Source of the DNA: Fibrobacteria bacterium
GTDB taxonomy: Bacteria > Fibrobacterota > Fibrobacteria > UBA11236 > JADFYW01
Reading direction: 5' to 3'
Assembly (NCBI GenBank): GCA_015232855.1
Contig: JADFYW010000005.1
Span: 19,926-83,925, forward strand
Length of the DNA stretch: 64,000 bases
The translations under genes and the position numbers were made by a program. The notes beneath the pieces were generated by a model. That model did no database searches and was not told the DNA's origin. It worked only from the letters and a program-made list of their open reading frames with translations. This document shows, one piece after another, positions 1 through 64,000 of this stretch; position 1 is the stretch's first letter, and the number at the start of each line of letters is the position of its first letter.

Positions 1-1
1 A

Positions 2-205
2 ACCGTTGGTATTTTCCTTGCAAGTATCATGGCAATTTCAGGTTTAGCGACTATTGTGATACTTCCGGCCTTAATCAACATTTTAAAAACCAAACTTTTC
101 AAAGGAACGTCAAATAGAAAACTGCAATCAGAAATTGATGAACAGTATAAAACAACCATTATAAACGATATAAACGATGAAGAACAACTGGAGGTAATAT
201 CATGA
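2..205 (+). CDS. RND/MMPL-superfamily exporter, C-terminal fragment (5' end outside window)
   Basis: Frame 2 is open from the window edge to TGA 203-205. It translates to TVGIFLASIMAISGLATIVILPALINILKTKLF..., a terminal TM helix plus tail like the C-terminus of the 967-aa MMPL ORF at 36547-39450. The stop overlaps the next start as ATGA, the same junction as in the paralogous cluster. Confidence 0.6.
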   Translation, partial: TVGIFLASIMAISGLATIVILPALINILKTKLFKGTSNRKLQSEIDEQYKTTIINDINDEEQLEVIS

Positions 206-1002
206 ACAATAACAATTTTATACTCAAAACACTCACAACAGCCCTTCTTATTTTAGCCCATTTTGTAAGTGGTGCGGGAGCAATGGATGTTGAAACCATT
301 ATCCAAAAAGCAAATAATGCAGCATACTATGCAGGAGATGATGGACGTGCGGAAATCAAAATGGAAATAACAGACAGCCAAAACCGTACCCGTATCAGAA
401 AGTTTGTAATTCTTAGGAAAGACGAGAAGGACGGTGGAAACCAGATGTTTTACGTGTATTTCCAACGGCCCTCTGATGTACGTAAAATGTCTTTTATGGT
501 TCATAAAAACACCAAAAAAGATGATGACCGGTGGCTTTATCTTCCAGCTCTTGATTTGGTGAAACGCATTGCCGCCTCAGACAAAAGGACTAGTTTTGTA
601 GGGTCTCATTTTTACTATGAAGATGTTTCCGGTCGCTCACTCAATGACGATGCCCATACCCTCATTGAAACCACCGATAAACATTATGTTGTCAATAACA
701 CTCCGAAAGATCCAGGAAGTGTTGAGTTCTCTTCTTTTAAAGTGTGGATCGACAAAAAAACCTTTTTACCCGTAAAGGCGGTATACCTCGACAAACAGCA
801 AAAAGCCTACCGTGAGGTTGAAGCACTTGAAACCAAAGAAATAGGTGGATATCCTACGGTAACGAAGTCCCGGGTTAAAGATTTATTATCAGGAGGCGAG
901 ACAGTATCAGAATTTACAAATGTTAGTTATAACATTGGGTTAAAAACAAATCTCTTTTCAGAGCGATATCTGCGGAAACCTCCGAAACAAATACGAAAGT
1001 GA
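202..1002 (+). CDS. LolA-like (outer-membrane lipoprotein-sorting-type fold) secreted protein
   Basis: GGAGG lies 7 nt upstream. Signal peptide ...LLILAHFVSGAGA. Motifs DDRWLYLPALDLVKRI, GSHFYYEDVSG, WIDKKTFLPVK and LFSERYLRK are shared with the paralog at 35813-36550. Confidence 0.7.
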   Translation: MNNNNFILKTLTTALLILAHFVSGAGAMDVETIIQKANNAAYYAGDDGRAEIKMEITDSQNRTRIRKFVILRKDEKDGGNQMFYVYFQRPSDVRKMSFMVHKNTKKDDDRWLYLPALDLVKRIAASDKRTSFVGSHFYYEDVSGRSLNDDAHTLIETTDKHYVVNNTPKDPGSVEFSSFKVWIDKKTFLPVKAVYLDKQQKAYREVEALETKEIGGYPTVTKSRVKDLLSGGETVSEFTNVSYNIGLKTNLFSERYLRKPPKQIRK

Positions 1003-1008
1003 TCTTAT

Positions 1009-1086
1009 GTCATTACCCGGCTTGACCGGGTAATCTATAAAATAATCGATTCTGGGATGGATCGCCCAGTCAAGCTGGGCGATGAC
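1009..1086. repeat. REP-like two-hairpin unit
   Basis: GTCATTACCCGG-CTTGA-CCGGGTAATC (1009-1035) is followed after 23 nt by the inverse-orientation hairpin GGATCGCCCAG-TCAAG-CTGGGCGATGAC (1059-1086). It is intergenic. The same unit occurs at 2741-2818. Confidence 0.85.
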
Positions 1087-1165
1087 AGTCGTTGTAACCC
1101 TGTTTACTTTCAACCAAGGCCAGTTTTACACAGAAACTAAATAGTTAACACATTGAGGTGTAAAC

Positions 1166-2440
1166 ATGAAATCAATACAATTTATACAAATATCTTTTCT
1201 TCTTATCATTGGACTATACCAGAATGGTATAACGGCATCAGCCTTGCAGGATAAAATGCTTGATGAGTACGGTATTGATGTAATTGGTTTTACGGAAGCC
1301 AGGCAAGGATGGAGACTCCAAAACACTCCTCATCAAAAGGATATCTCCATATCTGAATTGAGATTACAAATGGAGATTACCGGAGAATGGGATTTGGCAA
1401 CGATAAATTTCAAAGGTGATTTTTATGGTGATTTAGTGGATGAAAGTATTAATGCTGATGTGCGTTCACTCAATGTGTTGGTCTCACCATTTGGATTTAT
1501 GGATATTCGTGGCGGTAGGCAAATGTTAACCTGGGGAACAGGGGATCTTCTATTTATTAACGACTTTTTCCCAAAAGACTGGGTATCATTTTTTACAGGA
1601 CGAGATGATGAATATTTAAAAGCCCCCTCTGATGCATTAAGGATAAGTGTATACACCCCCATTTTCAACACGGAGCTCATTTACGTCCCTATGGTGAATT
1701 CTTCAGTATATATTGATGGCGCACGTCTTTCTTATTGGAACCGGTTTCAAAACAAAATTTCAGGCAGCAATTACATACTCCACAATGAAAATCGGGATAA
1801 TTTCCCTGATGACGGTGAATTTGCAGGCAGACTCTACCGTAATATGGGAAGTATGGAAACATCCATATACGGGTTTTATGGATTTTGGAAAACCCCGGAA
1901 GGTTTTAATCCGTCTTCAGGAAAGCTGATTTATCCGCGGTTATCTGCAGGTGGAGCCAGTGTGAGGGCCCCTATCTTCGGAGGCATAGGAAACATGGAAG
2001 GAGGGTATTATTATTCCAGCGATAATACGGATGGAGACAATCCTATCATACGTAATAGTGAAGTGCGCTTTCTGGCAGGCTTTGAACGTGAAATATCGAG
2101 TAATTTAACTGCAGGCATCCAATATTACGGTGAATGGATGCAGGACTATGATGAATATCTCAAGTTAAATTCCAGTTTGCCAAATGATGAATTTCGTCAA
2201 TTAATTACCTTGCGGTTGCGAAAACTGCTTTTGAATCAAAACCTTATTCTCTCCTTTTTCACCTATTACTCACCTTCAGATAATGATGCCTATATACGAC
2301 CAAAAGTTAAATATAAAGTTACCGATGCTATAGCTCTTGAATTAGGAGTAAATATTTTTGTCGGTGAACATCAACATACCTTTTTTGCTCAGTTCGAAGA
2401 CAATAATAACGCATACGGATCTCTGCGATGGAGTTTTTAG
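1166..2440 (+). CDS. putative outer-membrane beta-barrel protein (DUF1302-like), paralog of 34432-35805
   Basis: GAGGTG SD lies 5 nt upstream. The N-terminus is hydrophobic and amphipathic strands alternate throughout. It ends ...YGSLRWSF, a terminal aromatic. The motif GRQMLTWGTGDLLF matches GRQQIAWGTGYAF in the paralog. Confidence 0.6.
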   Translation: MKSIQFIQISFLLIIGLYQNGITASALQDKMLDEYGIDVIGFTEARQGWRLQNTPHQKDISISELRLQMEITGEWDLATINFKGDFYGDLVDESINADVRSLNVLVSPFGFMDIRGGRQMLTWGTGDLLFINDFFPKDWVSFFTGRDDEYLKAPSDALRISVYTPIFNTELIYVPMVNSSVYIDGARLSYWNRFQNKISGSNYILHNENRDNFPDDGEFAGRLYRNMGSMETSIYGFYGFWKTPEGFNPSSGKLIYPRLSAGGASVRAPIFGGIGNMEGGYYYSSDNTDGDNPIIRNSEVRFLAGFEREISSNLTAGIQYYGEWMQDYDEYLKLNSSLPNDEFRQLITLRLRKLLLNQNLILSFFTYYSPSDNDAYIRPKVKYKVTDAIALELGVNIFVGEHQHTFFAQFEDNNNAYGSLRWSF

Positions 2441-2489
2441 TTAACATCGTTTTAATAGTTCATTCAAAAACCAGTACAGGAGGTTATTC

Positions 2490-2693
2490 ATGACCGTTCA
2501 AAATTACATACATGTTATCGCAGGACTCTTTATCCTGATAAGCCTGGCATTGGGTACATGGGTTCATCAATATTGGTACTTTTTCACTGCCTTTGTGGGA
2601 GTAAATCTTTTCCAATATGGTTTTACCAATTTTTGTCCCCTGGGTATTATTTTAAAATTATTTGGGATCCCAGAGAGTTGTTCAAGGTTTTAA
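2490..2693 (+). CDS. small two-TM membrane protein, DUF2892/YgaP-like
   Basis: GGAGG SD. 67 aa with two hydrophobic helices and the pattern ...GFTNFCPLG... typical of that small-protein family. Confidence 0.5.
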   Translation: MTVQNYIHVIAGLFILISLALGTWVHQYWYFFTAFVGVNLFQYGFTNFCPLGIILKLFGIPESCSRF

Positions 2694-2740
2694 ATAGTAT
2701 GTGTTCAATATTGCCTAGCTTTTGTAAATGTAAAGAACAT

Positions 2741-2818
2741 GTCATTACCCGGCTTGACCGGGTAATCCATCAAATCGTCAATTACGGGATGGATTGCCCG
2801 GTCAAGCCGGGCAATGAC
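2741..2818. repeat. REP-like two-hairpin unit
   Basis: GTCATTACCCGGCTTGACCGGGTAATCC (2741-2768) plus GGATTGCCCGGTCAAGCCGGGCAATGAC (2791-2818). The track ORF 2558-2848 is merely its translation. Confidence 0.85.
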
Positions 2819-2962
2819 AATTGTAGGATTATTACAAAACAATTCTAACATCAATTTTGAGCAAAACCTAATAAATACACTAACAAGGAGTTCATCATCT
2901 CAACCCCAGAATACAATGAGTTAAAATCCCTGATAGGAACTGTTCCTGTTAGTTTAGAGATT

Positions 2963-3667
2963 ATGGAGGAAAAAGGATTGCTGCCTACTTATTTCCCCAT
3001 ATTAAAAAAAATGTTTGTTGAGGATAACTCTGGCTCGATTCCTTTGTTGATACGGAAAAGTATTGCAGCAGCACTTTCAACGAAATGCAGTAGTACTTAT
3101 TGTTTTATCGGGCATTCTATGTATCTGATTAATAACGGTATTTCACAGGAAGAACTTTCTATTATTTTGCAGCAGTTTCAGTTTCCATCCCGCATTCCAG
3201 ATCATAGCAAATGGTCTCAAGTACTTAAATGGGCATATATATTTGGAAATTCCAGTTTGACCAATCCTTTTCAAACCAAAGACATCGATATGGCCATAAG
3301 TAACACGTTAAGTGAGGATGAAAGACAGGAATTATTTAATCTTATTATGGGCAATATGATTCTTAATCGCTTTTCAGAATATTACACAGAAGACATATCC
3401 TGGCAATATGATATACCCAAAGGGAAAAAGGGAGAACAATTTAAAGCGCTGGCCCTGGATTTAGTTTCTTTTTACCATAAGGTATCGGATAAGCATACCA
3501 AAACCAGACCTGTCATCACCATGTGTATGCACTGTAAAGATGTAAGGGACTCCTCAGGTATTTGGCATGCCTTTGAGACTTCCCTTTCGACAATAGAAAA
3601 AGACAGCATGTTTTCTCATAGCATTTGCCCAACCTGCCATGAAAAGTATCACACTGTTTGTGTTTAA
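2963..3667 (+). CDS. AhpD/CMD-like domain protein with C-terminal Cys/His zinc-ribbon-like motif
   Basis: ALSTKCSSTYCFIGHSMYL resembles the CMD-family C-x-x-C-x-x-x-H core. The C-terminus reads CMHCKDVRDSSGIWHAF...FSHSICPTCHEKY. The frame stays open upstream to 2861 with AAGGAG at 2885-2890, so the true start may lie upstream and be non-ATG. Confidence 0.6.
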   Translation: MEEKGLLPTYFPILKKMFVEDNSGSIPLLIRKSIAAALSTKCSSTYCFIGHSMYLINNGISQEELSIILQQFQFPSRIPDHSKWSQVLKWAYIFGNSSLTNPFQTKDIDMAISNTLSEDERQELFNLIMGNMILNRFSEYYTEDISWQYDIPKGKKGEQFKALALDLVSFYHKVSDKHTKTRPVITMCMHCKDVRDSSGIWHAFETSLSTIEKDSMFSHSICPTCHEKYHTVCV

Positions 3668-3760
3668 TTGATTACCATTATCTTTTTCTTTACCATATGG
3701 TTGGGTTTTTAATAATTCTACATCTTATAAATTGTAATTTGTTTGTTAGTGGAAAAGTTT

Positions 3761-4123
3761 ATGAAGCTATTAATTTTAACAATCATTTTTTTGTCCCTCT
3801 CTAGCTGCAAGAAAGAGCAAGACCATAAAATATACCTTTTACCGGATAGCATCTCGGTTAATTCAAAAGTCATTAGTTATGACACCAATTATTATAAATC
3901 GATTAAAAATTTTAAAACAGTATTAGAAAACCAACTTTCCCTAGATACATTGGAACTGAAAATACCCGATTCATTAAAAGCAGAAAAATTCGTAAGGACC
4001 TTATTCAGCCTTTGTGAGAAAGAAAACAAAGATATTATTGTCAATCATAAGAATGAATCGTTATATCGATTTAGATTGATGAAAAGAAAAGGTTATTCAT
4101 ATGTATTAACTATTGAACTTTAG
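3761..4123 (+). CDS. hypothetical lipoprotein
   Basis: ATG 3761 gives MKLLILTIIFLSLSSCKK, a lipobox-like signal. The track start at 3743 is TTG. The segment is AT-rich and no family was recognised. Confidence 0.45.
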   Translation: MKLLILTIIFLSLSSCKKEQDHKIYLLPDSISVNSKVISYDTNYYKSIKNFKTVLENQLSLDTLELKIPDSLKAEKFVRTLFSLCEKENKDIIVNHKNESLYRFRLMKRKGYSYVLTIEL

Positions 4124-4127
4124 TAAT

Positions 4128-4526
4128 ATGAAAACAGTATCTACATTTCCTTTATTTTTTTTCACACTCCTTTTTTCAACAAGCTATCCACCTCCTAGTG
4201 AAACTTTCGTCTCAGTCTTAATAGAAGCTCATGAAATGCGTATCTCTGTACATCGATGGCCTAAGCAGGAAAAAGATTTCTTTTGTAAACAACAAGAATT
4301 CATAAATAGATTACAATGCGTTGAGAAGACAATAAAATCAATTAACTCCTTTATTGATACTACTACGCTCAAAAAATATAAAATAAAATATTCTATTTTA
4401 ATGAATTACCAACTTGATATTGGAAACCTTTTACCATTGTTAGATAAATTTAAAAAATGTGGAATTAAAGAATTTGATCTCATGTTGGGAAAAAAACATA
4501 ATGATTTCTACGGGATAATTTTCTAG
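4128..4526 (+). CDS. hypothetical secreted/membrane protein
   Basis: ATG 4128 lies 4 nt after the preceding stop and gives MKTVSTFPLFFFTLLFSTS. The track start at 4113 is TTG. Very AT-rich, with no recognisable motifs. Confidence 0.35.
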   Translation: MKTVSTFPLFFFTLLFSTSYPPPSETFVSVLIEAHEMRISVHRWPKQEKDFFCKQQEFINRLQCVEKTIKSINSFIDTTTLKKYKIKYSILMNYQLDIGNLLPLLDKFKKCGIKEFDLMLGKKHNDFYGIIF

Positions 4527-4728
4527 CCCCATTTCCATATTTTTTGATTCATAGTAGAGTTTTAACGAAGGCGTTTCGGGATCGGACTTAATAAATATGG
4601 TTTTTCTCATACAAAATTTGTTTATAAGGTCCTACCCAATATCTACTTCACCAAATCAATAACAACTAAGCTCTTATTTCTGCGGAATAAAATAGTATTT
4701 TGCATTATAAACAGAACAAAAGGACAAT

Positions 4729-5718
4729 ATGCCTAAACCCTTCTTCTTAAAATGCCTAATGGTACCATACCTTGCACTTTCCCTTTCAGGTTGTATCGGC
4801 AGCGATGAAAACAGCCGTGACGAAGACCTTGACTATAAACAACTCATGCGAACTTTTGTCCAGGATCTCAGTTCCTGGGCAAAAACCCAGTCACCCGGTT
4901 TTTTAATCATCCCCCAAAACGGGCATGAACTTGCAACCACTACCGGCGAAACTGATGGAGAGGCCGCAACTACATTTATCGCGTCAATAGACGGTGCAGG
5001 TCAGGAGGACTTGTTCTATGGTTATGGAAATGACAACCAGGCCACCCCTGCCTCTGATAATAATTACCTTCTTAATTTTTTAAATATCTATGAAGCCAAT
5101 GGTGTTGAGGTCCTTGTGACTGATTACTGCTCTACGCCTTCATTAATGGATAAATCTTATACGGATAACCTCTCCCATTCCTTTATTTCTTTTGCGGCTG
5201 ACCATCGGAACCTCGATAATATCCCGACCTACCCGGATTTGCCACACAATGTTAACAGCAATAATATAACCACCCTATCCGAAGCTCAAAATTTTCTTTA
5301 TTTGCTCGATACAAAAGCATTCTCAAATAAAGATGCTTTCACAGATGCTCTAAGCGCCACAAACTACGATTTGTTCATTATTGACCTGTATGTTAATGAC
5401 ACCGCTCTCACTAAAACAGACCTTCATAAATTAAAACAAAAGGCTAACGGAGGCACACGCCTGCTGATATGCTATATGAGTATTGGTGAAGCTGAAGATT
5501 ACCGGTATTATTGGAATAGCGAGTGGGTAAAAAATCCACCTGCCTGGCTGGAAAAGGAAAACCCGGAATGGCTGGGAAATTATAAAGTACGGTACTGGCA
5601 AAAAGACTGGCAAAGAATCATCTTCGGTAATGAGAACTCCTACCTGCAGAAAATTATTGAAGCCGGTTTTGATGGCGTGTACCTGGACATAATCGAAGGC
5701 TTCGAGTACTTCGAATAG
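4729..5718 (+). CDS. lipoprotein, GH114 / TM1410-type putative glycoside hydrolase (endo-alpha-1,4-polygalactosaminidase-like)
   Basis: Signal with lipobox ALSLSGC. The segment LLICYMSIGEAEDYRYYWNSEW...YWQKDW...GFDGVYLDII matches the TIM-barrel signature I associate with that family. Confidence 0.55.
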   Translation: MPKPFFLKCLMVPYLALSLSGCIGSDENSRDEDLDYKQLMRTFVQDLSSWAKTQSPGFLIIPQNGHELATTTGETDGEAATTFIASIDGAGQEDLFYGYGNDNQATPASDNNYLLNFLNIYEANGVEVLVTDYCSTPSLMDKSYTDNLSHSFISFAADHRNLDNIPTYPDLPHNVNSNNITTLSEAQNFLYLLDTKAFSNKDAFTDALSATNYDLFIIDLYVNDTALTKTDLHKLKQKANGGTRLLICYMSIGEAEDYRYYWNSEWVKNPPAWLEKENPEWLGNYKVRYWQKDWQRIIFGNENSYLQKIIEAGFDGVYLDIIEGFEYFE

Positions 5719-5844
5719 AGGTCTGAGATAACTTGTAGGGGTCTTCATTGCTCTTTTCTAAGCAGAATCAAGGAAATAAATCCCAGACACAGATAATCCA
5801 TAAATTTGGTTTTCTTTCCCGGCGAAAAAATTTATTTCATCAGT

Positions 5845-6333
5845 ATGGAAGATTTTAAGAGTAAAGACGACAAGTTTTTGGATTTACATTTAGAAAACCA
5901 ATCCCTGGAACAGGAAGTTGAAAGAAAAGGGGCCATAATTCGAAAAAACGATGAAGTGGACCCGGAGCTCTATAATGACTTTCTGAAATATGTAACTGCA
6001 TTTGAAGAATGGGATAAACAACCCAAACGCTCCTTTGAATCCCTTTTTCCCGATGATTATTTATTGCCCCCATCTGAGTGCTTAAACGATGATGAAATCA
6101 CAGACAAATTAAAGGAGATAGCCGAGGTTTTTGAACAATATCATGTGCGTATCGACCTCGTAGCCAAAGTTCCTGACAGATTAATCTATGATCATCTGGC
6201 CACAGAAGTGATCCCTACTGACGAACTCTCAGCTGTGAGTGAAATGGGAGTGGAATACGTAATTGACGGATGCGATGGCTACTGCCCTGATTGCTTTCAA
6301 AATGCCCACTGCGAAGTAAAGGAAGAGTTTTAA
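5845..6333 (+). CDS. hypothetical acidic protein with C-terminal Cys cluster
   Basis: The first ATG in the ORF is at 5845 (MEDFKSKDD...); the track start at 5806 is TTG. It ends DGCDGYCPDCFQNAHCEV. No family recognised. Confidence 0.45.
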   Translation: MEDFKSKDDKFLDLHLENQSLEQEVERKGAIIRKNDEVDPELYNDFLKYVTAFEEWDKQPKRSFESLFPDDYLLPPSECLNDDEITDKLKEIAEVFEQYHVRIDLVAKVPDRLIYDHLATEVIPTDELSAVSEMGVEYVIDGCDGYCPDCFQNAHCEVKEEF

Positions 6334-6414
6334 TCTTCTATCGCCTTATCTGGCTTAAGAACAATAGTTCCCTCTGCCGTACCTTTATTAAACACAAAGG
6401 TGTTAGGCGTAAGG

Positions 6415-9189
6415 TTACCTGCCCAAAAAAACAATCTTTTTCGTAACCCTGCCTGAAGCGGAGTTTATTTGAACAATATACTGACCAGCGGGGAGTAAGA
6501 CCCCATCCATATTCTTCCCGTCCCAGCTTAAACTCGTCTGACCCACAGCTTGTGCAGAATAAAAAAACATCTTTACTTTTGAACCATGTAAATCATAGAG
6601 GCTGACCTCTACCCACCCTGCATTTTTGAGTTTAAAACTAATATTCACCTGATTCTGAAATGGATTTGGTAACATCTTCACGTCTGAGGCTTTAAGCTGG
6701 TTGGCAGCAACAAAAAACACATCTTCACCCGTTATAATCAGTTCCCGGCTGCCGGTATTCCCATTCAGATCCCTGGCAGCAAACTGTACCCGGTTTGATG
6801 AATCAGCCTTTTGTGAGAAAGGTACTCCGGACACACTCATGGTGCCATCTTGAGTAGAGCCGTCAGCAACATCTATTACTCCCTTACCCCAACTGCTCCA
6901 GCTTCCGCCCCCATCAGTTGAATACCGATATATCCCAGAGTAATAATCACTTGCAATTTCAGACTCAGTTAATACTCTACTGACCAGATGTACTTCATCA
7001 ATGTATCCCTTAAAGAAACGTCCCCGATTTGCGGGCATACCTAGACGAAAGGGCTTAAACCGAAAAATCTTATAGTTTGTCCATTCCGTATCGGCCTTTA
7101 GATTACCATCAACATAGATTTTCATAGTGGTACCATCATAAGTGACTGCCAGATGATGCCATTCATTGTGTGAAAAAGTTCCCGCCGGTGAACTCAAGGC
7201 GAAATTTTCAGGAACATTACTCCTGCCTTTTACACTAACCTGATCACTTAACATACTCACAAGGAGTGATCCATTGCCCTCTACCCCACCCAGAGCCAAT
7301 CCCACCTCACTGTTTTCTGCTTTCACCCAGGCAGAAAGAGTCAACTCATAACTCAGACCGAGGTCCCCCAGACCCATGTCCACATAATCGTTTACTCCAT
7401 CAAAATAAAGTATTTGTTCCTGGGCACTCCCGCTTTTCCAGCTTGTCGTACTTTTAAAAGTAATCCCATTATGCAGAGAGCCATCAAAGCCATTACCCGA
7501 TACATCTTTTACATTCCCATTCAGGTGTAAAAGAACCATTGTTTCTTCCCGAACAGGTACTTCTTGTGAGCCCACACACAACCCGGCCGGCTCATCCACC
7601 TTAAGCCTCAAATCCACTGAAATAGCGCCATTGCGACTTACCGTGAGATGATAAAACCGGGGAGGAATATGCACCTTAACAGCATATTCCGCGCTCTTTA
7701 AAGTATCCCTTCCATTGGTATTTATCTGAAAGCGTATTTTATTCTTTTTAGCAACGTCTTCAGTAAAAGGAACTGCTTTTACCGTAACGGTTTCTTTTGC
7801 TGTGGAACCTTCTGTTCCCGTGCATTGCGCAGGATGAATGGACCAGGTGGTGCCGCCATCAGTTGTGTATTCGCAAACCACACTTGATATATTAAGACCA
7901 GAACCATTTTGGATGTTAATTGATAAATCAGGGGTCAGCAAATCAATAATACCACCCGGAGTAAGGCCGGACCAGTCAAGACGAGATATGTTTACCGCAT
8001 ATTCCCGCTTAAAGGTTCGGGGACCCTGATATAAATTTCCGGAATAATTATCAGCAATTTTAAACATTACCCTGTTAAAGGAACTGTCCGAATTAAGGAA
8101 GGGTACACGATTTGCGGTAATAGTCACCCAATCCGTTGTACCCTTCACACCTGTACAGACTACATCTTTATGTTTTATCCATTTTGAAGCAGGACTCCAT
8201 GGGGTGGCCATTGGATAGATAGTATAATAACATTCAACACTGGCTGGATTCAGCCCGGATACGCTACTCCGTACCTGAACCTGACAATCAGGCGCTGATA
8301 AAGCAACGGGTGCAGTTGGGGAAAAATTACGCCATTCAGGAAGCTTGACTCCACCACCGGTATTTTCTTTAAGAACTTTCACCCGCTCAGACCAGTTCGT
8401 ACCATATCCTCCAGGCTCACCAAGGTCCCGCCTGTTCCAAATAAACATGATAACATTGGTATGATTGTATGCAGCAGGAAATTGAGCGGCAAAGTCACTA
8501 TCAGGAAGTCGCTGCTGAGGATCCAGAGGATGAGCAGCATTTATCCATGTCCAGATCCCAATGGGTTTTTCAGGATACATGGCTTTATATATATTAGCTG
8601 AATCGAGAAACCTGGGAACCAGGTCCGCCCAAAACGCTACCTGAAACAGGCCATCCACTGCTTGCCAGTTGTAAAACATATGGTTACAGCTGGGGTCTGT
8701 TATCAACACCGGAAGGTCTGGGTTAATATTTTGCGCCGCTTGTTTCATGGCGTTGAAGTCTCTCTCCAAAAATGGTTCAGTCACCCCCGAACAATCTCCC
8801 CAACCTACAAACGGCAGATCAATCGTCATAAAATCAACACCATGGGCCGCAATATTTGTTGCATAGTCAATTCTCCCTGCCTGACCATCATGGCTACCCG
8901 AAGCTCCACACACCCAAAATCCATATTCTCTGGCTTCCTGTACCCATTCATAATAAGAATATTGTCTTCCTGATCCGGCCCAGCCACGATAATGGAGACC
9001 GTTTATCCCTGTTTCCATCACTTCTTCAAAGGTAATTCGCGAATCACTCGGGCCCTCTTTACTCGTAACCATTCTCAGTTGAGAAATATCCATCATCACA
9101 AGTTTACCAGTAGGGAACTTCGCTTCAACTAATATTAAACTCACAAACAGAATAATAATGTCTAAAATAAGGAGCCTGGAAGTCATCAT
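6415..9189 (-). CDS. secreted multidomain protein: N-terminal hydrolase-like region, Asp-box (BNR) motifs, LamG/ConA-like lectin domain, T9SS/FlgD-Ig-type C-terminal sorting domain
   Basis: AAGGA SD lies before ATG 9189 (MMTSRLLILDIIILFVSLILVEA signal). Asp-boxes YTTDGGTTWS and YSTDGGGSWS. LamG-like segment ILYFDGVNDYVDMG...LSAWVKAE...WHHLAVTYDGTTMKIYVDG...GYIDEVHLVSRVLTESEI. C-terminal domain LPNPFQNQVNISF...VSLYDLHGSKV...SWDGKNMDGVLLPAGQYIVQI. Confidence 0.8.
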   Translation of the reverse strand: MMTSRLLILDIIILFVSLILVEAKFPTGKLVMMDISQLRMVTSKEGPSDSRITFEEVMETGINGLHYRGWAGSGRQYSYYEWVQEAREYGFWVCGASGSHDGQAGRIDYATNIAAHGVDFMTIDLPFVGWGDCSGVTEPFLERDFNAMKQAAQNINPDLPVLITDPSCNHMFYNWQAVDGLFQVAFWADLVPRFLDSANIYKAMYPEKPIGIWTWINAAHPLDPQQRLPDSDFAAQFPAAYNHTNVIMFIWNRRDLGEPGGYGTNWSERVKVLKENTGGGVKLPEWRNFSPTAPVALSAPDCQVQVRSSVSGLNPASVECYYTIYPMATPWSPASKWIKHKDVVCTGVKGTTDWVTITANRVPFLNSDSSFNRVMFKIADNYSGNLYQGPRTFKREYAVNISRLDWSGLTPGGIIDLLTPDLSINIQNGSGLNISSVVCEYTTDGGTTWSIHPAQCTGTEGSTAKETVTVKAVPFTEDVAKKNKIRFQINTNGRDTLKSAEYAVKVHIPPRFYHLTVSRNGAISVDLRLKVDEPAGLCVGSQEVPVREETMVLLHLNGNVKDVSGNGFDGSLHNGITFKSTTSWKSGSAQEQILYFDGVNDYVDMGLGDLGLSYELTLSAWVKAENSEVGLALGGVEGNGSLLVSMLSDQVSVKGRSNVPENFALSSPAGTFSHNEWHHLAVTYDGTTMKIYVDGNLKADTEWTNYKIFRFKPFRLGMPANRGRFFKGYIDEVHLVSRVLTESEIASDYYSGIYRYSTDGGGSWSSWGKGVIDVADGSTQDGTMSVSGVPFSQKADSSNRVQFAARDLNGNTGSRELIITGEDVFFVAANQLKASDVKMLPNPFQNQVNISFKLKNAGWVEVSLYDLHGSKVKMFFYSAQAVGQTSLSWDGKNMDGVLLPAGQYIVQINSASGRVTKKIVFLGR

Positions 9190-9365
9190 TATTTCCTTTA
9201 ACAATTTTGGTTAAACTCTTAACACTTCTGCTTAAAGTAACCAAAACCCCTGTTTTTAGCATATTAAAAGCACAAATTGACATTATTCGCGTTAATACCG
9301 GGGTAAAAGTATAATCACCCGAAAACTCAAACTTCTAAAAAAACTTAATTTCTGACTGTTTTAAT

Positions 9366-9374
9366 TGTTATAAT
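9366..9374 (+). promoter_or_regulatory. candidate extended -10 promoter element (TGtTATAAT) for the kinase gene
   Basis: TGTTATAAT at 9366-9374, 35 nt upstream of ATG 9410. No convincing -35 element. Confidence 0.3.
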
Positions 9375-9409
9375 CAGCTATATTACGAAAAAAGAGCCGA
9401 AAAATCGAT

Positions 9410-11077
9410 ATGACTACCGCAATTGAGTATCTCAGCCCAGGCTCACCGGGCACAATAAAGCATCCTGAGGACTTTATCGGGAAACGCTTTGGTAAATGTG
9501 TAATCCAGGGTAAGCTAAAAGAGGGCGGCCAGGGGTGTTCGTTTCTAGCCTGGGACAATGAGGTTAAAAAAGAACGGGTCATTAAAATTTCAAAACATCC
9601 TGCCGGCGACGATGACGATAAACCGGAAAACCTCAGCTTTAAAAATGAAGGAATTATCCTTGCCCGTCTGCGTCATCCCCAAATTGTAGATATGATAGAA
9701 CAGGGTAACGCATTTGGTTACCATTACATGATAATTGATTTTATCCACGGTTATGATTTTAACCGTATCATGCGCATACTCCGAGGCAAGCAGGAAGAGT
9801 TCCATGTAAAGTGGCATAAATTATTAAATCCGGTTACCGCTTTAGCCATAACCGCCTCAGCCCTGGAACCTCTTGCTTATGCTCACACTACCAAAATCCA
9901 GCTTCCGGGAGAAGGTATTGTTGAAGGACTCGCCCATAGAGATATCTCAGCAGGTAACCTTATGCTTGGTTTTGGGCATGAATATGAGGGGCTCATCCAT
10001 ATGATAGATTTTGGCATGGCCAAATCAAATCTTCATTACTCTCAGACCCCGGATACCAATATAATGGGGACTATTCGCTATGTAAGTCCCATGCGTCTCA
10101 TGTTAAAAAAAAGGCAGGGAAAAGGTTCCGAATTTTGGAAGGACTTTAAGCAGACCCAGTATGATGTACATTCCATGGGTTGTTTCCTTTATGAGCTGCT
10201 GTTTGGTAATACCCATATCGATTTTCCGGATATTCATAAATGTCTCTCTGCAATCAATTCACCAGACACCTATAAAAAGCTGTATAAAGATGTAAAGGGT
10301 CTTAACCACCGTATTCGTGAAATCATCCATCACTCCATTGTTATGCCAAACCTTAAAAAGCCATCCAGCCAATACCAATATAGAAATGCCGCGGAAATGC
10401 GGGATGTTGTGGTTAGTGCTTTTAACAAACTCTCAGGTGGAATGGATATTGGTGAATGTTTACGACAGTTTTCCAGTGTTATTGAACGTCCCGAAGAAAT
10501 TGTAAAACAGGTGGATGGCAAAACATCAAAGCTTATCATGTATCCCACCTCTGCCGTTGCAGCCCCGGCGCCAACTAAACGACGGAATATTCCATTAATT
10601 ATCAGCACCCTGGCACTGCTTTCTATCACCGGGCTTGTTCTTGCCTGGCTTTTTATCAATGGTATTCCTTCAACCATCCCAGGGAAAGCCCATACTCCCG
10701 AGCCTCCAAATAAAGCCATAACTTCAACGAAAGAGACAACCACTGCTGGCAAGCCAACGAACCGGAATACTCTTACCAGGAAAAAAGCGATCCCAACCGT
10801 TAACCAAAATCGCTCCGACAGCAGACTCCGAGCTGAGTTTGATATTCTACAGGAGCAACTCCGTTCCGGCAATATTAATCTGGCTTACAAAAAAGTTTCA
10901 ATCCTGCTTAACACTTACAAAGACCCTGCTCTTTATATCATAAAAGCGGACCTTATTAAGCGCCGTTCACCGACATCCCCTAAAATTCAAAGGCTTCTCC
11001 AAAAGGCATCCACCGGTAGCAGTATATTAATGGACAAAGCAACCCTGAAAGCAAAAATCAGTACCCTGTCAAAATAA
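9410..11077 (+). CDS. membrane-anchored Ser/Thr protein kinase (Hanks-type)
   Basis: Motifs VIKISK (Lys), HRDISAGNLML catalytic loop, DFGMAK and GTIRYVSPMR. One TM helix (IPLIISTLALLSITGLVLAWLFI), then a Pro/Thr-rich linker and a helical tail. Confidence 0.85.
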   Translation: MTTAIEYLSPGSPGTIKHPEDFIGKRFGKCVIQGKLKEGGQGCSFLAWDNEVKKERVIKISKHPAGDDDDKPENLSFKNEGIILARLRHPQIVDMIEQGNAFGYHYMIIDFIHGYDFNRIMRILRGKQEEFHVKWHKLLNPVTALAITASALEPLAYAHTTKIQLPGEGIVEGLAHRDISAGNLMLGFGHEYEGLIHMIDFGMAKSNLHYSQTPDTNIMGTIRYVSPMRLMLKKRQGKGSEFWKDFKQTQYDVHSMGCFLYELLFGNTHIDFPDIHKCLSAINSPDTYKKLYKDVKGLNHRIREIIHHSIVMPNLKKPSSQYQYRNAAEMRDVVVSAFNKLSGGMDIGECLRQFSSVIERPEEIVKQVDGKTSKLIMYPTSAVAAPAPTKRRNIPLIISTLALLSITGLVLAWLFINGIPSTIPGKAHTPEPPNKAITSTKETTTAGKPTNRNTLTRKKAIPTVNQNRSDSRLRAEFDILQEQLRSGNINLAYKKVSILLNTYKDPALYIIKADLIKRRSPTSPKIQRLLQKASTGSSILMDKATLKAKISTLSK

Positions 11078-11087
11078 GGTTAAGCAC

Positions 11088-12212
11088 TTAGTTTTTGTGT
11101 TTTTCCCGGTATTGGTATACCATCACAAATACGGTTAAACAAACCAGCGCACCCACCCTGACATAAAGGGTCATATTACGGGCCGGCCAGTTAATTACCC
11201 CAATCTGATTATGGATATAACCAGGAATAAAAGCAAAAATCAGAAGAATCCCATACAAAAGACGTCCAGGCATATCTTTCAACAACCATCCCACGAGAAC
11301 AAAAAAAGCCGTAACTCCCGGTAAAAGGAGCCGCTCTTTATCTCCCGCAAAAAATGTCGATATATAAACAAGGATCAGAAGTAACAGCCACTCATAATTT
11401 TGTTTGATAAAAGCCATCGATTCTCGCCAGAACACAAGAGGCAAAAAAGAAAGCGGGGCCCATACATTTACAAAAATCCGAAGAAGAGATTCCGGCCCTA
11501 AATTGGCTTTCCACCTAAATGCCATAGAAAATATCTCAACATTATCCCGGGTTAAAAACCATCTCAAAAGAAAATAGCTCACTACAGCGGGCAGTGAGGC
11601 AAAGGCAATTTTTACCAGAAACGCCCGGTCTTTCAAACGAAAACTATGGCAACAAAGTACGGGGACTGCAAGCATACAAAACTCCCGGGTTAACGCCCCC
11701 AGGATAAGCAGGATGGTGGTTAGCACAAATCGTTTTTTCATACCAGCCAGCAGAATAGAAACCAGTAAAGCAAACCCAAGTGTATCATGTAACTGGAAGT
11801 AATTCCAGCTCACAAACCCAATCGTATAAGGGTTCAAAACCAACATAAACAGGAGAGCAAGGCTTAACCTTGATGAGTATGCCATATGCCGGAACAAAAA
11901 ATAGAGACAAATACATGCCCAGAGCAGGCAGACCATAGTGAGTGTTTTAAAAGCCACAGGCACCGACAGGGGAACCAATCCTGCTAACCAGGGCGCCAGT
12001 ACACGGAACCGGTGAGGAGTATTGATAGACATGTCCAGGGCTGGAGAGGACTCAGCCATTCTGATATACGTATGCAGATCATAACCAACATAACGCTCAC
12101 TGGAATAATCAATACTCCCAAAAGCGAGCAGAACCAGGAGCAGGGCTCCAATTGATAAAATTTGAGTTCTATGTTCTTTGAGGTAAAACAAATTGTTCCA
12201 GCCCCTTAGCAT
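11088..12212 (-). CDS. polytopic membrane protein, possibly GT-C-type glycosyltransferase / polymerase-like
   Basis: At least 9 hydrophobic helices. The first loop reads ERYVGYDLHTYIRM, a D-x-x-x-Y type. The track start 12299 is TTG and would overlap the upstream gene by 131 nt. ATG 12212 is chosen, so the start is uncertain. Confidence 0.45.
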   Translation of the reverse strand: MLRGWNNLFYLKEHRTQILSIGALLLVLLAFGSIDYSSERYVGYDLHTYIRMAESSPALDMSINTPHRFRVLAPWLAGLVPLSVPVAFKTLTMVCLLWACICLYFLFRHMAYSSRLSLALLFMLVLNPYTIGFVSWNYFQLHDTLGFALLVSILLAGMKKRFVLTTILLILGALTREFCMLAVPVLCCHSFRLKDRAFLVKIAFASLPAVVSYFLLRWFLTRDNVEIFSMAFRWKANLGPESLLRIFVNVWAPLSFLPLVFWRESMAFIKQNYEWLLLLILVYISTFFAGDKERLLLPGVTAFFVLVGWLLKDMPGRLLYGILLIFAFIPGYIHNQIGVINWPARNMTLYVRVGALVCLTVFVMVYQYREKHKN

Positions 12213-13284
12213 AATGTTCCCAGCAGAGTTGTTCCCCCGCTTTATGGGCATTGTCTGCATAGTGTGCATACTCTTCGACCAGTTTTTCAATGCCCGCAAT
12301 GATGTCTTCCGCAGATTCGGGATCTACCTGTACGCCCACCTGATATTCTTTGTTAAGTTCGGTGTGTCCGGCGGTTGTCCCCATAAGTACGGGTAAGCCC
12401 GCCTGTATATAATCAAAGGTTTTGTTGGACCAGGTTAAGTCTATACTGGAACAGGCAGCCCCCAGTAAATCTATACCGATATGATTTCCGGGTAATAGCC
12501 CTGCTATATTTTCGAATGGTACCAGGCCCATGAAAGTAACCTGATCTTGTATTCCCAAACCCTCTACCTGCTGCTTAAAAAAACGAAACGCCATCCCTTC
12601 ACCAACAATGGTTAAAGAAATATGTTCTTTCCCTTTAATAGCATTAAACAGGAATTCAAGATTAGTATCACGGCGTAAGTATCCCGAAAAAATCAGCTTG
12701 ATGTTATCATGGTTTATTTTCTGCTCCGGAAGAGACTCCTGATACTTAAAGGGAACATTAGGAAGGAGAAAATAATCTTTTTTGGGATATTTATTCTTTA
12801 ACGCCTTAATATGCAGAGGACTCACACAAATAATCTTCTTTATGAACAAAAGGCTGTAAGCCTGCCAGCGGACCCAGAAGAATTTAATGAAGGTATTCTT
12901 TATTTGAGAATCCAGTTCATCCCATAATTCATGGGAATCATAGATAACCTCTTTGCCCAGAAATTTTCCAAAAACAGAACAGACTAAAAGGGGAAACCCG
13001 TCTTCAACAAATATCATCTGGTACTTCCCAAAAAAGAGAATCTGGGGAACCAGTCGCAAAATAAATTCCGCAAAATTAAGCATACCACGGTCCAGAGTGG
13101 TCCGGGTAATGATACGTATTTCAAATGCATCCCACTTTGGCCCCAGGGGAGACATCGTCTTATTTGAAATAATAACTGGTTCAAACCCCATATCCCGAAG
13201 ACTGCACACCACCTTGTAGCAACGGTAATCTGTTGCAAGATTGGTGAAAATGGGAACGAGTACTTTAGGTTTTAAATCCGTCAT
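12169..13284 (-). CDS. GT-B fold glycosyltransferase (family 1/4-like)
   Basis: 371 aa. The C-terminal half (IKLIFSGYL...LTIVGEG...GLPVLMGTTAGHTELNKEYQVGVQVDPESAEDIIAGIEKLV) matches the glycos_transf_1 pattern. Confidence 0.75.
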   Translation of the reverse strand: MTDLKPKVLVPIFTNLATDYRCYKVVCSLRDMGFEPVIISNKTMSPLGPKWDAFEIRIITRTTLDRGMLNFAEFILRLVPQILFFGKYQMIFVEDGFPLLVCSVFGKFLGKEVIYDSHELWDELDSQIKNTFIKFFWVRWQAYSLLFIKKIICVSPLHIKALKNKYPKKDYFLLPNVPFKYQESLPEQKINHDNIKLIFSGYLRRDTNLEFLFNAIKGKEHISLTIVGEGMAFRFFKQQVEGLGIQDQVTFMGLVPFENIAGLLPGNHIGIDLLGAACSSIDLTWSNKTFDYIQAGLPVLMGTTAGHTELNKEYQVGVQVDPESAEDIIAGIEKLVEEYAHYADNAHKAGEQLCWEHYAKGLEQFVLPQRT

Positions 13285-13318
13285 AGGCTTTTAAGTTACA
13301 AAAATCCGCAGACAGACG

Positions 13319-16300
13319 CTATTCCGTCAATTCGCCGCTCAACCCTTCCCCATCGGTCTTTATCAAATAAAACGAGGGCGTTGTGCCATAAGAATTCGTC
13401 GTCCCCAGGATAACATAACCACCATCAGAAGCTGTCTTCACAGAACGCCCTTCGTCATCTCCCGTTCCCCCAAAGGTCCGGGTCCAAAGGGTATCACCTG
13501 ATGTATTCAAGTTAAGTAAATAGACATCATTTCCACCTGCCCCATAAGAAGCCGTCATTCCGGCAACAATATAACCACCATCCTGGGACGCTTCGATGGA
13601 ATATCCAATGTCATCAGCACTCCCAGCATATATTTTCTTCCACTGTTCGGCACCAGATGTATTTGTCTTCACTAAATATAAATCTTCACTTGTTCCCGTT
13701 GAATTGGTATTACCAACAAAAAAGAATCCATCAGAAGTTAAATGCAAAGCTCTGGCTGCATTCCCCCAGGCTCCATAATTAAATGGTGTCAACCAAGAGG
13801 TGTCTTTTGTATCATAATTTATTTCCATTAAAAAAGCCTGGAAGCCTTTTGAACCAGCTATTACAAAATTACTATCATCACTTCGTTGTTTAATGGAATA
13901 CCCAATACCCGAACCAAAATCTTTTTTCCAGTTAGCAGTTCCGGTTTCATTGACTAGATAAACATTACCACTATTTTCACCCACAATTGTAAAACTGCCA
14001 TCCATTGACTCCACTACCGAATATCCAATATCAGTACCGCTACCACCATAATATTCCTGTAATCCACTAACGGCTCCTGAAGCTGTAAGCTTCAGTAAAT
14101 ACGCGTCTTCATCAGCAACATAAAACTTACCTGATAAAACATAGCCATTATCAGAAGTTTTCTTAATTTCATAACAATAGTCATCTCCACCACCGCCAAA
14201 ATTTTTCTTCCAGTTTTGCCCACTAGTCCAATTCCCAAATTTATCAAGAGTAGCAATAAAGCATTCCTGATCACCCTCAATCTCAGCAGCACCGGCAACT
14301 ACATACCCACTATCAGCAGTCTGCAGTACCGAATAACCCGAAAGGTTCGTATACCCAAAATCCAGAGCCTTCTGGAATACAATATAGCTGTGAGCTGAAG
14401 CACTGTTTGAATAATCCGAGGAGTCAATTTTCCCATGCCCGCCCGGTGGTGTATGAAAAGCTCTTACGCGATACCAATAATAGGTAGCGGGAGTAAGACC
14501 AGTGTCAACAAAACTGGTGGCAGCAGTATTGCCTGCCGCCAATGCGGGAGCGGCTGCAGTATCCCGATACACTTTATAATACTCCGCCTGAGGCACACCC
14601 GTCCAACTTAGTTTCATGCCAGACTTACCGGTACTGTCAATTGATAACCCCGCTGGGGTGGATAGGGGTTTAAGGTAATAGAGATAACAGCTGTCTTTAT
14701 GGGACAGGCCATCACTATCGGTTACCGTTACTATCAAGGTGTCCCAGGTCCAGTCAGAAAGCGGGGCCGTTAAACTCCAGTTATTCGTGCCTGTTACTGT
14801 TATCGGAGTTGAATTAAGAGTGGCAGTTATTGAAGCGATAGTTGTATCGTCCATAGTTGTACCGGAAACATTGGCTAATGACGTTACTGAAAAGGCTGAA
14901 TCTCTCGTTTGCTCTGGAAGAGTGATAGAAACAGTGGGCGCAGTATTTTTTATATAAGCCCCTGTTGTTATCGTTTCACTGGGGCGATAGGAGGTATACT
15001 CAAAAGCCCTGGCTTTTATGGTATCTGACAAAGATATTGAAATAGGGGTCGTGTATTTAGTGGAATTGGTATCAGGGTCCAGGCCATCTCTGGTATAATA
15101 GATTGTTACAGAGGCATTTCCACCCGTAAAGGACATGCTGAGGTCAAAGTCATCATTAAACCGTCCGCTGCTATGGGAAAAGGTAACCACGGGTGCATAT
15201 GACTTTAACTGGTAATTGGCTTTAATAATTGCATTTCCCTGGGTAAGGGTAACTTCCGTCTCTGAGTTATCAGCATTACCAAATACCGCTGAACCAGATT
15301 CAACAGTCCATCCCGAAAATGTATAATCGTCACCCGCAATAGCACTAATATTCATAGCCAGGCCATGTTCAGCGCTGTCCGGGCCAGTCTGGTTACCACT
15401 GTCAGATTGGAGGATATCGAGGTCGTACCTGTTTTTAGCATATTCAGCTTTAAGCGTAAGAGAAGTCAGGCTGTCTACCAGGGTTATCCTGGTTGAATCA
15501 GCAACTGCATTTAAAAAGATTGCAGACCCCTTAAATACGGACCAGGATACAAAATGAAAACCGGTATTAGGATTGGCGAAAATCCATTTGTTATCCCCCC
15601 AGTAAATAATATTACTGTCAATTGAAGGAATACCCCCGTTGTCTGGTTCTATTACAAAACCAACCTCAATTTTCTTTTTGGTAAACGCCGCTTCTGCGGA
15701 AAGATGTTGTTCAACAACAATCGTCCAGGGATTAGTATTCACGGTGGAATCACCCAGCCTAAACCCGGAAAATTCCCAACCAAATTCCGGAGTTGCAGTT
15801 ACCCGTACCGTCTCCCCCAAAGTGTAAAATTCTTTTTGATCCGGAATAGAAATCGCACCACCTTCCAGAGCGGTCACTTTAATTTGGAATTTTCCGAAAG
15901 GAGCAAAATTGGCAGTCAAATCATAATTCTGCGTTACCCTTAAAACAATAATTGAATCATCTAAACTATATCCGTCCCAACCGGTAAATACATAGTTTGA
16001 AGCCGGAAGAGCTGTTATCGTTACTGAATCACCATAGGAAAAGGTATTTGAGTTGGTATCAATAACAACATCTCCAAAACTGGACTCATTAATGGTGATA
16101 GTAATGTGATAAACCTTTTTTTCAAAAATGGCTTCCACAATGGTGTCACTTTGGATACTTAGCTTGAGTGTATCTTTTTTAGAAACGGTTTCCCCCAGTT
16201 TCCAATGCAACAACTGGTAACCGGAATCAGGTACCGCCGTACAAATAACGCTATCATTAAAAGTGTAACTATCTCGTTCCGGTGAAACTATCCCACGACC

Positions 16301-17803
16301 TCCCGTACCATTGATTACAGAAAGAGAGAAATTATCCAGTATTGCAAAATTTGCCGTAATATCCAGAGAATTTTTTAACACCACTATCATACGGGTTCTT
16401 GTTGAGTCTATAACCATACCTGAGTCGTTATTCTCCAGACCGGACCAACGGGTTAAGCGGTATCCGGCCTTTGCCTCGTACCCAAGAATAAGTGTATCGC
16501 CATAGAAAAATGTGGTTTTAATCACACTCCCCCTAAGAGAATCATTCCCGTTTACGATAATTATTGAACCTTTACGCGCACTATCGGCTTTTACAACAAC
16601 AGCCAGACTTATCTTTTGAAATTGCACATTAATCGCGACATCTGCGCTGATACGCTCAACGGTTAGCTGTCCCTTTTCAAGGGCTGATGAATCCAGGTTT
16701 CCATCAATCTTCACTTCTGAGAGTTGATAACCGGTATGAGCCATGAATATAAATTTGCGGCTGCTGTCTTTTTCAATCCAGACCAATCCCTTATCTCCTG
16801 AGGGTGATACGATTCCCCCTTCATTCCAGGTAACCGTAACCAGGAAAGCGGAATCAACAACATTCACCTTTGTTTCAATTGATTTTACGATTGTAGCAGA
16901 AACATTATTGGTAACCTCCACATAATAAATACCAATGTCAGTTTTTTCTACCGAGGGAATTTTATAGACGTTACTGACTGCTCCCTCAATTAACTCACCG
17001 TCTCCATCGGTATTCTTTTTGTACCAACGATAAATCGGACTGGAACCGGTTACCAGCACAAAGAGAAGTACTTCTCCTCCTGGTTTTATGGTATACACAG
17101 AATCAAGATCTTTTTCCAGACTTACCGGAAGCACCTTATCACTTACTTCCACTTTGAAGTAATTTGATGTATCCGCGCGGGAGTCAACAGTTTTACTACG
17201 AACAATCACCCGATACACGCCACTATCAGAAGATGATACTGAGCTTATTTTCATCGCAGTATCTTCAGATACCAATTCATTTCCTTTATACCAGGAATAA
17301 CTAACGGTGTCTTTAGCGGCAACCGAAGGGTGTATCACCAATGGTTGATTAAGACTCGCAACGTAATCCGGGATACTGTCTATTTCTATTGATGTGAGTT
17401 GTTCGGTGCGTAGTGAATCCTCTTTTATTATGGCGTCAGTTATATCTTCATAGTCAGGCTTGAGTTTCTCGGAGGTTTCATCCATTTGGTACTTTACAGC
17501 GGCAACGATCGTGTCCTCTATCTTAGCGATAATTATAAACTCAAATATTTTACCCACCTCGTCAGTCAACTTCACATTTTTGGGAAACGGTTCTCCTTTT
17601 ATCCAAGTATACAATGGAATTTTACTAGTATCGCCCTCGTTTACCGCAGAAAAAAAGATTGAGTCATAGGCATCCTGATTAATTGAACCCGCTTCAATAT
17701 CTACAACCCGTTGTGAAGGTGCGGTATTAGGCCGAAACAAGTCACAGGCAAAAATCATCCAGGTGACAAGAAAAAGGAGTAGTAGAAATATCAATTTTTT
17801 CAT
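13319..17803 (-). CDS. 1494-aa surface lipoprotein with Ig-like, InlB-B-repeat-like, chitobiase-C-like, FN3 and C-terminal beta-propeller-like repeats
   Basis: Lipobox MKKLIFLLLLFLVTWMIFAC. Recurrent GY-x-hydrophobic-x-x-W modules (GYQLSEVKIDG, GYRLTRWSG, GYQLLHWKLG, NYVFTGWDG, GWEFSGFRLG, GFHFVSWSV, DYTFSGWTV). TIYYTRDGLDPDTNSTKYTTPI. FN3-like LSWTGVPQAEYYKVYRD...YYWYRVRAF. Six repeats of the type GGSGTDIGYSVVESMDGSFTIVG. Confidence 0.8.
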   Translation of the reverse strand: MKKLIFLLLLFLVTWMIFACDLFRPNTAPSQRVVDIEAGSINQDAYDSIFFSAVNEGDTSKIPLYTWIKGEPFPKNVKLTDEVGKIFEFIIIAKIEDTIVAAVKYQMDETSEKLKPDYEDITDAIIKEDSLRTEQLTSIEIDSIPDYVASLNQPLVIHPSVAAKDTVSYSWYKGNELVSEDTAMKISSVSSSDSGVYRVIVRSKTVDSRADTSNYFKVEVSDKVLPVSLEKDLDSVYTIKPGGEVLLFVLVTGSSPIYRWYKKNTDGDGELIEGAVSNVYKIPSVEKTDIGIYYVEVTNNVSATIVKSIETKVNVVDSAFLVTVTWNEGGIVSPSGDKGLVWIEKDSSRKFIFMAHTGYQLSEVKIDGNLDSSALEKGQLTVERISADVAINVQFQKISLAVVVKADSARKGSIIIVNGNDSLRGSVIKTTFFYGDTLILGYEAKAGYRLTRWSGLENNDSGMVIDSTRTRMIVVLKNSLDITANFAILDNFSLSVINGTGGRGIVSPERDSYTFNDSVICTAVPDSGYQLLHWKLGETVSKKDTLKLSIQSDTIVEAIFEKKVYHITITINESSFGDVVIDTNSNTFSYGDSVTITALPASNYVFTGWDGYSLDDSIIVLRVTQNYDLTANFAPFGKFQIKVTALEGGAISIPDQKEFYTLGETVRVTATPEFGWEFSGFRLGDSTVNTNPWTIVVEQHLSAEAAFTKKKIEVGFVIEPDNGGIPSIDSNIIYWGDNKWIFANPNTGFHFVSWSVFKGSAIFLNAVADSTRITLVDSLTSLTLKAEYAKNRYDLDILQSDSGNQTGPDSAEHGLAMNISAIAGDDYTFSGWTVESGSAVFGNADNSETEVTLTQGNAIIKANYQLKSYAPVVTFSHSSGRFNDDFDLSMSFTGGNASVTIYYTRDGLDPDTNSTKYTTPISISLSDTIKARAFEYTSYRPSETITTGAYIKNTAPTVSITLPEQTRDSAFSVTSLANVSGTTMDDTTIASITATLNSTPITVTGTNNWSLTAPLSDWTWDTLIVTVTDSDGLSHKDSCYLYYLKPLSTPAGLSIDSTGKSGMKLSWTGVPQAEYYKVYRDTAAAPALAAGNTAATSFVDTGLTPATYYWYRVRAFHTPPGGHGKIDSSDYSNSASAHSYIVFQKALDFGYTNLSGYSVLQTADSGYVVAGAAEIEGDQECFIATLDKFGNWTSGQNWKKNFGGGGDDYCYEIKKTSDNGYVLSGKFYVADEDAYLLKLTASGAVSGLQEYYGGSGTDIGYSVVESMDGSFTIVGENSGNVYLVNETGTANWKKDFGSGIGYSIKQRSDDSNFVIAGSKGFQAFLMEINYDTKDTSWLTPFNYGAWGNAARALHLTSDGFFFVGNTNSTGTSEDLYLVKTNTSGAEQWKKIYAGSADDIGYSIEASQDGGYIVAGMTASYGAGGNDVYLLNLNTSGDTLWTRTFGGTGDDEGRSVKTASDGGYVILGTTNSYGTTPSFYLIKTDGEGLSGELTE

Positions 17804-17806
17804 AAT

Positions 17807-18742
17807 TTATTGTTGTGTATCAACAAGTACATCCAGGTTAACGGTTCCTTCGGAGATGGTTTCACCATCTTCTTCGGTAAACCAGTTATAAAAAAGATAC
17901 CCGGTGAACCCTGCTGTAACAAGACTCAAACCTACATAAGGCCAGGGTGATTTTAAAATTGATTTTTTTCGTTTGCGCTTTTTAGTGGGAACCGATTCCT
18001 TATCGCCCCCATTTTGTGCAGTTTCATCGGGATGAGCAAGTTTCCGGATGTATTCGTCCATGCTGAAATCTTCAACAAAGCCAACCTTCGGTATTTTATA
18101 ATTTACCAAACCCTCTATTAATAAGATGTCCCCCCCCAGGAAAAACGAATTGACTATTTTCAGGTGATTTGAATTTACCTGTATCGGAACACTGGTCCCA
18201 TGGACAATGGTATTGTTCATATAGAGGCTACCAGTCCTCTCTAAAACAATCCCCCACCAGGGCTTTTTCATTTCTTCCGGGCTAAGGAGTAACGTATCCA
18301 CAGCACTACTCAGCTGTACCCGTTCTTCCTGAGTTCCCTGCATCACCAATGAACCTTTTACAATGATTGCATTTGCCGGTTGAGGGTCCGCAAAGGCCAG
18401 ATAAGTATTTTTATTTATCATAACCGACACATTCTCGGCAATAAACATGGTATCACAAGGGAACAGATAAACAGAGGGTTTATCGGCCTTGCCATCTCCA
18501 ATCGTCCCGGAAAGGAATTTATAGAACTCCGGGTCTTCCTTACAGTCTTTAGTAGAAGCCGATAAGGGAATAACCGACAGCCACAAGAAAAGAGAGATAA
18601 ACCAGGCAACAGATACCTTTTTAAGCCCCGGAGAGGCATGCTCCCTACCAATTCTCAGCGCGAATGTATTATGAAAATACACGATCCCCCATATACCTGT
18701 AAAAACAACCCTAAAAGTACAAATTTTACCAAAATCAGGCAT
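17807..18742 (-). CDS. hypothetical membrane-anchored protein (possible beta-helix ectodomain)
   Basis: The stop lies 3 nt before the start of the 1494-aa gene. Hydrophobic segment VSVAWFISLFLWLSVIPLSAS, a Lys-rich stretch KKRKRKK and the C-terminal TM WPYVGLSLVTAGFTGYLFYNWF. The track start is GTG 18757; the first ATG is at 18742. Confidence 0.5.
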   Translation of the reverse strand: MPDFGKICTFRVVFTGIWGIVYFHNTFALRIGREHASPGLKKVSVAWFISLFLWLSVIPLSASTKDCKEDPEFYKFLSGTIGDGKADKPSVYLFPCDTMFIAENVSVMINKNTYLAFADPQPANAIIVKGSLVMQGTQEERVQLSSAVDTLLLSPEEMKKPWWGIVLERTGSLYMNNTIVHGTSVPIQVNSNHLKIVNSFFLGGDILLIEGLVNYKIPKVGFVEDFSMDEYIRKLAHPDETAQNGGDKESVPTKKRKRKKSILKSPWPYVGLSLVTAGFTGYLFYNWFTEEDGETISEGTVNLDVLVDTQQ

Positions 18743-18830
18743 TATTGTTCCATACACTAAAAACTAACTATAATTGCTCATTAAAGATAGAAAAGACCAT
18801 AAACCCTAAACTAAAATACGGTTACAAATC

Positions 18831-19688
18831 ATGAAAACCCTAGTAGATTGCTTTCCCTGCTATATTAATCAGGCACTAGACGGTTCCAGAACCGTTACTT
18901 CTGATGAATCAATTCAAAAAAAGGTACTGGACGAAACGGTAAAAATGCTTCAAAATCTGGATTATAACCGCGTCCCGGCAGAAACCGGAGCCGAAGTTTT
19001 CCGTATCATCCAAAGGGTTACCGGAAACAGCGACCCTTACCTGGAAGTAAAAAACAGATTTAACAACTTTGCCCTGGAATTAGAAACAGCCCTGCGGAAA
19101 AGAATTAAAGACTCAGAAGACCCGTTTATCACTGCCGCCTTATTTGCCATCACTGGCAACATCATTGACTTCGGTATCGGTGGTGGCATCAATGAAGAAC
19201 GGGTACTGGCAGAGCTACAAAATATTGCCCGGGAAACCGATGTTATTTCCAATCTGGAGCAACTTAAACAAAGTACAATAAAAGCAAAACAAATCCTCTA
19301 TATCGGAGACAATGCAGGAGAAATTGTTTTTGACAAACTCTTTGTAGAAAGACTAACACCCGCAAAGGTGACCTTTGCCGTTCGGAGTGAACCAATCATA
19401 AATGATATAACCATGAAAGATGCTCACGATGTAGGACTCACGAGTTTAGTGGAAGTAATCCCCAGTGGTTCTTGTATTCCGGGTACACTCGTTCAAAACT
19501 GTACAACTGAATTTCAGGACCTCTTTTATCAAGCAGATGTAATCATCTCAAAGGGTCAGGGAAACTACGAAACCCTTCACCATGAAAAAAGACCTGTTTT
19601 CTTTTTACTAAAGGTAAAATGCCCCACAGTGGTTAAAACCCTGGGAAAAAAATTAGGCGATGTAATGTGTATTGTCCCGGAGATATAG
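18831..19688 (+). CDS. DUF89 family protein (damage-control phosphatase ARMT1-like)
   Basis: Motifs CFPCYINQAL, SDPY, AITGNIIDFG, YIGDNAGEIVFDKLF, ISKGQGNYETL and FFLLKVKCPTVV follow the DUF89 pattern. Confidence 0.85.
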   Translation: MKTLVDCFPCYINQALDGSRTVTSDESIQKKVLDETVKMLQNLDYNRVPAETGAEVFRIIQRVTGNSDPYLEVKNRFNNFALELETALRKRIKDSEDPFITAALFAITGNIIDFGIGGGINEERVLAELQNIARETDVISNLEQLKQSTIKAKQILYIGDNAGEIVFDKLFVERLTPAKVTFAVRSEPIINDITMKDAHDVGLTSLVEVIPSGSCIPGTLVQNCTTEFQDLFYQADVIISKGQGNYETLHHEKRPVFFLLKVKCPTVVKTLGKKLGDVMCIVPEI

Positions 19689-19692
19689 TTAT

Positions 19693-19735
19693 CAGTTGTC
19701 AGTCATCAGTCGTCAGTAATCAGTAATCAGTAATC
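19693..19735. repeat. tandem heptamer array (CAGTNNT x6), left arm of inverted pair
   Basis: CAGTTGT CAGTCAT CAGTCGT CAGTAAT CAGTAAT CAGTAAT C, starting 5 nt after the DUF89 stop. Confidence 0.9.
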
Positions 19736-19906
19736 AAATTGAACTGTTTTCTTGAGATAAATAAAAGCATAACACGTTATATCAGAAAAAAATAAAGTGA
19801 CGGATATAGTGTCTTTTCAAAAGTCTTTAATTCAAAGAAACCAAGTGTTCAACAACGAAGAAATAATGACTGAGTTTTATATATTATTTACGTGAAACGC
19901 ATTATT

Positions 19907-19948
19907 TTACTGACTACTGACTACTGACGACTGACGACTGATTACTCA
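19907..19948. repeat. tandem heptamer array (TGACNAC-type), right arm, reverse complement of left arm
   Basis: TTAC TGACTAC TGACTAC TGACGAC TGACGAC TGATTAC TC, ending 5 nt before the stop of the minus-strand gene at 19953. Confidence 0.9.
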
Positions 19949-19952
19949 TCCC

Positions 19953-21341
19953 CTATCTAACAAGCAACTTATCCGTTCCTGAATACAGAGGAGATTGAAC
20001 ACTGATAACATACACACCTGGTTTTATGTGCCCAAGGTAAAAAAGAGCGCCAGGTGCCTTTATAAATTTTGAGAAGACCGACTGTCCGGAAATATCATAG
20101 ATGCGGAGTGCCACTCCACCCCTGCGAAGGGTAAAAAACATCTGTTTATTTTTTTTTATCTGGTTCACACTCCATGCATAATAAGGTTTTGTCTGTTCTT
20201 CTAAATCCCAGGCCGTGGCTACGGGCTCTTCATTCTGTATCTTTAAGAGTGCTGGGCTGCTGGTATCACTACCTGCACTGTTAGATACTATCACATCATA
20301 CACTGCACTATCGTCTTCAGCTTCAACTGAAGTGATAAAGAGCTCCTTCCCAGAAGCATTCGGTATGTCTTCACCATTTTTACGCCATTGAATCCGGGGT
20401 TCTGTTCCGGTAATATTGATATAAAACACAGCGGACTCTCCTCTGGCCACAGAAGCCGACTTTGGCTGCACCAGAATGGATACCGGCGCAGTAATGGTGA
20501 TACTCGTGGTAATCGCATAATGATCTGAATAGAACCTGAACGATTTCTTATCATTAAGAATATGTGCATTAGTAACTTCCAATCTTTCACCCCAAACCAG
20601 TATGTAATCTATTGGAGAACCTTTGGTTTTACCAGACCAACGATGGAAGGTGGCTGCCTCAGTCTCATGGGGATAGAGCTCTCTGAAGGAATGTGAAAAT
20701 TGAAGAGGAGAATCATCACTCTCCATTAGGTACTTCATCGCAGGACTGTTCTCTTCTGAGTTACAATCACAGGTTAAAATCACCCTGTCTGCCTGGTTTT
20801 CTCTTTCTCCAATTTTTTTCCCAATGACACGGGAGGCCTGTTCACGGGCATAATCAGAATGATGGCTGTAATGACTGTTATAAAAATAAAAATGTATGCC
20901 TGTTTCGATTTCTCTGAATCGTGCCCAGGTTACAATACGGGGTAATACCGCACCAATACCGATTGAACCGGGTTCATCCGGTGTAAGTGAAAGCCAGAAC
21001 GTACCTGAGGTGTCCACATCAAAGAGAGCGTTCTGATATACTATAGGACAGTATTCTCCTGCGGTATCACCATCAATACGACCCACACCAATTGATGAGT
21101 AATTGGGATTAGATCTGATGAGTTCTTCAAGCTGATAGAGATTAACTTCCTGAAGCCCGGCAATATCTGGTTTAACATCTGATAAAAGCTTGAATACCAG
21201 TCCTTTACGTTTATTCCAATCTTCGAGATCTGTTCCATTTTTGATATTGAATGACATAAGATCAAGATCCAGGCTAAACGCTGGTAGTGTCCCCAGCACC
21301 ATAATCAGAAAGATAAAAAATCGTTTTTTCATAACTATCAT
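19953..21341 (-). CDS. secreted endonuclease/exonuclease/phosphatase (EEP) family protein with Ig I-set-like domain and T9SS-type C-terminal domain
   Basis: Signal MKKRFFIFLIMVLGTLPAFS. EEP motifs SFNIKNG, DIAGLQEV and YSDHYAI. Ig-like segment PKSASVARGESAVFYINITG...IQWRKNGEDI...DSAVYDVIVSNSAGS. C-terminal domain ALRIYDISGQSV...IKPGVYVISVQ. The start may instead be ATG 21332. Confidence 0.8.
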   Translation of the reverse strand: MIVMKKRFFIFLIMVLGTLPAFSLDLDLMSFNIKNGTDLEDWNKRKGLVFKLLSDVKPDIAGLQEVNLYQLEELIRSNPNYSSIGVGRIDGDTAGEYCPIVYQNALFDVDTSGTFWLSLTPDEPGSIGIGAVLPRIVTWARFREIETGIHFYFYNSHYSHHSDYAREQASRVIGKKIGERENQADRVILTCDCNSEENSPAMKYLMESDDSPLQFSHSFRELYPHETEAATFHRWSGKTKGSPIDYILVWGERLEVTNAHILNDKKSFRFYSDHYAITTSITITAPVSILVQPKSASVARGESAVFYINITGTEPRIQWRKNGEDIPNASGKELFITSVEAEDDSAVYDVIVSNSAGSDTSSPALLKIQNEEPVATAWDLEEQTKPYYAWSVNQIKKNKQMFFTLRRGGVALRIYDISGQSVFSKFIKAPGALFYLGHIKPGVYVISVQSPLYSGTDKLLVR

Positions 21342-21492
21342 TTTTACTTAATGTAACGCGCTTCACCGTTAACTGTGCTAACCCGGCCCAGGATTAAAGT
21401 ATTTTACTAATATTATACCACAAAGGCGAAAAATAAGGAAGTAAAATCCCCTGCCAGTTTGCAAAAACAGGGTTTTTAAGGAAAAAACGGTA

Positions 21493-22290
21493 CTATAGGT
21501 TTTTTAACATTTTTTCAGCTGAAGAGATATCAGTCCTGTCCTCAATTAAAAAATCAGCACGGGGTAATGTGTTAATAATCTCTTTAAGGATCTTCCTTGC
21601 TTCTTCTTTCTTGCCTTCATCCTTAAGTACGTCAGCAAGAAAAAGTCTGCTTTTAAGATTTTCCGGATGTATTGAAACTGCTTTTCGAAGAAGCTTAATA
21701 GCATCTTTGTTGGAAGGCCAGGTAAGTAAAAAGGGGATACGCGGCGCCTGGTGGTTCATGCGCCCAAGCAAACTCAATGCAGCACCTTTTCTAAAGGTGG
21801 AATCTTGTTTAATAATATCATCAAGCATAGACTTCATTTTGCCGGCGGAACCCTGTTTAACCGCAGCCAATTTCCCATATACCTCTGCCCACTTACCAAA
21901 CATCACCGCTTGCCAATATTTCAGGGGAGCAAAGGTGGGATGTTTTTTCAGAGCAGACGCTCCGAGCATTTTCCCATTATTATACACCTTTTTACGTTCA
22001 TCTTTTGACATCGGCACAAAGGTCCCTTTGAAATAGTAGCATGCCATGAGCCGTACCGCCCCCTCCTTATCTGAATGTTCTCCATAGGCTATTTTGAAAT
22101 AATGAATAGCGCTATCGATAGGACCGGCCTTCGCCCAACGGCCATCTGCACCTTCTGCCCGTCTTTTAAACCAGTTGATACCAGGATCAATATCCGCAAC
22201 TAAAACCGTATCATTTATCACGGCCTTATCAACATCCGGGTTAGCAAAAAGAATGTTAAGGAGTAACATAAATGGTATAACAATCTTCAT
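21493..22290 (-). CDS. secreted TPR-like helical repeat protein
   Basis: Signal MKIVIPFMLLLNILFA. Helical repeat character with a C-terminal motif like LADVLKDEGKKEEARKILKEII. The family is not firmly recognised. Confidence 0.45.
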   Translation of the reverse strand: MKIVIPFMLLLNILFANPDVDKAVINDTVLVADIDPGINWFKRRAEGADGRWAKAGPIDSAIHYFKIAYGEHSDKEGAVRLMACYYFKGTFVPMSKDERKKVYNNGKMLGASALKKHPTFAPLKYWQAVMFGKWAEVYGKLAAVKQGSAGKMKSMLDDIIKQDSTFRKGAALSLLGRMNHQAPRIPFLLTWPSNKDAIKLLRKAVSIHPENLKSRLFLADVLKDEGKKEEARKILKEIINTLPRADFLIEDRTDISSAEKMLKNL

Positions 22291-22442
22291 AATTTAGATC
22301 CTTGAAATATTACTGAACGAGATAAAAATATACAAAATTTATATTCATGAGTACTCGTAAGATAGTCTTAAACCGACATTCTCTTCGCCTACGACATTGG
22401 GATTACAGAAAACCGGCATCTTATTTTGTAACGTTCAATATC

Positions 22443-22478
22443 AAAAAAAGGGAACCCACCTGCCCGGCAAGGTTCCCC
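22443..22478 (-). terminator. Rho-independent terminator closing the beta-oxidation operon
   Basis: The minus strand reads GGGGAACC-ttgccgggcaggtg-GGTTCCC-TTTTTTT, located 43 nt after the acyl-CoA dehydrogenase stop. Confidence 0.7.
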
Positions 22479-22520
22479 AAACGTTGTTACTCGATTAAGG
22501 TTAAACGGTAGAAACTATGC

Positions 22521-24302
22521 CTAAAGGTTGTAACGTCCCTGTTCTATGAGGTGTGCTGCCAGGTTACGACGCAGTGTCTTGGCGTTTATCGGCACAAACT
22601 TCATGAAACGTTTGAAGGCACTTAAAATAATTTTAAGCTCATCACCTTCCAGCACTGAAGCTGCCGCTTCTTTTAGTTTGGCGTCTATCGTGAAAGCGGC
22701 TTCCATGGCACAGAGTTTTGCGATGTCAATATATCTGGCCGCTTTTTCTTCACCCTTGGCTTCCACCAGTTTTAAAGTACGGAGGATGACACTTTCAAGA
22801 GCATACACTTCTATCATACAGTCAGCGACCATTCCCAGGAGTTCCTGTTCTTTCTGAAGTTTAGCCCCGAACCGCTGAACCCCTGCACCTGAGGCCAGGA
22901 CAACGGCTTTTTTCGCGTTCATCAGCAAACGTTTTTCCTGTTCCAGGATTTCTCCGGTTTCTTCAGCCAGACTTGGAAACTCGGTGATTTCTTTTTGAAC
23001 TGCGTTTACCGCAGCCAATACATCAAGCTCACCTTTAAGACCCTTTTTCAACAACATACCCGGTATGAGCATACGATTGATTTCGTTAGTTCCCTCAAAA
23101 ATACGGTTGATACGGGAGTCCCGGTAGGCCCGCTCCATTGGGTATTCCTGAGAAAAGCCGTAGCCACCAAAGCATTGCAGACCTTCATCAGACACAAAGT
23201 CTATCATTTCACTGCCATAGACTTTCACAATAGAACATTCAATAGAATATTCTTCAATACTCTTTAAAATTTGGCGTTTAGCATCTTCTGCAGATTTATC
23301 TATGGTATCTACCAGGCTCTGAATAAGGCCAACCGTACGGTAAACCATGCTTTCTGCGGCAAAAGTGCGAGTTGCCATTTTTGCCAGTTTTTCTTGTATC
23401 ATACCAAATTTATTGATCGTTTTCCCAAACTGTTCACGCTCAGAAGTATACTTTACCGCTTTATCAACAACATCCTTAGCGGCTCCCAGCGCACCGGCCC
23501 CCAGTTTAAAACGGCCGATGTTCAGAATATTCAGGGCTATCTTTGCACCAATGCCCGGTTCTCCCAACAAATTTTCTACCGGTACTTTGACATTATCAAG
23601 ATTTACCACGGTGGTGGAAGAGCCTTTTATTCCCAGCTTTTTTTCTTCTTCGCCTACAGACAATCCTTCAAAAGAACGTTCTACAATAAAGGCTGAGAAC
23701 TGTTCCCCGTCTATTTTGGCAAAGACGATAAAACATTTCGCAAAGCCACCGTTAGTGATAAATATCTTGCTCCCATTTATCACATAGTGCTTTTTATCAT
23801 CACTCAGTACGGCTTTTGTTTTAGCGGCCAGGGCGTCAGAGCCTGAACCGGGTTCTGTTAAAGCATATGCCCCCACCCATTCGCCACTCGAAAGCAGGGG
23901 AAGATATTTTTCTTTTTGTTCTTTGGTGCCATAATACACAATAGGCAATGTTGCAATACCACTATGGGCACCCATGGTTACGCAAAACGAACCCGCCCGC
24001 CCCAGCTCTTCACTCACAATAGTGCTGGTAACTTTATCGAGATCTATCCCCCCAAAATCTTCTTCAACTTCTATCCCCAGCAGCCCAAGTTCACCTGCTT
24101 TTGCCATCAAATCCTGAGAAATATCATAATTAATTTTATCTATTTCATCACGAACCGGTGTTACCTCCCCATCAACAAACTTCCGGGCGGTATCCTGTAT
24201 CATTACATGTTCTTCGGAAAAATCCTCCGGGGTAAAAACCTGTTTGGGATCTGAGGGCCCGAGTATATAACTTCCACCTTTCACATATTTCTGGTCACTC
24301 AT
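22521..24302 (-). CDS. acyl-CoA dehydrogenase (long, about 590-aa type with extra C-terminal helical domain)
   Basis: Motifs GAYALTEPGSGSD, ITNGGFA and YGFSQEYPMERAYRDSRINRIFEGTNEINR (catalytic-base region). Confidence 0.9.
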   Translation of the reverse strand: MSDQKYVKGGSYILGPSDPKQVFTPEDFSEEHVMIQDTARKFVDGEVTPVRDEIDKINYDISQDLMAKAGELGLLGIEVEEDFGGIDLDKVTSTIVSEELGRAGSFCVTMGAHSGIATLPIVYYGTKEQKEKYLPLLSSGEWVGAYALTEPGSGSDALAAKTKAVLSDDKKHYVINGSKIFITNGGFAKCFIVFAKIDGEQFSAFIVERSFEGLSVGEEEKKLGIKGSSTTVVNLDNVKVPVENLLGEPGIGAKIALNILNIGRFKLGAGALGAAKDVVDKAVKYTSEREQFGKTINKFGMIQEKLAKMATRTFAAESMVYRTVGLIQSLVDTIDKSAEDAKRQILKSIEEYSIECSIVKVYGSEMIDFVSDEGLQCFGGYGFSQEYPMERAYRDSRINRIFEGTNEINRMLIPGMLLKKGLKGELDVLAAVNAVQKEITEFPSLAEETGEILEQEKRLLMNAKKAVVLASGAGVQRFGAKLQKEQELLGMVADCMIEVYALESVILRTLKLVEAKGEEKAARYIDIAKLCAMEAAFTIDAKLKEAAASVLEGDELKIILSAFKRFMKFVPINAKTLRRNLAAHLIEQGRYNL

Positions 24303-24338
24303 GGTAGTCTCCTTTTGTTGGGGTAGTATTTTTTATCT

Positions 24339-25520
24339 TCAATCCAAATTTTCAATAATGCCTGCTGCGCCCATGCCGCCTCCTATGCACATAGACACCA
24401 TACCATATTTCACTTTTCTTCTTTTCATTTCGTTAATCAGTTTGGTTGTTAATATTGCTCCCGTCGCGCCCAAAGGATGCCCCAGAGCTATAGCGCCTCC
24501 ATTTACATTTACAATGGCCGGATCCAGTTTTAGTGTATTGATAACCGCAATGGCCTGAGAGGCAAAGGCTTCATTTAATTCAATTAAACCAATATCTTTC
24601 AATTCCAGATTAACCTGCTTTAATACCTTGGGAATCGCTTCTACGGGACCAATCCCCATCAGTTCCGGTGGTACTCCAGCCACACTATACCCAACCAACC
24701 GGGCAATGGGTTTAATTTTTAAGGCCTTGGCTTTGTCTTCCGACATTACAATAACACACCCGGCCCCATCACTCATCTGGGAGGCATTTCCCGCCGTAAC
24801 CGTTCCATTTATCTTAAAAGCAGTTTTCAGGCCAGCAAGCACTTCAAGAGTGGTGTCTGCACGGGGACCCTCGTCCGTGGTGAAAGATATTTTATCCGTC
24901 CTTTTTTTGCCGTCTTTGCCTATTGAGGTATAGTCAAACTCTACGGGTACTATTTCGGATTCAAATTTTTTTTCTGTTATAGCTTTTGCTGCCCGCTGGT
25001 GACTTTCTACAGCAAAGGCGTCCTGATCCTCCCGTCTCACCTTGTATTTTTCTGCCACCCGCTCAGCAGTTATACCCATTGAAAAATAGACTTCCGGTGA
25101 ATTATCCACCAGGTCGGGATTGGGTGCAAGTTTATTACCAGTCATAGGAATAAGCGACATTGATTCTGTTCCGCCTGCTATAACAACATCATTTCGGCCC
25201 ACAGCTATAGAATCACTGGCCAGTGCGATAGATTGTAAACCCGAGGAACAAAAACGATTTATTGTATAGGCAGAAACCGAATGAGGTAAACCTCCAACAA
25301 ACTTGGCAATATTAGCCATATTCATCCCGGCTTCTCCTTCAGGCATAGCACAACCCAGTACGATATCATCCACTGCTTCTTTAGGAAGATTTGGAGTCCG
25401 CTCCAGAGCAGCTTTAAATACCAGGCCGGCCAGGTCATCAGGCCTGTAATTAACCAGGGTCCCCCGTTTCGCCTTACCAACCGGGGTTCTGACTGCCGCA
25501 ACTATCACAGGATTTTTCAT
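24339..25520 (-). CDS. fadA: acetyl-CoA C-acyltransferase / 3-ketoacyl-CoA thiolase
   Basis: Motifs NRFCSSGLQSIA (active-site Cys), NEAFASQ, GGAIALGHPLGATG and CIGGGMGAA. Confidence 0.95.
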   Translation of the reverse strand: MKNPVIVAAVRTPVGKAKRGTLVNYRPDDLAGLVFKAALERTPNLPKEAVDDIVLGCAMPEGEAGMNMANIAKFVGGLPHSVSAYTINRFCSSGLQSIALASDSIAVGRNDVVIAGGTESMSLIPMTGNKLAPNPDLVDNSPEVYFSMGITAERVAEKYKVRREDQDAFAVESHQRAAKAITEKKFESEIVPVEFDYTSIGKDGKKRTDKISFTTDEGPRADTTLEVLAGLKTAFKINGTVTAGNASQMSDGAGCVIVMSEDKAKALKIKPIARLVGYSVAGVPPELMGIGPVEAIPKVLKQVNLELKDIGLIELNEAFASQAIAVINTLKLDPAIVNVNGGAIALGHPLGATGAILTTKLINEMKRRKVKYGMVSMCIGGGMGAAGIIENLD

Positions 25521-25564
25521 TTTTGCCTCCTAACTTATTTAATAACTCTTGGCGTCCTTTGCGG

Positions 25565-27916
25565 TTAATTCCTCAACGGCTTTCCTTTTTCCAGCATGTA
25601 TTTTATTCTTTCCTGCGTTTTCCGGGTGCCGCACAGACGTAGGAAATGTTCCCGCTCCAGATCAAGCAGATACTGTTCACTGACTTCCTGTGGTCCACTG
25701 ATGTCACCACCAGTCATAACTTTACCTATGACGGTAGCAATATGTTCGTCATGTTCACTGATAAAGCCACCTTCCCGCATACCACTTACCATTAATTTAA
25801 TAAGTGCCAGGCCCGGACGCCCCATCACCGGTATATTGGTCCTTGGTGTACCAGGTGTATAACCTGATTCGGCAAGACCAATAACTGCCTGTTTGGCTTT
25901 GTGTATGAGTTGGTCGTTATTTACAATTACCTTGTCTGCTGATGTTAAAAAACCCATTTGCCTTGCTTCTTCCCCACTGGTAGCAACCTTCGCCATCCCT
26001 ATGGTTTCAAATACTTTTTGCAGAAAGGGAAGTTCCACGGCACCCTTAGGAGCCTTATCCATGGCCCGCATGAGCATCTCTTTGGTCCCACCTCCTGCAG
26101 GTAACAACCCCACACCAACTTCAACAAGGCCCATATATGTTTCTGCTGCAGCTACAATCTGGTCAGAATGAATACTCACTTCACATCCGCCTCCAAGAGT
26201 CATACCAAAAGGTGCTGCAACCACAGGGCGCGGTGAATATCTAAAGCGCATATTCATTTGCTGGAACTGTCTGATCATAAGTTCAATATCATCCCATTCC
26301 TCTTCCATGATGCTCATGAGAATCATCATTATATTTGCGCCCGCACAGAAATGAGCACCCTGGTTAGCGATTACCAAACCACGGAAATTTTTCTCCACCT
26401 CTTCCATTGCCTTCTTTGAGAAAGAAATTATTTCTCCACCAATGGCATTCATTTTCGTATGAAATTCGAGGCATGCAACCCCGTCTCCCAGGTCAATTAA
26501 ACTGGCTCCAGAATTTTCACACACTGTTTTTTCCTGTGCCTTTAAGTTCTTGAGTATAAGTACATTCGGACCACGGTCCCGTTCTTTATAATCACCTGCA
26601 TTAAAATCATAGAAATATTCCACACCCTTTTCTGTTTTGTAAAATGTTTTATGACCTGCTTCCAGGAATTTACTGATATTTTCAGGCAGTTCCCTGCCTT
26701 CTTTTTTAAGATACTCGGCTACTTTATTCACACCTAATATATCCCAGGTACCAAAAGGGCCTATTTCCCAGCCAAACCCCCACTGCATAGCATTATCAAT
26801 ATCCACAATACTATCCGTTATCTCCCCCATACGCTTGGCACAATAAAGAAGGGTGGATGAAAGGTTTTTCCATAAAAATTTTGAGGCTCCATCCTGAGCA
26901 CTTGTCATTGCTCTTATTTTACCTGCTGCCGTATCTTCAGAACGAGCCAGGGCAATTGAGGGAAATGAAAGCTTTTCTTTATTTACATACTCACCGGTTT
27001 TATGATCGAGATGTAATATTTCTTTCTTTTTGGTTCTGCTAAAAAAGCCCTTGCCTGATTTAGCACCTAAGGCACCATCTTTAATCAGTTTGACAAGAAA
27101 TGCCGGAGTTTTAAACATGTCCCGTTCATCATCTTCAGGGCAATATTCATACAGGTTATTTGCCACGTGGGCAAGAGTATCCAGTCCCACCAGGTCACCC
27201 GTGCGGAATGTCGCGCTTTTTGCATGGCCAATATTAGTCCCGGTAAAAGCGTCAATTTCCTGAATGGAATAACCATCCTCTACCATGGTCCGCATAGCAT
27301 GCATGATAGCATACATCCCGATTCTGTTCGCTATAAAATTAGGAGTATCTTTACATACCACAATACCCTTTCCAAGTACATCGCTACCAAAGTTCTTCAT
27401 AAAGGAAATTACTTCAGGTAATGTATCTCTACCCGGAATAATTTCCAGGAGTTTAAGATACCGGGGAGGATTAAAAAAGTGCATACCAAAAAAATGCTGA
27501 CGCATATCTTCAGTACAGTCCGCAGCCATTTCATTAATAAGCAGACCGGAAGTATTGGAAGCAACAAGAGTCCCGGGCTTCCTGTTCTCATCAATTTTTT
27601 TAAAGAACTCTTTTTTGACATCCATTCGCTCTATGATTACTTCGAGAATAAGATCACATTCCGCTATCTTTTCCAAGTCATCATCAAAATTCCCCAGCTC
27701 AATCAAAGAAGCAAAATCTTTTAGATAAAACGAGGCTGGTTTGGATTTCACAACGGAAGCAAGTCCCGCTCTGGCAACTGCATTTCTATCATTACCATCC
27801 TTTGCGGGAAGATCCATAAGGATACTTGGGATACCCACATTGGCAAAATGAGCGGCAATCGCGCTACCCATTACACCGGAACCCATAACAGCTACTTTTT
27901 TAATTCTATCTTCCAT
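25565..27916 (-). CDS. bifunctional 3-hydroxyacyl-CoA dehydrogenase / enoyl-CoA hydratase (dehydrogenase N-terminal, crotonase C-terminal; FadN-like order)
   Basis: Rossmann motif VAVMGSGVMGSAIAAHFA. HFFNPPRYLKLLEII. Crotonase part VIANQGAHFCAGANI...GGGCEVSIHSD. GAGGT SD favours ATG 27916 over 27922. Confidence 0.9.
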   Translation of the reverse strand: MEDRIKKVAVMGSGVMGSAIAAHFANVGIPSILMDLPAKDGNDRNAVARAGLASVVKSKPASFYLKDFASLIELGNFDDDLEKIAECDLILEVIIERMDVKKEFFKKIDENRKPGTLVASNTSGLLINEMAADCTEDMRQHFFGMHFFNPPRYLKLLEIIPGRDTLPEVISFMKNFGSDVLGKGIVVCKDTPNFIANRIGMYAIMHAMRTMVEDGYSIQEIDAFTGTNIGHAKSATFRTGDLVGLDTLAHVANNLYEYCPEDDERDMFKTPAFLVKLIKDGALGAKSGKGFFSRTKKKEILHLDHKTGEYVNKEKLSFPSIALARSEDTAAGKIRAMTSAQDGASKFLWKNLSSTLLYCAKRMGEITDSIVDIDNAMQWGFGWEIGPFGTWDILGVNKVAEYLKKEGRELPENISKFLEAGHKTFYKTEKGVEYFYDFNAGDYKERDRGPNVLILKNLKAQEKTVCENSGASLIDLGDGVACLEFHTKMNAIGGEIISFSKKAMEEVEKNFRGLVIANQGAHFCAGANIMMILMSIMEEEWDDIELMIRQFQQMNMRFRYSPRPVVAAPFGMTLGGGCEVSIHSDQIVAAAETYMGLVEVGVGLLPAGGGTKEMLMRAMDKAPKGAVELPFLQKVFETIGMAKVATSGEEARQMGFLTSADKVIVNNDQLIHKAKQAVIGLAESGYTPGTPRTNIPVMGRPGLALIKLMVSGMREGGFISEHDEHIATVIGKVMTGGDISGPQEVSEQYLLDLEREHFLRLCGTRKTQERIKYMLEKGKPLRN

Positions 27917-28033
27917 TGTCATACCTCTTTTTTATTATTTGTCATTGCCCGGTTAGGAAATTGTTTTACTAATTGATACAATATGCCAAATATCATTACC
28001 TGGCCTGTTAAGCTGAAAAAAACTTTCTGGACC

Positions 28034-28061
28034 TGTCATTACCCGGCTTGACCTGGTAATC
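28034..28061. repeat. REP-like hairpin, single copy, inside the operon
   Basis: GTCATTACCCGGCTTGACCTGGTAATCC lies between the Fe-S oxidoreductase and dehydrogenase genes. A truncated GTCATTGCCCGG is at 27941-27952. Confidence 0.8.
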
Positions 28062-28103
28062 CATCTCAGGATCGACGATTTGATGGCATTTTCGATAAAC
28101 ATC

Positions 28104-30206
28104 TTATTCACATGCCTCATTCAAAATTTCTGCTACATCTTTTACTTTAACATCCTCATCTTTGTTCAGACTCTTAGTTCCATCAGTGAGCATAGTCAAA
28201 CAATAAGGGCAACAAGAAGCAATGGTGTCTGCACCCGTATCTACTGCTTCCTGGGTACGATTAACATTAATTGCAGTGCCCAGTTTTTCTTCCATCCACA
28301 TGCGCCCGCCACCCGCACCACAGCAAAAACTATTCTTCCGATTTCGGTCCAGTTCGGATAACTGTGCGCCAGGAACTGCGTTAATTATCTTCCGGGGAGG
28401 CTCCAGAATACTATTGTAACGGGTAAGGTAACACGATTCATGCAGTGTTATTTTCCCTTGCAGCTCCTTATTTGGTTTCAGTTTACCTTCATCCAGCAGT
28501 TTAGCCAATATTTCGGTATGGTGATAAACCTCATACTCACCACCAAGCTGAGCGTATTCATTTTTAAGGATATTATATCCATGAGGGCAGGATGCTATAA
28601 TTTTTTTAACCTTATAGCGCCCAAAGGTTTCAATGTTTTGCTGTATCAGCATCTGAGCCAGGTATTCGTTACCCGCTCTTCGCGCCGAATCTCCGCAACA
28701 ACCTTCTTCAGCTCCAAGTATGGCAAAATCCACTCCCGCTTTCTGTAGCAAACTAGCGACGGCAGTTGACACTTTCTGGTTCCGGTCATCAAAAGAGCCC
28801 GCACAACCCACATAATACAGATATTCGGCATCTTGTTTTTCTGCCATCAGTGGTACATTCAATGGCTTTGCCCAGTCACCGCGGGTTTCCGCCCCCAGGC
28901 TCCAGGGGTTCGAATTATTTTCCATACCTTTGAAGGCCTCATTCATTTCTTCAGGAAAATCAGATTCCATCATTACCAGGTACCGGCGCAAATCAATGAG
29001 TTTAGGGAATTGATGAATATAGGCAGGACAGGCTTCCACACAGGCCATGCAGGTGGTACAGGCCCATGCCGTATCTTTATCTACACATTCACCAATAAGT
29101 GCCGGACCTTTGTATTCTTCGTCGGGCACTATCTTTGCTTTGCCATCTTCTCCCATCACAAATTTTGATTTTTCTTCGAGATGGTTTCTCATATTCTGAA
29201 TCACATCCCTCGGACGAAGGGGTTTATCGGTATTATAAGCCGGGCACACTTCAACACAACGTCCACAGCGCATACAGGCTTCAGTATCAAACAAGTCTTT
29301 CCAGGTATATTCTTCTATGTTATGAACACCAAAAGTCTCCGCATTTTCAAAGATTTCTGGTGACATTATTTTTAAAGGTGCCTGCTGTGAATCTGAACGG
29401 AGAAAAATATTCACTGGTGTCATAAACATATGTAATAATTTTGAGTAGGCAATATACACAATAAAAGACAGTGAAAAAGCGAGATGGGTCCACCAGATGA
29501 AGCGGTGAAACGTTTCAGCAGCTTTCACACTTGAACCCGCAAAAAGGAAAGCAAACAAACGTCCTACCGGCGAAAACCAAACATAGGGCCCCATGGGGTT
29601 TCCGGCCTGGAGCTCTGTTGCCTGCATCCGCAACGCCTCTACACAAAAGCCAGAAGCCAGAATCAGCAGCAACAACCAGAGAATCGTCGTATCTTGAATT
29701 CTGTTATCCAGCCAGGCCGGGCGCAAAAAATATCGGCGAACAAGGGCAGCCATTACCGCTAGTAAAGCTAGACCGCCCCCAATATCAGCAGCCATCGAAA
29801 AAAACAGATAAAAATTTCCTTTAAGAAAAGTTACTCCTAACAAAGGTGAGGTAACATCAGCCTGGATAAACACAAGAGTCGTAGCCGCAACAAGGGTTAA
29901 AAATCCCCAGAAAAGACAAAAATGAATAGCACCCATCACGGGCCTTTCAAGAATCTTTTTATGTGTGAGTATTTCTACCAGGGCCTTTACAGCTCTGCCA
30001 GCCTTATCAGAGAGTCTATCATCATCAGTTGCAATACCAAGGCGCCACATCTTAAACCTTGTTAAAAATCCACCCTTAACCAGGCCATGTACAAAAAGCC
30101 CCATTGCGATAAATACCAGCCCATACATGACTATCTGTGTAACAGGAAAGCTTTCAACTGCTACGTTCCAATAAATTTCACGAGTAATAGTGTTTCCGGT
30201 ATTCAT
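28104..30206 (-). CDS. membrane-bound Fe-S oxidoreductase (NarI/HdrE-like membrane domain + 2x[4Fe-4S] + two CCG domains), candidate ETF:menaquinone oxidoreductase
   Basis: The N-terminal roughly 270 aa contain about 6 TM helices. Ferredoxin motifs CMRCGRCVEVCP and CTTCMACVEACP. CCG-type cysteine clusters VGCAGSFD, CCGD, SCPHG and FCCGAGGG...CCPYC. It sits directly next to etfAB. Confidence 0.8.
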   Translation of the reverse strand: MNTGNTITREIYWNVAVESFPVTQIVMYGLVFIAMGLFVHGLVKGGFLTRFKMWRLGIATDDDRLSDKAGRAVKALVEILTHKKILERPVMGAIHFCLFWGFLTLVAATTLVFIQADVTSPLLGVTFLKGNFYLFFSMAADIGGGLALLAVMAALVRRYFLRPAWLDNRIQDTTILWLLLLILASGFCVEALRMQATELQAGNPMGPYVWFSPVGRLFAFLFAGSSVKAAETFHRFIWWTHLAFSLSFIVYIAYSKLLHMFMTPVNIFLRSDSQQAPLKIMSPEIFENAETFGVHNIEEYTWKDLFDTEACMRCGRCVEVCPAYNTDKPLRPRDVIQNMRNHLEEKSKFVMGEDGKAKIVPDEEYKGPALIGECVDKDTAWACTTCMACVEACPAYIHQFPKLIDLRRYLVMMESDFPEEMNEAFKGMENNSNPWSLGAETRGDWAKPLNVPLMAEKQDAEYLYYVGCAGSFDDRNQKVSTAVASLLQKAGVDFAILGAEEGCCGDSARRAGNEYLAQMLIQQNIETFGRYKVKKIIASCPHGYNILKNEYAQLGGEYEVYHHTEILAKLLDEGKLKPNKELQGKITLHESCYLTRYNSILEPPRKIINAVPGAQLSELDRNRKNSFCCGAGGGRMWMEEKLGTAINVNRTQEAVDTGADTIASCCPYCLTMLTDGTKSLNKDEDVKVKDVAEILNEACE

Positions 30207-30321
30207 ATCAGCCTCGCTTTGTTATTTTATTCATCGTTTTTTCCGGCCGTTTTGCTTGTCATCACCCACCTCTTCAAGGGCTGGTTACAATTATTCCTGC
30301 TCCAAACGTAAAGGACGTGAT

Positions 30322-30388
30322 GGACAGCCCGGTCAAATCCGCCTCCGTAGCTTGATTCGGAAGGCGGGAGAGCGGGCCAGACAATGAC
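30322..30388. repeat. degenerate REP-like hairpin carrying an extra internal hairpin
   Basis: GGACAGCCCGGTCAA ... GCGGGCCAGACAATGAC flank TCCGCCTCCG-tagcttgatt-CGGAAGGCGGGA. Located between etfA and the Fe-S oxidoreductase gene. Confidence 0.5.
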
Positions 30389-30417
30389 AAATTATGGGAT
30401 ATAAACAGTAATTATTT

Positions 30418-31380
30418 TTATCCGGCCAATTTGCCTAGTTCCTCTTTGAGGGCAGGAACGACTTCAAACAGGTCACCTACAATACCATAATCTGCGATTT
30501 TAAAAATAGGTGCATCAGCGTCTTTGTTGATAGCGACAATAATCTTGGATGTACGCATTCCCGCCAGATGTTGAATTGCACCAGAAATACCACAAGCAAT
30601 GTAGAGATCCGGTGTCACCACCTTTCCGGTCTGCCCCACCTGGTTGGTATGATCAATCCAGCCAGAATCAACTGCCGCGCGGCTTGCACCAATTGCACCG
30701 CCTAATTGGTCGGCAAGTTCCTGAAGCATGGCAAACGGTTCAGGCCCACCCAGACCCCTCCCACCAGAGACAACAATACGGGCTTCACTCAGATCTATTT
30801 TCCCCTCAGATGCACGAACGATATCTTTAATAACCGTACGGATGCTAAGTTCAGGCATACTTCTTGTTTCTACTTCAGGCTTTGCGTCTCCGTCTGTCTC
30901 AACGGTAAACAGATTAGGCCTAAGGGATACCATCTGTAAACTATCAGTGAGTTTAATTTCCTGGATAGCCTTACCGGCAAACACAGGTTTTTTCACCACA
31001 CAGGCACCGTCCCAGTCCAGGCCAATCACATCCTGGGCCAATTCACAGGCAAGACGCCCGGCAAGGGACGCACATAATTCTTTGCCTAAAAAAGAAGCGG
31101 AACCGATAATGACCGTAGCACTTAATTCCCCGACCAGTTCTTTTACAATACCCACATAAGCATCATTTGAATAGTTCTCCAGCTTTTCGTCATCATAGAG
31201 AAACAATTTTTTAATGTTAAACCCAGCTAATTTATCCGCCTGGGACTCCAGGGAACGACCAACCAGCACAGCATTTACATCCAGTCCGGCTTTTTTACCA
31301 AGTGCAGCAGCGGCAGAGGCAGCTTCCAATGCGCAGCTTCTCAGTTCACCTCTCTGTTCAAGTATTACCAGTATGCTCAT
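30418..31380 (-). CDS. etfA: electron transfer flavoprotein alpha subunit
   Basis: MSILVILEQRGE start (ATG 31380; the track start is GTG 31386). FAD-binding signature PDLYIACGISGAIQHLAGM. Confidence 0.9.
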   Translation of the reverse strand: MSILVILEQRGELRSCALEAASAAAALGKKAGLDVNAVLVGRSLESQADKLAGFNIKKLFLYDDEKLENYSNDAYVGIVKELVGELSATVIIGSASFLGKELCASLAGRLACELAQDVIGLDWDGACVVKKPVFAGKAIQEIKLTDSLQMVSLRPNLFTVETDGDAKPEVETRSMPELSIRTVIKDIVRASEGKIDLSEARIVVSGGRGLGGPEPFAMLQELADQLGGAIGASRAAVDSGWIDHTNQVGQTGKVVTPDLYIACGISGAIQHLAGMRTSKIIVAINKDADAPIFKIADYGIVGDLFEVVPALKEELGKLAG

Positions 31381-31439
31381 AATCACCTCACTCCTTATAG
31401 CTGAATTAAGCGGTGCGTTAGCAACCGCTTCAATGAAAC

Positions 31440-32231
31440 TTATGCCCTTTGGGTATAAATTACTTTTTCATCTTCTTTCAAAATATTTACTAACTCTGCA
31501 ACTCGCGCGGGGGTATCCCCTTCCAGGACTCTTCCACCTGAACGTTCCCTGGGATATTCCATTGAGGTCACCTCCAGACCGGAAGTAATATCAGCTTCTG
31601 ACACACCAATATCAGCAAGGCTTAACTCTTTGATCTCTTTTTTCTTGGCTTTCATGATATTTGGAAGTTTTGGATATCGTGGTGTGTTCAGTCCCTTTTG
31701 AGCAGTGAAAAGAGCTGGCAGGGGGATTTCCATATTATAGCTGCCTCCCTCGATTTCCCGGACCACCTCTACTTTGCCTTCTCCGAGAATAAACCCATTA
31801 ATAACAGAAGCATGGGAAATATTAAGTAGTTCCGCTACTCGCTCAGCAACCTGTGATCCATCATCATCAACGGCCTGTTTGCCAGCAAAGATGAGGTCTA
31901 CTCCCATATCTTTTAAAGCACCTGCAAGACATATGGCAACACCTTTACCCGTAGCTTTTGTAATCGCATCATCCTTTACCAAAACACCGGAATCCGCTCC
32001 CATAGCCAGGGCCATTCTCATAGTTTCTTTGCATTCTTCACCTCCCGCAGAAACGACTACCACCTCACACTCACCTTTTTCTGCCAGCTGAACAGCCTGC
32101 TCAACAGCATGTTCATCATAAGGACTCAGTACAAATTTTAAACCATCCGTTTCTACGGATTTATTATCCGGACCAATTTTAATAACCGATGCGGTATCCG
32201 GTACTCTTTTTACTATTACAGCTATTTTCAT
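31440..32231 (-). CDS. etfB: electron transfer flavoprotein beta subunit
   Basis: Motifs MKIAVIVKRVPD, NPYDEHAVE-like SPYDEHAVEQAV, and LIFAGKQAVDDDGSQV. Confidence 0.9.
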   Translation of the reverse strand: MKIAVIVKRVPDTASVIKIGPDNKSVETDGLKFVLSPYDEHAVEQAVQLAEKGECEVVVVSAGGEECKETMRMALAMGADSGVLVKDDAITKATGKGVAICLAGALKDMGVDLIFAGKQAVDDDGSQVAERVAELLNISHASVINGFILGEGKVEVVREIEGGSYNMEIPLPALFTAQKGLNTPRYPKLPNIMKAKKKEIKELSLADIGVSEADITSGLEVTSMEYPRERSGGRVLEGDTPARVAELVNILKEDEKVIYTQRA

Positions 32232-32278
32232 CGTCTCTGCTCCTTGCTAAAGGTGTTGTAAAAAGCCTTTAATTCATT

Positions 32279-34063
32279 CTAGTTGTTATACATTTTTTCG
32301 ATCAACTTTTTGTGTTTCTCGCCCACCACACGACGTTTTAATTTGAGTGATGGAGTTAGTTCTGCATTATCTATAGTGAAATCTTCCGCAAGCAGTGTGA
32401 TTTTTTTAACCTGATGATAACCAGATAAATCAGCCTGACAGGCATCCACTCTCTCTAAAAAATATTCAAGCACATCATACTTCTGTACAAGCTCGGCCAT
32501 ATCCTTGTAGTTGATTTCTTTTTCTTCGGCTAATTCTTTCAGTTTTTCAAAATCGGGTACCAGCAGGGCAACCAGGTAAGACTGCTTATCGCCGTATACC
32601 GCTGCCTCGGTTATAAACGGATCCAATTTCAGTAAATTTTCAAGAATTTGTGGCGCCACATTCTTTCCATTAGCGGTAACAATCAGGTCTTTTTTCCTAT
32701 CTGTTATTTTGAGATAGCCGTCTTCAAGTTCACCAATATCACCGGTATGTAACCAGCCTTCCCCATCAATAATTTCTTTTGAAGCCTCGTCATTCTTAAA
32801 ATAGCCCTTCATAATATTAGGACCCTTAGCCAGGATTTCGCCGTCTTCAGCAATTTTCACCTCAACATTATCCAGTGGCCTTCCCACTGTGCCCAGGCTT
32901 AATCCCATCTGGCTATTAACTGCAAGAACGGGAGATGTTTCGGTAAGCCCGTATCCCTCATAAATTAAAATCCCAGCGCTTCCAAAAAACTCCGCTATAT
33001 CCTTACTGAGGGGAGCTCCACCCGATATAAAAAATTTCAAGTTTCCGCCCAGTTTGACTTTCAGTTTATCAAAGACCAACTTAGCGGCAATTTTCTTATG
33101 AAGTGACAAAAGACCTGGCTGGGCATTACCGGCTATCTGATTATGAAAATAGGCTTTCCCGGTCTTTACCGCCCATGAAAATATTTTCTTTTTAACCGGA
33201 GAGCCCTTTTCAACGGCGTCTATAACTTTGGCATACATTTTTTCGTATAGACGAGGTACACTCACAGCCAGATCCGGTTTGGCTTCTACCAGATTGTCTG
33301 GTACCGTCTCCACACTCTCAGCATACCATATAGCAATACCACTGAGAAAGGTGGTATAATAACCTGCAGTCCGCTCCAACACATGACAAAGAGGTAAAAA
33401 TGACAGACAGGAATTAATTTCTGACAAATCAACTCTTCGCGTACATGCATCCACATTACTCAGGAAATTTTCATGGCTCAGCATGACCCCTTTTGGTTTA
33501 CCGGTGGTGCCTGAGGTATATATAATTGAAGCAGTATCTGTTGATTTCAAACCCAACAGTCGTTTTTCAATTTCAGGCTGGTTTTTTTCAATATCATTAT
33601 GCCCACTTGACTTTACGTCTGTCATACTAAGCACATCCACAACATCACTTGAAAGTGTCTCCATGGTAATTATAGAGCATAGACTTCCAAGACTCCCTTT
33701 TACAGCTTCAAGTTTTTTCACGATAGTGGCATTAGACGCGATAAGAAATTTCGCTTCAGAATGCTCGATTATGTATTCCATATCTTCAGGACTGCTATTA
33801 ACAAATAGTGGAACATTAATACCACCAAGCTGCATTATGGATATGTCAGAAATCACCCATTCGGGGCGATTTTCACTGACGAGCACCACTTTATCACCGG
33901 GAGTAAGTCCTAAAGACAATAATCCCGAGCTAAAAAATTTTATATCACTCTTTAATTGTGTGTAAGGAACACCATGATACTGACCTGATTCCTTGTAATA
34001 GAGTGCATTTTTACTACCATTTTTTTCGATAACTTCTAAAATTTTTTGCGGTATTGTGCTCAT
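32279..34063 (-). CDS. fadD: long-chain fatty acid--CoA ligase (AMP-forming)
   Basis: AMP-binding motifs YTSGTTGKPKGVMLSH, YGLTETS, GWLHTGDIG and KLKRR. Confidence 0.9.
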   Translation of the reverse strand: MSTIPQKILEVIEKNGSKNALYYKESGQYHGVPYTQLKSDIKFFSSGLLSLGLTPGDKVVLVSENRPEWVISDISIMQLGGINVPLFVNSSPEDMEYIIEHSEAKFLIASNATIVKKLEAVKGSLGSLCSIITMETLSSDVVDVLSMTDVKSSGHNDIEKNQPEIEKRLLGLKSTDTASIIYTSGTTGKPKGVMLSHENFLSNVDACTRRVDLSEINSCLSFLPLCHVLERTAGYYTTFLSGIAIWYAESVETVPDNLVEAKPDLAVSVPRLYEKMYAKVIDAVEKGSPVKKKIFSWAVKTGKAYFHNQIAGNAQPGLLSLHKKIAAKLVFDKLKVKLGGNLKFFISGGAPLSKDIAEFFGSAGILIYEGYGLTETSPVLAVNSQMGLSLGTVGRPLDNVEVKIAEDGEILAKGPNIMKGYFKNDEASKEIIDGEGWLHTGDIGELEDGYLKITDRKKDLIVTANGKNVAPQILENLLKLDPFITEAAVYGDKQSYLVALLVPDFEKLKELAEEKEINYKDMAELVQKYDVLEYFLERVDACQADLSGYHQVKKITLLAEDFTIDNAELTPSLKLKRRVVGEKHKKLIEKMYNN

Positions 34064-34221
34064 ATCAGTCCTTCAGGATAGTTAACCTATTATCTAAATA
34101 TTTATTTATAAAAGCTATAGAAAAAGAATTGCGCCAAACAACTATGTTATTGCAAAAATAATGCCATGAAAGTGGGCTATTTGGCCAAAAAACCACACCA
34201 TGGTTGGTGTTAATCACCTAT

Positions 34222-34243
34222 ACTGCGCAATTTTTTGCGCAGT
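34222..34243. promoter_or_regulatory. perfect 22-bp palindrome, candidate operator or RNA hairpin between the transport triad and fadD
   Basis: ACTGCGCAA-TTTT-TTGCGCAGT, about 160-180 nt upstream of the fadD start. No convincing U-tract on the transcribed (minus) strand. Confidence 0.3.
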
Positions 34244-34431
34244 TTGAGAACAACTGTGCAAAAGTTCTGTTTAAATCGACCAGGTTCGTCCCTGGCGTAT
34301 ATTTTTTCAGAAGCCCAAAATGTTTAACTAAGGTGGTGGGATGAAACAGGCTAAGACAACTACTGGAATGACCGGAAAGTTAGTGAAGGATAAAATGGTA
34401 TTTCTACACAATGATGTAGAGGCAATATCAA

Positions 34432-35805
34432 CTAAAAATATGCTACAATTTTCGCCATCATTGAATGGTAAATTGATCCAAATTCGGTTTTTTTCCTATC
34501 TCCTGCGGCAATTGATACCCTAAAATCAAGACTTACGCCATCACTGAAATAGTATTCTGCCGTAGGCATAATAATAGCTGAATAATCACTTAGGTTAGAA
34601 AGCACAAAGACTGTGGCATCCACTTTGTCCCAAAAATTATCACGAACGCCGAGCATCAGGTAATTTTCTCCCAAACCAGCCATATCGCCCATGTACTGTA
34701 AAAAGATATCTGTAGGAGCATATCGGTCCGGGTTAGAATGTCCCAGAGAATTGAAATAATATTCGCCCATAACATATATTCCACTTTCAAATGTGTAATC
34801 AAGCCCCGCATCTACCTGAAAATACGTGGAATCAATTTCAAAATTATCCATATCATCATTTTTATGGTTGATAGCCACAGCCTCTGCCCACACGCCGACT
34901 TCACCAATTTGACCCGCCATATCAACTCCAAAGATATTCCTGGCAGGTAAACCCAATATTACTCTGTCAGCATTCATAAAGCGTGAAGCTGAAACAGAAG
35001 CATCATACCCCAGCATATTTGTTTTCACCCTGACACCCACGCTGGAATGTTTGAGGTCTGCCCCAGGTACCCCTATAAGATTGATATTACTGAGTTCACC
35101 AAAAGGCATTTCTATCCGCAAAGCATTCACACCCAGTTTTGGAGCACTTACATCCAGTGGGTTTTTCTGGTTCCAAATATCAGTGGGATTAAAGGCATAC
35201 CCTGTCCCCCAGGCTATCTGTTGTCTGCCAACATACACATCTGCATGCTTAAAAAAGAGTTTAATGAGCAACCGATCCAGCATAATGGTTTCTTTAGGAT
35301 AGAACGAAGTATAGGGTAAATAGCGAATAGTCCGGTCATCCAGCATAAACATAAGCTCCGAAAACCCATCCATAGCACCGGCGTTAGACGAATCCGTCAT
35401 CATTGCAGATAAAGTAGTATCATTCTGTACACCAGCAAGCATATTCTCAAACATCCCATCAAACAAGCTCATCATTTTAGAACCTTTTCGCATTCCCAGT
35501 ATTGGATCAATAGGCTGGTAGGCTGTAGAGAATATTACATGGGACTCAAAAGAGTAAAAATCTGTCCCGGCACTGGCTTCTACCCGTAATTTTGCAACAT
35601 CAGAGAAATACCCCGTATCAGCAAAAGTAAACATAGTCTCATTCTCACCATACCCACCAATTTCAAGTTTTTGGGCATCCGATAAACTTATGCTAAAAAG
35701 AACAATCATTATAGCAAAAACCATCGTTATACACCCATCTCTTCGAGTAGTCCACTGAAGTAGGACGTATCGAACAGTCATTAGAGGAGTCAGTATCACT
35801 TTCAT
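34432..35805 (-). CDS. putative outer-membrane beta-barrel protein (DUF1302-like)
   Basis: GAGGG SD lies 5 nt before ATG 35805. A hydrophobic signal-like segment MVFAIMIVLFSISLSDAQ. Alternating strands, the GRQQIAWGTGYAFNPTD motif and a terminal ...AKIVAYF. Confidence 0.6.
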   Translation of the reverse strand: MKVILTPLMTVRYVLLQWTTRRDGCITMVFAIMIVLFSISLSDAQKLEIGGYGENETMFTFADTGYFSDVAKLRVEASAGTDFYSFESHVIFSTAYQPIDPILGMRKGSKMMSLFDGMFENMLAGVQNDTTLSAMMTDSSNAGAMDGFSELMFMLDDRTIRYLPYTSFYPKETIMLDRLLIKLFFKHADVYVGRQQIAWGTGYAFNPTDIWNQKNPLDVSAPKLGVNALRIEMPFGELSNINLIGVPGADLKHSSVGVRVKTNMLGYDASVSASRFMNADRVILGLPARNIFGVDMAGQIGEVGVWAEAVAINHKNDDMDNFEIDSTYFQVDAGLDYTFESGIYVMGEYYFNSLGHSNPDRYAPTDIFLQYMGDMAGLGENYLMLGVRDNFWDKVDATVFVLSNLSDYSAIIMPTAEYYFSDGVSLDFRVSIAAGDRKKTEFGSIYHSMMAKIVAYF

Positions 35806-35812
35806 ATTTCCC

Positions 35813-36550
35813 TCATCGTTTCAAGTTCCGCTCAGAAAAGATATTGTCTTTAAGAGGCAGGTCATACTCAATTTTATCCATGGTCATGAGGGTACGAGAC
35901 CCCTTCTGAACGTTTTTCATTTCTATTGATTTAGGGGTCCAATAGTTTCCAACTTTAGAAACATCACTCATTTTTAACACTTTCCAAAGCTTTTTATCCT
36001 CATCATACATTTCACTCTTCACTAATACATAGTTTGATTTATCAATCCAGGAAATAGATTTCGAATAAGTCTTATCTTCATCTTTGGCAGTCATCAATAA
36101 TTTGAAACACTTCTTACCTTCAAGTTCTTCTTCACCAAGTAATTGGGGGTTATAATCTTTACGCATATCTTTAGCAGACATATCATCATAAGAAAAATCA
36201 GAGCCATTCACCGACTGGTTCTTCTGGTGACTGGCTATTTTCCGAACACGGGAGGTACGGGGCGAATAGAGCCAGATATCATCACCATCATTTAACATGA
36301 GGATTTTCATACCTTTGATTCGGGCGGGTTTAAGGTACTCCATTAATCCTTTATCACCTTTATCCTTTGAATAACTTAGCAAGTTAGACTTCCGTTCTTC
36401 CCCACTAGCAGTATAAACAATCTGGGTCATTTCAATTTTTGCTGACTTCGCCTCTTCATTGGCCTCGACTTTATCAAGTATTTCATCAACCGTTTGGGCC
36501 AAAGAAAATGAAACAAGAAACAATAATGTGGTTAATAGTACCTTTTTCAT
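35813..36550 (-). CDS. LolA-like (outer-membrane lipoprotein-sorting-type fold) secreted protein
   Basis: Signal MKKVLLTTLLFLVSFSLAQ. Motifs DDIWLYSPRTSRVRKI, GSDFSYDDMS, WIDKSNYVLVK and IFSERNLKR. The ATG overlaps the MMPL stop (ATGA). Confidence 0.7.
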   Translation of the reverse strand: MKKVLLTTLLFLVSFSLAQTVDEILDKVEANEEAKSAKIEMTQIVYTASGEERKSNLLSYSKDKGDKGLMEYLKPARIKGMKILMLNDGDDIWLYSPRTSRVRKIASHQKNQSVNGSDFSYDDMSAKDMRKDYNPQLLGEEELEGKKCFKLLMTAKDEDKTYSKSISWIDKSNYVLVKSEMYDEDKKLWKVLKMSDVSKVGNYWTPKSIEMKNVQKGSRTLMTMDKIEYDLPLKDNIFSERNLKR

Positions 36551-39450
36551 TTTTTACTCCTTTTGCTGAAGATGTTATCAAAAATGGTTATGATTGAAGG
36601 AAGAACATAAGCAGAACTAAGAAAGCAGGAACCGACTCCCAACACCAGTACCTGGCCCATACTGGCAATACCTCGATGAGATGCTAATCCCATTGAGCCA
36701 AAACCAATAATAGTCGTAAGAGTGGTGAGTAAAATTGCTCTCCCCGTATACCGAAGAACCGTGGGAATTGCAAATTTACCCTCCAGTTTGTAGCGATGTA
36801 ATATATGCACACCATCATCAATACCTATGCCTATAATAAGAGGTAAAGCCATAAAATTTGAGTAGTTAAATTTTATTCCAAAAAGGGCCATAAACCCCAC
36901 CATCCACATCGCACCAACAAAAAGAGGGATAGCAGCAAACATTGTGTATTTCAATGAATGAAAATCTAAGAGTAAAAATATCAGTATCGCAATAGCTCCC
37001 ATAAGAATGGCCATGCCGCCCTTTTCTTTAACCAAATCAATAAAAAGTAAAGTAATAGCAGGTGAACCCGTAATTTTTTCAGATATTTTTACGGTGGTTT
37101 CATGAAACTTACGCAGATTCGTTTCTTCCCAAATATTCGATTTGGGATACACCGTCACCAAAAGTTTATCATTTTTTTTATTCACATAGCGATTACGGAT
37201 ATCATCAGAAAGGTTGTCCAGGGTAATATTTTCTTCTGAAGTCATGGTCATAAGTTTGTTTTTTAAAACAGAGGCCATAACCGTTTGATATAGAGCAAGT
37301 TTTTCTGGATTATCATTAATCACTTCAAGCTTATTTACCATTGCCAGAATTTTACTGTCTTCATCCTTCTTACCGACTATATTATCACATTTACGTAATA
37401 CCTTGTTGTTTTCTCCATTACTGGTAATTGAAAGTTCTCCGATTTCCACAATATTCTGGTGCAACCGGACCAGTTCACTTTTCAATTTAGCGAGATCATT
37501 GTTATTAAATAGCTTTGGAATACTCATCATCTCAAGCTGTTGCTTAAAATCATTTATAATCGTTTTATTCTTTTCCTGTTTTTTTGTTTCAGGAATAAAC
37601 TCGGTAATACCGTCTACCCTGCCAATAATACCTGTTCTGTTACCCGCCTTCTTGAGCTTCCGTACCTTGTCACGACAATCATCTTCATTTTCGGTGACTA
37701 ACATGGCGTAATCAGGAGAGATCTCAAACCGATCCAATATTTTATCCTGTACTATTTTAGATGGAATGCCAATTGGTTCAAGTTCCATCATATCATATTC
37801 GAACTCAATGTGACTACCAGCCTTCCAGGACATATAAACCGTAACAACACTGATAACGACAATTAATATCGCTACCGGTGTCCGGGATATTATTCTGCCA
37901 GACGCTTCAAGGAACCTGAATTGAAATAATGCGGTGACCCAGGTAAACACCGGTAACCCAAAGAAGGCGTACACAAGCTCAATAATTTTCACATAGATGT
38001 TAACCAGAAACCCAAGGCCAATTTTACGTAACAGTCTCCCGGTAACAGAATACCCCTTACTATCCCAGACAATAAGCGCAGGAAGTAAAATCATCATGGC
38101 CAACATGGTAACGATAACACCCACCCCAATTGCAATTCCCATCTCAGACAATGCTTTAAATCGTGTTAAGGCAAGAGTAAAGAAGACAATGGACGTAGTG
38201 AGACCACCTGTTACTAATCCATTTCCTACCTTCTGGTACATCTGAAAAATAGCATCTTCTACGTTAAGCCCTTCTTCTCTTCCATCACGAAAACCAGAAA
38301 TCACATGTATACCAAAATCAATTCCCAGTCCTATGAGGACTATGCCAAACGATGCAGACATCAGGTTAAGGTAATGGAGTATGATACCTAACATCCCAGC
38401 TACCCAAATAATAGAAACCACCAATACCGTAACTGAAAAGAAAGGGTTCTTCCAGGTTCGAAAAGATCCGATTAGTAAAACGAGAATAAATAATAGTGCA
38501 AAGAGACTGGGCCATCCAAAATCTTTTTTAAGTGCTTCGGTTTCGTCAATCTGGAGTATAAGCAAGCCAGATGCGCCTATATCAAGTTCTGGATACAACG
38601 AACGAATGTGTTCGAGAGAATCAACCACTTTGTAACCAAGATCCATCGCATCTTCAAATTCATTAAAACTGACTGAAGGCTGCAACATAAGAAGCAACAG
38701 AGTATTATCAGAAGAAATAAAATACTCCGGCCCTGTCACAAACGTCCGTACGGCTTCTGCAACGTTAGAGGTATCACCTTCATCAATGAATGTACCAATG
38801 CTGGTTACAAATTTGTACATCCCTTCAAGACCTTGAATAGCCTCGGCCTCTCCATCAAGGGAAGCGAGGTTTTCAGCGTCATCTACAAATTCCTTTTCGA
38901 AATTATTATTGATATTTTCTATAAGATCCGGTAATGCCAGAGAACCAAACATATCAACAAAATTTACCAGGTCCTTTGGCTTTTGCATCATCATACCATG
39001 TTCTGCAATAAAATCATTATCAATTCTATAATCAATGCGTTTGACCAGAGGAAGCGTATCATACCTAACTCCGGCTACAGGATGTTCTTTAAACATCAAA
39101 TCGATATTTTGTTTGAAACTGAGTTTCTGGTCTTCCGCCGGTTTAACCCGACTGATATTCTTAAGTCGCCCTGCAATTTCTTCAGCAGATTTTTTCATCA
39201 GGGCAACATTTTTTTCTTTACTCTCTACAGCAATCATAACCGTATTTGCAGAAGAGTAGTCTTCAATAATACGCTCAAACTCTTCTATTTGAGGTATGTT
39301 TTTGGGCATCATATCAGAATAAGATGTCTTCATAGTTAACCTGCCTGAGGCAACTATCATGGCAATAGTAAAAAGAGCGCATACGGTCAGTACTGTTTTG
39401 TTACGCTTTGTAATTACATAAGCCAGCCATTTGTAAATTTTCGATCTCAT
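36547..39450 (-). CDS. MMPL/RND-superfamily membrane transporter (two 6-TM bundles with large loop domains)
   Basis: 967 aa. One N-terminal TM, a large soluble region, a 5-6-TM block (SLFALLFILVLLIGSF...), a second large soluble region and a second TM block (MAILMGAIAILIFLLL...GIGIDDGVHILHRY). Confidence 0.85.
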   Translation of the reverse strand: MRSKIYKWLAYVITKRNKTVLTVCALFTIAMIVASGRLTMKTSYSDMMPKNIPQIEEFERIIEDYSSANTVMIAVESKEKNVALMKKSAEEIAGRLKNISRVKPAEDQKLSFKQNIDLMFKEHPVAGVRYDTLPLVKRIDYRIDNDFIAEHGMMMQKPKDLVNFVDMFGSLALPDLIENINNNFEKEFVDDAENLASLDGEAEAIQGLEGMYKFVTSIGTFIDEGDTSNVAEAVRTFVTGPEYFISSDNTLLLLMLQPSVSFNEFEDAMDLGYKVVDSLEHIRSLYPELDIGASGLLILQIDETEALKKDFGWPSLFALLFILVLLIGSFRTWKNPFFSVTVLVVSIIWVAGMLGIILHYLNLMSASFGIVLIGLGIDFGIHVISGFRDGREEGLNVEDAIFQMYQKVGNGLVTGGLTTSIVFFTLALTRFKALSEMGIAIGVGVIVTMLAMMILLPALIVWDSKGYSVTGRLLRKIGLGFLVNIYVKIIELVYAFFGLPVFTWVTALFQFRFLEASGRIISRTPVAILIVVISVVTVYMSWKAGSHIEFEYDMMELEPIGIPSKIVQDKILDRFEISPDYAMLVTENEDDCRDKVRKLKKAGNRTGIIGRVDGITEFIPETKKQEKNKTIINDFKQQLEMMSIPKLFNNNDLAKLKSELVRLHQNIVEIGELSITSNGENNKVLRKCDNIVGKKDEDSKILAMVNKLEVINDNPEKLALYQTVMASVLKNKLMTMTSEENITLDNLSDDIRNRYVNKKNDKLLVTVYPKSNIWEETNLRKFHETTVKISEKITGSPAITLLFIDLVKEKGGMAILMGAIAILIFLLLDFHSLKYTMFAAIPLFVGAMWMVGFMALFGIKFNYSNFMALPLIIGIGIDDGVHILHRYKLEGKFAIPTVLRYTGRAILLTTLTTIIGFGSMGLASHRGIASMGQVLVLGVGSCFLSSAYVLPSIITIFDNIFSKRSKK

Positions 39451-39451
39451 G

Positions 39452-40039
39452 CTATCCTTCCTTTTTACAGTATTTGTTAATAAGCTGTTGTTTAATGGCT
39501 TCCATCGGATACCTCTCCCCCGCGTACGAATACATCATGCTGGAAGCATCCATGGAAGATGCCAACAAATACGCCTCTATTTTAGGATTAGGTATATTGT
39601 TGTTTTTTAACATGACTTCCATCTGCGCAATATACCCCTCCATAAAATTCAATAGTTTTTCATTTATTTTTTTTGGCATTTTCGGGTGCAAAATCATGGA
39701 CCAGTAAAACCGCATATAAGCAGCTTCTTTAATTGAATCATCAAAATACAGCTCTATGAGTTTCTGAAGTTTTTTACCAGGATCCTTTATCTTCTCCATT
39801 TCAACAAGCCCTACTGAAAACTCTCCAGCTTTATCAAAAATGACTGCTTCTAATAAATCATCTTTACTTTTGAAATAATTGTAAATGAGTCCTTTAGAAA
39901 TTTTCGCCTTTTTAGCGATTTTATCAATGGACGTGGTATGGTACCCGTTCACTGCAAATAGTTCAATAGCAGCATCCATAATGGACCGCCTGCTTTTTTC
40001 CCGTACTTTTTTCAGTTGTTTTTCTGTTCTTGGATTCAT
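39452..40039 (-). CDS. TetR/AcrR family transcriptional regulator
   Basis: HTH segment SIMDAAIELFAVNGYHTTSIDKIAKKAKISKGLIYNYFKSKDDLL. The stop is 1 nt before the MMPL start. The start is either ATG 40039 (GAAAGG upstream) or ATG 40072 (possibly leaderless). Confidence 0.9.
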   Translation of the reverse strand: MNPRTEKQLKKVREKSRRSIMDAAIELFAVNGYHTTSIDKIAKKAKISKGLIYNYFKSKDDLLEAVIFDKAGEFSVGLVEMEKIKDPGKKLQKLIELYFDDSIKEAAYMRFYWSMILHPKMPKKINEKLLNFMEGYIAQMEVMLKNNNIPNPKIEAYLLASSMDASSMMYSYAGERYPMEAIKQQLINKYCKKEG

Positions 40040-40077
40040 AAGCCCTTTCTTTAGTATTGACCGACCAGTCATTCATA

Positions 40078-40106
40078 AATATATCACCTTTTGTAAAAAG
40101 AGTCAA
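40078..40106 (-). promoter_or_regulatory. candidate sigma-70 promoter of the TetR-MMPL operon
   Basis: The minus strand reads TTGACT-17 nt-TATATT. The spacer CTTTTTACAAAAGGTGA contains the small inverted repeat CTTTT-N3-AAAAG. Confidence 0.45.
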
Positions 40107-40495
40107 GTACAATTTTTCATTCTCTTTATAGCATTACCAATTCTGAGTAAAAGCTCTGCACTTTCCTCTACCAGTGGCACATCAAATACACCTTCTTTTA
40201 AGCCTTGCCTGATAAGCCAGTAATAGCGTTTATCTATCAATTTCATCGAAACAAACGATTAGATCTTTAGGCATTCCTAATTTATTATTGAAAGAGCAAA
40301 ACAGAAGGAAATACAAAATAATGAAACAGTTAACAGTTCAATATGAAACAAGGAATAATTTTTGAAACAAACCGCACATCAAAAATGTCTAAAAATCAAA
40401 AGAAAGGACATGGCATGCTATTTGCGAAAGATTAAGAACTAATAAGTGGAGTACAATATTACCACTTTCATTTAAAAAAAGAAGTGAGGCCCAGG

Positions 40496-41335
40496 ATGGT
40501 AACAATTAATGACGATTTCAACTTGTACCATAAGTACATCAGAGAAGTAAAAAGGTATTCTCTTCTCACCAAAAAAGAAGAAGAAGTAATTATTAGCCAG
40601 GTTAAAACAGGTAATAAAAAAGCTTTTAACCGCCTTATTACCGCTAATCTAAAGTTCGTTATCAAAATTGCCTGGATGTACCGGGGACAGGGCCTCACTA
40701 TCTCTGATCTCATAAACGAAGGCAATATCGGATTAATACAAGCAGCAAAACGTTACGACAGTTCTAAGCAGGTACGTTTTACGTCCTATGCCGTTTGGTG
40801 GATTCGCCAGGCTATACTTCAGGCAGTTTACGAAAAATCAAGAATTGTCCGTATTTCTGCAGCAAAAGAAATGGAGCTGAGGCGCTTGAAAAAACAGGGG
40901 ATAATTCGGAAGTTCCAAATGGAAGGCAAAAACATGTTTGACTCAAAAAACCACGGTAAAGAAGCCGGAGTTACGGGTGACCGGGTTGAAAAAATAATTC
41001 AAGCTGATATCCCTCATGTAAGCCTGGATGCCCCTTTTGGTCCTGACTCAAAAGAAACCATGCTTGAAAACATGAGTTCAAGTTCTTATGACGATCCCGA
41101 TGAACTTGTTGAAACCGGATCACTCAGCAATTTAATATCAAAGCATATTAAAATATTAAAACCTATAGAGAAAAAAGTCATAACATTCTATTTCGGATTA
41201 AACTCCAACAAAATAATGAATTTGAGGGAAATAGGTGATATATTCGGCTTATCCAAAGAACGTATACGGCAAATCAAATCTGAAGCTTTGAACAAACTTA
41301 AGAACCTGGAGCTTGAGCAAGCTTATGCGTTTTGA
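40496..41335 (+). CDS. RNA polymerase sigma-70 family factor (RpoD/RpoS-like regions 1.2-4.2, no region 1.1)
   Basis: Motifs LITANLKFVIKIAWMYRGQGLTISDLINEGNIGLIQAAKRYD, YAVWWIRQAI and the region 4.2 segment LREIGDIFGLSKERIRQIKSEAL. ATG 40496 is preceded by GTGAGG. Confidence 0.85.
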   Translation: MVTINDDFNLYHKYIREVKRYSLLTKKEEEVIISQVKTGNKKAFNRLITANLKFVIKIAWMYRGQGLTISDLINEGNIGLIQAAKRYDSSKQVRFTSYAVWWIRQAILQAVYEKSRIVRISAAKEMELRRLKKQGIIRKFQMEGKNMFDSKNHGKEAGVTGDRVEKIIQADIPHVSLDAPFGPDSKETMLENMSSSSYDDPDELVETGSLSNLISKHIKILKPIEKKVITFYFGLNSNKIMNLREIGDIFGLSKERIRQIKSEALNKLKNLELEQAYAF

Positions 41336-41421
41336 GTTCTTAATTCATCAGCTGGCAGTTATTAGGAACAACTCACCCGTAATAGAGTAACTGATAACGA
41401 GCCTCGGATTTGTTATATTTT

Positions 41422-42015
41422 TTATAACAACATCGTATGTTCTTCATATTTCTTAAAGAGATGTAGAACATTGCGGATGATTGCTATTGCCAATAATGCA
41501 AGGACGGTGTGCATAATAAATCGGGAAATAAAATTACTTCTGAATGTGTCTTTAAAAACAGAGATAAGCTCTGTATTAACATTAATTTCTTTTAAATACC
41601 AATCTGTTGTTTTTTCCGTTCCCAGTTTAATATTTTGTAAATAAATAAGATTCTTCTTCTCCCCTCTTTCACGACAGCTAAACAATATTTCTCCATTTAC
41701 CGGTGTCCGGAATTTAAATACGGTCTCAGCTTCATTTCGTATGGCGTTTCTCGTAGCGATCTCACGACCTTCTTTTGTTTTTGTTATCACAAAACAATCA
41801 AGATGGGAACGGAGATAACTTTTCACTTTCAGTTGACGAGGATTTTGTATCACGGAATCAACAATGATAAATTCCCGATATACTAATGTTACCAGAATCA
41901 GCCCGGAAACTACCAGAATGCACAGATTCAAAAGAAGCCTGACCGACCTATCCAGTCTTTTGTCAAAAAACAGGATAATGTTCACTATGATGCTAAAAAC
42001 CAGTAGAAAATACAC
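41422..42015 (-). CDS. hypothetical membrane protein
   Basis: GTG start. Two N-terminal TM helices and one C-terminal TM helix. No family recognised. Confidence 0.4.
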   Translation of the reverse strand: MYFLLVFSIIVNIILFFDKRLDRSVRLLLNLCILVVSGLILVTLVYREFIIVDSVIQNPRQLKVKSYLRSHLDCFVITKTKEGREIATRNAIRNEAETVFKFRTPVNGEILFSCRERGEKKNLIYLQNIKLGTEKTTDWYLKEINVNTELISVFKDTFRSNFISRFIMHTVLALLAIAIIRNVLHLFKKYEEHTMLL

Positions 42016-42255
42016 TTACGCCTCCCCGTTTTGAGCCATGTTTAGACATATGCCTATATAAAATAAATATTACGCTATAAACAGAGGCGCGTCAGGTAAA
42101 ATTTGCTACATTTCCCCCTCTTTGTAAATAAGCTGCTGCTTTGGATTTGCCTATGGGAAAAATTAAAAAATTCTGTCATTACCTGCATTTCAACAGGGGT
42201 CATGATATTCTGGTTCATATGGTCATAGCGAAGTAAACATAAACAGGATAAGAAT

Positions 42256-43914
42256 ATGGAAAATGGCCCTATAATTGTACAAGGTGACATGACTATTTTG
42301 GTGGAAGTTTCCCACTCTCTCTATGCAGAAGTGCGTGACCAGATTTCTCCTTTTACCGAACTCGTCAAAAGCCCCGAGCACATGCATACTTATGTAATTT
42401 CTCCACTATCCCTGTGGAATGCAGCTTCTGCAGGACATAAGACCCAAAAAATTATTGACGTCTTAAGGAAGTATTCCCGGTATGAACTTCCCTTTAACTT
42501 AGTGACCGAAGTTCAGACCCTTATGGACAGGTATGGAAAAATCCGTCTGGTTAAGGAGAATAATGAGATTATCCTTGAAACCGATGACTCATTTTTAATG
42601 AGCGGAATTCTCAACAACCGTAATACGAAGCCCTATCTGGGTAAAAAGCTATCTGACACCCGTGTACTTCTGCAACCTATGAGCAGAGGGCATCTTAAAA
42701 TGGAACTTACCAGGATTGGTTTCCCGGCTGAAGACCTCGCAGGCTATGCTGAAGGCGATAAACTCACCTTTTCAATAAGGGATATCACCCTGGGGAATAA
42801 ACCTCTTAAACTACGACATTATCAAAAAGATTCATCCCAGGTATTTTTTGCCGGAGGTTCTGAGAAAGGTGGTTCAGGTATAATCGTTCTCCCCTGTGGT
42901 TCGGGTAAAACGGTTGTGGGTATGGCTGCTATGGAAAAGTGCCAGTGTCAAACCCTTATTCTTACAACCAATGTGGTCGCAACACGACAATGGGTACAGG
43001 AACTCCTGGATAAAACAACCCTGGAATCAGACCAGGTTGGAGAATATAATGGCTCAAATAAGTCTATCCGACCCGTTACCGTTGCAACCTATCAGATTCT
43101 CACTTACCGAAAACGAAAGACTCAGGAATATCCGCATTTTGATTTATTCCAAAAGAACAAATGGGGACTCATTATTTATGATGAAGTCCATTTATTACCC
43201 GCCCCCATCTTCAGACTTTGCGCAGATGTACAGGCTACCCGGCGTCTGGGGTTAACGGCAACCCTTATCAGAGAAGATGGGAAAGAGACAGATGTATTCT
43301 CTCTTATCGGTCCCAAAAAATTCGATATTCCCTGGAAAATCCTTGAGACCCAAGGTTGGATCGCTAAAGCAGACTGCACTGAAATTCGCGTTTCTTTGGC
43401 TTCTTCAGAGAAAATCACCTATGCCATGTCTGAACCCAGAACCCAAATCACTATAGCTGCATCAAATTCCCTCAAAAATAAACTGGTGAAAGAATTGCTG
43501 ATTACCCACAAAAAAGACCAGATTCTTATCATAGGCCAGTATATTGCTCAGCTCGAAAAACTCGCAAAAGAAATATCAGTCCCCCTTATAACCGGGTCCA
43601 CCCCAAACAATGAAAGGGTAAAACTCTATAAATCTTTTAGAGAAGGGGATATGAACATTCTCATGGTCAGCAAGGTTGGAAACTTTGCCATTGACCTTCC
43701 TGATGCCAATGTCCTCATCCAAATATCCGGAACCTTTGGCAGTCGACAAGAAGAAGCACAACGACTTGGACGGCTACTGCGCCCCAAACCAAATGAAAAT
43801 ACCGCACATTTTTATTCAATAGTCACGAAAGAAACCAAGGAACAAGTCTTTGCTATGAACCGGCAACTATTTCTCACCGAGCAAGGATATAACTATACTA
43901 TTAAAGAATGGTAA
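42256..43914 (+). CDS. XPB/ERCC3/Rad25-type SF2 DNA helicase
   Basis: Walker A motif LPCGSGKT, motif II YDEVHLL, LGLTATLIREDGKE (the XPB RED motif), and the C-terminal helicase lobe GSRQEEAQRLGRLLR. Confidence 0.85.
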   Translation: MENGPIIVQGDMTILVEVSHSLYAEVRDQISPFTELVKSPEHMHTYVISPLSLWNAASAGHKTQKIIDVLRKYSRYELPFNLVTEVQTLMDRYGKIRLVKENNEIILETDDSFLMSGILNNRNTKPYLGKKLSDTRVLLQPMSRGHLKMELTRIGFPAEDLAGYAEGDKLTFSIRDITLGNKPLKLRHYQKDSSQVFFAGGSEKGGSGIIVLPCGSGKTVVGMAAMEKCQCQTLILTTNVVATRQWVQELLDKTTLESDQVGEYNGSNKSIRPVTVATYQILTYRKRKTQEYPHFDLFQKNKWGLIIYDEVHLLPAPIFRLCADVQATRRLGLTATLIREDGKETDVFSLIGPKKFDIPWKILETQGWIAKADCTEIRVSLASSEKITYAMSEPRTQITIAASNSLKNKLVKELLITHKKDQILIIGQYIAQLEKLAKEISVPLITGSTPNNERVKLYKSFREGDMNILMVSKVGNFAIDLPDANVLIQISGTFGSRQEEAQRLGRLLRPKPNENTAHFYSIVTKETKEQVFAMNRQLFLTEQGYNYTIKEW

Positions 43915-43954
43915 TCACCATTATATGAGTCATGGAGACACGGAGAGATAATTA

Positions 43955-45451
43955 ATGAAAAATAATCTTACATATTTCATTTCGACCCTTATACTTATTT
44001 TACTCACTTTACCCTCAGCTTCATTCGCTAAGATAGAGGTGAAAAAGCATGTACTTGATAACGGGCTAACGATTCTCCTTTTTGAAGAACACCAAAGCCC
44101 GGTCATCGCCTGTCGCCTCTTTTACACCACGGGTTCGGTCCACGAAGCCCCTGGGTTTACAGGCATTGCCCATATGCTTGAGCATATGCTTTTTAAAGGA
44201 ACCAAAAAAGTAGGTATTACAGACTCTCTGGCAGACCAGGCATTCATCAGAAAAATTGACAGTATTATTGCCATTCAAAAAAAACTGGATCCCGAAAAAG
44301 ATAGCCTGGGAGTATCCCGAATTCACAACACCTACGATTCTCTCCTGACTGAGCAACGGAAGCTTTTTGTCAAAGATGAATTATGGAGCACTTATCTTAA
44401 AGCTGGCGGTTCTGGACTGAATGCATTTACAAGTGATCTGATGACGGCATATTTTGTCACCCTCCCTAAAAACAAAATGGAACTTTTTTTATGGCTGGAG
44501 TCCGACAGAATGCAAAATGCCATTTTGCGGGAATTTTATCCGGAACGAGATGTGGTGATGGAAGAGCGGCGAATGCGCTACGAAGACTCACCTCTTGGCA
44601 GATACTGGGAAACATTAATAGGAATGTTTTATGAAGCTCACCCCTATCGCCAACCAACCATTGGGTATGCCTCTGATATTAAACACTATACCCGGGAAAT
44701 GGCAGAAGAACATTACCGAAAATTTTATAGTCCCAATAATGCAATCCTGGTGCTGGCAGGGGACTTTACACCAGAGCCCGCATTACAACAAATCAAGAAA
44801 TATTTCGGCACCATTTCCAAAGGGGAAAAACAAATTGAAGTAGTTACCCGGGAACCGGAACAAGTAGGAGCTAAAAACCTTACGGTTCACAAAAATGAAG
44901 CCCAACCTCGGCTTGATATCATGTTCCACACCCCCGGCGTTCCCCATAAAGATATCTACGCTCTTGAAATTGTAGAAGGAGTACTATCCGGTAAAAGCGG
45001 AAGATTATACAGAGAACTTGTCACCCGCCAAAAACTGGCACTATCAGCCTCAGCAGGCAATCAGCCCGATAAATATCATTCAATGTTTCATATCAGTGCC
45101 GGCCTTGGTGCAGACCCCAATGCTGATTCTGTTGAGACCCTTATCTGGAAAGAACTGGATTCACTAAAATCAACCCCCATCAGCAGTCGGGAGTTACAAC
45201 GGGTAAAAAACCAGGTAACGGCAAGAACACTTAGAGAACTACGCAGTATGGAACACCTGGCAACCAGACTTGCTTTTTTTGAACTCTGGAACAGCTGGGA
45301 ACTCATCAACATCTACCCGGAAGAAGTTGATAAAATAACAGCTAAACAAGTCCAGGAAGTCTGTAACCGTTACTTTTTAAAAAAGAAATCAACAACAGGG
45401 CTGGTATTACCCGAAACAGTAACATCATTAAAGAAAAAGACTGAAAAATGA
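43955..45451 (+). CDS. M16 (pitrilysin) family zinc peptidase, catalytic subunit
   Basis: Signal peptide. Inverted zinc motif HMLEHMLFKGT (HxxEH). Confidence 0.9.
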   Translation: MKNNLTYFISTLILILLTLPSASFAKIEVKKHVLDNGLTILLFEEHQSPVIACRLFYTTGSVHEAPGFTGIAHMLEHMLFKGTKKVGITDSLADQAFIRKIDSIIAIQKKLDPEKDSLGVSRIHNTYDSLLTEQRKLFVKDELWSTYLKAGGSGLNAFTSDLMTAYFVTLPKNKMELFLWLESDRMQNAILREFYPERDVVMEERRMRYEDSPLGRYWETLIGMFYEAHPYRQPTIGYASDIKHYTREMAEEHYRKFYSPNNAILVLAGDFTPEPALQQIKKYFGTISKGEKQIEVVTREPEQVGAKNLTVHKNEAQPRLDIMFHTPGVPHKDIYALEIVEGVLSGKSGRLYRELVTRQKLALSASAGNQPDKYHSMFHISAGLGADPNADSVETLIWKELDSLKSTPISSRELQRVKNQVTARTLRELRSMEHLATRLAFFELWNSWELINIYPEEVDKITAKQVQEVCNRYFLKKKSTTGLVLPETVTSLKKKTEK

Positions 45452-46944
45452 AAAAGCTTATCTTTTTTCCAATTACATTAATCCTAATAATTTCATGCAC
45501 CGGTACGGGAGTTGACCTCTCTGACAACTCTGCCATGAATCAAGAAAATGCCATTGCACCGCATTATCGGTCTCTCAACTATCCGGAATTCAATTACATC
45601 CCACCTCATCCTCAAGAAGTAAGGGTACTTCTTGATAGTGGCATTACCGCATACCTGGTAAAAGATACCAGCCTTTCCTTAACCGAAACGCACTTTTATT
45701 TTCCAAATGATTATGTTCCTCAATCTCCGGTTCAGGCTGCGGCCCTCTCCCTCTATTCAGACCTGCTTATTTCAGGAGGAACAAAAGAGCTTTCACCCGA
45801 ACAAATAGAAGACAGCCTTGAATTTATCGCAGCCCATAGCTTTGCCCATCTGGGGGAACATACGGCAAATATGGGATTTAACACCTTATCAAAAGACACC
45901 TGGCCCATGTTACAATTGTTGAAGGCATCTGTTTTAGAGCCCCGATTTGATAGGGACATATTTGCGTTGCAGAAGAAAAAAATGCTCGAAAACATTAAGC
46001 ACCGCTACGACACCCCAAGACACATCGGTAATTTAGTCTACGAATATATCATGTATGGTCATCACCCCTCCAACTGGCTGATAACAGAAAAAGAAGCTGA
46101 AAAGGTTAAGGGGAAAGACCTGAAATCCCACACCGGATTCGGTTTTTTTCCAGAAAGAGTAGTTATCGCGGTTTCAGGCGATTTTCAAAAAAAGCCAATG
46201 ATTGATTCTTTAAAAAACATTCTCCGTGAATTCCGTACTTTAAAACCAGCATCAGACATTCCAGAGGTACCTTTCAGGGGCCCGGAAAAGCCCGGCATCT
46301 ATCTTTTTGATAAAGAATTTTCTCAGGTTACCATTAAGGCAGGCTTTCCTGGCTTAAAACGCCCCCATCCCGATTACTATCCCCTTGCTGTCGCCAGTTA
46401 TATTCTAGGTTCCGGTGGTTTTGCTTCCCGGTTGGTTACGAGTGTTCGTTCCGAAGCCGGGCTTGCTTATGTTGTCAGGAGCTTTGTTGAAAGTGATTAT
46501 TATAGAAAGGGAACCGTTGGGTTTTACCTACAGACAAAGGCAGAAAGTGGAACCCAGGCCATTAAGCTCAGCTTGGATGAAATCAGAAAAATGGCAGATT
46601 CCGGTGTAACCCAGGAAGAACTGCAAGCAGCCAAAAGCGCGTTGGTGCAAAGCCTCCCATCCCTGTTTAAAACATCCCAGGCCACTGCAGAAATTTTTGC
46701 CCAGAGTGAAGTTTGGAAACGGGATTTGGATCATTTTGTAAAATATCCTCAAATTATTAACGCCCTTACCATAGAAGAGGTAAACCGGGTTTTCAAAAAA
46801 TACTTTGTGGCAGACAGCGCAAGAATAGCCATTGTCGGGCCCAAGGATAAAATTAATGGAAACACTAGCGAAGATGCCCCAAAAATCACTTCTTTCGGTC
46901 CAGTCACTGAAATTACAGCGGAAGAATTGGAGAAAAAAGACTGA
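45448..46944 (+). CDS. M16 family peptidase-like protein lacking HxxEH (non-catalytic partner)
   Basis: The ATG overlaps the preceding stop (ATGA). It has the same length and fold-type pattern but no HxxEH motif. Lipobox-like ILIISC. Confidence 0.75.
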   Translation: MKKLIFFPITLILIISCTGTGVDLSDNSAMNQENAIAPHYRSLNYPEFNYIPPHPQEVRVLLDSGITAYLVKDTSLSLTETHFYFPNDYVPQSPVQAAALSLYSDLLISGGTKELSPEQIEDSLEFIAAHSFAHLGEHTANMGFNTLSKDTWPMLQLLKASVLEPRFDRDIFALQKKKMLENIKHRYDTPRHIGNLVYEYIMYGHHPSNWLITEKEAEKVKGKDLKSHTGFGFFPERVVIAVSGDFQKKPMIDSLKNILREFRTLKPASDIPEVPFRGPEKPGIYLFDKEFSQVTIKAGFPGLKRPHPDYYPLAVASYILGSGGFASRLVTSVRSEAGLAYVVRSFVESDYYRKGTVGFYLQTKAESGTQAIKLSLDEIRKMADSGVTQEELQAAKSALVQSLPSLFKTSQATAEIFAQSEVWKRDLDHFVKYPQIINALTIEEVNRVFKKYFVADSARIAIVGPKDKINGNTSEDAPKITSFGPVTEITAEELEKKD

Positions 46945-46994
46945 AAAAAGGCTAAACATCCTCAGACATTCTTTTTTTTATTATTTTGTTTACC

Positions 46995-47822
46995 ATGAAT
47001 ACAACAGCAAAAATATCAGTTTTTTTCCTTATATTTCTTTTTATCGCTAATACCTCAGCTTTCAGACGGCAAAAAGAATATTGTAGTCTTCTCGCCAAAT
47101 GTGGTATTGAAATTCAAATAAAAGAATGTCCTGATTCAATGCGTGTTGGCATTAAAGGTATTGAATACACAGACTCCCGTTGTGCAGAGGCCCGCAGTCT
47201 GGAAGAAGTTGGTGTACTCTCCACCGATTACCAGGGACAAAAACTCTATGGTTTTCTGGGGCAAAAATATCGTGTTGATTATAAAGTAGAGAGCACCCTG
47301 CCGATTAAAACAAGCCGATTTGAATACTTGCTGCAGGATATTCCTCTCGCAGCAAAAGTGGTTAACGCATTTCAAAAAACAAAGTATACCGTGAGCTATC
47401 TTGATGGAGAGCGCAGACGATACTGGCGAGGCGATAACGGAGACAATCTCTCAGGTGAAGCCAACCTGATTGCAGGCAATATAAAGGAAAAACACCTGGT
47501 TTATTTTGGGTTCGGCATTGTTAAAATATTAAAATGGAAACTTAAAGGTCAGGTGCTTTTTGATTTCAAATATAAAGAAGAAAATAACCAGATTATCCCC
47601 TACGACCTGAAGGTTGTTGTCTTTCCAGGTGGTGCAATTGTCAATGCTATTATGAATATGGGGTTATTCAAACGAGTTGTAAAAAACAAAATTTTGGAAG
47701 TCTTCAAAGACATAACAGATTCTGCTGATGACCTTAGCAAGATGCCTTTTGACAAATTACTTCTGAAATACAAATGGACCGAAGAGGATGTGCAGAAGCT
47801 GAAAGTTCTACTTTCCCTCTAA
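46995..47822 (+). CDS. hypothetical secreted protein
   Basis: ATG 46995 gives MNTTAKISVFFLIFLFIANTSA. No family recognised. Confidence 0.45.
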   Translation: MNTTAKISVFFLIFLFIANTSAFRRQKEYCSLLAKCGIEIQIKECPDSMRVGIKGIEYTDSRCAEARSLEEVGVLSTDYQGQKLYGFLGQKYRVDYKVESTLPIKTSRFEYLLQDIPLAAKVVNAFQKTKYTVSYLDGERRRYWRGDNGDNLSGEANLIAGNIKEKHLVYFGFGIVKILKWKLKGQVLFDFKYKEENNQIIPYDLKVVVFPGGAIVNAIMNMGLFKRVVKNKILEVFKDITDSADDLSKMPFDKLLLKYKWTEEDVQKLKVLLSL

Positions 47823-47902
47823 CATCTGAGTCTTCTTAGAGCAAAAGTTTCAATTAAGCTGTTGCTAACACACTACTGAATTCAGCTTTATACCTCATCT
47901 GC

Positions 47903-48113
47903 TGGATTGCCCGGTCAACAGACTGTGTCATAAGTAAGAAAATGCTCCCCATGTACGTCATTGCCCGGCGTGACCGGGCAATCCAGTGAACGAAAGTGAG
48001 CAAAATAGAAGAAAATCGCCATTTCTTTTGGTGGATTCCCCGGTCAAGCCGTGGAATGACATCGTTGAATCATTTTTTCATACTTATGACACAGCCTGCA
48101 AGCCGGGCAATGA
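47903..48113. repeat. REP-like hairpin split by an insertion
   Basis: GGATTGCCCGGTCAA (47903-47917) and CAAGCCGGGCAATGAC (48098-48113) together reconstitute one REP hairpin, GGATTGCCCGG-TCAAG-CCGGGCAATGAC. Confidence 0.8.
47918..48097. mobile_element. 180-bp palindromic MITE-like element inserted in a REP loop
   Basis: Terminal inverted repeats CAGACTGTGTCATAAGTA / TACTTATGACACAGCCTG (17 of 18 match). Flanking CAA direct repeats at 47915-47917 and 48098-48100. Two internal REP hairpins at 47956-47983 and 48032-48059 in inverse orientation. No coding capacity. Confidence 0.65.
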
Positions 48114-48315
48114 CATGTTCATCGCATTAATAATTTTTATTACTTTAAAACAGGAATTGGTGAGCTGTCCAGTAAATTCATTCCAAGTTTTCTTTCACCA
48201 TTTCGAATAAAACTTTACTTTAAAGTAATTCCTTTCTTTAAACGCCTCCTCACTTACCACTTTCCGAAAAAGTAGTTGGTTTATAGTTTTTTTCTTGACA
48301 GTACGACATATGGTA

Positions 48316-48332
48316 TACCACAAGATGTGGTA
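48316..48332. promoter_or_regulatory. 17-bp perfect palindrome upstream of nrdD (candidate NrdR-type or other operator)
   Basis: TACCACA-AGA-TGTGGTA lies 16 nt downstream of a TTGACA hexamer (48295-48300) and about 146 nt upstream of the nrdD ATG. The adjacent ACACAATAAGTTGTTG (48332-48347) loosely resembles an NrdR box. Confidence 0.3.
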
Positions 48333-48477
48333 CACAATAAGTTGTTGCGTGTAAGCTTTCTTTAAACTATTTTCTTCCTGTTCAATTCTTATAAATAATG
48401 ATTTCTCTAATTTTCAATTTTAATGTTTCACAACGAGCCCAATTTTTATCAACCGTTTATTCATAAAGGTGATCTCC

Positions 48478-50628
48478 ATGCCAGATACCCTGTCCCTTCT
48501 TTCAGAACACAAAAACGAACATCAAACTACTTCCGGATTTACAACTATCTGCAAACGTGATGGACGGCTGGTCAATTTCGATGCACACAAAATAATTGAT
48601 GCTATTGCCAAAGCAGGGCAAGCAACCGGTGAATTTGACTTTACCACTGCCAAAAAAATAACGATCCGGGTTACCAACCTGGCGCAACAAATTGCCGGTG
48701 ATGAGATTCCCAATGTTGAAGCAATACAAGATATCGTTGAAGAGGTCTTACTTTCATCCCAATACAAAAAAACAGCAAAGGCATATATTATATATCGGGA
48801 ACAGCATGCACGCATTCGTGAAATTGTTTCTGGCTCAAATGTAGATCTCGTGGATAATTACCTCGACAAAATGGATTGGCAAGTTAAAGAAAATAGTAAC
48901 ATGGCCTATTCCCTTCAGGGGCTTAACAACTATATCTCCTCAGAAATCAGTAAGATGTACTGGTTAAACAAAATCTATCCCCAGGAGATAAAAGAGGCCC
49001 ATATGAACGGTGATTTTCACATGCATGATCTTAACCTTCTCTCTGTGTATTGTGTAGGTTGGGACCTGCAAGACCTCCTGTTACAGGGATTTAAAGGTGT
49101 ACCCGGGAAAGTAGAGTGTAAACCAGCCAGCCATTTCAGAAGTGCCCTGGGGCAAATTGCCAACTTTTTTTATACCCTCCAGGGTGAAGCGGCTGGTGCC
49201 CAGGCCTTTGGAAATTTTGATACCCTTTTATCCCCATTTATCCGGCATGATGAGATTGGTTTTAAGGAAGTAAAACAGGCTCTGCAAGAGTTTATTTTCA
49301 ATATTAATGTCCCTACAAGAGTCGGTTTTCAAACCCCTTTCACAAATATCACCATGGATCTTCAAATCCCTGATATGTTTATGAATACTCCGGTTATTAT
49401 TGGCGGAAAACAACAGAATACCGTCTATGGTGACTATCAGAAAGAAATGGATATTATAAATCATGCCTTCCTTGAAGTAATGTCTGAAGGAGATGCAAAA
49501 GGCCGTGTATTCACATTCCCCATTCCCACCTATAATATTTCTAAAAATTTTAACTGGGATGATCCCAATCTCGAACTCCTCTGGAAGACCACTGCAAAAT
49601 ACGGGATTCCCTATTTTTCAAACTTTGTAAATTCAGATATGTCCCCTGATGACGCACGTTCCATGTGCTGTCGTCTGAGACTGGATTTGCGCAAACTGGA
49701 TAAAAAGGGTGGAGGACTTTTTGGTGCCAACCCACTTACCGGTTCCATCGGTGTTGTAACCATCAATCTTCCCCGCCTCGGCTATTTAGCACGGGACGAA
49801 GAAGAATTTCTAGCCAGACTGGATCATCTCATGTTACTGGCCAGTCAAAGTTTGGAAATCAAAAGAAAAGTCCTGGAAAATTTTACCGATAGCAATTTAT
49901 ATCCCTATTCTAAGTTTTACCTGCGCAATGTAAAAGAACGGTTTGATAAATACTGGCATAATCATTTTTCAACTATTGGTATTGTGGGTATGAATGAAGC
50001 ATGTATTAACTTAAAAAATACCGATATATCTAAAGAAGACGGTCGCCAGTTTACTCTTCGTGTACTTGACTATATGCGGAACCGTTTGATTGATTTCCAG
50101 GAAGAAACCGGTCACTATTATAACCTTGAAGCAACTCCGGCTGAAGGTACCGCCTATCGTCTGGCGCGTATTGACAAACAGAAATTTTCCCGTATGCATT
50201 TTGCAGAGGACAGCTGCGAGTGTGATGTACCTTACTATAGTAATTCGACCCAGCTTCCAGCAAACTACACAGACGATATTTTTGAAGTTCTGGATCTACA
50301 AGACGAAATCCAGACAAAGTATACCGGTGGCACCGTTCTTCATCTCTATATTGGTGAACAGATTACCAACACAGCCAGTGTTAAAAAGTTAGTAAAAAAA
50401 ATCTGTTCAAACTATCGCCTTCCCTATTTCACCGTTACTCCTACGTTTAGTGTATGCCCAACCCATGGGTATCTTCCGGGTGAACAACCCACCTGTCCTG
50501 ACTGTGGAACTGTTTGTGAAATATATTCAAGGGTGGTAGGTTATCTGAGACCTTTAAGCCAGTGGAACGAAGGAAAGGCTGAAGAGTTTAAAAACCGACA
50601 GATGTACAAAATGGATCAGGCAGTATAA
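48478..50628 (+). CDS. nrdD: anaerobic ribonucleoside-triphosphate reductase (class III)
   Basis: AAGGTGAT SD lies before ATG 48478. ATP-cone segment ICKRDGRLVNFDAHKIIDAI. Zn-ribbon cysteines CPTHGYLPGEQPTCPDCG. Glycyl-radical motif SRVVGYLRP near the C-terminus. Confidence 0.95.
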   Translation: MPDTLSLLSEHKNEHQTTSGFTTICKRDGRLVNFDAHKIIDAIAKAGQATGEFDFTTAKKITIRVTNLAQQIAGDEIPNVEAIQDIVEEVLLSSQYKKTAKAYIIYREQHARIREIVSGSNVDLVDNYLDKMDWQVKENSNMAYSLQGLNNYISSEISKMYWLNKIYPQEIKEAHMNGDFHMHDLNLLSVYCVGWDLQDLLLQGFKGVPGKVECKPASHFRSALGQIANFFYTLQGEAAGAQAFGNFDTLLSPFIRHDEIGFKEVKQALQEFIFNINVPTRVGFQTPFTNITMDLQIPDMFMNTPVIIGGKQQNTVYGDYQKEMDIINHAFLEVMSEGDAKGRVFTFPIPTYNISKNFNWDDPNLELLWKTTAKYGIPYFSNFVNSDMSPDDARSMCCRLRLDLRKLDKKGGGLFGANPLTGSIGVVTINLPRLGYLARDEEEFLARLDHLMLLASQSLEIKRKVLENFTDSNLYPYSKFYLRNVKERFDKYWHNHFSTIGIVGMNEACINLKNTDISKEDGRQFTLRVLDYMRNRLIDFQEETGHYYNLEATPAEGTAYRLARIDKQKFSRMHFAEDSCECDVPYYSNSTQLPANYTDDIFEVLDLQDEIQTKYTGGTVLHLYIGEQITNTASVKKLVKKICSNYRLPYFTVTPTFSVCPTHGYLPGEQPTCPDCGTVCEIYSRVVGYLRPLSQWNEGKAEEFKNRQMYKMDQAV

Positions 50629-50632
50629 ACTG

Positions 50633-51331
50633 ATGCATATTGCAGGACTTCAAAAATGCTCATTAATTGACTTTCCAGGAAAATTGGCAGCTACGGTATT
50701 CACTAATGGCTGTAATTTCAGGTGCCCTTTTTGTCATAATGCACAGCTGCTTCGAGGCTCTCCCAGCCGGAACCAGTTCAGTACAACAGATATTTTTAAG
50801 TTTCTTGAAAAGCGGAAGGACTTGCTTGATGGTGTTGTTATAACCGGGGGGGAACCTACACTCCAGACAGATTTACTTGACTTTATAAATACGATAAAAT
50901 CTATGGGTTTTCTGGTAAAACTCGATACCAATGGATATCGTCCTCACATTCTAAAATCAGTAATCCAATCGGGAATGGTTGACTATATCGCAATGGATAT
51001 TAAGAGCGGATGGCGAAATTATAGTGATGCAGCAGGAATAAACATAAACATTGAGAAAATCGAACAAAGCATTTTTCTCATAAAAAATTCAGGAGTTTCC
51101 CACGAGTTCAGATCAACTTTAATGAGACCATTTTTATCACCTCGAGATGTACTTGACATCGCAGCGTACTTATCTGGTACAGAGCAGTACCGTCTGCAAA
51201 AGTTTCTTATGCCTGAAAACTTTCCAGAAAGGGATTTAACCTATCTGATACCATTTACCAAACGGGAATTAAATAAACTTCAGGAGCAAGTTGACCGAAT
51301 CATTACAAAGAGGTTTGTAATCGCAGCCTAA
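50633..51331 (+). CDS. nrdG: anaerobic ribonucleotide reductase activating protein (radical SAM)
   Basis: The CNFRCPFCHN CX3CX2C cluster, GVVITGGEPTL, and its position 4 nt after nrdD. Confidence 0.9.
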   Translation: MHIAGLQKCSLIDFPGKLAATVFTNGCNFRCPFCHNAQLLRGSPSRNQFSTTDIFKFLEKRKDLLDGVVITGGEPTLQTDLLDFINTIKSMGFLVKLDTNGYRPHILKSVIQSGMVDYIAMDIKSGWRNYSDAAGININIEKIEQSIFLIKNSGVSHEFRSTLMRPFLSPRDVLDIAAYLSGTEQYRLQKFLMPENFPERDLTYLIPFTKRELNKLQEQVDRIITKRFVIAA

Positions 51332-51360
51332 TAAGAAAGAATTTGGGAGGTACCGAGCAG

Positions 51361-53376
51361 TTACAACGCAGTCACCTGTCCATCCTGTATGACAAAAGTT
51401 TTAGGCCCCATCATTTTCTTATTCACATTGAAAAAATATTCTCCGATTTTGATAGTTACGCCAGGATAAAATTCTCTCCTTATAATAATTCTGGCACTTT
51501 CATTATCTGCGAGTTTTTCTTCAATAATTTTACGACGCTCTTTAAATGAATCAAGCTGTTTATTCAGCTTTTTTTGGGTCTCAGAAAGCTTGGTTACGAT
51601 TTCCAATTCTTTTTTGGAAAGTTCTTCTCCCTTCTGTCTTTTTCTGGCTAACCTTTTTAAATGCTCTTCGATTTTATCAGATTTGGCCCTGTAGGTTTTT
51701 ATTTTTTCATTAGTTGTATACCGTTCTTCCAACAAAGCATAATCAACACCCGCTTCCAGGAGAGTCTTGGTGCCATTAATATTACCTGCAGCTTCACATA
51801 TTATTTCACGTCGTGCTGAAACATGCCCCCCGACAATTCCAATTTTCTGTCCACCAACTTCTAGCGAGCCCCTGGCAAAAATTTGAGCATTTACCACTTC
51901 TTTAGCGATACAGATATTTTTTCTGCTACGAACCATCTGGTTCCGGACATAAAGTATGCCAACTTCATCAGCCGCTTCAATAACACCAGCCCCATTTCCA
52001 ACAAAACCGGATTTGATCAGCACCTTGCCACCGGCTTTTATCCGACAATCCTCCACTAATCCAAAAATTTCAACATCCTGTCCCACATCAATATTAAAAC
52101 CAGCTTTTACATCCCCTTTTACCATTAAGGTTTTTGGATACGCAATATTTCCTGTGGAAAAATCCACATGTTGTTCAACTACAAAACATTCTGAAACCTC
52201 AATAAATTTTCCGGTCAAACGAGCATTCCCAGAAACTGAAGCCACTAAAAGAGTTTCATCAGAGGCGGATATTTCAGTATTATTACCACCAGGAAGTACA
52301 ACATGTACACCATCTTTAGCAGGCAAAACTTCTCCCTGAATTCCGGTTCCTGGAGTACCCAGGGTAGGAGCATGTAATTTTGCCAGTTTCTGAAGTTTTT
52401 TAACCGGCTTTATAACACTGACGTCTTTGAAATCTGCGCTACCATCTTCCCGAATAGATGGTTTAAGCGATGTTTCAAACGCAAGTAAATGCTCTACTTT
52501 TCCATCAATTCCATCCACCGCTTTTATTTCTTCTGCGGCCAACACCTCCACCACTTTAAAATTCGCCCTGCAATCATCCAACGCTTCATCAATTTCTTCT
52601 GTTTTATAACCTGTCCGTATGCCAGCCTGTTTCATTGATTCCAAAGCAGCATCAAGATCTATTGCTTTTCCTTTAAAGTCTGGAGGATATACCGTAATAG
52701 TAGCGTTTGTTTTATCAGGAGAAATCTGCACATCAACATACCCGTCAAAATTTACAGGCAGAATAGATAATTCTGCATCCACTACACATATAACGCCGGT
52801 TTCTTCAGCCAGGTAGGTTTTTCGCTGTGGATAATACGCTACACCGTTGCCTGTTTTAAACAAATTATCAATACTCGCCTCGATGGGTTTACCATACACA
52901 TCAATACCATCAATTACCATATCTTCAATAGCAAGTTTCAATACTTCAGCACCAACATCTACCCTGTCTATGGGACAAATATCTTGTACTAAGGTATGAT
53001 GCATAACTTTTAATGCTTCTACTTCAGCAAGGGTCTTCACATCGGTTATCCCCATAAATGCAAGCATAATATCAGGAGAGAATTCCACTTTGGGAGGAAT
53101 CCCTTCTGCAAGCAGAGTTTCAGAATAATCTCCTGCCTTTAATTTTATAATAAGCTCTTTTAATGCATTATTTGTAACCCCCGTAACGATTCCTTTTTCT
53201 TCTAATACATTAACAAGGGCTCCTTCCGTAATTTTGGGAACATCTTCTATTTTGCCAACAAATCGAAAGGTTGCCTGAAATTTATCTTCTGAAACAACTA
53301 TCTGAATAAGGGAATCAATAGTACGTTGACCACCCGTTTCGGTATTATCTTGTCTTTGGTTTTCAGGGTCTGGCAT
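51361..53376 (-). CDS. FapA-family (DUF342) protein
   Basis: N-terminal segment DKFQATFRFVG...ITEGALVNVLEEKGIVTGV. Beta-helix-like repeats GDVKAGFNIDVGQDVEIFGLVEDCRIKAGGKVLIKSGFVG... A C-terminal coiled coil (KLSETQKKLNKQLDSFKERRKIIEEKL) followed by VTIKIG. Confidence 0.7.
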   Translation of the reverse strand: MPDPENQRQDNTETGGQRTIDSLIQIVVSEDKFQATFRFVGKIEDVPKITEGALVNVLEEKGIVTGVTNNALKELIIKLKAGDYSETLLAEGIPPKVEFSPDIMLAFMGITDVKTLAEVEALKVMHHTLVQDICPIDRVDVGAEVLKLAIEDMVIDGIDVYGKPIEASIDNLFKTGNGVAYYPQRKTYLAEETGVICVVDAELSILPVNFDGYVDVQISPDKTNATITVYPPDFKGKAIDLDAALESMKQAGIRTGYKTEEIDEALDDCRANFKVVEVLAAEEIKAVDGIDGKVEHLLAFETSLKPSIREDGSADFKDVSVIKPVKKLQKLAKLHAPTLGTPGTGIQGEVLPAKDGVHVVLPGGNNTEISASDETLLVASVSGNARLTGKFIEVSECFVVEQHVDFSTGNIAYPKTLMVKGDVKAGFNIDVGQDVEIFGLVEDCRIKAGGKVLIKSGFVGNGAGVIEAADEVGILYVRNQMVRSRKNICIAKEVVNAQIFARGSLEVGGQKIGIVGGHVSARREIICEAAGNINGTKTLLEAGVDYALLEERYTTNEKIKTYRAKSDKIEEHLKRLARKRQKGEELSKKELEIVTKLSETQKKLNKQLDSFKERRKIIEEKLADNESARIIIRREFYPGVTIKIGEYFFNVNKKMMGPKTFVIQDGQVTAL

Positions 53377-53500
53377 AATAATTCAAATGAAAATAGAAAT
53401 TCTTCTTTATATTATATCATGATTTTAGATTTTACTCCAGAAAGCTTTCGTGACAATCTGTTCAAATAGAGGCTAAAACCAGTTTTTTTGCTTTTTCCGC

Positions 53501-53530
53501 AAAAAAAAGAAGAAATATGTTATTCCTTCT
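53501..53530 (-). terminator. Rho-independent terminator after the PorV-like gene
   Basis: The minus strand reads AGAAGGAAT-aacat-ATTTCTTCT-TTTTTTTT, a 9-bp stem with one G-U pair, located 24 nt after the stop. Confidence 0.6.
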
Positions 53531-53553
53531 TAAAAATCGGCATGCTTAAAACT

Positions 53554-54588
53554 TTATGGTGACCAAATACTCAGGCCAATAATAGGAGAATTATTCCCCT
53601 GAAAGATGGTATTAATCTGATAACCAGCATCTATCGCCACATTCAAATAAGAACCCATTGGGAAGGCCAGGCCACCTCCCATAGCAAATACCTTTGCTTT
53701 ATCCTTTTCAAATACATCTTCGGAATACCCCCCACGTAACGCAATTAATTCTTTAACCCAACCTGAACTAAACATGCCAAGAGGATACAACTCCAGCCCC
53801 AGACATAGCCTGTTTTTAATATCTTCATAGGTTTTAAAAAATTCAAAATCAAATGGAGGAGGCAGGTGATACAAACCCGGTTCAATATCTACAGAAATAA
53901 CCGCACCAGAGAGAAACCGGTAAGCCATTCCAACCTTAATAGACAAAGGGACGTATTCCGTATATTTTCCTTCTGCGGTTCCGGCCTCATTTTCAGTATC
54001 CCAGGCAACTGCAGAAAAAGCGTCTTTCATCACCGCTCCAATACATAATTTTTCTTTCCAAAATACGCCTTTTACACCAAAATCAAAACCAGCCAGTCCC
54101 ATCCCCGTACCGGAAACTTTCGTATTTTGCCCACTTTCGGGGTCAAGGAAATCTTCTCCACCACTTCCCGTTGAAGCATAACGTAATTTCCAGCTGGTGC
54201 CAAAACGCAAGAAACCCCAGGCCGTTGAAACTCCAAAGAATAACTCGTTTTCACTGTAAATGGCATCACCATTCTGTATAGCTACAACACCAAATGCCAA
54301 TGGTGTTTTCGAAAATCGGTAACTGGCTGCAGGAAAATTATAAGGTATCAGATCAAAAGCACGTGAATACGCATATCCTCCACTCCATTTAACATCAAAG
54401 AGATCCGCAGGATTATAGAGTAATGCTTCTGTCGCATGAGGATTTGCCGTTTGAGCACCAGCAAGAGCAGCCCCTCTGGGGCCCAGATCCCGGGTAGCAA
54501 AAGCGCCAGGCATACCACTGAGTTCATCTGCCAAACCGTTTATAACAACCAGTAGAACGGTAAGCAATATTAAGGGTAGACGCCCCAT
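53554..54588 (-). CDS. PorV/PorQ-like outer-membrane beta-barrel protein
   Basis: Signal MGRLPLILLTVLLVVINGLA. The segment GAFATRDLGPRGAALAGAQTA...ALLYNPADL resembles the PorV/PorQ N-terminal motif. Strands alternate to the C-terminus. The alternative GTG start at 54624 overlaps the upstream stop (GTGA). Confidence 0.55.
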   Translation of the reverse strand: MGRLPLILLTVLLVVINGLADELSGMPGAFATRDLGPRGAALAGAQTANPHATEALLYNPADLFDVKWSGGYAYSRAFDLIPYNFPAASYRFSKTPLAFGVVAIQNGDAIYSENELFFGVSTAWGFLRFGTSWKLRYASTGSGGEDFLDPESGQNTKVSGTGMGLAGFDFGVKGVFWKEKLCIGAVMKDAFSAVAWDTENEAGTAEGKYTEYVPLSIKVGMAYRFLSGAVISVDIEPGLYHLPPPFDFEFFKTYEDIKNRLCLGLELYPLGMFSSGWVKELIALRGGYSEDVFEKDKAKVFAMGGGLAFPMGSYLNVAIDAGYQINTIFQGNNSPIIGLSIWSP

Positions 54589-54620
54589 TACTATTGGCCT
54601 GTATGTAAGATTTAAATGTA

Positions 54621-57600
54621 TCACTTTAACAATACCACTTGTTTTAAATATGTCTTTACATCTTCTGAATCACTTACGGTTAATTTAAGGACATAGCGTC
54701 CATTTCTGCATAATTTTCCATCGGTTGTTTTACCATCCCAAAGATAGAGCGATTGGTCGCCCAACCGTGTTTCCCGGGAAGCGCCTTCCTCCTGTTTTCG
54801 GGTACCCGCCACAACCGAATCTGATTTTGCAATCACATTTTTATTTGATTTAAAAACCAAGTCTCCACGCATATTATAAACTTCTATCTGTACCCCAATA
54901 AGGCTGGCTTTTCGTGAGCTAACCTCGTATTGCAATTGTAGTGCCCATGGGTCATTTGGCGTAAATGGATTGGGCATTACTTTTAATTGATATGCGCCCA
55001 GGGGACGACTTTCCATCTGAACAGCAAAAGGAGAAAATGTTGTCGCTAAAGCCGTGATAACCGAGTCAGAAGTCATATTTCCTTCTGTTTCCAACTTATC
55101 CCATTGTAAACGTTTTGAGTTCCAGTGACCAACAAAGATTTCCCCATTTCTTGCGCTCGCTTTAACAGGAAGTGATACATATGCCCCACGACTTCTTTTA
55201 AAAGGCTGAGGAGGCGTAAGTTCTATATTAATAATATCGCCAGCGAGTTCAGTTGAAGGAGACACAACGAGTATATCTGATACCTCAGGTTGAGTAAAAT
55301 CTATCCTAACAGCTGATTCAAGCCCATCAAGTGGTATTGCTAAACCAGCCCCCTTACCATTCTGTACCGTTACAGTACTGGAATCACCTGGTTCAACTTG
55401 CAAATAGGTTTTGAGAGGTACCCGAAAACTTAATTCACTCACCGGGTCTCTAATAATTAAGGTATCTGCCCCTGCTACTTCATTATTTGGATAAAAGATC
55501 CCCTGACTAAATTCATCATTAAATGCTGTATCCAAAACAGCTGAATCAGTAAGTGACCATTCAGGAGAAATAATAAACGAAACGTCATCTTTGGTGTACC
55601 CAACAGCGCTGAACTGATACCCTTTAGATGTCCGATTTCGTAGTTCTATTACAGATCCTTCGGTCAATAACATATTTTCGTCTTCAAAGCGCAAAGCTAT
55701 TTTTTCAGCTTCAATATCTTTTACTACCACGCTGATTTCTTTCTGCACCGTGTTTTTATCAACCTTTACCGTACAATACACATGAAAGTTGCCAGGACCA
55801 CCAGCCAATAACGTAACCGTTCTCGGATTTTTGGAAGACTGCTGCAAGGTTGATCCATTACTTTCCAAAGTCACCTTTTCTGACTCGAACGACCAGGTAA
55901 TAGAAATGTCTTCATTTTTTTCAACATTCCTATCAAAATAAACATTTAAATCTCTGCCATTATCGCCAAACAAATTAACATTTGCAATCATTCGTCCTTC
56001 TTTGGCCATAAGGACAGAATCAGCTTCAAGGCTGGCAGGAGCAAAACTGATAGCTTTTAGCACATTTGGATCAAAGACTTTAAACGAACGAGGTGCATTT
56101 GCATTGGTATAAACAGCTAGCTCAGAACTATTATTACTTGATATGATTGCATCCTTTTGTGTTACGCGATAATAATATTGAACTTCTCCTGGTTTTAAGA
56201 AAGCCGGCATTGTAGCAGAATAAGTATAGATACCCTGACTGGATATTACGTCCATACTAAGAGAATCATAAACCGATGCGTCACTGTATTTGTAATACCA
56301 TTTAGCAACAATATTGTTTTTAATTTTATCAACAGAAACACTCTTTTCGATTTCCAACAAGCCACTAAAAGGTTCCCCCATTATCGTATCCTGAAGTTGG
56401 ACTATTCTCCAGGGAAAGGGTATTTGGTCAATCCGTATTTCATCCGTATTTAACGATATTGTATAAGGGAGTAACGGTAACCGTGTTTTTTCCAAGACGG
56501 ATACTGCGATTTCATAATTTCCTTTTTGCATATCAGCAGGGGATTGATATAATCCCGCGATAGCAGTGTCAGCAAACATTTTTAGTTCACCCACATAGAC
56601 TTCTGCCGCAATCGGTGCCGTTCCATCTGAAGTTATTTTCGCTTTGAATTGAGAAGAAGGATAAAACAAGGAATCACTTACTTCTGGAATAGCTGCAGAA
56701 AGTTGAAAAAATGCCTTTAAATCATCATATCCATCCCTCTGTATACTCACACTATAATTATTAGGTATACGGAGCCCGCTGAATAACACGGGGTTATCTT
56801 TTTTAGAAACCACTTCATCCTCTGAAAAATCTGAAACAAGCCGCATTTCAATATTTTCAACGGGTTTTCCTTTTTCAACAACCGTTAATCTTATTTTTCC
56901 ATCAAAGGAAAAAACGGGAACAAGCCTCAGTACCTGAGTACCTGAGCCATAGGTGTCCAATATCACTTTCTGATTCGATAAGGATTCGTAGCCTGCTGCA
57001 GTTATTGAATCAACATTCACAAATGCCCCGGGGGTTGTAGAAAAATCCGCGATATAGACTCCATTACTGTCACTTTCAACGGTATCCACCAATCCTGATT
57101 CTGTGGTAATAAATAATTTTGCATTGACGATATTCAGTTTTTCATTAATCGCACTTACCACAATACCGCTTAAACGATTCCGAATGCGCGAGAGTTTGAA
57201 ATTAACTTCCTGAAACTCTTCTCCAGAAAAAACAAGTGTATCCGTAAACTGCGTAAAGGCCAAATGATTTATATGAATAACATAAGTTCCCGCTTCTATG
57301 CCTTTTAAAAGGTACTGACCAGCAACATCCGACTTCAGTGTTAAAAAATCGTCTCCTTTAATAAAAACCATATCTACTTCTACGCCAGTTCCCGCTTCAT
57401 CAAGAACTATCCCAAACAATCCCGTTTCTTTTGGAGAAAGATTAAAATCAGCTACACCCTCAACTTGATTATTTGTGATTTTTATATGCACATCACCGGT
57501 TAGATTGATAAACCCCTCTTTTTCAGCTTGCACGAGATAGACTCCGTTTCTCAACCCACTAACGACAAAACGCCCTAAACTATCTGTTATTGCCTGGGTA

Positions 57601-60600
57601 ATATTTCCATCAATCTTATTTATTATTGAAATCGAAACTCCAGGAATATGCTGACCATCAGACATAGCACTACCACTTACATCAGCAAGTTTTATGAGTT
57701 TAAGTAATGTAGAAACAGTCTGGTTAAGAGGTAATACAAATGTCGTATCAAAAGAACTCAGTTTCTCTGTCAATGCCTTTATGGTATATGCCGTCTGACT
57801 TTCCAGATTTAAAAAAGCAAAATCTCCAGAGGCATTACAGGAGGTCTGTTCTCTGCTTCCAGATGTATTCAACAAAGAAACCGTCGTGCTTGTAAAATCT
57901 ACCGTTGAATCAGACACGACTCTACCTGATACCGATTGGGTGTAGGCTGTAAGTGTTATATTTTTTTCAAAAGCCTCGTTACCGATTGTTACATATTCAG
58001 CATAATCTTTATATCCTGGCAAAGTAACTTTTAGTAAATATTCTTTTGGCACATCAACACTAAAAAAATAAGTAGCGTCGTCCCTTGTTAACACGGTATC
58101 TTCTACTTTTGTATTGGTATCTTGTAATACAAGTTTAATATTATTACGGCCCTGGTTATTTTTTTGGTTCCTTGACTCATAAACTTTGCCATATACACCT
58201 GCAGATAATTCTTTTAATTCAAATTCTATTGTTTCTTGAGCAGAAAAAGTACCATCAAGATATACTGACCTGCTTACCGTCTCTGAAAAATAATTATTCT
58301 TGGCAACAGATATTTTATAATTAGCGGCAGCCAGCCCTTTTAATACAAAAGATTGCCCCTTTGCATTTTCATAAAATTCACCGTTAATATATATTGAAAA
58401 ATCTGCAACATTAGTATTTATAGTTACCATTGAATTATGCTCATTTATTAATGTGGTGAAAGATTCATCTTCAACACCAGTAATGGTAATGGTCTTAGTC
58501 ACATTATCAAATCCAACAGGGTCCAGAAGGGTTTTCACCGTTAATACGGTCCCAGGTAAGAGGTCATCTAATCCAAACGTGCCACTACCAGACGTGGTAA
58601 CAGTGTCTTTTGTATTTGAATTGATTATCAAGACTTTGGAATTATCGAGTTTCCTGGAATTGGTCAATAAAATATCTGAATAAGAGACCCTGCTCCTTTT
58701 TAGGGCAAAATTAAAACCTGTTGTACTCTCACCAGCTTTAAGCTCTATTTCTTTGCTAACCGGAACAACACCCGCAACAGCTACCGTCACTTTTAGCAAC
58801 GACCCTTTTTCCGCCCTAAGATTGTTTATCCGGTAACTTCCGTCTGTCCCCGGATAACCAGAGCGTGAGGGGTTACCTGCGCCTGAAATCTGTATTCTTG
58901 CATCAGCAGATTTTTCTCCATCCAGAGTAATTTCACCGGAAATACTGGAAGAAAAATCTTCTGCAAGTATATTAAGACTTGTAGATTTTATGATGGTAAT
59001 ATTTTGTTCCACACACTTATATCGAGGAGAAATACAACCGATGCGGTATTGAACACCTACCGGTAAATCTGATATCGTAAACCCACCGTTTGTATTGGTA
59101 GCAGTCTGTATTTCTTCAAAACTGCCACTAAAGGGTATCAATTTCATAGACAAGGCCTTAACCGTAACACCGTCTTGATTTTTAACTATACCATTTACCG
59201 TTCCCTTTTGCTGTTCCACATTTACCCTAAAACTGTGCTTTCCCGAAACCGTTAATACAGAAGACGAAGTAATTGCATATCCCGAATTTGTAATGGTAAG
59301 TTCATAATTGCCCAAAGGAAGTGCAAATTCGAAAGGACTTGCCTCCAACGAAGGATATTCATCCCTTGTATTTTCATTTACCAGATTAAATCTTAAGTGA
59401 GATACATTTACTACTCCTTCTGGTATTAAAGTCACTTCACCAGAAAAAGGAGTTAATTCAAAATTTATCCCTGATAATATTCCACCTTCTATGAGACTTT
59501 TGCCAGAATAAATCTGATCTACTGCATGTTTATCTAAATATACCTTAATCATATATTCACCAGCAGGAAGAGAATCAAAAGAGAATATACCATCTGATGC
59601 GCTAAACGCAGATCGGCTTAACGCCCCAGATTGCACAAATATCTGGACATTTCCAAGTACATCACCATTTGACAAACGGCAATTACCGGAAATTTTTCCC
59701 GTCCAGGGTATTAATTCCAAATCTGCTTTCGAAATTAAATTAGCTGAAATAAAAACATTTTGCTTAGCTTCGTAATAATTATGAGCTGAAGTGGTTAAGG
59801 AATAAAATCCCGCTGCCAATCCATCCAAACGAAAGCGCCCCTGAGCATCAGTTTTTATCATAGGGACTGAAACTCCAATTCTGGATAAAATGATATTGGT
59901 ACCAACTACCGGTTGAGAGGCATTATTCAACACCAATCCAGAAATACCACCCTCATCAATCAGCAAAGTGTCTTTGGCTCCTGAAATTGAAGTACCTACA
60001 TTAAGGGTAATGTTTTTTTCTTTATTAAGATATCCTACTTTCTGCATCGCTAATAAATAATTGCCAGCTACGAGATTAAATCGATATAGCCCTTTTGAAT
60101 CAGAAATGAGAGACTGTGATTCACCGCTATTTTTATCAGTAATGGTAAGACTTACATCCGAAAGCCCACTTCCTGTCTTTGAAGAATAAACCGTGCATGA
60201 ATAGGATATATCCGAAGGATATAACGTTATCCGGGCAAATTGAGTTTCATCCGCAGAAAGTGTATATACGGTTTCGGAAGATGGGATATAATCGACACAT
60301 TCCGCTTTAACACTATAGGCTTTATTTGCACCTATTTCAAATTGAAATTCACCTGCACTTGAAACCGGAGCGGTATTCACTCCGTCAATGCTGGTATATA
60401 TTACCTGACAGTTTTTATTTAAAAGAGGAGATCCCAAAGCATACAACGCTCCGGATATTATACCGGTATTTTTAGTAAGACGAATATCTTTACCTGAATA
60501 TTGAACACCAGGATTTAATCTTAAATTTGTTAAAGTATCAGACAAATAGCCGTCTTTTTTTCCAAAAACAGTATACTCACCGGAAAATAAAGAAATATTA

Positions 60601-63041
60601 AAACGCCCCTGATTATCAGACAAAATCGAGGTAACTTTACCGGTTGTCAATTCTCTGGCATAGACTGTAATAGAAGGTGCTGGCCCGTTTTTCGTATAAA
60701 CAATTCCCCCGATTCTTGCCGCGTTGCCAACACCGGTAAAATTAATATTATACAGAGTATCGTTGCTTCCAATATTCAATTGAGGCGTTTCGGAAAAAGA
60801 ATATCCGGCTAAAAACGCGGTTAAAGTATTGGTACCTTTTTCTACTGATAGTTTATACTTTCCAAGTGCATCAGTAACAACATAATCTCCTGTTTCTACC
60901 ACACGTACCGTCACATTTGAAAGCTTTTGGATACCGGTTGCTGTTTTTTCAGAGACCTGGCCGTTAATAAACGAGGCGTTTTTCTTAACAAGGAAATCAG
61001 CATAAATATCCTGTCCATATTCCAACAACACATTATGTTTGCTCAGAGAAGAGTACCCTTTTTTTATAGCAGTTAGTACCCAGTTCCCGGCAGGTAAACT
61101 CATTAAATAAGCACCGTTTCTATCGGTTGGTTGTAAAATTTCTCTGCTGTCTGAGATAGCTTTTACAATAACATCAGGCTGATATTTCCCATCAGTATCT
61201 TCAACCGTTCCCGATACGGTAGAAGCTCCTGGTTCGAGAGACAATGATTTTTTAATATCAGATATTATTTCGAGGAACATTGTCTTACTTGAAAACCCTG
61301 CTTTTTCAAAAACAAGTTCAATCTGGCCAGATTGTGCATTAAAGGAAAAAGAGCCATCGCCCAGTGTTTGAAAAAATCTATTACTACCATCTTGTTTTGC
61401 TGTTACCGATACATCATAAATATTATCACCAGTATAACTGTTTGAAACATTTCCACTTACTCTATAAGTGAGACTTTTCATAGCAAAATCAATTTTTCCG
61501 ACCTTATTGTCATTACTTACGGTTGCGATACCGGGCTCAGGAGTAGCATATTCCTGGTGCTTGACAGATACTCTCCAGGAACCAAATGGCACTTCAAAAT
61601 TAAAATCTCCTGTGTAACTTGAAAGCTGGTGTTTAGGATCCATATCAGGTTCATTCACACTTGAAATAGATACGAGAGCATTTGTGATGGCACTTCCAGA
61701 GCCTTGTGCTATCACGGTACCATAAACCTTTCCTAGTGTGGGTGATAAAATCATTTTTTGGTCAAAGCTTCCTTTCAGTTCAAACTGAATTGTCTTTGGT
61801 TCAAAACCATCTTTTTCAGCCTTTATTGAATAATTACGAAAAGGCATATGTTCAAACCTGATAAACCCTTGCTCATCAGTTGGGCCTTCTGCTATAAAAG
61901 GATGTCGTAAACCCGGAACACGATCAAAGGATATTTTCGCATAGGGAACAGGTTTTTCGTTATTATCAAATACCCGTATTACGATGGAATTCGCATCAAC
62001 ACTATTATAAAAAGAAAAGGATTCAGAAGCATTCGCCCTGCCTTTGGCATCATACGCATAAACACGCCATGAATAAGGCAACTCGCGTAGTAACCCATTT
62101 GGGTCGTCCAACACCGCTTCGGGATTATTGACATACTTTTGAAGAATAGGAGATGTTGCCTCATTATCAGAAATCACATTTTCTTCAAATAAATCGATTC
62201 GGTAATTTACAGCACCGTTTACTGCAGACCACCTGAAAACAAGCGGCGCATTTGATGTTAAAGTATCATTATTTGGAGGTATGGATAGAACAGGCTTTGG
62301 TGGTACATCCGCTTCATAAGTAAAACTCATCGGAGTAGAAATAACTGTTGAAATAATATTTGCAGAAGGATCGTAATTGTTTAATACCAGCCAGTTGTAG
62401 GTTTTCCCTGACATTAATGGTGGTGGTTTAACACTGCTTCCAAAGTCGGATTTTTCTCCATACCTAATACTTTTGTTTCTGGTGGTTGCCTGCCAGATTG
62501 CATTAAGGTTCTGCAACTTTTCATCTTTGATAAAAAACGGTTGGTCCGAAATTAAAACGGTATAGTAAGGCGCATTACCGGTCCATTTGAATTCAGGAGT
62601 TAAATCACTTAGTTTTGTTTCATTTACTGGGCTTACGAGATCAGGCGCCTTGCTAGATTCCATAACTATTTGAAATTCAGCCGACTTCTTACTTCCACTG
62701 ATGAGAATACAATAATTTATTCCTATTTTCAGATCGGTTTCAAGGTATTCCGATTCAACTTCATTGGCATAAATAAATACTTTTGTTCCAGAAGCTGGCC
62801 ATGGAGGGATATGTACCAGATTGTAATGTTCAATATCAACACCTCCTCCGGGTATTGATGAACTTTTAAGTTGTACGTCTCCACTCCCTCCGGTATATCC
62901 AACTTTTATCGAATCTTTTTGACGATAGAGCCCTAATGGCAATTGGGTCAAAACAATATCCTGAGCAAAGCAATAACTAGACATTAGTACAGTTACAGTA
63001 AGTAGGTATAAGGTTCGGTGTAACAGCATTAATTTCCTCAT
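54621..63041 (-). CDS. 2806-aa secreted surface protein: N-terminal FN3-like modules, more than 15 carboxypeptidase-regulatory-like (CarboxypepD_reg/Cna-B-type) beta-sandwich repeats, FlgD-Ig/T9SS-type C-terminal domain
   Basis: Signal MRKLMLLHRTLYLLTVTVLMSSYCFAQ. Repeats of the type GTVEDTDGKYQPDVIVKAIS...TDRNGAYLMSLPAGNWVLTAIKKGYSS. C-terminal domain MPNPFTPNDPW...IEVYNMRGDLVF...LWDGKTTDGKLCRNGRYVLKLTV. Confidence 0.85.
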   Translation of the reverse strand: MRKLMLLHRTLYLLTVTVLMSSYCFAQDIVLTQLPLGLYRQKDSIKVGYTGGSGDVQLKSSSIPGGGVDIEHYNLVHIPPWPASGTKVFIYANEVESEYLETDLKIGINYCILISGSKKSAEFQIVMESSKAPDLVSPVNETKLSDLTPEFKWTGNAPYYTVLISDQPFFIKDEKLQNLNAIWQATTRNKSIRYGEKSDFGSSVKPPPLMSGKTYNWLVLNNYDPSANIISTVISTPMSFTYEADVPPKPVLSIPPNNDTLTSNAPLVFRWSAVNGAVNYRIDLFEENVISDNEATSPILQKYVNNPEAVLDDPNGLLRELPYSWRVYAYDAKGRANASESFSFYNSVDANSIVIRVFDNNEKPVPYAKISFDRVPGLRHPFIAEGPTDEQGFIRFEHMPFRNYSIKAEKDGFEPKTIQFELKGSFDQKMILSPTLGKVYGTVIAQGSGSAITNALVSISSVNEPDMDPKHQLSSYTGDFNFEVPFGSWRVSVKHQEYATPEPGIATVSNDNKVGKIDFAMKSLTYRVSGNVSNSYTGDNIYDVSVTAKQDGSNRFFQTLGDGSFSFNAQSGQIELVFEKAGFSSKTMFLEIISDIKKSLSLEPGASTVSGTVEDTDGKYQPDVIVKAISDSREILQPTDRNGAYLMSLPAGNWVLTAIKKGYSSLSKHNVLLEYGQDIYADFLVKKNASFINGQVSEKTATGIQKLSNVTVRVVETGDYVVTDALGKYKLSVEKGTNTLTAFLAGYSFSETPQLNIGSNDTLYNINFTGVGNAARIGGIVYTKNGPAPSITVYARELTTGKVTSILSDNQGRFNISLFSGEYTVFGKKDGYLSDTLTNLRLNPGVQYSGKDIRLTKNTGIISGALYALGSPLLNKNCQVIYTSIDGVNTAPVSSAGEFQFEIGANKAYSVKAECVDYIPSSETVYTLSADETQFARITLYPSDISYSCTVYSSKTGSGLSDVSLTITDKNSGESQSLISDSKGLYRFNLVAGNYLLAMQKVGYLNKEKNITLNVGTSISGAKDTLLIDEGGISGLVLNNASQPVVGTNIILSRIGVSVPMIKTDAQGRFRLDGLAAGFYSLTTSAHNYYEAKQNVFISANLISKADLELIPWTGKISGNCRLSNGDVLGNVQIFVQSGALSRSAFSASDGIFSFDSLPAGEYMIKVYLDKHAVDQIYSGKSLIEGGILSGINFELTPFSGEVTLIPEGVVNVSHLRFNLVNENTRDEYPSLEASPFEFALPLGNYELTITNSGYAITSSSVLTVSGKHSFRVNVEQQKGTVNGIVKNQDGVTVKALSMKLIPFSGSFEEIQTATNTNGGFTISDLPVGVQYRIGCISPRYKCVEQNITIIKSTSLNILAEDFSSSISGEITLDGEKSADARIQISGAGNPSRSGYPGTDGSYRINNLRAEKGSLLKVTVAVAGVVPVSKEIELKAGESTTGFNFALKRSRVSYSDILLTNSRKLDNSKVLIINSNTKDTVTTSGSGTFGLDDLLPGTVLTVKTLLDPVGFDNVTKTITITGVEDESFTTLINEHNSMVTINTNVADFSIYINGEFYENAKGQSFVLKGLAAANYKISVAKNNYFSETVSRSVYLDGTFSAQETIEFELKELSAGVYGKVYESRNQKNNQGRNNIKLVLQDTNTKVEDTVLTRDDATYFFSVDVPKEYLLKVTLPGYKDYAEYVTIGNEAFEKNITLTAYTQSVSGRVVSDSTVDFTSTTVSLLNTSGSREQTSCNASGDFAFLNLESQTAYTIKALTEKLSSFDTTFVLPLNQTVSTLLKLIKLADVSGSAMSDGQHIPGVSISIINKIDGNITQAITDSLGRFVVSGLRNGVYLVQAEKEGFINLTGDVHIKITNNQVEGVADFNLSPKETGLFGIVLDEAGTGVEVDMVFIKGDDFLTLKSDVAGQYLLKGIEAGTYVIHINHLAFTQFTDTLVFSGEEFQEVNFKLSRIRNRLSGIVVSAINEKLNIVNAKLFITTESGLVDTVESDSNGVYIADFSTTPGAFVNVDSITAAGYESLSNQKVILDTYGSGTQVLRLVPVFSFDGKIRLTVVEKGKPVENIEMRLVSDFSEDEVVSKKDNPVLFSGLRIPNNYSVSIQRDGYDDLKAFFQLSAAIPEVSDSLFYPSSQFKAKITSDGTAPIAAEVYVGELKMFADTAIAGLYQSPADMQKGNYEIAVSVLEKTRLPLLPYTISLNTDEIRIDQIPFPWRIVQLQDTIMGEPFSGLLEIEKSVSVDKIKNNIVAKWYYKYSDASVYDSLSMDVISSQGIYTYSATMPAFLKPGEVQYYYRVTQKDAIISSNNSSELAVYTNANAPRSFKVFDPNVLKAISFAPASLEADSVLMAKEGRMIANVNLFGDNGRDLNVYFDRNVEKNEDISITWSFESEKVTLESNGSTLQQSSKNPRTVTLLAGGPGNFHVYCTVKVDKNTVQKEISVVVKDIEAEKIALRFEDENMLLTEGSVIELRNRTSKGYQFSAVGYTKDDVSFIISPEWSLTDSAVLDTAFNDEFSQGIFYPNNEVAGADTLIIRDPVSELSFRVPLKTYLQVEPGDSSTVTVQNGKGAGLAIPLDGLESAVRIDFTQPEVSDILVVSPSTELAGDIINIELTPPQPFKRSRGAYVSLPVKASARNGEIFVGHWNSKRLQWDKLETEGNMTSDSVITALATTFSPFAVQMESRPLGAYQLKVMPNPFTPNDPWALQLQYEVSSRKASLIGVQIEVYNMRGDLVFKSNKNVIAKSDSVVAGTRKQEEGASRETRLGDQSLYLWDGKTTDGKLCRNGRYVLKLTVSDSEDVKTYLKQVVLLK

Positions 63042-64000
63042 ATCCGATACCGGACGGTGGTTTTAAGAATTGCCAAAGGTAATGATATAAGAGAAACATC
63101 AAATATATACTTGTCTCTTATCTCAAAGGTATACCCTAAATTCAAAATGGGCATGACTTTCACATCGATTTCTCTGCTATTTTCATAAAATATTGGTTCT
63201 CCATAATACGCACCTGCATTTAAGAAAAAGCCAAACAAATTGATGCCTATAGCCCCTTTATGCTGCAATTGAGAACCCAACCGCCCTGTGGAATTTTCTG
63301 TTATCAGAGAATCTGAACCATCAGCAGCAGCAACGATATCGTTATAGGTTGTATCAAAAGCAGCTTTTTGTGAGCGGTGTTTATAGGTTAAAGATAATCC
63401 CCGGTAATACCAGGCATAATCAAAATTCAATTTAAGCCAGGATAGTGAAGTATGTAAAGAAACTCCAACCCTTGAAGGTAATTGTAATTCAACATCATAA
63501 ATTTCATTAGTGACTTTTTTAGTCAGTGTGAGTTTAGTAAGGTTTAATTTACCTACATCAAAAAATTCTGCATCCTCACTACCTCCCCCAGCACTTTCAT
63601 CTTGATCAATGGCATTAAGTATGTAATGTTCACCACTAATATATCCCAGTTTAAGAGTACCATTATAACTTGCGGCAAAATCAATACCAAAATATTTTAG
63701 AAAGGTCCAGTTTGCTCCAAACGCCCCCCCCGGAGCACTGGCTTTTGAGTATCCCACATAGTTCACTTTCAGATCATCGGTATAGGGTGTACCATCGAGA
63801 TTAAAATAAGACTCCTTTTCGCTCTGAGAAATAAAGCCATCTATACTTCCCACAGCATTAAAATCCATATACGCCATATATTGATGCACAGCAAAACCAA
63901 ACTTCAAACCAGTTCCAGGTACCTCAGTAGCAATGCCTGCTCCCCTACGGTTAAGACCAAGATAGAGAGCCAACCCCGTTTGCACACTAAAACGAGCTTT
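63038..64000 (-). CDS. putative outer-membrane beta-barrel protein (5' end outside window)
   Basis: The frame is open to the window edge. Amphipathic strands alternate and are rich in G/Y/F/N. The stop overlaps the giant gene's ATG (ATGA at 63038-63041). Confidence 0.5.
   Translation of the reverse strand, partial: KARFSVQTGLALYLGLNRRGAGIATEVPGTGLKFGFAVHQYMAYMDFNAVGSIDGFISQSEKESYFNLDGTPYTDDLKVNYVGYSKASAPGGAFGANWTFLKYFGIDFAASYNGTLKLGYISGEHYILNAIDQDESAGGGSEDAEFFDVGKLNLTKLTLTKKVTNEIYDVELQLPSRVGVSLHTSLSWLKLNFDYAWYYRGLSLTYKHRSQKAAFDTTYNDIVAAADGSDSLITENSTGRLGSQLQHKGAIGINLFGFFLNAGAYYGEPIFYENSREIDVKVMPILNLGYTFEIRDKYIFDVSLISLPLAILKTTVRYRI

Follow-up and report, generated by a model that had tools for sequence, protein, structure and literature searches.

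The short tandemly repeated repetitive (STRR) heptamers of cyanobacteria were reportedly described by Mazel et al. in 1990, and several published STRR units include CAGT. In proteobacteria, the REP, BIME, and REPIN elements are short intergenic repeats, found singly or as inverted doublets that fold into hairpins after stop codons. Their halves occur in mosaic combinations, and in the cases studied the upstream mRNA is stabilised.

According to a statement in PMC4679880 that cites Mrazek (2007), heptamers outnumber all other long simple-sequence repeats in many prokaryotes. Hairpins formed by the cyanobacterial STRR heptamers are known, e.g., from the region between hupS and hupL, and they also lie close to the 3' end of the preceding gene; the roles proposed for them are in transcript stability, translational coupling, and termination (PMC2670836). 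Direct repeats of the unit TAACTGA have a sporadic distribution, being found in marine Beggiatoaceae, some cyanobacteria, and five Bacteroidetes. They are intergenic, form sets of 2-6 copies, and contain stop codons in the "forward" reading (MacGregor, 2015; PMC4679880). In Beggiatoaceae, nearly all the sets are direct, only one is inverted, and they lie just upstream of start codons (PMC4679880). The proteins S1, Csp, or CsrA have been proposed for these repeats, and the distribution of XisH was found to resemble theirs (MacGregor, 2015; PMC4679880). A further heptamer, GGGNATC, was analyzed in Xanthomonas and Nostoc; it prefers four units and, on the sense strand, lies no more than 50 bp from stop codons (Rehm et al., 2015; PMC4692102).

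The two arrays of the window

The window, herein the whole 64-kb stretch of DNA analyzed, is part of contig C306 of an assembly of 5.38 Mb in 350 contigs that is about 80% complete and has many arrays on short contigs. It contains seven CAGTNNT units on the + strand opposite six units on the - strand, with a 171-nt spacer between them. The left (entry) arm, located at 19686-19734 (C306:39611-39659, + strand), consists of TAGTTAT, CAGTTGT, CAGTCAT, CAGTCGT, CAGTAAT, CAGTAAT, and CAGTAAT. Its degenerate first unit includes the stop codon TAG (19686-19688) of a gene for an ARMT1-like/DUF89 damage-control phosphatase (ORF at 18831-19688, + strand; Pfam: PF01937, E 1e-64). The right arm, located at 19906-19947 (C306:39831-39872, - strand), consists of GAGTAAT, CAGTCGT, CAGTCGT, CAGTAGT, CAGTAGT, and CAGTAAA; on the + strand it appears as ANNACTG units, which place TGA in all three frames. 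The end of this array is 5 nt from the stop codon (19953-19955) of the opposing gene, which encodes a secreted endonuclease/exonuclease/phosphatase-family protein with Ig domains (ORF at 19953-21341, - strand; Pfam: PF03372, Exo_endo_phos, and PF07679). Tandem Repeats Finder assigned period 7 to both arrays, with 7.1 and 5.6 copies. A three-unit CAGTNNT pattern (at most one mismatch) had nine matches in the window, all within the two arrays, versus 0.00 expected from 100 shuffles.

With the arms aligned at their inner ends, there are 3 differences in 34 positions between 19700-19733 and the reverse complement of 19907-19940, and longer registers agree at 86-88% over 36-43 nt. At all three differences the left arm has A and the right arm has G, so that they become G-U pairs in the - strand RNA. 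The spacer (19735-19905, 27% G+C) has no second copy in the genome and contains no nested repeat. Its sole ORF (19797-19895, + strand; GTG start, 32 aa) is probably spurious; the rest of the genome contains no homologue of it. Comparison with 52 CTTCG-bearing copies from the same genome revealed a decayed inner core at 19891-19905 on the - strand, ATAATGCGTTTCACG versus the family form AAAATGCGCTTCGCG, with two changes within GCTTCGC. No such remnant was found inside the left arm. A search of the region against Rfam 15 gave no match at the gathering score, the only hit being a spurious miRNA model with 22 bits against a gathering score of 211. In the strain and orthologue comparison, no record was found for the exact protein, the best metagenome relative was 46% identical, and relatives showed no synteny.

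Folding of 19685-19955 gave -74.2 kcal/mol for the + strand, versus -45.7 ± 4.3 kcal/mol for shuffled sequences (z -6.58), and -86.6 kcal/mol for the - strand (z -7.43). These predicted energies support a long stem that would be thermodynamically real on either transcript. The structural claims of the preliminary description are borne out by these results: inverted heptamer arrays do bracket the gap between the two genes, their arms match over about 35 nt with three A/G mismatches, the spacer is AT-rich and 171 nt long, and a stem of about 35 bp is predicted for both transcripts at energies far better than those of shuffled controls. A role as a bidirectional terminator, also proposed there, agrees poorly with the flanks of the stem. 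No U- or A-tracts were found there (gagata and catcccc), so the stem is not a classical intrinsic terminator. The scan of the window arms for terminators gave no terminator-like site, and the combination of a G+C-rich stem with a U-tract after it and an A-tract before it was not found at either arm.

Arrays in the genome: anatomy and position

In the whole genome, a four-unit pattern (at most one mismatch) had 158 matches, versus 10 for the reversed-pattern control. In total, 103 arrays of at least three units were found, with a sharp mode at five units (53 arrays). Neighboring arrays at most 600 nt apart form 31 inward pairs (CAGTNNT, then ANNACTG), one outward pair, and three tandem pairs, and 41 of the 103 arrays are solo. 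The gaps between arms range from 24 to 370 nt and cluster at 42-53 nt; whole elements are 87-433 nt in size. The window locus is one ordinary copy of this family of about 100 copies, which is of the heptanucleotide STRR/TAACTGA type.

Five positions of the unit CAGTNNT are fixed, making up an invariant TCAGT pentamer, and two are free. The second most common unit is CAGTTAT, with 55 units. Array borders are sharp, only the unit immediately outside an array scoring above background, and for this reason the idea that the arrays fade into coding sequence was rejected. Adjacent units agree at the free positions in only 19.7% of cases (12.9% expected), so the arrays are not simple microsatellites. 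Inside most arrays, a short A/T linker is followed by TG[G/C/T]GCTTCGC, and complete elements add an A/T-rich loop and then GCGAAGC. In 52 of the 103 arrays, a CTTCG motif lies at most 28 nt from the inner end; in 51 cases its polarity agrees with that of the array, and in one it does not. The pair flanking GCTTCGC co-varies (C-G, T-A, G-C) and is Watson-Crick in 28 of the 52 arrays, versus 13.0 expected from column compositions. This covariation indicates a real mini stem-loop in each half, with a TTC loop (GAA on the other strand). The heptamer d(GCGAAGC) is well known as an unusually stable DNA mini-hairpin.

Positions relative to genes were taken from a crude long-ORF heuristic rather than a full annotation. 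For 49 of 100 arrays, the outer end and the stop codon of the gene transcribed into the array are at most 15 nt apart (mostly -6 to +6), and this stop codon is often inside the first unit (TAGTNNT or CAGTAAT). Seven arrays are as close as this to a start codon; around the inner ends, the same 15-nt limit captured no gene end at all. Exit arms stop 1-100 nt short of the next start codon, which leaves space for a leader. Of the 31 inward pairs, co-directional genes flank 23, convergent genes 6, and divergent genes 1. The arrays are mostly intergenic, and only a few of them overlap long ORFs.

These positions bear on two functions that could be assigned to the window copy in particular: bidirectional intrinsic termination of the canonical type, and phase variation through a contingency tract for its two flanking genes alone. 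Either is very improbable. The strong stem between convergent genes would suit a terminator, but the flanking tracts are missing, the terminator scan is empty at the arms, and 23 of the 31 family pairs lie between co-directional genes. The number of units does vary between paralogous or orthologous loci, as a contingency tract would require, but the non-identical units, with five positions fixed and two free, disfavour high-rate slippage. Nor would the gain or loss of a unit alter any reading frame, given that the arrays are found outside coding sequence and promoters. The slippage-prone contingency element considered in the preliminary description is accordingly unlikely.

Period 7 is strongly over-represented in this genome. 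Arrays with at least 3.4 copies number 192 for period 7, versus 30, 22, and 19 for periods 6, 8, and 9, respectively. About 100 of the period-7 arrays are built on other units: GAATTAT, TAAATCC, GATTGAA, GATTAAC, AGCTATT, and TCTCTCC/GGAGAGA. In these six non-CAGT families, inward pairs with a constant polarity for each family were found in all the paired loci that were read (about 2-8 per family). Examples are C52:5125-5247, C237:1243-1493, C318:7100-7258, and C192:40-244, as well as C278:1916-2016, C313:19608-19806, C58:10815-11096, and C336:6478-7111. The GAATTAG element at C318:7100-7258 shares the AAAGTGGCTTCGCA core with the CAGT family. The arms of the TCTCTCC/GGAGAGA type extend to 15-21 units.

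The fixed architecture could also be explained by periodic sites for a protein that binds single-stranded RNA or DNA, such as TRAP, Csp, S1, or Rho, with the inverted pairing being incidental or serving to mask the sites. Five invariant positions beside two free ones, sharp borders, the preferred length of five units (35 nt), the frequent solo arrays, and the strict orientation relative to transcription are all consistent with such sites, and S1, Csp, or CsrA has been suggested for the TAACTGA repeats (MacGregor, 2015; PMC4679880). We nevertheless regard this explanation as quite unlikely, because no candidate protein was found and because heptamer families with unrelated units share the same architecture in this genome. 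XisH had no match in the window genome or in 40 relatives, in a search run without a positive control.

Copying, mobility, and distribution

An identical 35-nt arm was found on contigs C199, C229, and C326, where the loops and flanks attached to it differ; its core is common to one copy and its outer flank to another. The paralogous loci on C146 and C31 differ by one unit and by unit substitutions. The recurrence of one arm with different partners and the difference between C146 and C31 show that half-elements act as modules, being copied to or exchanged with other loci in the manner of a REP/BIME-like mosaic, and that the arrays are remodelled in 7-nt steps through gain and loss of units. At C11:61007-61346, two near-identical heptamer hairpins are found 203 nt apart, with 95% identity over 120 nt, which points to the recent local duplication of a complete element and its flank.

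Neither a recurrent ORF nor small genes were found in the long loops, which instead contain nested palindromic repeats that are unrelated. The second palindromic family of the genome, nested in this way, has the form CCGTCACTTCGAGTA..CCCG..CGGG..TATCGAGAAGTCAAC and produces BIME-like mosaics. Examples of long elements with nested palindromes in their loops are C146:1089-1423, C146:2953-3243, C337:10435-10679, C41:8507-8876, and C282:2084-2171. A third palindrome, AGTCATTCCGG..CCGGAATGACT, was found in loops of C108 and C144.

No target-site duplication flanking the terminal inverted repeats was found: the longest flanking direct repeat is 3.65 nt, versus 3.68 nt for the null, values that still allow a 2-bp duplication. 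The genome has two Y1 transposase genes (Pfam: PF01797), and neither a heptamer array nor the GCTTCGC motif was found within 900 nt of either. The link to RAYT/IS200 was rejected for this reason. The intervals between distant inverted arrays on C111 and C336 contain no transposase and only ordinary genes, so an autonomous element between such arrays was rejected as well. The search for an enzyme mobilising the arrays found no candidate. At C190:2203-3460, an IS200-type Y1 transposase gene adjoins a frame of the reverse-transcriptase/group II intron type, an assignment made by reading the sequence; no heptamer arrays are associated with this locus.

These results bear directly on a miniature transposon of the MITE or foldback type, whose terminal inverted repeats would be transposase-binding heptamer arrays mobilised in trans. 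The fixed polarity of every heptamer family in the genome, the small size of the elements (87-433 nt), and the identical arms at unlinked sites could be explained in this way, as could the lineage-specific burst of copies and the conservation of arms across phyla with lineage-specific loops, both described below. We consider such a transposon unlikely, since it would be expected to move as a whole, whereas the halves recombine independently, and its insertion would have to be tightly bound to stop codons. In addition, the missing target-site duplication, the two Y1 transposase genes without flanking arrays, and the lack of a transposase between distant inverted arrays count against it. The initial suggestion that the window locus is the remains of a small foldback element comes close.

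Outside the window genome, arrays are essentially absent from 40 relatives of the same family, order, and class. In a survey of the phylum, any four-unit match was found in only 27 of 296 genomes, none of which approaches the load of the window genome. On this genome comparison, the burst of copies is shown to be confined to the lineage of the window genome. In a Fibrobacter-like genus, an orthologous locus has the order stop-(GAGTNNT)4-core-(ANNACTG)4-AAA-ATG, with unit-level differences among close species. In one Fibrobacter-like genus, loci L230-L233 of four species (e.g., G153:C2:40395-40422) carry the array CAGTTGTCAGTCGTCAGTTTTCAGTTGT, which is identical in six species of the genus.

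The array together with GCTTCGC was found at more than 110 loci in Acidobacteriota, Planctomycetota, Verrucomicrobiota, Chloroflexota, Cyanobacteria, Clostridia, Bacteroidota, and Proteobacteria. At these loci, neighboring arrays form 34 inward pairs and one outward pair, and 39 outer ends versus 9 inner ends are near stop codons. Four of the genomes carrying this combination have 39-165 three-unit matches each. A near-identical sequence of about 27 nt, ATTGCTTCGCT(AA/G)CGCTCGCAATGAC, follows CAGT arrays in two phyla, at L057, L091, and L093 of a Dysgonamonadaceae MAG and at L097 of a Chloroflexia MAG. The acidobacterial sample comprises 20 loci of one of these four genomes, taken from the first array matches listed and not chosen by core. 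In these loci (L264-L283 of the Pyrinomonadaceae MAG G296, reached via L077), CAGTNGT/CCGTGGT arms enclose a conserved loop of about 35 nt with GCTAAAGAT, which is present in either orientation. The two orientations suggest either that an element can insert whole in both directions or that loop inversion occurs. Since all 20 loci carry a different core, GCTTCGC was rejected as a universal core; the cores are lineage-specific, and the arms are the common part. The core-specific pattern had just three matches in viral contigs, and a link to phages was rejected. No arrays were found in 80 unrelated metagenome loci.

The wide occurrence of the arms could be given a more speculative explanation, which we hold to be rather improbable. 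CAGT-heptamer arms would be a conserved recognition module with multiple sites, resembling terminal inverted repeats, carried by non-autonomous hairpins across phyla and recognised by a trans-acting enzyme specific for period 7, which would copy the hairpins in half-units and put them on the first nucleotides after stop codons. The loops and cores would then be lineage-specific additions, GCTTCGC mini-hairpins in the window genome and GCTAAAGAT in the Pyrinomonadaceae genome. If true, this would give the decades-old STRR puzzle a single enzymatic cause.

Proposed function of the hairpins and comparison with known repeat systems

On balance, we favor the explanation, with confidence slightly better than even, that the window copy consists of two stop-anchored half-elements, one on each of two convergent genes, that these are modular copies of the REP type, and that they would provide a hairpin at the mRNA 3' end. 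Each half-element is composed of an array of about five CAGTNNT units, a short A/T linker, and a mini stem-loop xGC-TTC-GCx', with its outer end on the stop codon of the gene transcribed into it or a few bases away. Two facing half-elements would make up one imperfect long hairpin. Since each convergent gene has its own stop-anchored half, the inverted arrays bracket the gap around a unique spacer. In the mRNA of either flanking gene, the arms would pair as 5-bp helices with 2-nt mismatches between them, and the resulting 3' stem-loop would be an obstacle to 3'-exonucleases and to read-through into the opposing gene. The halves probably spread as selfish REP-like modules, giving each mRNA an imperfect 3' hairpin; the function of this hairpin is a predicted one. 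Several points count against this explanation. The five invariant positions and the very tight stop-codon anchoring are left unaccounted for by a purely selfish repeat, no mobilising enzyme was found, the window copy has no clear core on its left arm, and the arms, as described below, bear no visible mark of selection for a perfect RNA stem.

Alternatively, the elements may be primarily selected RNA structures, i.e., intercistronic or 3'-UTR hairpins for mRNA stability, attenuation of read-through, or stop-start coupling, with copying being secondary. This is possible, at a probability well below even. The entry arm begins at a stop codon, and between the exit arm and the next start codon there are 1-100 nt, or 3 nt to the ATG in the Fibrobacter-like genus, as expected for such hairpins, and the same roles have been proposed for the cyanobacterial STRR hairpins (PMC2670836). 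In co-directional contexts, the sense strand of the family elements folds 4.0 kcal/mol better than the antisense strand (Wilcoxon p 0.021). This advantage weakly supports a role at the RNA level, and it may be an effect of spacer composition. Selection for a perfect RNA stem is not visible in the arms, however. Complementarity across the family is 0.71-0.89, of which the fixed positions alone give 5/7 = 0.71; at the NN positions, paired arms have a complementarity of 0.51, versus 0.54 ± 0.03 for random arm pairs, and thus no compensatory pairing was found, and the arm mismatches have no G-U bias toward the sense transcript (18 versus 14). Moreover, a long stem is impossible for the 41 of 103 arrays that are solo, sister genera with the same kinds of genes are without the elements, and the convergent window copy has no downstream start codon for coupling.

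The likeness to cyanobacterial STRR heptamers pointed out in the preliminary description is correct. The genome search for CAGTNNT revealed further occurrences in abundance, and the paired inverted arrangement, rather than being special to this gap, is standard for about 100 arrays of the genome and in many phyla. Nor is such an arrangement at gene ends undescribed, in view of the STRR hairpins (PMC2670836) and of the stop-proximal, strand-specific heptamers (PMC4692102). The window locus alone is ordinary for its genome; the class of heptamers to which it belongs has been without explanation for more than 30 years. For annotation, heptamer arrays should be masked as repeats and not taken for small RNAs, CRISPR-like arrays, or terminators.

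Like the cyanobacterial STRR sequences, the family of the window comprises dispersed, multicopy, intergenic 7-nt tandem units that are capable of forming hairpins near the 3' end of the upstream gene, and the over-representation of period 7 agrees with both the STRR and the long simple-sequence repeat definitions. It differs from STRR in its host, an uncultured member of Fibrobacterota, in the degenerate unit CAGTNNT instead of a single fixed heptamer, and in the defined GCTTCGC mini stem-loop core that follows the array; in addition, inward polarity and stop-codon anchoring are given in numbers here. The TAACTGA repeat is a reverse-complement rotation of CAGTTAT, one of the units of the family. 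Since CAGTTAT is merely one of several NN variants, only a subset of the units corresponds to TAACTGA. In contrast to the TAACTGA repeats, the arrays form mostly inverted pairs and abut stop codons in the other orientation: 49 arrays are stop-abutting in the reverse orientation, and only 7 are near starts, where forward TAACTGA repeats would be expected. The GGGNATC repeats are likewise heptameric, have a preferred small unit number (four versus five), and are under-represented between divergent ORFs, but their unit is G-rich and forms a quadruplex, whereas CAGTNNT has no G-tract and pairs between arms. The REP, BIME, and REPIN elements share with the family their occurrence as single copies or inverted hairpin doublets, the mosaic of halves, and the position after stop codons. 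Unlike REP sequences, in which the unit itself is palindromic, each half of the family consists of a direct tandem array and a mini-hairpin, and the repeat-flanked RAYT (Y1 transposase) gene of the REP/REPIN systems has no counterpart here. Thus, heptamer hairpins form a class that is already known and not yet explained, for which polarity, stop anchoring, the free NN positions, the covarying core, and the modular halves are quantified in this study. Polarity, which recurs in many phyla, anchoring, the fixed and free positions, the core, and modularity together limit the mechanisms that can be considered and specify the target that any binding protein or copying enzyme has to recognise.

Follow-up and report, generated by a model that had tools for sequence, protein, structure and literature searches.

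The closest described relatives of the locus analysed here are proteobacterial clusters that combine an 18-strand outer-membrane barrel (DUF1302, about 600 aa), a LolA-fold partner (DUF1329, about 450 aa) and an HAE3-type RND protein, lack membrane-fusion protein and TolC, and have their genes clustered or cofit; they include AmeABCD of Castellaniella defragrans and the Pseudomonas, Shewanella and Kangiella clusters (PP_0765/0766 with PP_2018/2019). A fourth, BNR/Ycf48-like protein (COG4447) belongs to these systems, and their regulators are of the LuxR or AraC type. AmeABCD deletion mutants tolerate monoterpenes less well and accumulate more Nile Red, indicating efflux (PMC6394551). Cofitness and Tween 20 phenotypes of homologous or analogous systems are available from Pseudomonas, where RB-TnSeq was used, and from Shewanella (10.1101/072470; 10.1101/2020.07.04.188060). 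Mutations in DUF1302 and DUF1329 genes make P. putida fail on Tween 20 and on butyl stearate (10.1101/2020.07.04.188060). Among the catabolic clusters that include DUF1329 genes are those for phenanthrene, p-cresol and steroids, and Price et al. proposed, with pleiotropic phenotypes, that the DUF1302/1329/BNR/RND cluster exports a cell-wall component (10.1101/072470). DUF1302-DUF1329 docking is predicted by AlphaFold-Multimer (ipTM 0.84; PMC13499233), and another prediction has DUF1329 binding to the barrel or, alternatively, to the RND/BNR pair (PMC10866462). In the gammaproteobacterium Thalassolituus oleivorans, proteomic data only are available for TOL_3187, an MMPL protein fused to a LolA-like domain, and the following TOL_3188, an unannotated porin-like protein with no conserved domain; both are linked to hydrophobic-substrate metabolism, and on C28 alkane they were induced 42-fold or exclusively (PMC6304351). 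The statement in a preliminary description of our locus that this composition had no experimentally characterised example is therefore outdated by the AmeABCD, Pseudomonas/Shewanella and TOL_3187/3188 data on homologous or analogous systems.

Our locus is an unannotated relative of these poorly understood DUF1302/DUF1329/RND systems, a Fibrobacterota/FCB-group counterpart of the AmeABCD type reduced to three structural genes. It lies in a stretch of 64,000 nucleotides from a Fibrobacteria bacterium (GCA_015232855.1 JADFYW010000005.1:19926-83925), hereafter the window, and encodes a genuine, widely conserved envelope transporter of three genes, for an inner-membrane pump, a putative periplasmic lipid-carrier and a predicted outer-membrane barrel. 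The features are as follows.

40078..40106, minus strand: sigma-70-like promoter match, TTGACT-17-TATATT with a TG-extended -10 (10/12 matches), directly upstream of TetR
39452..40072, minus strand: TetR-family regulator, 206 aa (PF00440, E 2.8e-19)
36547..39450, minus strand: RND-superfamily transporter (MMPL/HAE3/HpnN-like), 967 aa (MMPL PF03176, E 1e-27)
35813..36550, minus strand: LolA_like carrier (PF17131, 'TP_0789-like'), 245 aa (E 8.2e-64, 215 bits)
34432..35805 (alternative start 35724), minus strand: predicted beta-barrel of about 18 strands, 457 or 430 aa (AlphaFold2 model, profile links)

ORF calls recovered all four genes at these coordinates, co-directional and tightly coupled in the order TetR, RND, LolA_like, barrel, and confirmed the 1-nt spacing between the TetR stop and the RND start as well as the 4-nt ATGA overlap of the RND stop with the LolA_like start, all as first described. 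The gap between LolA_like and the barrel is 7 or 88 nt, because two barrel starts (35805 and Met28, 35724) come into question. A GAGGG Shine-Dalgarno favours 35805, as in the original 457-aa call with its 7-nt gap, but in the NCBI annotation, as in about 40 homologues, the protein begins at Met28, and 35724 (430 aa) is the probable start; the mature protein is identical whichever is used. The promoter reported upstream of TetR is present at 40106-40078, but such matches are no commoner across the region than expected by chance (20 vs 21.4 +/- 4.7). Its -10 element ends 5 nt ahead of the TetR ATG at 40072, which leaves two options, a leaderless TetR transcript or translation that actually begins at Met12.

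From its hydropathy profile the RND protein has about 12 transmembrane segments, with two loops of some 270 aa each in the periplasm, and the Asp motifs of TM4 (GLGIDFGIH, residue 374) and TM10 (GIGIDDGVH, residue 874) are kept. The Pfam MMPL model is met, and no curated NCBIfam model is passed: HAE3 (COG1033/TIGR00921) gives 207 bits where 352 are required, HpnN-like (TIGR03480) 306 where 752 are, BstA 222 of 1400 and NF052374 170 of 1100. Its best solved relatives are HpnN structures (6wu0, 5khn). Judged by sequence, we regard it as HAE3-like, below the curated cut-offs. Identity with the HpnN hopanoid or BstA sterol transporters was rejected, as the equivalog models are missed and the window holds no hopanoid or sterol biosynthesis genes.

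LolA_like is also matched by DUF1329 (PF07044; 49 bits vs a cut-off of 23.1, E 7e-13), although PF17131 fits better, and it is of the compact 245-aa type where the AmeABCD-type partner is much longer. Its PDB relatives are 9tp6 (3e-37), 3bk5 (3e-25), 4z48 and 3buu. It carries a signal peptide without a lipobox Cys, and the lipobox is likewise missing from 63 of 67 homologues in related loci. We consider it a putative soluble periplasmic carrier, a candidate for shielding hydrophobic cargo, presumably as a shuttle. Assignment as a LolA equivalog failed (TIGR00547, 18.8 bits vs 112; LolA1_Flavo, 34.8 vs 100).

The AlphaFold2 model of the third component (pLDDT 86.2, pTM 0.81) contains 18 strands and a helical insert at residues 74-134; the protein is thus confidently predicted to be a barrel and not a soluble protein. 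Its C-terminus reads ...VAYF, and the terminal Y-F is nearly invariant in the family. The best Foldseek match is AlgE, the alginate exporter (E 5e-13, TM 0.55), which also has 18 strands, yet identity is 10-11%, there is no Alginate_exp Pfam match, the family has a conserved loop motif of its own (GRQxIAWGTGYxFNPTDIWN) and no alginate genes are present. A FadL/TodX channel (14 strands, N-terminal hatch) was likewise rejected, since PF03349 is not matched and the model has 18 strands with AlgE as its best match. Pfam gives no direct match, and PF06980 (DUF1302) is absent even at E<=1, touching only 1 of 101 close-family representatives (E 0.004). With the family profile, PF06980-positive proteins are nevertheless picked up, at E 1e-30, 6e-23 and 1e-12; these themselves score 38.9, 27.8 and 26.5 bits against a gathering score of 23.2, and hhalign aligns the family with DUF1302 at 99.6% (E 2e-24, 261 columns). 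The published DUF1302 model has the same number of strands and the same AlgE TM of 0.55 (PMC13499233). We therefore take the barrel, shorter than its AmeABCD-type counterpart at about 430 aa and invisible to PF06980, to be a Pfam-unannotated branch of the DUF1302 superfamily, homologous at that level and predicted to share its fold. Because profile searches link the barrel to DUF1302, the trio is homologous to the proteobacterial RND/DUF1329/DUF1302 systems, a stronger relation than the analogy first described.

A diverged second triad, noted earlier at 1-2440, is real, and each of its parts was identified.

2..205, plus strand: second RND gene, C-terminal part only, truncated at the window edge (frame-2 hydrophobic TM-like stretch and tail)
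202..1002, plus strand: second LolA_like carrier, 266 aa (PF17131, E 2.4e-54)
1166..2440, plus strand: second barrel, 424 aa (family profile P0097, E 9.7e-55)

Here too the RND stop overlaps the next ATG, at 202, as ATGA. The two LolA_like copies are 28% identical (E 4e-22), and the second barrel is a distant paralogue of the first (about 21% identical) with which it has the GRQxxxWGTG motif in common. Its model is an all-beta barrel (pLDDT 72.7, pTM 0.73) that Foldseek matches to porins and AlgE at a TM of about 0.55.

One could suppose that these genes are chance neighbours, with a barrel that is simply a diffusion porin and a LolA_like protein that has a separate role in the periplasm, and the general-porin resemblance of the barrel model (TM 0.42-0.47) and weak porin Pfam matches in a few family members would fit. 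Conservation speaks otherwise. Of 71 informative loci, 68 have LolA_like next to the barrel, and all 43 fully flanked loci include an inner-membrane engine, 41 of them an RND protein and two a MacB-type ABC transporter (FtsX-FtsX-ABC, with the LolCDE-like layout of two permeases and an ATPase). The synteny holds across phyla and in three different gene orders, and engine type is tracked by barrel clades. In two MAGs (L007, L009) RND and LolA_like are fused by in-frame read-through, resembling TOL_3187 (with TOL_3188 comparable to the barrel by description), and the retained signal peptide would act as a 13th TM segment. With translational coupling and the published multimer predictions for the homologous pair (PMC13499233), the chance-neighbour explanation is strongly disfavoured and very improbable indeed. 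The synteny, the fusions and the confident barrel model sustain the original view of the three proteins as one functional module with one component per envelope compartment; of the refuting outcomes named there, neither a soluble barrel prediction nor a lack of conserved co-occurrence came about.

Unlike the AmeABCD type, known from Proteobacteria, the module family belongs to Fibrobacterota and the FCB group, uses TetR or GntR regulators and can replace its engine by a MacB-type ABC, and the BNR/Ycf48-like protein (COG4447) is neither in the window operon nor recurrent in the 80 related loci. Families that do recur round the module in those loci are TetR, GntR, Band_7 (about 11 loci), histidine kinase and MacB-ABC. 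A membrane-fusion (HlyD-type) adaptor and a TolC-like gene are absent from the window, from annotated related loci and from the recurrent families of the 80 loci, and therefore LolA_like and the barrel would take their place. AcrAB-TolC, MacAB-TolC and FarE/FarR have a comparable RND or MacB engine, local TetR repressor and hydrophobic substrates, but the window differs from tripartite pumps in having no adaptor and no TolC-type channel-tunnel, and a canonical HAE1-type RND pump was rejected for the missing adaptor and TolC-type factor in the window and annotated related loci. Because the carrier appears soluble and the barrel porin-like, we infer a relay and not a continuous duct.

HpnN (hopanoids), BstABC (sterols), ApeL/M/N (aryl polyenes) and MmpL7/LppX, which handles PDIM, also employ an MMPL/HAE3-type RND protein to take a lipid out of the inner membrane; unlike the window module, they belong to biosynthetic clusters and lack an outer-membrane barrel of their own. 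In the Ape (PMC8253772) and MmpL7 systems the lipid is passed on to a LolA-fold partner. LolCDE-LolA-LolB follows the same logic of extraction, shuttle and acceptor with a LolA fold, its two-permease-plus-ATPase layout being found in the MacB-type module variants, and in Borrelia BBJ25-28 a MacB-like engine is likewise found together with a LolA-like protein and a barrel of the outer membrane (PMC13078400). The window module differs in its RND engine, its TetR control, its missed LolA equivalog models and its acceptor, an integral 18-strand barrel and neither lipoprotein LolB nor an Omp85; on engine, acceptor and equivalog scores, membership of the Lol lipoprotein-sorting pathway was rejected.

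By likeness to HpnN, ApeL/M/N, MmpL7/LppX and LolCDE-LolA-LolB, the module might serve constitutive envelope biogenesis, carrying an endogenous lipid, a lipid-anchored pigment or polymer, or a lipoprotein subset from inner to outer membrane, with the barrel as LolB-like acceptor or insertase in a group without LolB. The closest named RND relatives, HpnN and BstA, are lipid transporters, the carrier has a LolA fold, and MacB-type variants have the LolC/LolE-like two-permease layout; the cell-wall export proposal of Price et al. with its pleiotropic phenotypes (10.1101/072470) and comparable proposals for ApeLMN (PMC8253772) and Borrelia BBJ25-28 (PMC13078400) agree. Yet local TetR or GntR genes and several diverged paralogues per genome, including two triads in our 64-kb window and the tandem modules of loci L005 and L011, suggest inducible accessory systems with diversified substrates and not housekeeping; no metabolic or biosynthetic gene family recurs beside the module in the 80 related loci, and the LolA equivalog score is far too low (18.8 bits vs 112). 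We consider this reading unlikely.

Downstream of the barrel lie genes of fatty-acid breakdown.

34185..34210, minus strand: terminator-like hairpin, ACACCAACCATGGTGT then GGTTTTTTGG, a consensus match only, between barrel and fadD
22521..34063, minus strand: fadD, etfB, etfA, Fe-S/CCG oxidoreductase, FadB-like, thiolase and acyl-CoA dehydrogenase (ACAD), by Pfam assignment

Pfam confirmed the genes of this fad block, although the last beta-oxidation ORF ends at 22521 and not at 22443 as first given, and the earlier remark that the window lacks a FadL-like gene holds, as no ORF of at least 120 aa encodes a FadL/Toluene_X family protein. These genes invite the interpretation of an uptake conduit, in which long-chain fatty acids or other hydrophobic nutrients enter through the barrel, cross the periplasm on LolA_like and are inserted by the RND protein into the inner membrane, to be activated there by FadD ahead of beta-oxidation. 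The model would be NPC1, a eukaryotic RND relative that receives sterol from the soluble carrier NPC2 in the inward direction. The module is adjacent to and co-directional with fadD-etfBA-beta-oxidation, no FadL is in the window, and the best relatives of TetR are acyl-CoA-binding Bacillus FadR proteins; the P. putida mutants failing on Tween 20 and butyl stearate (10.1101/2020.07.04.188060), the induction of TOL_3187/3188 on C28 alkane (PMC6304351) and the DUF1329 genes of catabolic clusters (10.1101/072470) point the same way.

The coupling to beta-oxidation that had been proposed found no support in the analysis, however. FadD, EtfAB, FadB, thiolase or ACAD on the module's strand were found in 0/80 related loci, and the three closest relatives (54-58% identity) have other downstream genes. 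The hairpin sits in the 368-nt gap, 222 nt past the barrel stop and about 120 nt ahead of the fadD ATG, and suggests separate transcription units for transporter and fad genes. The TetR promoter region and the stretch ahead of fadD have no operator in common, and GC content is 0.37-0.39 in the module and 0.44-0.46 in the fad block. TetR has Bacillus-type FadR as its best NCBIfam match, and B. subtilis FadR/YsiA (1vi0, 3whb) is among its top PDB relatives, but the score of 70 bits is far under the cut-off of 200 (NF053878) and the similarity lies mostly in the DNA-binding half; with no operator common to the fadD upstream region, identity as an acyl-CoA-responsive FadR was rejected. A same-strand TetR accompanies 17 of 43 fully flanked loci, and TetR recurs in 30 when recurrent families are counted over the 80; it is the module's own recurrent local regulator and not a fad regulator nearby by chance. 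The place of the module beside fatty-acid breakdown genes is peculiar to this genome, and these are not conserved partners. The LolA_like-barrel pair is also found with LolCDE-like ABC engines, and we know of no bacterial RND or MacB-type transporter that imports. Together with the AmeABCD data indicating efflux (PMC6394551), this makes uptake improbable.

For this module the analysis shows gene order, coupling, folds, homology, conserved synteny and engine swapping. Building on them, we propose, as a reading with about an even chance of being right, a TetR-gated, self-contained relay that spans the envelope and carries a small hydrophobic or amphiphilic molecule outward. The HAE3/HpnN-like RND protein, driven by PMF, would take up cargo from the inner membrane and pass it to soluble LolA_like, which would shield it across the periplasm and dock on the 18-strand DUF1302-related barrel; the barrel would then insert the cargo into the outer membrane or release it outside, and the TetR repressor would hold the operon off until a lipid-like ligand appears. 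As for LolA_like acting as a shuttle, we infer the outward direction, which comes from the engine classes only: to our knowledge, every characterised bacterial member of both (HpnN, MmpL3, LolCDE, MacB) moves substrates out of the inner membrane. Cargo in this genome may be free fatty acids, the weakest step of the proposal. The AmeABCD deletion phenotypes, which indicate efflux (PMC6394551), speak for the outward relay. Also counted in its favour are the AlgE-like barrel model, the DUF1302 homology, the published DUF1302-DUF1329 docking and the precedent of S. aureus FarE/FarR, in which a TetR protein accompanies an RND-superfamily pump for fatty-acid efflux (PMC10019231). The complete fatty-acid oxidation set beside the module, with no FadL in view, counts against it. 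Homologous or analogous systems recur in hydrophobic-substrate catabolism (Tween 20, butyl stearate, monoterpenes, C28 alkane), which fits uptake equally well.

A more speculative extension, to which we give a rather low likelihood, is that LolA_like and the DUF1302-related barrel form an engine-independent back end, served by either a PMF-driven RND protein or an ATP-driven LolCDE-like ABC transporter and perhaps working inward here. If true, such a back end would add a third general route across the Gram-negative envelope to the TolC-type ducts and the Lpt/Mla-type bridges, and it would be represented in thousands of protein clusters. If it does work inward in this genome, long-chain fatty acids would be fed to the adjacent anaerobic beta-oxidation genes, and bacteria would have their first case of RND-dependent lipid import, comparable to the transfer of sterol from NPC2 to NPC1.

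The preliminary description had proposed four head-to-tail open reading frames (ORFs) on the minus strand, encoding a TetR regulator, an RND-superfamily transporter, a LolA-like carrier and a barrel candidate, together with a second, diverged triad at the start of the window. All four ORFs are present, and every component of the second triad could be identified:

39452-40072, minus strand: TetR-family gene (TetR_N, E 2.8e-19)
36547-39450, minus strand: RND-superfamily gene, 967 aa (MMPL, E 1e-27), starting one base past the TetR stop
35813-36550, minus strand: LolA_like gene, 245 aa (PF17131, E 8e-64), its ATG overlapping the RND stop (ATGA)
34432-35805, minus strand: barrel ORF, 457 aa, C-terminus ...VAYF, head to tail with the TetR, RND and LolA_like ORFs
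2-205, plus strand: RND C-terminus, frame 2, its stop overlapping the next ATG
202-1002, plus strand: second LolA_like gene, product 28% identical to the first
1166-2440, plus strand: distant barrel paralogue (protein P0097; family profile E 9.7e-55)

In the RND protein, about 12 hydrophobic segments and two periplasmic loops of about 270 aa (residues about 39-310 and 539-811) are accompanied by Asp-bearing motifs in TM4 (GLGIDFGIH) and TM10 (GIGIDDGVH); its best solved relatives are the HpnN structures 6wu0 and 5khn. It lies nearest to HpnN, BstA and the HAE3 subfamily, with every score below the trusted NCBIfam cut-off. Identification of this protein as HpnN or BstA, of the carrier as LolA, or of the regulator as FadR was rejected, since all fall far under the curated cut-offs. 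The TetR protein, whose top PDB relatives include 1vi0 and 3whb, scores 70 bits against Bacillus FadR (cut-off 200), a likeness that gives only a hint of a lipid-like ligand. The carrier also passes the DUF1329 cut-off (49 bits versus 23.1), and because it carries a signal peptide and lacks a lipobox cysteine, it should be soluble in the periplasm. PF17131 has been renamed 'TP_0789-like' in newer Pfam releases, and nothing relevant was found in the literature under TP0789 or TP_0789. In a Fibrobacteria metagenome-assembled genome (MAG) the barrel protein corresponds, at 100% identity, to HQK83_02230. Its start at 35805 is favoured by a GAGGG Shine-Dalgarno, and one at Met28 (35724, 430 aa) by annotation and an alignment of about 40 homologues; the mature protein is identical from either. 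The promoter proposed ahead of the TetR gene (TTGACT-17-TATATT) does exist as a match, but such matches are no commoner in the region than expected by chance, and it was dropped as statistical evidence.

The barrel protein had no direct match in Pfam, NCBIfam or PDB sequence profiles, the best being TDE1717 (E 0.018), and a match to a GPCR chain (E 0.24) was discarded as spurious; its identity was resolved only by a structure model and an iterated profile search. An AlphaFold2 model built from an alignment of 43 family members (mean pLDDT 86.2, pTM 0.81) has 18 beta-strands and, between strands 3 and 4, a helical insertion (residues 74-134) expected from the usual topology to be an extracellular loop. 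Foldseek against the PDB returned first the 18-strand alginate exporter AlgE (E 5e-13, TM 0.55), followed by general porins. The best-conserved stretch, GRQxIAWGTGYxFNPTDIWN, follows strand 5; in the model's topology it would form the third extracellular loop and is a candidate pore-lining element. The C-terminal Tyr-Phe is almost invariant in the family, as expected of outer-membrane proteins. The confident model, the AlgE match and this C-terminus all speak against a soluble protein, the outcome that would have undone the conduit first proposed. The second barrel was modelled less confidently (pLDDT 72.7, pTM 0.73), and its fold likewise matches AlgE and porins. An exhaustive profile search found 8,403 clusters of the barrel family at 50% identity with E<=1e-3, 1,116 of them with E<=1e-30, and its members all carry the label 'hypothetical'.

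Searches with the family profile reached proteins carrying PF06980 (E 1e-30, 6e-23 and 1e-12), which pass the DUF1302 gathering score on rescan and likewise sit within TetR-MMPL-LolA_like-barrel clusters; hhalign of the barrel family against one of these bridging proteins gave 99.6% probability (E 2e-24, 261 columns). Only 1 of 101 close-family barrel representatives touches PF06980, and weakly, which places this branch outside Pfam coverage. DUF1302 itself has been described as an 18-strand barrel, without a solved structure, at TM 0.55 to AlgE, and its docking to DUF1329 is predicted by AlphaFold-Multimer with ipTM 0.84 (PMC13499233). Judged by these profile and hhalign links, the proteobacterial trio that had first been described as analogous is homologous to the trio described here.

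Several such systems have been studied. AmeABCD of Castellaniella defragrans combines a DUF1302 barrel, DUF1329, a COG4447 propeller and an HAE3 RND protein; it is induced on monoterpenes, and mutants lacking it tolerate monoterpenes less well and accumulate more Nile Red (PMC6394551). In Shewanella, Kangiella and Pseudomonas the four gene families show cofitness, and export of a cell-wall component was proposed (10.1101/072470). P. putida needs these families on Tween 20 and butyl stearate (10.1101/2020.07.04.188060), and a later model treats them as a transport system, with DUF1329 binding either to the barrel or to the RND/BNR pair (PMC10866462). In Thalassolituus oleivorans grown on C28 alkane, an MMPL-LolA-like fusion and an adjacent porin-like protein are induced (PMC6304351), and comparable schemes have been put forward for ApeL/M/N (PMC8253772) and the Borrelia BBJ25-28 cluster (PMC13078400). 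The earlier statement that no system of this composition had been characterised must thus be narrowed to biochemistry, structure, direction and cargo, since genetic and proteomic data are published. The window module differs from the DUF1302/DUF1329/HAE3-RND systems in its Pfam-invisible barrel branch, its compact carrier, the absence of a BNR component, the presence of a TetR regulator and, for modules of its type, an interchangeable inner-membrane engine. It amounts to the DUF1302-type system reduced to a minimal three-gene form.

The association of the three genes is conserved. With one genome taken per species, 523 barrel relatives were found, in Fibrobacterota, Chitinispirillales/Chitinivibrionales, Raymondbacteria, Delongbacteria, Marinimicrobia, KSB1, Calditrichota, Bacteroidales, TA06, LCP-89 and others. 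Among cultured bacteria, Chitinispirillum alkaliphilum has the cluster, around CHISP_2573. Neighbourhoods were examined in 80 fetched loci. Where enough upstream sequence was available (71 loci), a LolA_like gene was found on the barrel's strand within 6 kb in 68, and in the 43 completely flanked loci an inner-membrane engine is always present (RND upstream in 26, RND downstream in 15, MacB-type FtsX-FtsX-ABC in 2). The main gene orders are RND-LolA-barrel, TetR-RND-LolA-barrel, TetR-LolA-barrel-RND and (TetR-)LolA-FtsX-FtsX-ABC-barrel, with TetR a recurrent member. Some loci, among them L005 (Chitinivibrionales) and L011 (an uncultured MAG), have both a MacB-type ABC module and an RND module in tandem on the same strand, with separate LolA_like and barrel genes for each, and barrel clades track the type of arrangement; from this, the carrier-barrel pair emerges as the constant core, with an engine that varies between deep lineages. 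In another locus, L006, ABC and FtsX genes lie directly 3' of an RND-LolA_like-barrel trio, without a second carrier or barrel. In two Chitinispirillaceae MAGs, the RND gene reads in frame, without a stop codon, into LolA_like:

Locus L007, 6287-9973: RND-LolA_like read-through, 1228 aa
Locus L009, 6206-9916: RND-LolA_like read-through, 1236 aa

These fusions were rejected as pure Rosetta-stone proof, because the junction retains an AAGGAGG Shine-Dalgarno, an ATG and a signal peptide, so that separate translation is possible as well as a fused product; the retained signal peptide would be either a 13th transmembrane segment or cleaved. No membrane-fusion or TolC-type gene was found in any annotated related locus. 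The 80 loci were also searched for a recurrent neighbour that would reveal the cargo, and besides Band_7 just regulators and MacB-ABC genes recur. The Band_7 (SPFH) gene forms a pair with GntR 5' of RND (2298-3664 in locus L001), replacing TetR in about 10 Chitinispirillales loci, and in one MAG (locus L002, 5274-7238) a gene for an N-glycanase_C-domain protein lies between RND and LolA_like; both additions are lineage-specific.

The RND, LolA_like and barrel proteins almost certainly act together, one in each envelope compartment. The LolA_like protein would shuttle cargo in a chaperone relay, more likely than form part of a continuous duct, since a soluble 245-aa carrier cannot alone span the periplasm. 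As to direction, we lean towards outward transport, because both RND and MacB/LolCDE-type engines are known as extractors of substrates from the inner membrane and not, to our knowledge, as importers, and because efflux pumps are typically under local TetR control. FarE/FarR offers a fatty-acid example of such control (PMC10019231), and the deletion study of the homologous Castellaniella system also indicates efflux (PMC6394551). Uptake of hydrophobic substrates, in keeping with the recurrence of homologous systems in the catabolism of such substrates and with the local fad context, is a serious rival to which we assign a rather low probability; a constitutive role in envelope biogenesis is the other rival, with a similarly low one.

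That context consists of fadD, etfB, etfA, a membrane Fe-S/CCG oxidoreductase, a FadB-like fusion, thiolase and acyl-CoA dehydrogenase genes downstream of the module. Of the proposal of a conduit coupled to beta-oxidation, the conduit and the genes stand, but the functional coupling does not: fad-block families occur on the module's strand in 0 of 80 related loci, and downstream of the module the three closest relatives (54-58% identity) carry other genes, namely a protein kinase, small unknown genes or another TetR. The 368-nt gap between barrel and fadD holds a terminator-like hairpin with a T-run (34210-34185), and a search for a TetR operator common to 40073-40483 and 34064-34431 revealed none, nor any inverted repeat in common. 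A perfect palindrome, GCGCAATTTTTTGCGC (34225-34263), lies about 160-200 nt upstream of fadD, where it overlaps an inverted repeat of 12 nt; it is unique in the window and is a possible operator site for a fad regulator. GC content is 0.37-0.39 in the transporter operon (34000-40000) versus 0.44-0.46 in the beta-oxidation block (22000-32000). This contrast also speaks against coupling, as does the recurrence of TetR within the module; it may stem from membrane-protein composition or from distinct evolutionary histories. As a feature of the system, adjacency to beta-oxidation genes is not conserved, though it may still be meaningful in this organism.

The oxidoreductase (28104-30206, minus strand), directly after etfB and etfA, resembles ETF:quinone oxidoreductases of anaerobic or syntrophic fatty-acid oxidation, and anaerobic ribonucleotide reductase genes NrdD/NrdG lie at 48469-51331 (plus strand); together they point to an anaerobic lifestyle. 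Elsewhere in the window, a 2806-aa protein with at least 13 CarboxypepD_reg repeats (54621-63041, minus strand) is flanked by two ORFs without Pfam match (63038-63985 and 53554-54624), whose ends overlap its gene, so that the three probably form one operon for a giant surface protein. A Laminin_G_3 protein with the type IX secretion sorting domain Por_Secre_tail (6415-9204, minus strand) and a 1494-aa surface protein with InlB-B-repeat, Ig and CHB_HEX_C domains (13319-17803, minus strand) are consistent with an FCB-group organism. Two long minus-strand ORFs (11088-12299 and 12169-13284), one a group-1 glycosyltransferase and the other without family match, overlap by about 130 nt, and the upstream start of the second is probably over-called.

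The link to DUF1302 makes the proteobacterial genetic data transferable to Fibrobacterota, Marinimicrobia, KSB1, Calditrichota, Delongbacteria and Bacteroidales, and the minimal three-gene version now defined should be easier to reconstitute. The use of the same carrier-barrel pair with engines of both kinds, RND and MacB-type ABC, points to a chaperone relay as a general way of moving hydrophobic molecules across the periplasm, one that differs from TolC-type ducts. Such systems bear on how well environmentally important uncultured lineages withstand fatty acids, solvents and detergents, and may also affect their uptake of hydrophobic substrates.

Follow-up and report, generated by a model that had tools for sequence, protein, structure and literature searches.

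We identified a REP hairpin in a 40% GC Fibrobacteria MAG that is divided within its loop by a 180-bp insert whose terminal inverted repeats (TIRs) are homologous to the ends of elements encoding IS1182 transposases. The explanation that we consider likely is that a transposase-less IS1182 derivative integrated in trans at the apex of the REP hairpin with a 3-nt stagger. Throughout, the window denotes the whole 64-kb stretch of DNA that was analyzed, and the coordinates of its features are collected in Table 1. The initial annotation of this DNA had described a nested event, a MITE-like element sitting in a REP loop and flanked by duplicated CAA, and this description is upheld by both a paralogous empty site and real IS ends; the features it listed are all present, with each coordinate placed one position too low.

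Table 1. Features of the split REP hairpin, its insert and related REP copies; coordinates refer to the window unless a contig is named.
Feature	Coordinates	Strand	Remarks
Inverted REP doublet, intact	1009..1086		Intact copies at 1009-1036 and 1059-1086
Inverted REP doublet	2741..2818		Intact copies at 2741-2768 and 2791-2818
Intact REP that the reconstructed target matches exactly (paralogous "empty site")	2791..2818	+	Lies in doublet 2741-2818
Further REP	28035..28062	-	Intact copy, 3 mismatches
Split REP, 5' half GGATTGCCCGGTCAA	47904..47918	+	Stem GGATTGCCCGG plus loop TCAA; equals 2791-2805 of the intact REP
Target-site duplication (TSD) copy 1, CAA	47916..47918		Intact loop is TCAAG, so exactly 3 bases are extra
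Putative non-autonomous IS1182-family derivative, MITE-like, without transposase gene	47919..48098		180 bp
Left terminal inverted repeat CAGACTGTGTCATAAGTAAGAAAATG	47919..47944	+	18-nt core 47919-47936 = CAGACTGTGTCATAAGTA; 18/18 to L127 left end
Internal REP 1 GTCATTGCCCGGCGTGACCGGGCAATCC	47957..47984	-	Intact copy, first half of inverted doublet; 1 mismatch to consensus
Spacer of internal REP doublet	47985..48032		48 bp; no second copy within the window
Internal REP 2 GGATTCCCCGGTCAAGCCGTGGAATGAC	48033..48060	+	Intact copy; 3 mismatches to consensus
Right terminal inverted repeat, reverse complement CAGGCTGTGTCATAAGTATGAAAAAATG	48071..48098	-	18-nt core 48081-48098
Split REP, 3' half CAAGCCGGGCAATGAC	48099..48114	+	Loop CAAG plus stem CCGGGCAATGAC
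Target-site duplication copy 2, CAA	48099..48101		
REP copies 28/28 identical to window 2791-2818	L146 5281-5308; L148 4531-4558; L149 2695-2722		

The two halves of the split hairpin can be reassembled without loss. When the flanks are joined minus one CAA they read GGATTGCCCGGTCAAGCCGGGCAATGAC, which is a 28/28-nt match to the intact copy at 2791-2818. The first and last 15 nt of the 210-bp unit, the latter being 48099-48113, are identical by blastn-short to positions 2791-2805 and 2803-2817 of that REP, overlapping by CAA. Excising 183 bp restores the outer REP exactly. Beyond its stem this REP is asymmetric (GGATT... / ...AATGAC), and the loop sequence TCAAG is non-palindromic; because an asymmetric REP is restored exactly and the 3-nt repeat is direct, the arrangement points to transposition with a 3-bp staggered cut, not to growth of a palindrome. 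Both the halving of the hairpin by a 180-bp insert and the CAA direct repeat on its two sides had been proposed before, and both are confirmed by this reconstruction. Folding of the entire 236-nt region gives a single long hairpin (-54.2 kcal/mol versus -27.6 +/- 3.2 for shuffled sequences, z = -8.4).

The hairpin belongs to a genuine REP repeat family in the window. A mismatch-tolerant search recovered seven intact copies (Table 1), which together with the split one make eight in 64 kb, all between long ORFs; the five copies outside the insert are intergenic, and the insert that holds the other two is itself intergenic. Stem changes are compensatory (GGATTACCCGG/CCGGGTAATGAC and GGATCGCCCAG/CTGGGCGATGAC), and the free doublets are of the BIME/REPIN type with spacers of ~22 bp, compared with 48 bp for the doublet inside the insert. 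The copies are thus short imperfect palindromes that are repeated, intergenic, compensated in their stems and arranged in inverted doublets, as in REP and REPIN families. Target and cargo of the insertion are both 28-nt imperfect palindromes, a likeness to known REP, BIME and REPIN systems (PMC2817692, PMC3333891, PMC3116915), but unlike in those systems no gene for a RAYT (REP-associated tyrosine transposase, a Y1 HUH enzyme; Y1_Tnp) was seen, as neither this nor any transposase was matched in 29 of the 38 long ORFs of the 64 kb (Pfam, NCBIfam). A full-text search of the literature for the REP sequence string found nothing.

Two further places in the window bear on this family. The ORF at 1166-2440 (424 aa) has no Pfam or NCBIfam match even under lenient settings and has the REP doublets 1009-1086 and 2741-2818 on either side, a layout that recalls REPtrons, with a protein that lacks the Y1 transposase signature. 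At 27941-28062 a REP 5' arm (GTCATTGCCCGG) stops abruptly and gives way to unrelated AT-rich DNA, after which come a degenerate REP-like stretch (27986-28006) and the full REP at 28035-62; the arm may have been cut short by an old event, either an insertion or a deletion.

The exact 28-nt REP GGATTGCCCGGTCAAGCCGGGCAATGAC is also present in three IMG/VR contigs of 64-65% GC (L146, L148 and L149), and the identity rises to 30/30 when the CT before the split copy (47902-47903) is included. The best plasmid matches of these three contigs are Hyphomicrobiales (Shinella, Methylobacterium and Chelatococcus), and L148 and L149 hold further variants of the frame, such as GGATCACCGGGACAAGCCCGGTGATGAC. 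A REP frame common to Alphaproteobacteria and a Fibrobacteria MAG suggests that a REP/RAYT system may have spread horizontally, for which there is a precedent in Thauera (PMC2817692).

The insert is bounded by 18-nt ends that are inverted and 17/18 identical, with two matches in 64 kb compared with 0.01 expected from shuffles, and the inverted symmetry reaches 26 nt on the left and 28 nt on the right. Each 38-bp end directly abuts the REP doublet, so that the element is almost perfectly symmetric. Here the initial annotation was accurate in reporting 18-bp inverted repeats with one mismatch and symmetry extending beyond them, as well as two REP hairpins in mirror orientation inside the insert. 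No transposase ORF was found in the 180 bp, from which DUF772 and DDE_Tnp_1/DDE_Tnp_1_6 are absent, and a tblastn search with the transposase of L127 (see below) detected no IS1182 transposase in the 64-kb window; with no transposase in either the insert or the window, we consider the insert non-autonomous. The earlier statement that it has no ORF of its own therefore stands for a transposase, but a mechanical 74-aa GTG ORF (47986-48210) does start within the insert and exits it. Sub-threshold Rfam matches at 47939-48080 (WsnRNA46 at 25.6 bits, gathering threshold 65; MIR1861 at 27, threshold 88; E = 0.006-0.03) most likely reflect the long palindrome rather than an RNA gene.

The identity of the ends comes from a scan of the JGI metagenomes with the 19-nt core of the ends, which gave four matches, three of which represent a single conserved gene with no relation to the element. 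The remaining match (L127, Ga0123353_10336990) reads CAGACTGTGTCATAAGTATGAAAAAA and matches the insert over 18/18 nt of its left end and 25 of the first 26 nt of its right end. It sits 69 bp 5' of the ATG that starts a transposase ORF, which is cut off by the contig edge and contains the domains DUF772 and DDE_Tnp_1; the fragment, being truncated, scores 248 bits on NF033551 (NCBIfam IS1182), whose curated cutoff is 270 bits. L127 is the sole relative with the exact CATAAGTA variant, and its truncated contig provides the left end only.

Homologues of the L127 transposase number in the thousands, and several are named IS1182-family transposase by NCBI. We fetched contigs for seven of these homologues (L129-L131, L132-L136, L137-L139, L140-L141 and L142), whose transposases are 65-80% identical to that of L127. 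Two of them, P0137 (L129) and P0121 (L131), pass NF033551 with 322 and 324 bits, and the other five have the same precomputed DUF772/DDE_Tnp_1/DDE_Tnp_1_6 domains. The seven full-length elements measure 1636-1682 bp, with CAGACTGTGTCA at the start and its complement at the end, and their left ends lie ~70-80 bp ahead of the ATG. The terminal 12 nt of the insert (CAGACTGTGTCA) are matched 12/12 in 11 of the 14 IS ends and 10-11/12 in the rest. The insert retains ~26-38 bp of each IS end and nothing of the IS interior, and among the window and the fetched loci it is the sole short CAGACTGTGTCA...TGACACAGYCTG pair. We also considered the REP stems as part of the element's own terminal inverted repeats and rejected this, the ISs of the relatives being without REP at their ends.

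The autonomous relatives were seen in other metagenomes and a Treponema genome, and none lies in the 64-kb window. The closest transposase-bearing relatives are uncultured, coming from metagenome contigs and a Treponema assembly, and are ~41% identical to plasmid-borne IS1182/ISPa7 transposases. A parent IS1182 element would bear CAGRCTGTGTCATAAGTA ends. One fetched contig (L131 1-1811, JGI Ga0123354_10248148) has a 112-bp terminal redundancy that indicates an IS1182 unit of 1699 bp, either circular or in tandem, in which the right and left ends are bridged by a 36-bp segment with a hairpin (CAACGCACCCTCGCCGGATTCATAAAGGGTGCGAAG). A similar hairpin is found directly 5' of the L142 left end; such hairpins could stem from a circle junction or be a conserved feature that lies beyond the ends.

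IS1397 and ISKpn1 insert into the REP loop with a duplication of 3-4 bp, and elements of the IS3 family have ends of the form TG...CA and a transposase made of two ORFs joined by frameshift. The insert resembles IS1397 and ISKpn1 in having a REP as its target, but its ends read CAG...CTG and match single-ORF DUF772/DDE_Tnp_1 elements, so the IS1397 type named by the initial annotation has to be replaced by IS1182 as the relevant family. Given that the insert has the ends of the IS1182 clade and none of the interior, it appears to be a non-autonomous, MITE-like derivative of IS1182 rather than a relative of IS1397 (IS3). PMC1525189 and PMC3333891 cite IS1397 and ISKpn1 (IS3 family) as elements that insert into REPs, the palindromic units of BIMEs in enterobacteria. 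REPs have also been compiled as IS targets for members of IS3, IS110, IS4, IS256 and IS5 (Tobes and Pareja, PMC1525189), a list that does not name IS1182.

Bacterial MITEs are non-autonomous IS derivatives (PMC3184786), and the insert shares with them a small size (180 bp), terminal inverted repeats (17/18), a duplicated target (CAA/CAA), the lack of a transposase, which autonomous IS1182 members encode, and ends in common with an autonomous IS family. It differs from MITEs in that these are usually multicopy by definition, whereas one copy is known here, and in that its interior is a REP doublet. We searched for further copies in several collections. Within the 64-kb window, blastn-short found no second copy of the non-REP parts. 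The scan of 185,579 species genomes with CTGTGTCATAAGTANGAAAA, a 19-nt core, returned no copy, the window's own locus not being among these genomes, and three chance matches inside coding sequences; the 19-nt core scan of the JGI metagenomes gave no further copy of the 180-bp insert. Viral contigs yielded single chance matches in a 14-mer scan and three chance matches in unrelated contexts in a 17-mer scan for the TIR, and neither the REP-TIR junction pattern nor the A/T REP variant was found in them. Plasmids had no blastn match to the 211 bp and marginal matches only to a 30-nt REP query. Looking up the exact NrdG and NrdD of the window in the contig index gave no record. The search for relatives of the ends that had been recommended at the outset was in this way productive for a transposase-bearing relative (L127) and seven full-length ISs, but not for a second 180-bp copy; that the element is a MITE in the multicopy sense, and that a transposase was recently active in this genome, are points that we infer.

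To place the window site among those of its clade, the flanks of eight distinct insertion sites were joined, any visible TSD was removed, and the resulting sequences were folded and compared with random positions in the same sequences. The insertion point coincides with a hairpin apex at 4/8 sites, the window site included (p <= 0.025 each), which is far above chance. The window site has a score of 9, reached by only 0.2% of random sites (p = 0.002), and L135 lies at the exact centre of a palindrome of >140 bp (p = 0.009), with a flank complementarity of 61 versus 7.6 +/- 1.6. The remaining two apex sites, each with p = 0.025, are L137, with the TSD GGGG, and L140, in which the IS is flanked by GCTGCTGTC and GACAGCGGC. 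Insertions in L132 (TSD CTAC) and L142 are within long hairpins, off the tip, and at L129 and L130 there is neither a hairpin at the insertion point nor a TSD. Because the relatives favour apexes of varied sequence, the transposase probably reads DNA structure, such as a hairpin or cruciform tip, rather than the REP sequence.

The L135 flanks have features of their own. The 90 nt on each side of the element (91-180 and 1857-1946) fold at -86.7 kcal/mol as a near-perfect palindrome, while L132, L133 and L136 have the left arm of L135 and a different, partly palindromic right flank that shows a CTAC duplication. Either a palindromic repeat that served as the target or an IS-mediated inversion could account for the palindromic flanks of L135.

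Integration into hairpins has been described for two elements of staphylococci, TnSha1 and IS1272 (IS1182 family; IS1272 has been studied best in this family), which always integrate there (PMC4923244, PMC5678879), and palindromic targets in the IS1182 family are credited by PMC4923244 to the 2015 review of Siguier. The clade of the insert is like IS1272 and TnSha1 in entering hairpin-forming DNA. It is unlike them at the window site, where both arms remain and a duplication of 3 bp is present, whereas IS1272 and TnSha1 produce no TSD and the hairpin is partly or wholly deleted or replaced.

The split REP starts 82 bp, and the insert 96 bp, past the upstream stop codon (ending at 47822), and nrdD (NrdD = MBF0430080.1) lies ~370 bp downstream of the insert, with its promoter-like region ~200 bp downstream. 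A promoter and terminator scan found no promoters above shuffle expectation and no terminators, and the insert probably has little effect on the upstream gene or nrdD. Upstream of nrdD, within 48296-48350, two short palindromes (CCACAAGATGTGG and CACAATAAGTTGTTG) that resemble NrdR boxes come after a promoter-like sequence of the TTGACA type, and one of these palindromes is partly kept in the distant locus L124 (CACAATAATTTGTTG). The orthologous spacer in L124 (NrdD 76% identical) is 398 bp long and contains neither the REP nor the insert; we rejected this locus as an empty site, its intergenic region being too diverged to align. Elsewhere in the window, a single ORF of 2,806 aa occupies 54621-63041 on the minus strand.

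In the mechanism that we favour, an IS1182-type DDE transposase supplied in trans would bind the 26-nt ends of the mini-element and capture the tip of a REP hairpin that is extruded or, for a short time, single-stranded, the choice of target being probably one of structure. The ends would then be joined 3 nt apart within the loop TCAAG, and repair would duplicate CAA and leave the stem arms intact. The REP doublet would have entered the element either by insertion into a 76-bp end-pair or by capture as the IS interior was lost. That the two ends are nearly identical, that the TSD is intact and that the REP arms carry no mutation suggests that the insertion event was recent.

The 210-bp palindrome might instead have arisen with no transposition at all, as a BIME-like REP cluster grown by hairpin-mediated duplication or inversion in which the TIRs are just part of the palindrome. 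The whole region is indeed one long imperfect palindrome, and REPs elsewhere in the window do form inverted doublets, but the non-REP ends match IS1182 termini over 18-26 nt, in L127 at the very position expected of an IS end, and the terminal 12-mer is found again at either end of seven ISs. Palindromic duplication would moreover not yield a direct CAA repeat, and removing 183 bp would not be expected to restore the asymmetric outer REP exactly, as it does; we regard growth of a REP cluster as effectively refuted. A more serious alternative is that a full-length IS1182 element once occupied the REP loop and lost its interior in situ, the doublet being filler or a later insertion and the insert a dead relic. 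This would account for the single copy found across the window, species genomes, JGI metagenomes and plasmids, for the lack of a transposase in the window and for an insert interior dissimilar to that of the ISs. We nevertheless judge it unlikely, since the ends are well kept, both mutually (17/18) and with respect to L127 (18/18 and 25/26), since the intact TSD and REP arms 100% identical to the intact paralogue point to a recent event, and since a doublet flush with 38-bp ends gives a symmetry more typical of a MITE than of random deletion. This relic and the integration in trans of a transposase-less derivative differ solely in copy number and mobility.

The order of events within the insert allows for one further scenario, in which the mobile unit was the REP doublet, moved by a RAYT into a 76-bp IS1182 end-pair already present in the loop, so that the structure would be a three-step nest. 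The internal doublet is head-to-head like the free doublets 1009-1086 and 2741-2818 and is bounded exactly by REP outer edges, and REP doublets (REPINs) have been reported to be mobile (PMC3116915). Its spacer, however, has roughly double the length seen in the free doublets, no Y1_Tnp match was obtained in the 29 window ORFs scanned, and the 76-bp precursor was not seen. We give this scenario a small but real chance; as a sub-scenario that concerns event order, it is compatible with integration of a transposase-less IS1182 derivative at the hairpin apex. We think it rather improbable that all of these elements combine into a larger system, namely a live chimeric repeat of IS1182 ends around a REP doublet that could be moved by both an IS1182 transposase that seeks hairpin apexes and a RAYT, in a clade with staggered-cut, hairpin-preserving integration and TSDs of 3-4 bp, unlike the TSD-less, hairpin-replacing IS1272, and with a REP system that passed between Alphaproteobacteria and this low-GC lineage, the identical 28-nt REP being common to both.

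Integration of a transposase-less IS1182 derivative at the tip of a REP hairpin would leave what the window contains, a clean natural snapshot in which an empty paralogue, a filled site and an intact TSD are preserved together, with a DDE transposon end-pair at the hairpin tip. Hairpin-targeted transposition was already known, and our results do not overturn the current understanding of it; what is new here is the assignment of the insert to the IS1182 family, which would add IS1182 to the IS families seen in REPs. [quoted passage not shown] It also shows REP-type repeats, together with the elements that parasitize them, in an uncultured lineage that has been little studied.

What the first reader, a model, noticed from the sequence alone, without database searches (positions are those of the whole stretch)
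53501..64000. Translationally coupled operon: beta-barrel, 2806-aa sorting-domain protein, PorV-like barrel
Seen:
- A barrel-like ORF, open at the window edge, ends in TGA overlapping the ATG of the 2806-aa gene (ATGA at 63038-63041).
- The giant gene's TGA is overlapped by a GTG (54621-54624), or followed 33 nt later by the ATG, of a 345-356-aa barrel protein.
- The N-terminus of that barrel protein (…GAALAGAQTA…LLYNPADL) looks PorV/PorQ-like.
- A good terminator follows at 53501-53530.
- The giant protein has a signal peptide and a FlgD-Ig/T9SS-type C-terminal domain.

Established:
- In Flavobacterium the giant adhesin gene sprB is followed by sprF, a PorP-like barrel required specifically for SprB delivery.
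- PorV shuttles CTD-bearing cargo.

Inference:
- This is a self-contained cargo-plus-dedicated-barrels module.
- With two different barrels flanking the cargo, it may be a private export or anchoring device for one giant surface fibre in a lineage where T9SS is poorly described.
Basis: partly seen in the sequence, partly recalled or inferred. Interest (0 to 1): 0.65.

Follow-up and report, generated by a model that had tools for sequence, protein, structure and literature searches.

The report
Giant surface protein with two dedicated barrels
An uncultured Fibrobacteria bacterium carries a tightly coupled three-gene operon, conserved across its relatives, that encodes a 2806-residue surface protein with a type IX secretion tail and two outer-membrane barrels, one related to the PorV/PorQ carriers and one from an unnamed FadL/TodX-like family; it is a new variant of the known "cargo plus private carrier" arrangement.

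Summary
On the minus strand, 63038->64000 (partial), 54621-63041 and 53554-54624 form a stop/start-overlapping operon (ATGA, GTGA).

**Source.** The window comes from a Fibrobacteria MAG (HQK83_02300/02310).

**Conservation.** The same triad, in the same order, occurs in every sufficiently long orthologous locus from about 12 uncultured Fibrobacterota genomes.
- The giant protein is 2799-2835 aa everywhere.
- It aligns almost without gaps at about 30% identity.

A second lineage has the same three parts in a different order.

**The three proteins.**
- The small barrel is a distant PorV/PorQ-family member: below the curated cutoff here, 76-88 of 90 bits in the variant lineage.
- The large barrel belongs to an unannotated family of about 200 clusters that is FadL/TodX-like by profile and by fold.
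- The giant has a signal peptide, a conserved head, about 20 transthyretin-like domains, and a divergent type-A/FlgD-Ig C-terminal domain (CTD).

**Best reading.** This is a T9SS cargo with a private PorV/PorQ-like carrier and anchor, plus a second FadL-like platform barrel.

**Not tested or not supported.**
- T9SS core genes could not be checked.
- Export by the barrels themselves is unlikely.
- The "good terminator" is weak.

It is a new variant of a known kind, of moderate interest.

The parts
63038..64000 (-). 3' 963 nt of the large-barrel gene (last 320 codons). The gene continues beyond the window. NCBI HQK83_02310 = P0038. Orthologues are 502-540 aa with a signal peptide, an N-terminal 'FGNPA' hatch motif and a C-terminal ...YR[IY] end.
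   Evidence: AF2 model of orthologue P0039 has pLDDT 66.7. Foldseek top hits are TbuX, FadL and TodX, then PorV and BamG. The family profile A6 hits TodX at 2.1e-8. There is no Pfam or NCBIfam assignment.
63038..63041 (-). ATGA stop/start overlap between the large barrel and the giant gene.
   Evidence: Orthologues have 0-1 nt between the stop and the ATG.
54621..63041 (-). Giant gene, 2806 aa.
   Evidence: CarboxypepD_reg 6.6e-123 with 15 stretches, plus CarbopepD_reg_2. Orthologues of 2799-2835 aa are colinear.
62964..63041 (-). Signal peptide of the giant (aa 1-26, cleavage predicted after CFA).
   Evidence: By inspection. Orthologues have equivalent N-termini.
61992..62963 (-). Conserved N-terminal 'head' (aa 27-350). 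No family assignment; faint Fn3-like signal only.
   Evidence: One of the two best-conserved regions, with 0.43-0.49 identity to the distant clade over residues 101-300. No Pfam hit (protein 6). PDB profile search gives only E about 0.5 to an Fn3 domain.
57162..61991 (-). Array of about 20 transthyretin-like (CarboxypepD_reg) domains, aa ~351-1960.
   Evidence: A self-trained repeat HMM finds 15 copies in the window protein and 20 in the eight distant-clade orthologues, at a spacing of about 80 aa. The alignment is nearly gap-free.
55002..57161 (-). C-terminal region of unknown fold (aa ~1961-2680).
   Evidence: No Pfam or PDB sequence hit. Conservation rises toward the C-terminus.
54624..55001 (-). 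C-terminal sorting-type domain (aa 2681-2806). It is of the FlgD-Ig / type-A CTD class, with a ~17-aa insertion.
   Evidence: Sub-threshold CHU_C, FlgD_ig and Por_Secre_tail hits in four orthologues. BLASTP E=1e-6 to the type-A CTD of window 6415-9204. It also matches the C-terminal ~100 aa of the PorU model at 5.8e-6.
54621..54624 (-). GTGA stop/start overlap between the giant and the small barrel.
   Evidence: The junction is ATGA at the same position in all 10 orthologous loci.
53554..54624 (-). Small-barrel gene: 356 aa from the GTG, or 344 aa from the ATG at 54588 (NCBI HQK83_02300 = P0001). It is a distant PorV/PorQ-family outer-membrane barrel with a signal peptide and the motif 'GAALAGAQTA...LLYNPADL'.
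   Evidence: PorV_fam 1e-7, 31.9 bits, aligned over the full length. 34 of 35 family members hit PorV_fam and 19 of 35 hit PorVQ2. AF2 pLDDT 68. Foldseek hits are BamG, TodX, CymD, PorV and FadL.
53470..53553 (-). Intergenic AT-rich hairpin plus U-run; a possible weak terminator that ends the operon.
   Evidence: A promoter-like site at 53456-53429 (minus strand, 10 of 12 matches) precedes the next gene, FapA. FapA is not syntenic in the orthologous loci.

Best explanation
The operon encodes a cell-surface protein of fixed length together with its own outer-membrane docking proteins.

**Proposed steps**
1. All three products are exported by Sec (signal peptides are seen).
2. The two barrels are inserted into the outer membrane.
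3. The giant protein has a head, about 20 transthyretin-like domains, a base and a type-A/FlgD-Ig-like C-terminal domain. Its C-terminal domain targets it to the general type IX secretion translocon.
4. The co-translated PorV/PorQ-family small barrel acts as its private carrier. It binds the C-terminal domain at the translocon and then stays bound, holding the protein on the surface. PorQ holds PorZ this way, PorV holds PorU, and SprF/PorP hold SprB/PG1035.
5. The FadL/TodX-like large barrel is a second obligatory membrane partner. It is most likely a platform that binds another conserved part of the giant protein or the small barrel.

**Shown here**
- Gene structure and translational coupling.
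- Conservation of the triad in two gene orders.
- Family and fold assignments.
- Similarity of the C-terminal domain to T9SS sorting domains.

**Inferred**
- Dependence on T9SS.
- Binding of the C-terminal domain by the small barrel.
- The role of the large barrel.
- Surface location and extended shape of the giant protein.
For: **Coupling**
- ATGA and GTGA overlaps are present.
- The giant/small-barrel overlap is conserved in 10 of 10 orthologous loci.

**Conservation of the triad**
- Every Fibrobacterota locus long enough to show all three genes has them in the same order: L001, L002/L003, L004/L005, L006/L012, L009, L011, L014, L016, L017 and L018. Truncated loci show the expected parts.
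- The three proteins diverge together: 55/50/56% identity to the nearest relative and 32/30/41% to the distant clade.
- A second lineage (L020, L027-L029) keeps the same three components in the order giant, small barrel, large barrel.

**Small barrel**
- PorV_fam E=1e-7 over the full length.
- 34 of 35 relatives hit PorV_fam (best 3e-15), and 19 of 35 hit PorVQ2.
- The variant-lineage counterparts score 76-88 bits against a 90-bit cutoff. They also hit the PorV and PorQ equivalog models, and one passes Pfam PorP_SprF (29.6 bits against a gathering score of 22.3).
- The fold matches PorV (6h3i_F, 8gl6_F), BamG and FadL/TodX.

**C-terminal domain**
- It is at the extreme C-terminus and shares the PNPF...WDGK..DG...G.Y pattern.
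- BLASTP E=1e-6 to a same-genome CTD that passes the PF18962 and TIGR04183 thresholds.
- Sub-threshold hits are consistent in four orthologues.
- The FlgD_ig hit is above threshold in the variant giant.

**T9SS in this genome and phylum**
- A type-A CTD protein lies in the same window.
- CTD-bearing enzymes are reported in the phylum (PMC6851124, PMC4814513).

**Precedents**
- PorU:PorV and PorQ:PorZ anchoring (PMC5562754).
- SprF-SprB and PorP-PG1035 (PMC9143113).
- Cognate PorP/SprF shuttles encoded next to their substrates (PMC12618676).
- PorV binding the CTD at the SprA lateral opening (PMC10994853).
- The FadL homologue BamG acting as a protein-binding platform (PMC12578637).
Against: - The window's small barrel scores far below the curated PorV_fam cutoff (31.9 against 90 bits). 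The C-terminal domain is below the gathering scores of all three CTD models.
- Both structure models are of mediocre confidence (pLDDT 67-68, TM about 0.5). Foldseek does not separate PorV from FadL or BamG.
- No T9SS core gene (sprA/sov, porK/L/M/N, porU) was seen. Only 64 kb of the genome could be read.
- Known private carriers for large adhesins are PorP/SprF-type and pair with type-B CTDs. This pairing, a type-A-like CTD with a PorV/PorQ-like barrel, has precedent only in PorU/PorV and PorZ/PorQ.
- Nothing tested here assigns a role to the large barrel.
- Nearly gap-free conservation of length is unusual for an adhesin. It may point to a different, structural role.
Confidence: 0.6

Rival explanations
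1. Nutrient capture and uptake device. The FadL/TodX-type large barrel, and perhaps the small one, would be a working channel for hydrophobic molecules. The giant protein would be a surface-displayed capture or enzyme scaffold that feeds it, much as surface proteins serve SusC-type transporters.
For: - The large-barrel family profile hits true hydrophobic-substrate channels: TodX 2.1e-8, a P. aeruginosa FadL homologue 3.8e-7, CymD 1e-5 and TbuX 7.7e-5. Its fold matches them too.
- Both barrels keep the N-terminal NPA hatch motif, which is deleted in a FadL mutant structure (2r4o).
- In the variant lineage the giant protein carries an N-terminal calcineurin-like phosphoesterase domain, so there it is an enzyme on a stalk.
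- The window encodes a beta-oxidation cluster and an acyl-CoA synthetase.
Against: - The beta-oxidation genes lie more than 20 kb away and are not syntenic with the module in other genomes.
- PorV and BamG are FadL homologues that bind proteins rather than transport lipids (PMC12578637, PMC10994853), so fold and hatch motif do not discriminate.
- The small barrel's best sequence relatives are PorV/PorQ, not FadL.
- The Fibrobacteria giants have no recognisable enzyme domain.
Confidence: 0.17
2. Self-contained private secretion system. The two barrels themselves would translocate and anchor the giant protein, independently of the T9SS.
For: - The module is compact, translationally coupled and conserved as a unit.
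- The C-terminal domain is below threshold for all T9SS CTD models.
- T9SS core genes were not observed.
Against: - Both barrels model as FadL-type barrels with an N-terminal hatch segment. From general knowledge, no member of this superfamily is known to translocate proteins; PorV acts only alongside the 36-strand SprA pore (PMC10994853).
- There is no POTRA, TpsB, autotransporter or usher-like feature in either barrel.
- The genome holds a standard type-A CTD cargo, which implies a T9SS.
Confidence: 0.08
3. Conserved envelope-architecture element. The giant protein would be a fixed-length structural strut or coat component, not an adhesin. The two barrels would be its membrane attachment points at either end.
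For: - Eleven orthologues of 2799-2828 aa fit into 2900 alignment columns at about 30% identity, with almost no indels.
- The repeat count is constant at about 20.
- Both termini are the best-conserved parts.
- There are two different barrels for one protein.
- There is a single copy per locus, in housekeeping-like surroundings in the distant clade (rluA, gidB and glnE nearby).
Against: - There is no direct evidence for two-ended anchoring.
- The variant lineage has a shorter giant (2189-2190 aa) with an enzyme head, which fits a displayed functional tip better.
- This reading is compatible with, and partly overlaps, the best explanation.
Confidence: 0.15

Closest known systems
SprB-SprF of Flavobacterium johnsoniae, and other type-B CTD / PorP-SprF-like pairs (PMC9143113, PMC12618676)
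   Same: A giant repetitive surface protein gene is immediately followed by a gene for a small outer-membrane barrel of the PorV/PorP/FadL superfamily. That barrel is needed specifically for the giant protein and stays bound to it.
   Different: - The barrel here is PorV/PorQ-like rather than PorP/SprF-like. The window protein has no PF11751 hit.
- The C-terminal domain is of the type-A/FlgD-Ig class rather than type B.
- A second, larger FadL/TodX-like barrel is always present.
- The phylum is Fibrobacterota, not Bacteroidota.
- No gliding-motility context was seen.
PorQ-PorZ and PorV-PorU sub-complexes of the Porphyromonas gingivalis attachment complex (PMC5562754, PMC10947112)
   Same: PorV/PorQ-family barrels hold a surface protein that carries a type-A-like C-terminal domain. 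Two FadL-like barrels work together in one surface complex.
   Different: - PorU and PorZ are general T9SS machinery of about 80-130 kDa, not a 300-kDa repeat protein.
- Their genes are not arranged as a barrel-cargo-barrel operon.
- The large barrel here is not PorV/PorQ-like by sequence.
PorV, the general type-A substrate carrier (6H3I, 8GL6; PMC10994853)
   Same: The predicted fold is FadL-like, and the N-terminal G..A.AGA..A....NPA motif is shared. PorV_fam is the best-scoring NCBIfam family for the small barrel, although below cutoff.
   Different: - The small barrel scores 12 bits against the PorV equivalog model (cutoff 250).
- It is encoded with a single cargo rather than serving many.
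FadL/TodX/TbuX/CymD hydrophobic-substrate channels (PF03349)
   Same: The large-barrel family profile matches them by sequence and by fold. The NPA hatch motif is shared.
   Different: - Single members do not reach the Pfam threshold.
- The proteins are about 80-100 aa longer, with very long predicted strands.
- The genetic linkage is to a secreted giant protein, not to catabolic genes.
BamG of the Bacteroidota BAM complex (9HIV, 9HJM, 9N2D; PMC12578637, PMC12611786)
   Same: It is the top Foldseek hit for the small barrel. It is a FadL homologue used as a docking platform for surface proteins rather than as a channel.
   Different: There is no link to bamA or bamD here, and no surface-lipoprotein partners. 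BamG is an essential housekeeping protein.

Membership tests
PorV/PorQ family (NCBIfam NF033709) - small barrel | Score at or above the curated cutoff (90 bits). | tested here: not met
   31.9 bits, E=1e-7. 34 of 35 relatives hit the model (best E 3e-15). The variant-lineage counterparts score 76.2 and 88.1 bits, still just under the cutoff.
PorV/PorQ family (NCBIfam NF033709) - small barrel | End-to-end alignment to the model, including the N-terminal G..A.AGA...NPA segment. | tested here: met
   Residues 47-345 align to model positions 11-316 of 326. The motif is invariant in 35 relatives.
PorV/PorQ family (NCBIfam NF033709) - small barrel | FadL-like outer-membrane barrel fold. | tested here: inconclusive
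   AF2 pLDDT 68, pTM 0.69. Foldseek hits PorV 6h3i_F at 1.3e-6 (TM 0.52), and BamG, TodX and FadL at similar levels. The superfamily is supported. The strand number was not counted, and the subfamily is not resolved.
PorV/PorQ family (NCBIfam NF033709) - small barrel | Binds the C-terminal domain of a T9SS substrate, in a genome with T9SS core genes. | not testable with these tools
Indirect support: a type-A CTD protein lies in the window.
PorP/SprF family (PF11751, TIGR03519) - small barrel | HMM match at or above threshold. | tested here: not met
   The window protein and its 35 relatives give no hit at E<=0.1. One variant-lineage counterpart passes PF11751 (29.6 against 22.3 bits) but scores only 17.9 bits on TIGR03519.
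FadL/TodX/OMPP1 (PF03349) - large barrel | HMM match at or above the gathering score. | tested here: not met
   The window fragment and P0039 give no hit. 2 of 12 relatives hit weakly (best 0.0063). L020's counterpart scores 29.1 against 29.7 bits.
FadL/TodX/OMPP1 (PF03349) - large barrel | Profile-level sequence similarity and fold similarity to solved FadL-family channels, with an NPA hatch motif. | tested here: met
   Profile A6 against PDB: TodX 2.1e-8, 3dwo 3.8e-7, CymD 1e-5, TbuX 7.7e-5. Foldseek: TbuX 5.1e-6, FadL with TM about 0.5 normalised to the target. N82-P83-A84 are nearly invariant in 53 members.
FadL/TodX/OMPP1 (PF03349) - large barrel | Transports hydrophobic substrates. | not testable with these tools
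T9SS type-A sorting domain (TIGR04183 / PF18962) - giant C-terminus | HMM match at or above threshold. | tested here: not met
   PF18962 15.0 bits against 27; TIGR04183 14.4 bits against 23. FlgD_ig 18.6 bits against 27.
T9SS type-A sorting domain (TIGR04183 / PF18962) - giant C-terminus | A beta-sandwich domain of ~80-120 aa at the extreme C-terminus of a protein with a Sec signal, similar to accepted CTDs. | tested here: met
   BLASTP E=1e-6 to the threshold-passing CTD of window 6415-9204. It matches the C-terminal ~100 aa of the PorU model (5.8e-6). Sub-threshold hits are consistent in four orthologues. The variant giant's FlgD_ig hit scores 30.7 bits, above the cutoff of 27. The fold itself was not modelled.
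T9SS type-B sorting domain (PF13585 CHU_C / TIGR04131) - giant C-terminus | HMM match at or above threshold. | tested here: not met
   CHU_C scores 22.0 bits against 27 and covers only model positions 3-54 of 86. No TIGR04131 hit at E<=1.

The most novel reading that the evidence does not exclude
The triad is a previously unrecognised three-part surface organelle that spans lineages. A T9SS-delivered stalk of fixed length (about 20 transthyretin-like domains) would be held by a heterodimer of two FadL-superfamily barrels. The unnamed large barrel would still be a working channel, so that the tip of the stalk (an enzyme in one lineage, a conserved unknown head in Fibrobacteria) captures or releases a hydrophobic substrate that the barrel imports. 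That would make it a FadL-type counterpart of SusCD-like 'capture and import' systems.
Probability: 0.12. Interest if true: 0.7.

Novelty: new variant of a known kind. Interest (0 to 1): 0.45.

Why it matters
- Cargo-specific carriers have so far been worked out only in Bacteroidota, and only for PorP/SprF barrels paired with type-B domains. This module suggests the same logic operates in Fibrobacterota with a PorV/PorQ-type barrel and a type-A-like domain.
- It adds a second obligatory barrel from a family of about 200 sequence clusters that has no annotation.
- The near-perfect conservation of a ~2800-residue length at 30% identity hints at a surface structure whose dimensions matter.
- It gives a concrete, compact set of proteins for testing how PorV-like barrels choose and retain their cargo.

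Tried and rejected
- **Paralogous module elsewhere in the window.** I tested whether 17807-18757, 13319-17803 and 12169-13284 form a second copy. They do not. There is no similarity to either barrel, and the neighbours are a glycosyltransferase and a membrane protein.
- **Extending the contig.** Exact-sequence look-ups for window proteins failed four times, including for P0001. Everything upstream of 64000 is therefore known only from P0038 and from orthologous loci.
- **Sequence search of the small-barrel profile against PDB.** Nothing meaningful was found.
- **Are the two barrels paralogues?** Profile-profile comparison aligned only the ~33-residue NPA hatch segment (E=0.11 with A3; E=1.1e-3 and probability 21% with A6). 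They share a superfamily but are not close paralogues.
- **N-terminal head and C-terminal 730 aa of the giant against PDB.** No informative hits.
- **Metagenome scan with the small-barrel profile.** It returned only 6 loci, mostly duplicates of ones already held.
- **A longer operon.** In the distant clade a PKD protein and a FecR-domain protein precede the triad on the same strand. In the window's nearest relative the upstream genes are on the opposite strand. The core is therefore three genes.
- **Literature search for a prior description.** Searches on PorV2, on carboxypeptidase regulatory-like domain with T9SS, and on Fibrobacter with T9SS found no report of this module.
Full report
**1. 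What is in the sequence**

Three ORFs lie head to tail on the minus strand: 63038->64000 (open at the window edge), 54621-63041 (2806 aa) and 53554-54624 (356 aa from a GTG).
- The first junction reads ...CGG ATA TGA with the giant's ATG inside ATGA (63038-63041).
- The second junction reads ...TTA AAG TGA with a GTG inside GTGA (54621-54624). An ATG follows at 54588.
- Downstream there is an 11-bp AT-rich hairpin followed by eight U. The 84-nt region folds only marginally better than shuffles (z=-1.45), and the terminator scan does not call it.
- A promoter-like site at 53456-53429 then precedes the next gene, a FapA homologue.

**2. Source**

The small barrel is 100% identical to NCBI HQK83_02300, and the upstream ORF to HQK83_02310. 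Both are labelled 'MAG: Fibrobacteria bacterium', on an 84.7-kb contig.
- Exact-match look-ups for this contig failed, so the operon start beyond 64000 is known only from P0038 and from orthologues.
- P0038 as annotated (465 aa) has no signal peptide. Orthologues of 502-540 aa do (for example P0039 and P0043), so the annotated start is probably too far downstream.

**3. Conservation**

Gene-context look-ups and a scan of one genome per GTDB species returned the same triad in the same order from about a dozen uncultured Fibrobacterota genomes. The sizes are a large barrel of 502-540 aa, a giant of 2799-2835 aa and a small barrel of 335-357 aa.
- Every locus long enough to show all three genes has them.
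- The three proteins diverge in step. Identity to the nearest relative is 55/50/56%, and to the distant clade 32/30/41%.
- The giant/small-barrel junction is ATGA at the same place in all 10 loci examined. This identifies the window's GTG as the orthologous start.
- The large-barrel/giant junction has 0-1 nt between the stop and the ATG.
- In the window's nearest relative the genes upstream are on the other strand. In the distant clade a PKD-domain protein and a FecR-domain protein precede the triad on the same strand. The conserved core is three genes.
- No cultured Fibrobacter genome was returned. The scan was motif-based, so absence there is not proven.

**4. A second arrangement**

A lineage represented by L020 (a bin labelled Deferribacteres) and L027-L029 has the same three components in the order giant, small barrel, large barrel.
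- The giant is 2189-2190 aa, with an N-terminal calcineurin-like phosphoesterase domain, at least 11 CarboxypepD_reg domains, and a FlgD_ig C-terminal domain that scores above threshold.
- The small barrel is 307-311 aa and the large barrel 483-497 aa.

Retention of all three parts after rearrangement is good evidence that they work together.

**5. The small barrel**

The window protein matches NCBIfam PorV_fam end to end at E=1e-7, but with 31.9 bits against a cutoff of 90.
- Of 35 relatives, 34 hit PorV_fam (best 3e-15), 19 hit the 'PorV2' model, and 21 hit Pfam Toluene_X weakly. None hits PorP_SprF.
- The variant-lineage counterparts score 76 and 88 bits on PorV_fam. They also touch the PorV and PorQ equivalog models, and one passes Pfam PorP_SprF.
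- An AF2 model (pLDDT 68) finds Bacteroidota BamG, CymD/TodX, PorV (6h3i_F, 8gl6_F) and FadL, with TM about 0.5.

Conclusion: this is a distant member of the PorV/PorQ branch of the FadL superfamily. It is not a PorV orthologue, and it does not pass the curated threshold.

**6. The large barrel**

No Pfam or NCBIfam model matches the window fragment or its full-length orthologues.
- A full HMMER scan of 1.84 billion representatives finds 197 relatives (152 at E<=1e-10), nearly all 470-560 aa.
- A 53-member profile hits TodX (2.1e-8), a P. aeruginosa FadL homologue (3.8e-7), CymD (1e-5) and TbuX (7.7e-5) in the PDB.
- The AF2 model of P0039 (pLDDT 66.7) finds TbuX, FadL and TodX first, and PorV and BamG further down.
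- An N-terminal NPA motif is nearly invariant. It is the only segment that aligns with the small-barrel profile.

Conclusion: this is an unannotated, FadL/TodX-type barrel family. It is not PorV/PorP-like by sequence.

**7. The giant protein**

Its parts are:
- a signal peptide (aa 1-26);
- a conserved head with no family assignment (aa 27-350);
- about 20 transthyretin-like CarboxypepD_reg domains (aa ~351-1960);
- an unassigned region (aa ~1961-2680);
- a C-terminal domain (aa 2681-2806).

Eleven orthologues of 2799-2828 aa align into 2900 columns with almost no gaps. The head and the last 200 residues are the best conserved parts.

The C-terminal domain:
- gives sub-threshold hits to CHU_C, FlgD_ig and Por_Secre_tail in all four orthologues tested;
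- matches the C-terminal ~100 residues of the PorU model;
- aligns at E=1e-6 to the threshold-passing type-A CTD of the protein at 6415-9204 in this window, apart from a 17-residue insertion.

**8. Mechanism**

The best-supported reading is a T9SS cargo with a private carrier and anchor.
- Established work shows that PorV binds the substrate CTD at the lateral opening of SprA and pulls it out (PMC10994853).
- PorU and PorZ are held on the surface by PorV and PorQ (PMC5562754).
- SprB and PG1035 stay bound to SprF and PorP (PMC9143113).
- Cognate PorP/SprF shuttles are encoded next to their substrates (PMC12618676).

The present module fits that logic, with a PorV/PorQ-type barrel and a type-A-like CTD.

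The role of the large barrel is inferred only. The FadL homologue BamG shows that such barrels can serve as protein platforms (PMC12578637), but a real transport role cannot be excluded.

T9SS in the phylum is supported by CTD-bearing enzymes in F. succinogenes and Chitinispirillum (PMC6851124, PMC4814513) and by the CTD protein in this window. The core genes were not checked.

**9. Rivals**
- A capture-and-uptake device that uses the FadL-type channel (0.17).
- A fixed-length structural element anchored at both ends (0.15; this partly overlaps the main reading).
- A T9SS-independent private exporter (0.08). This is disfavoured because FadL-type hatch barrels are not known translocators and neither barrel has secretion-related domains.

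**10. Verdict**

I found no description of this triad in the searched literature. It is a new variant of a known kind. Its notable features are the second barrel family and the strict conservation of the giant's length. Interest is 0.45.

Noticed in passing
window 6415-9204 (-): A 929-aa protein with a Laminin_G_3 (LamG-like) domain and a C-terminal domain that passes the thresholds for Por_Secre_tail (PF18962 37.8 bits; TIGR04183 36.8 bits) and FlgD_ig. It is a standard type-A T9SS cargo in the same genome.
   Followed up: partly
window 53554-54624 and 63038->64000 (-): The NCBI start calls look off. HQK83_02300 starts at the ATG at 54588 (344 aa), although all orthologues start at the 4-nt overlap (here a GTG, 356 aa). 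HQK83_02310 (465 aa) lacks the signal peptide and first ~40-75 residues present in orthologues.
   Followed up: yes
L020 1794-11263; L027 2389-11494; L028; L029: A variant triad in another lineage, in the order giant, small barrel, large barrel. The giant carries an N-terminal calcineurin-like phosphoesterase (Metallophos) domain, so it is an enzyme on a long stalk. The 'Deferribacteres' label on the L020 bin was not verified.
   Followed up: partly
L012 7406-9951; L011 7391-9918: In the distant Fibrobacteria clade, a 548-aa PKD-domain protein and a ~303-aa FecR-domain protein lie immediately upstream on the same strand, with overlapping ends. The operon may be longer, or regulated, in that clade.
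   Followed up: partly
L009 (CAZRWX010000058.1): The record is titled 'uncultured Bifidobacteriales bacterium', yet it carries the complete triad at 50-60% identity to the window's proteins. The bin is probably mislabelled or contaminated.
   Followed up: no
window 11088-18757 (-): A 1494-aa protein with InlB B-repeat, Ig and chitobiase C-terminal domains is flanked by an unassigned 316-aa ORF, a GT4-type glycosyltransferase and a membrane protein similar to a surface-glycopolymer formation family. This is a separate surface-protein and glycosylation cluster, not related to the triad.
   Followed up: partly
window 34432-40072 (-): A cluster of a TetR regulator, a 967-aa MMPL/RND-type transporter, a LolA-like/DUF1329 protein and an unassigned 457-aa protein. 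It looks like a lipid or hydrophobic-compound export module.
   Followed up: no
window 22521-34063 (-): A fatty-acid beta-oxidation cluster: an acyl-CoA dehydrogenase, a fused 3-hydroxyacyl-CoA dehydrogenase/enoyl-CoA hydratase, a CCG/4Fe-4S oxidoreductase and an AMP-binding acyl-CoA synthetase. It bears on the 'FadL-type uptake' rival but is not syntenic with the triad elsewhere.
   Followed up: no
window 40484-53376: Neighbouring genes not conserved with the triad: a sigma-70-family factor (40484-41335), an XPB/ERCC3-type helicase (42256-43914), two M16 peptidases, anaerobic ribonucleotide reductase NrdD with its radical-SAM activase, and a FapA (flagellar assembly protein A family) homologue (51361-53376).
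   Followed up: no
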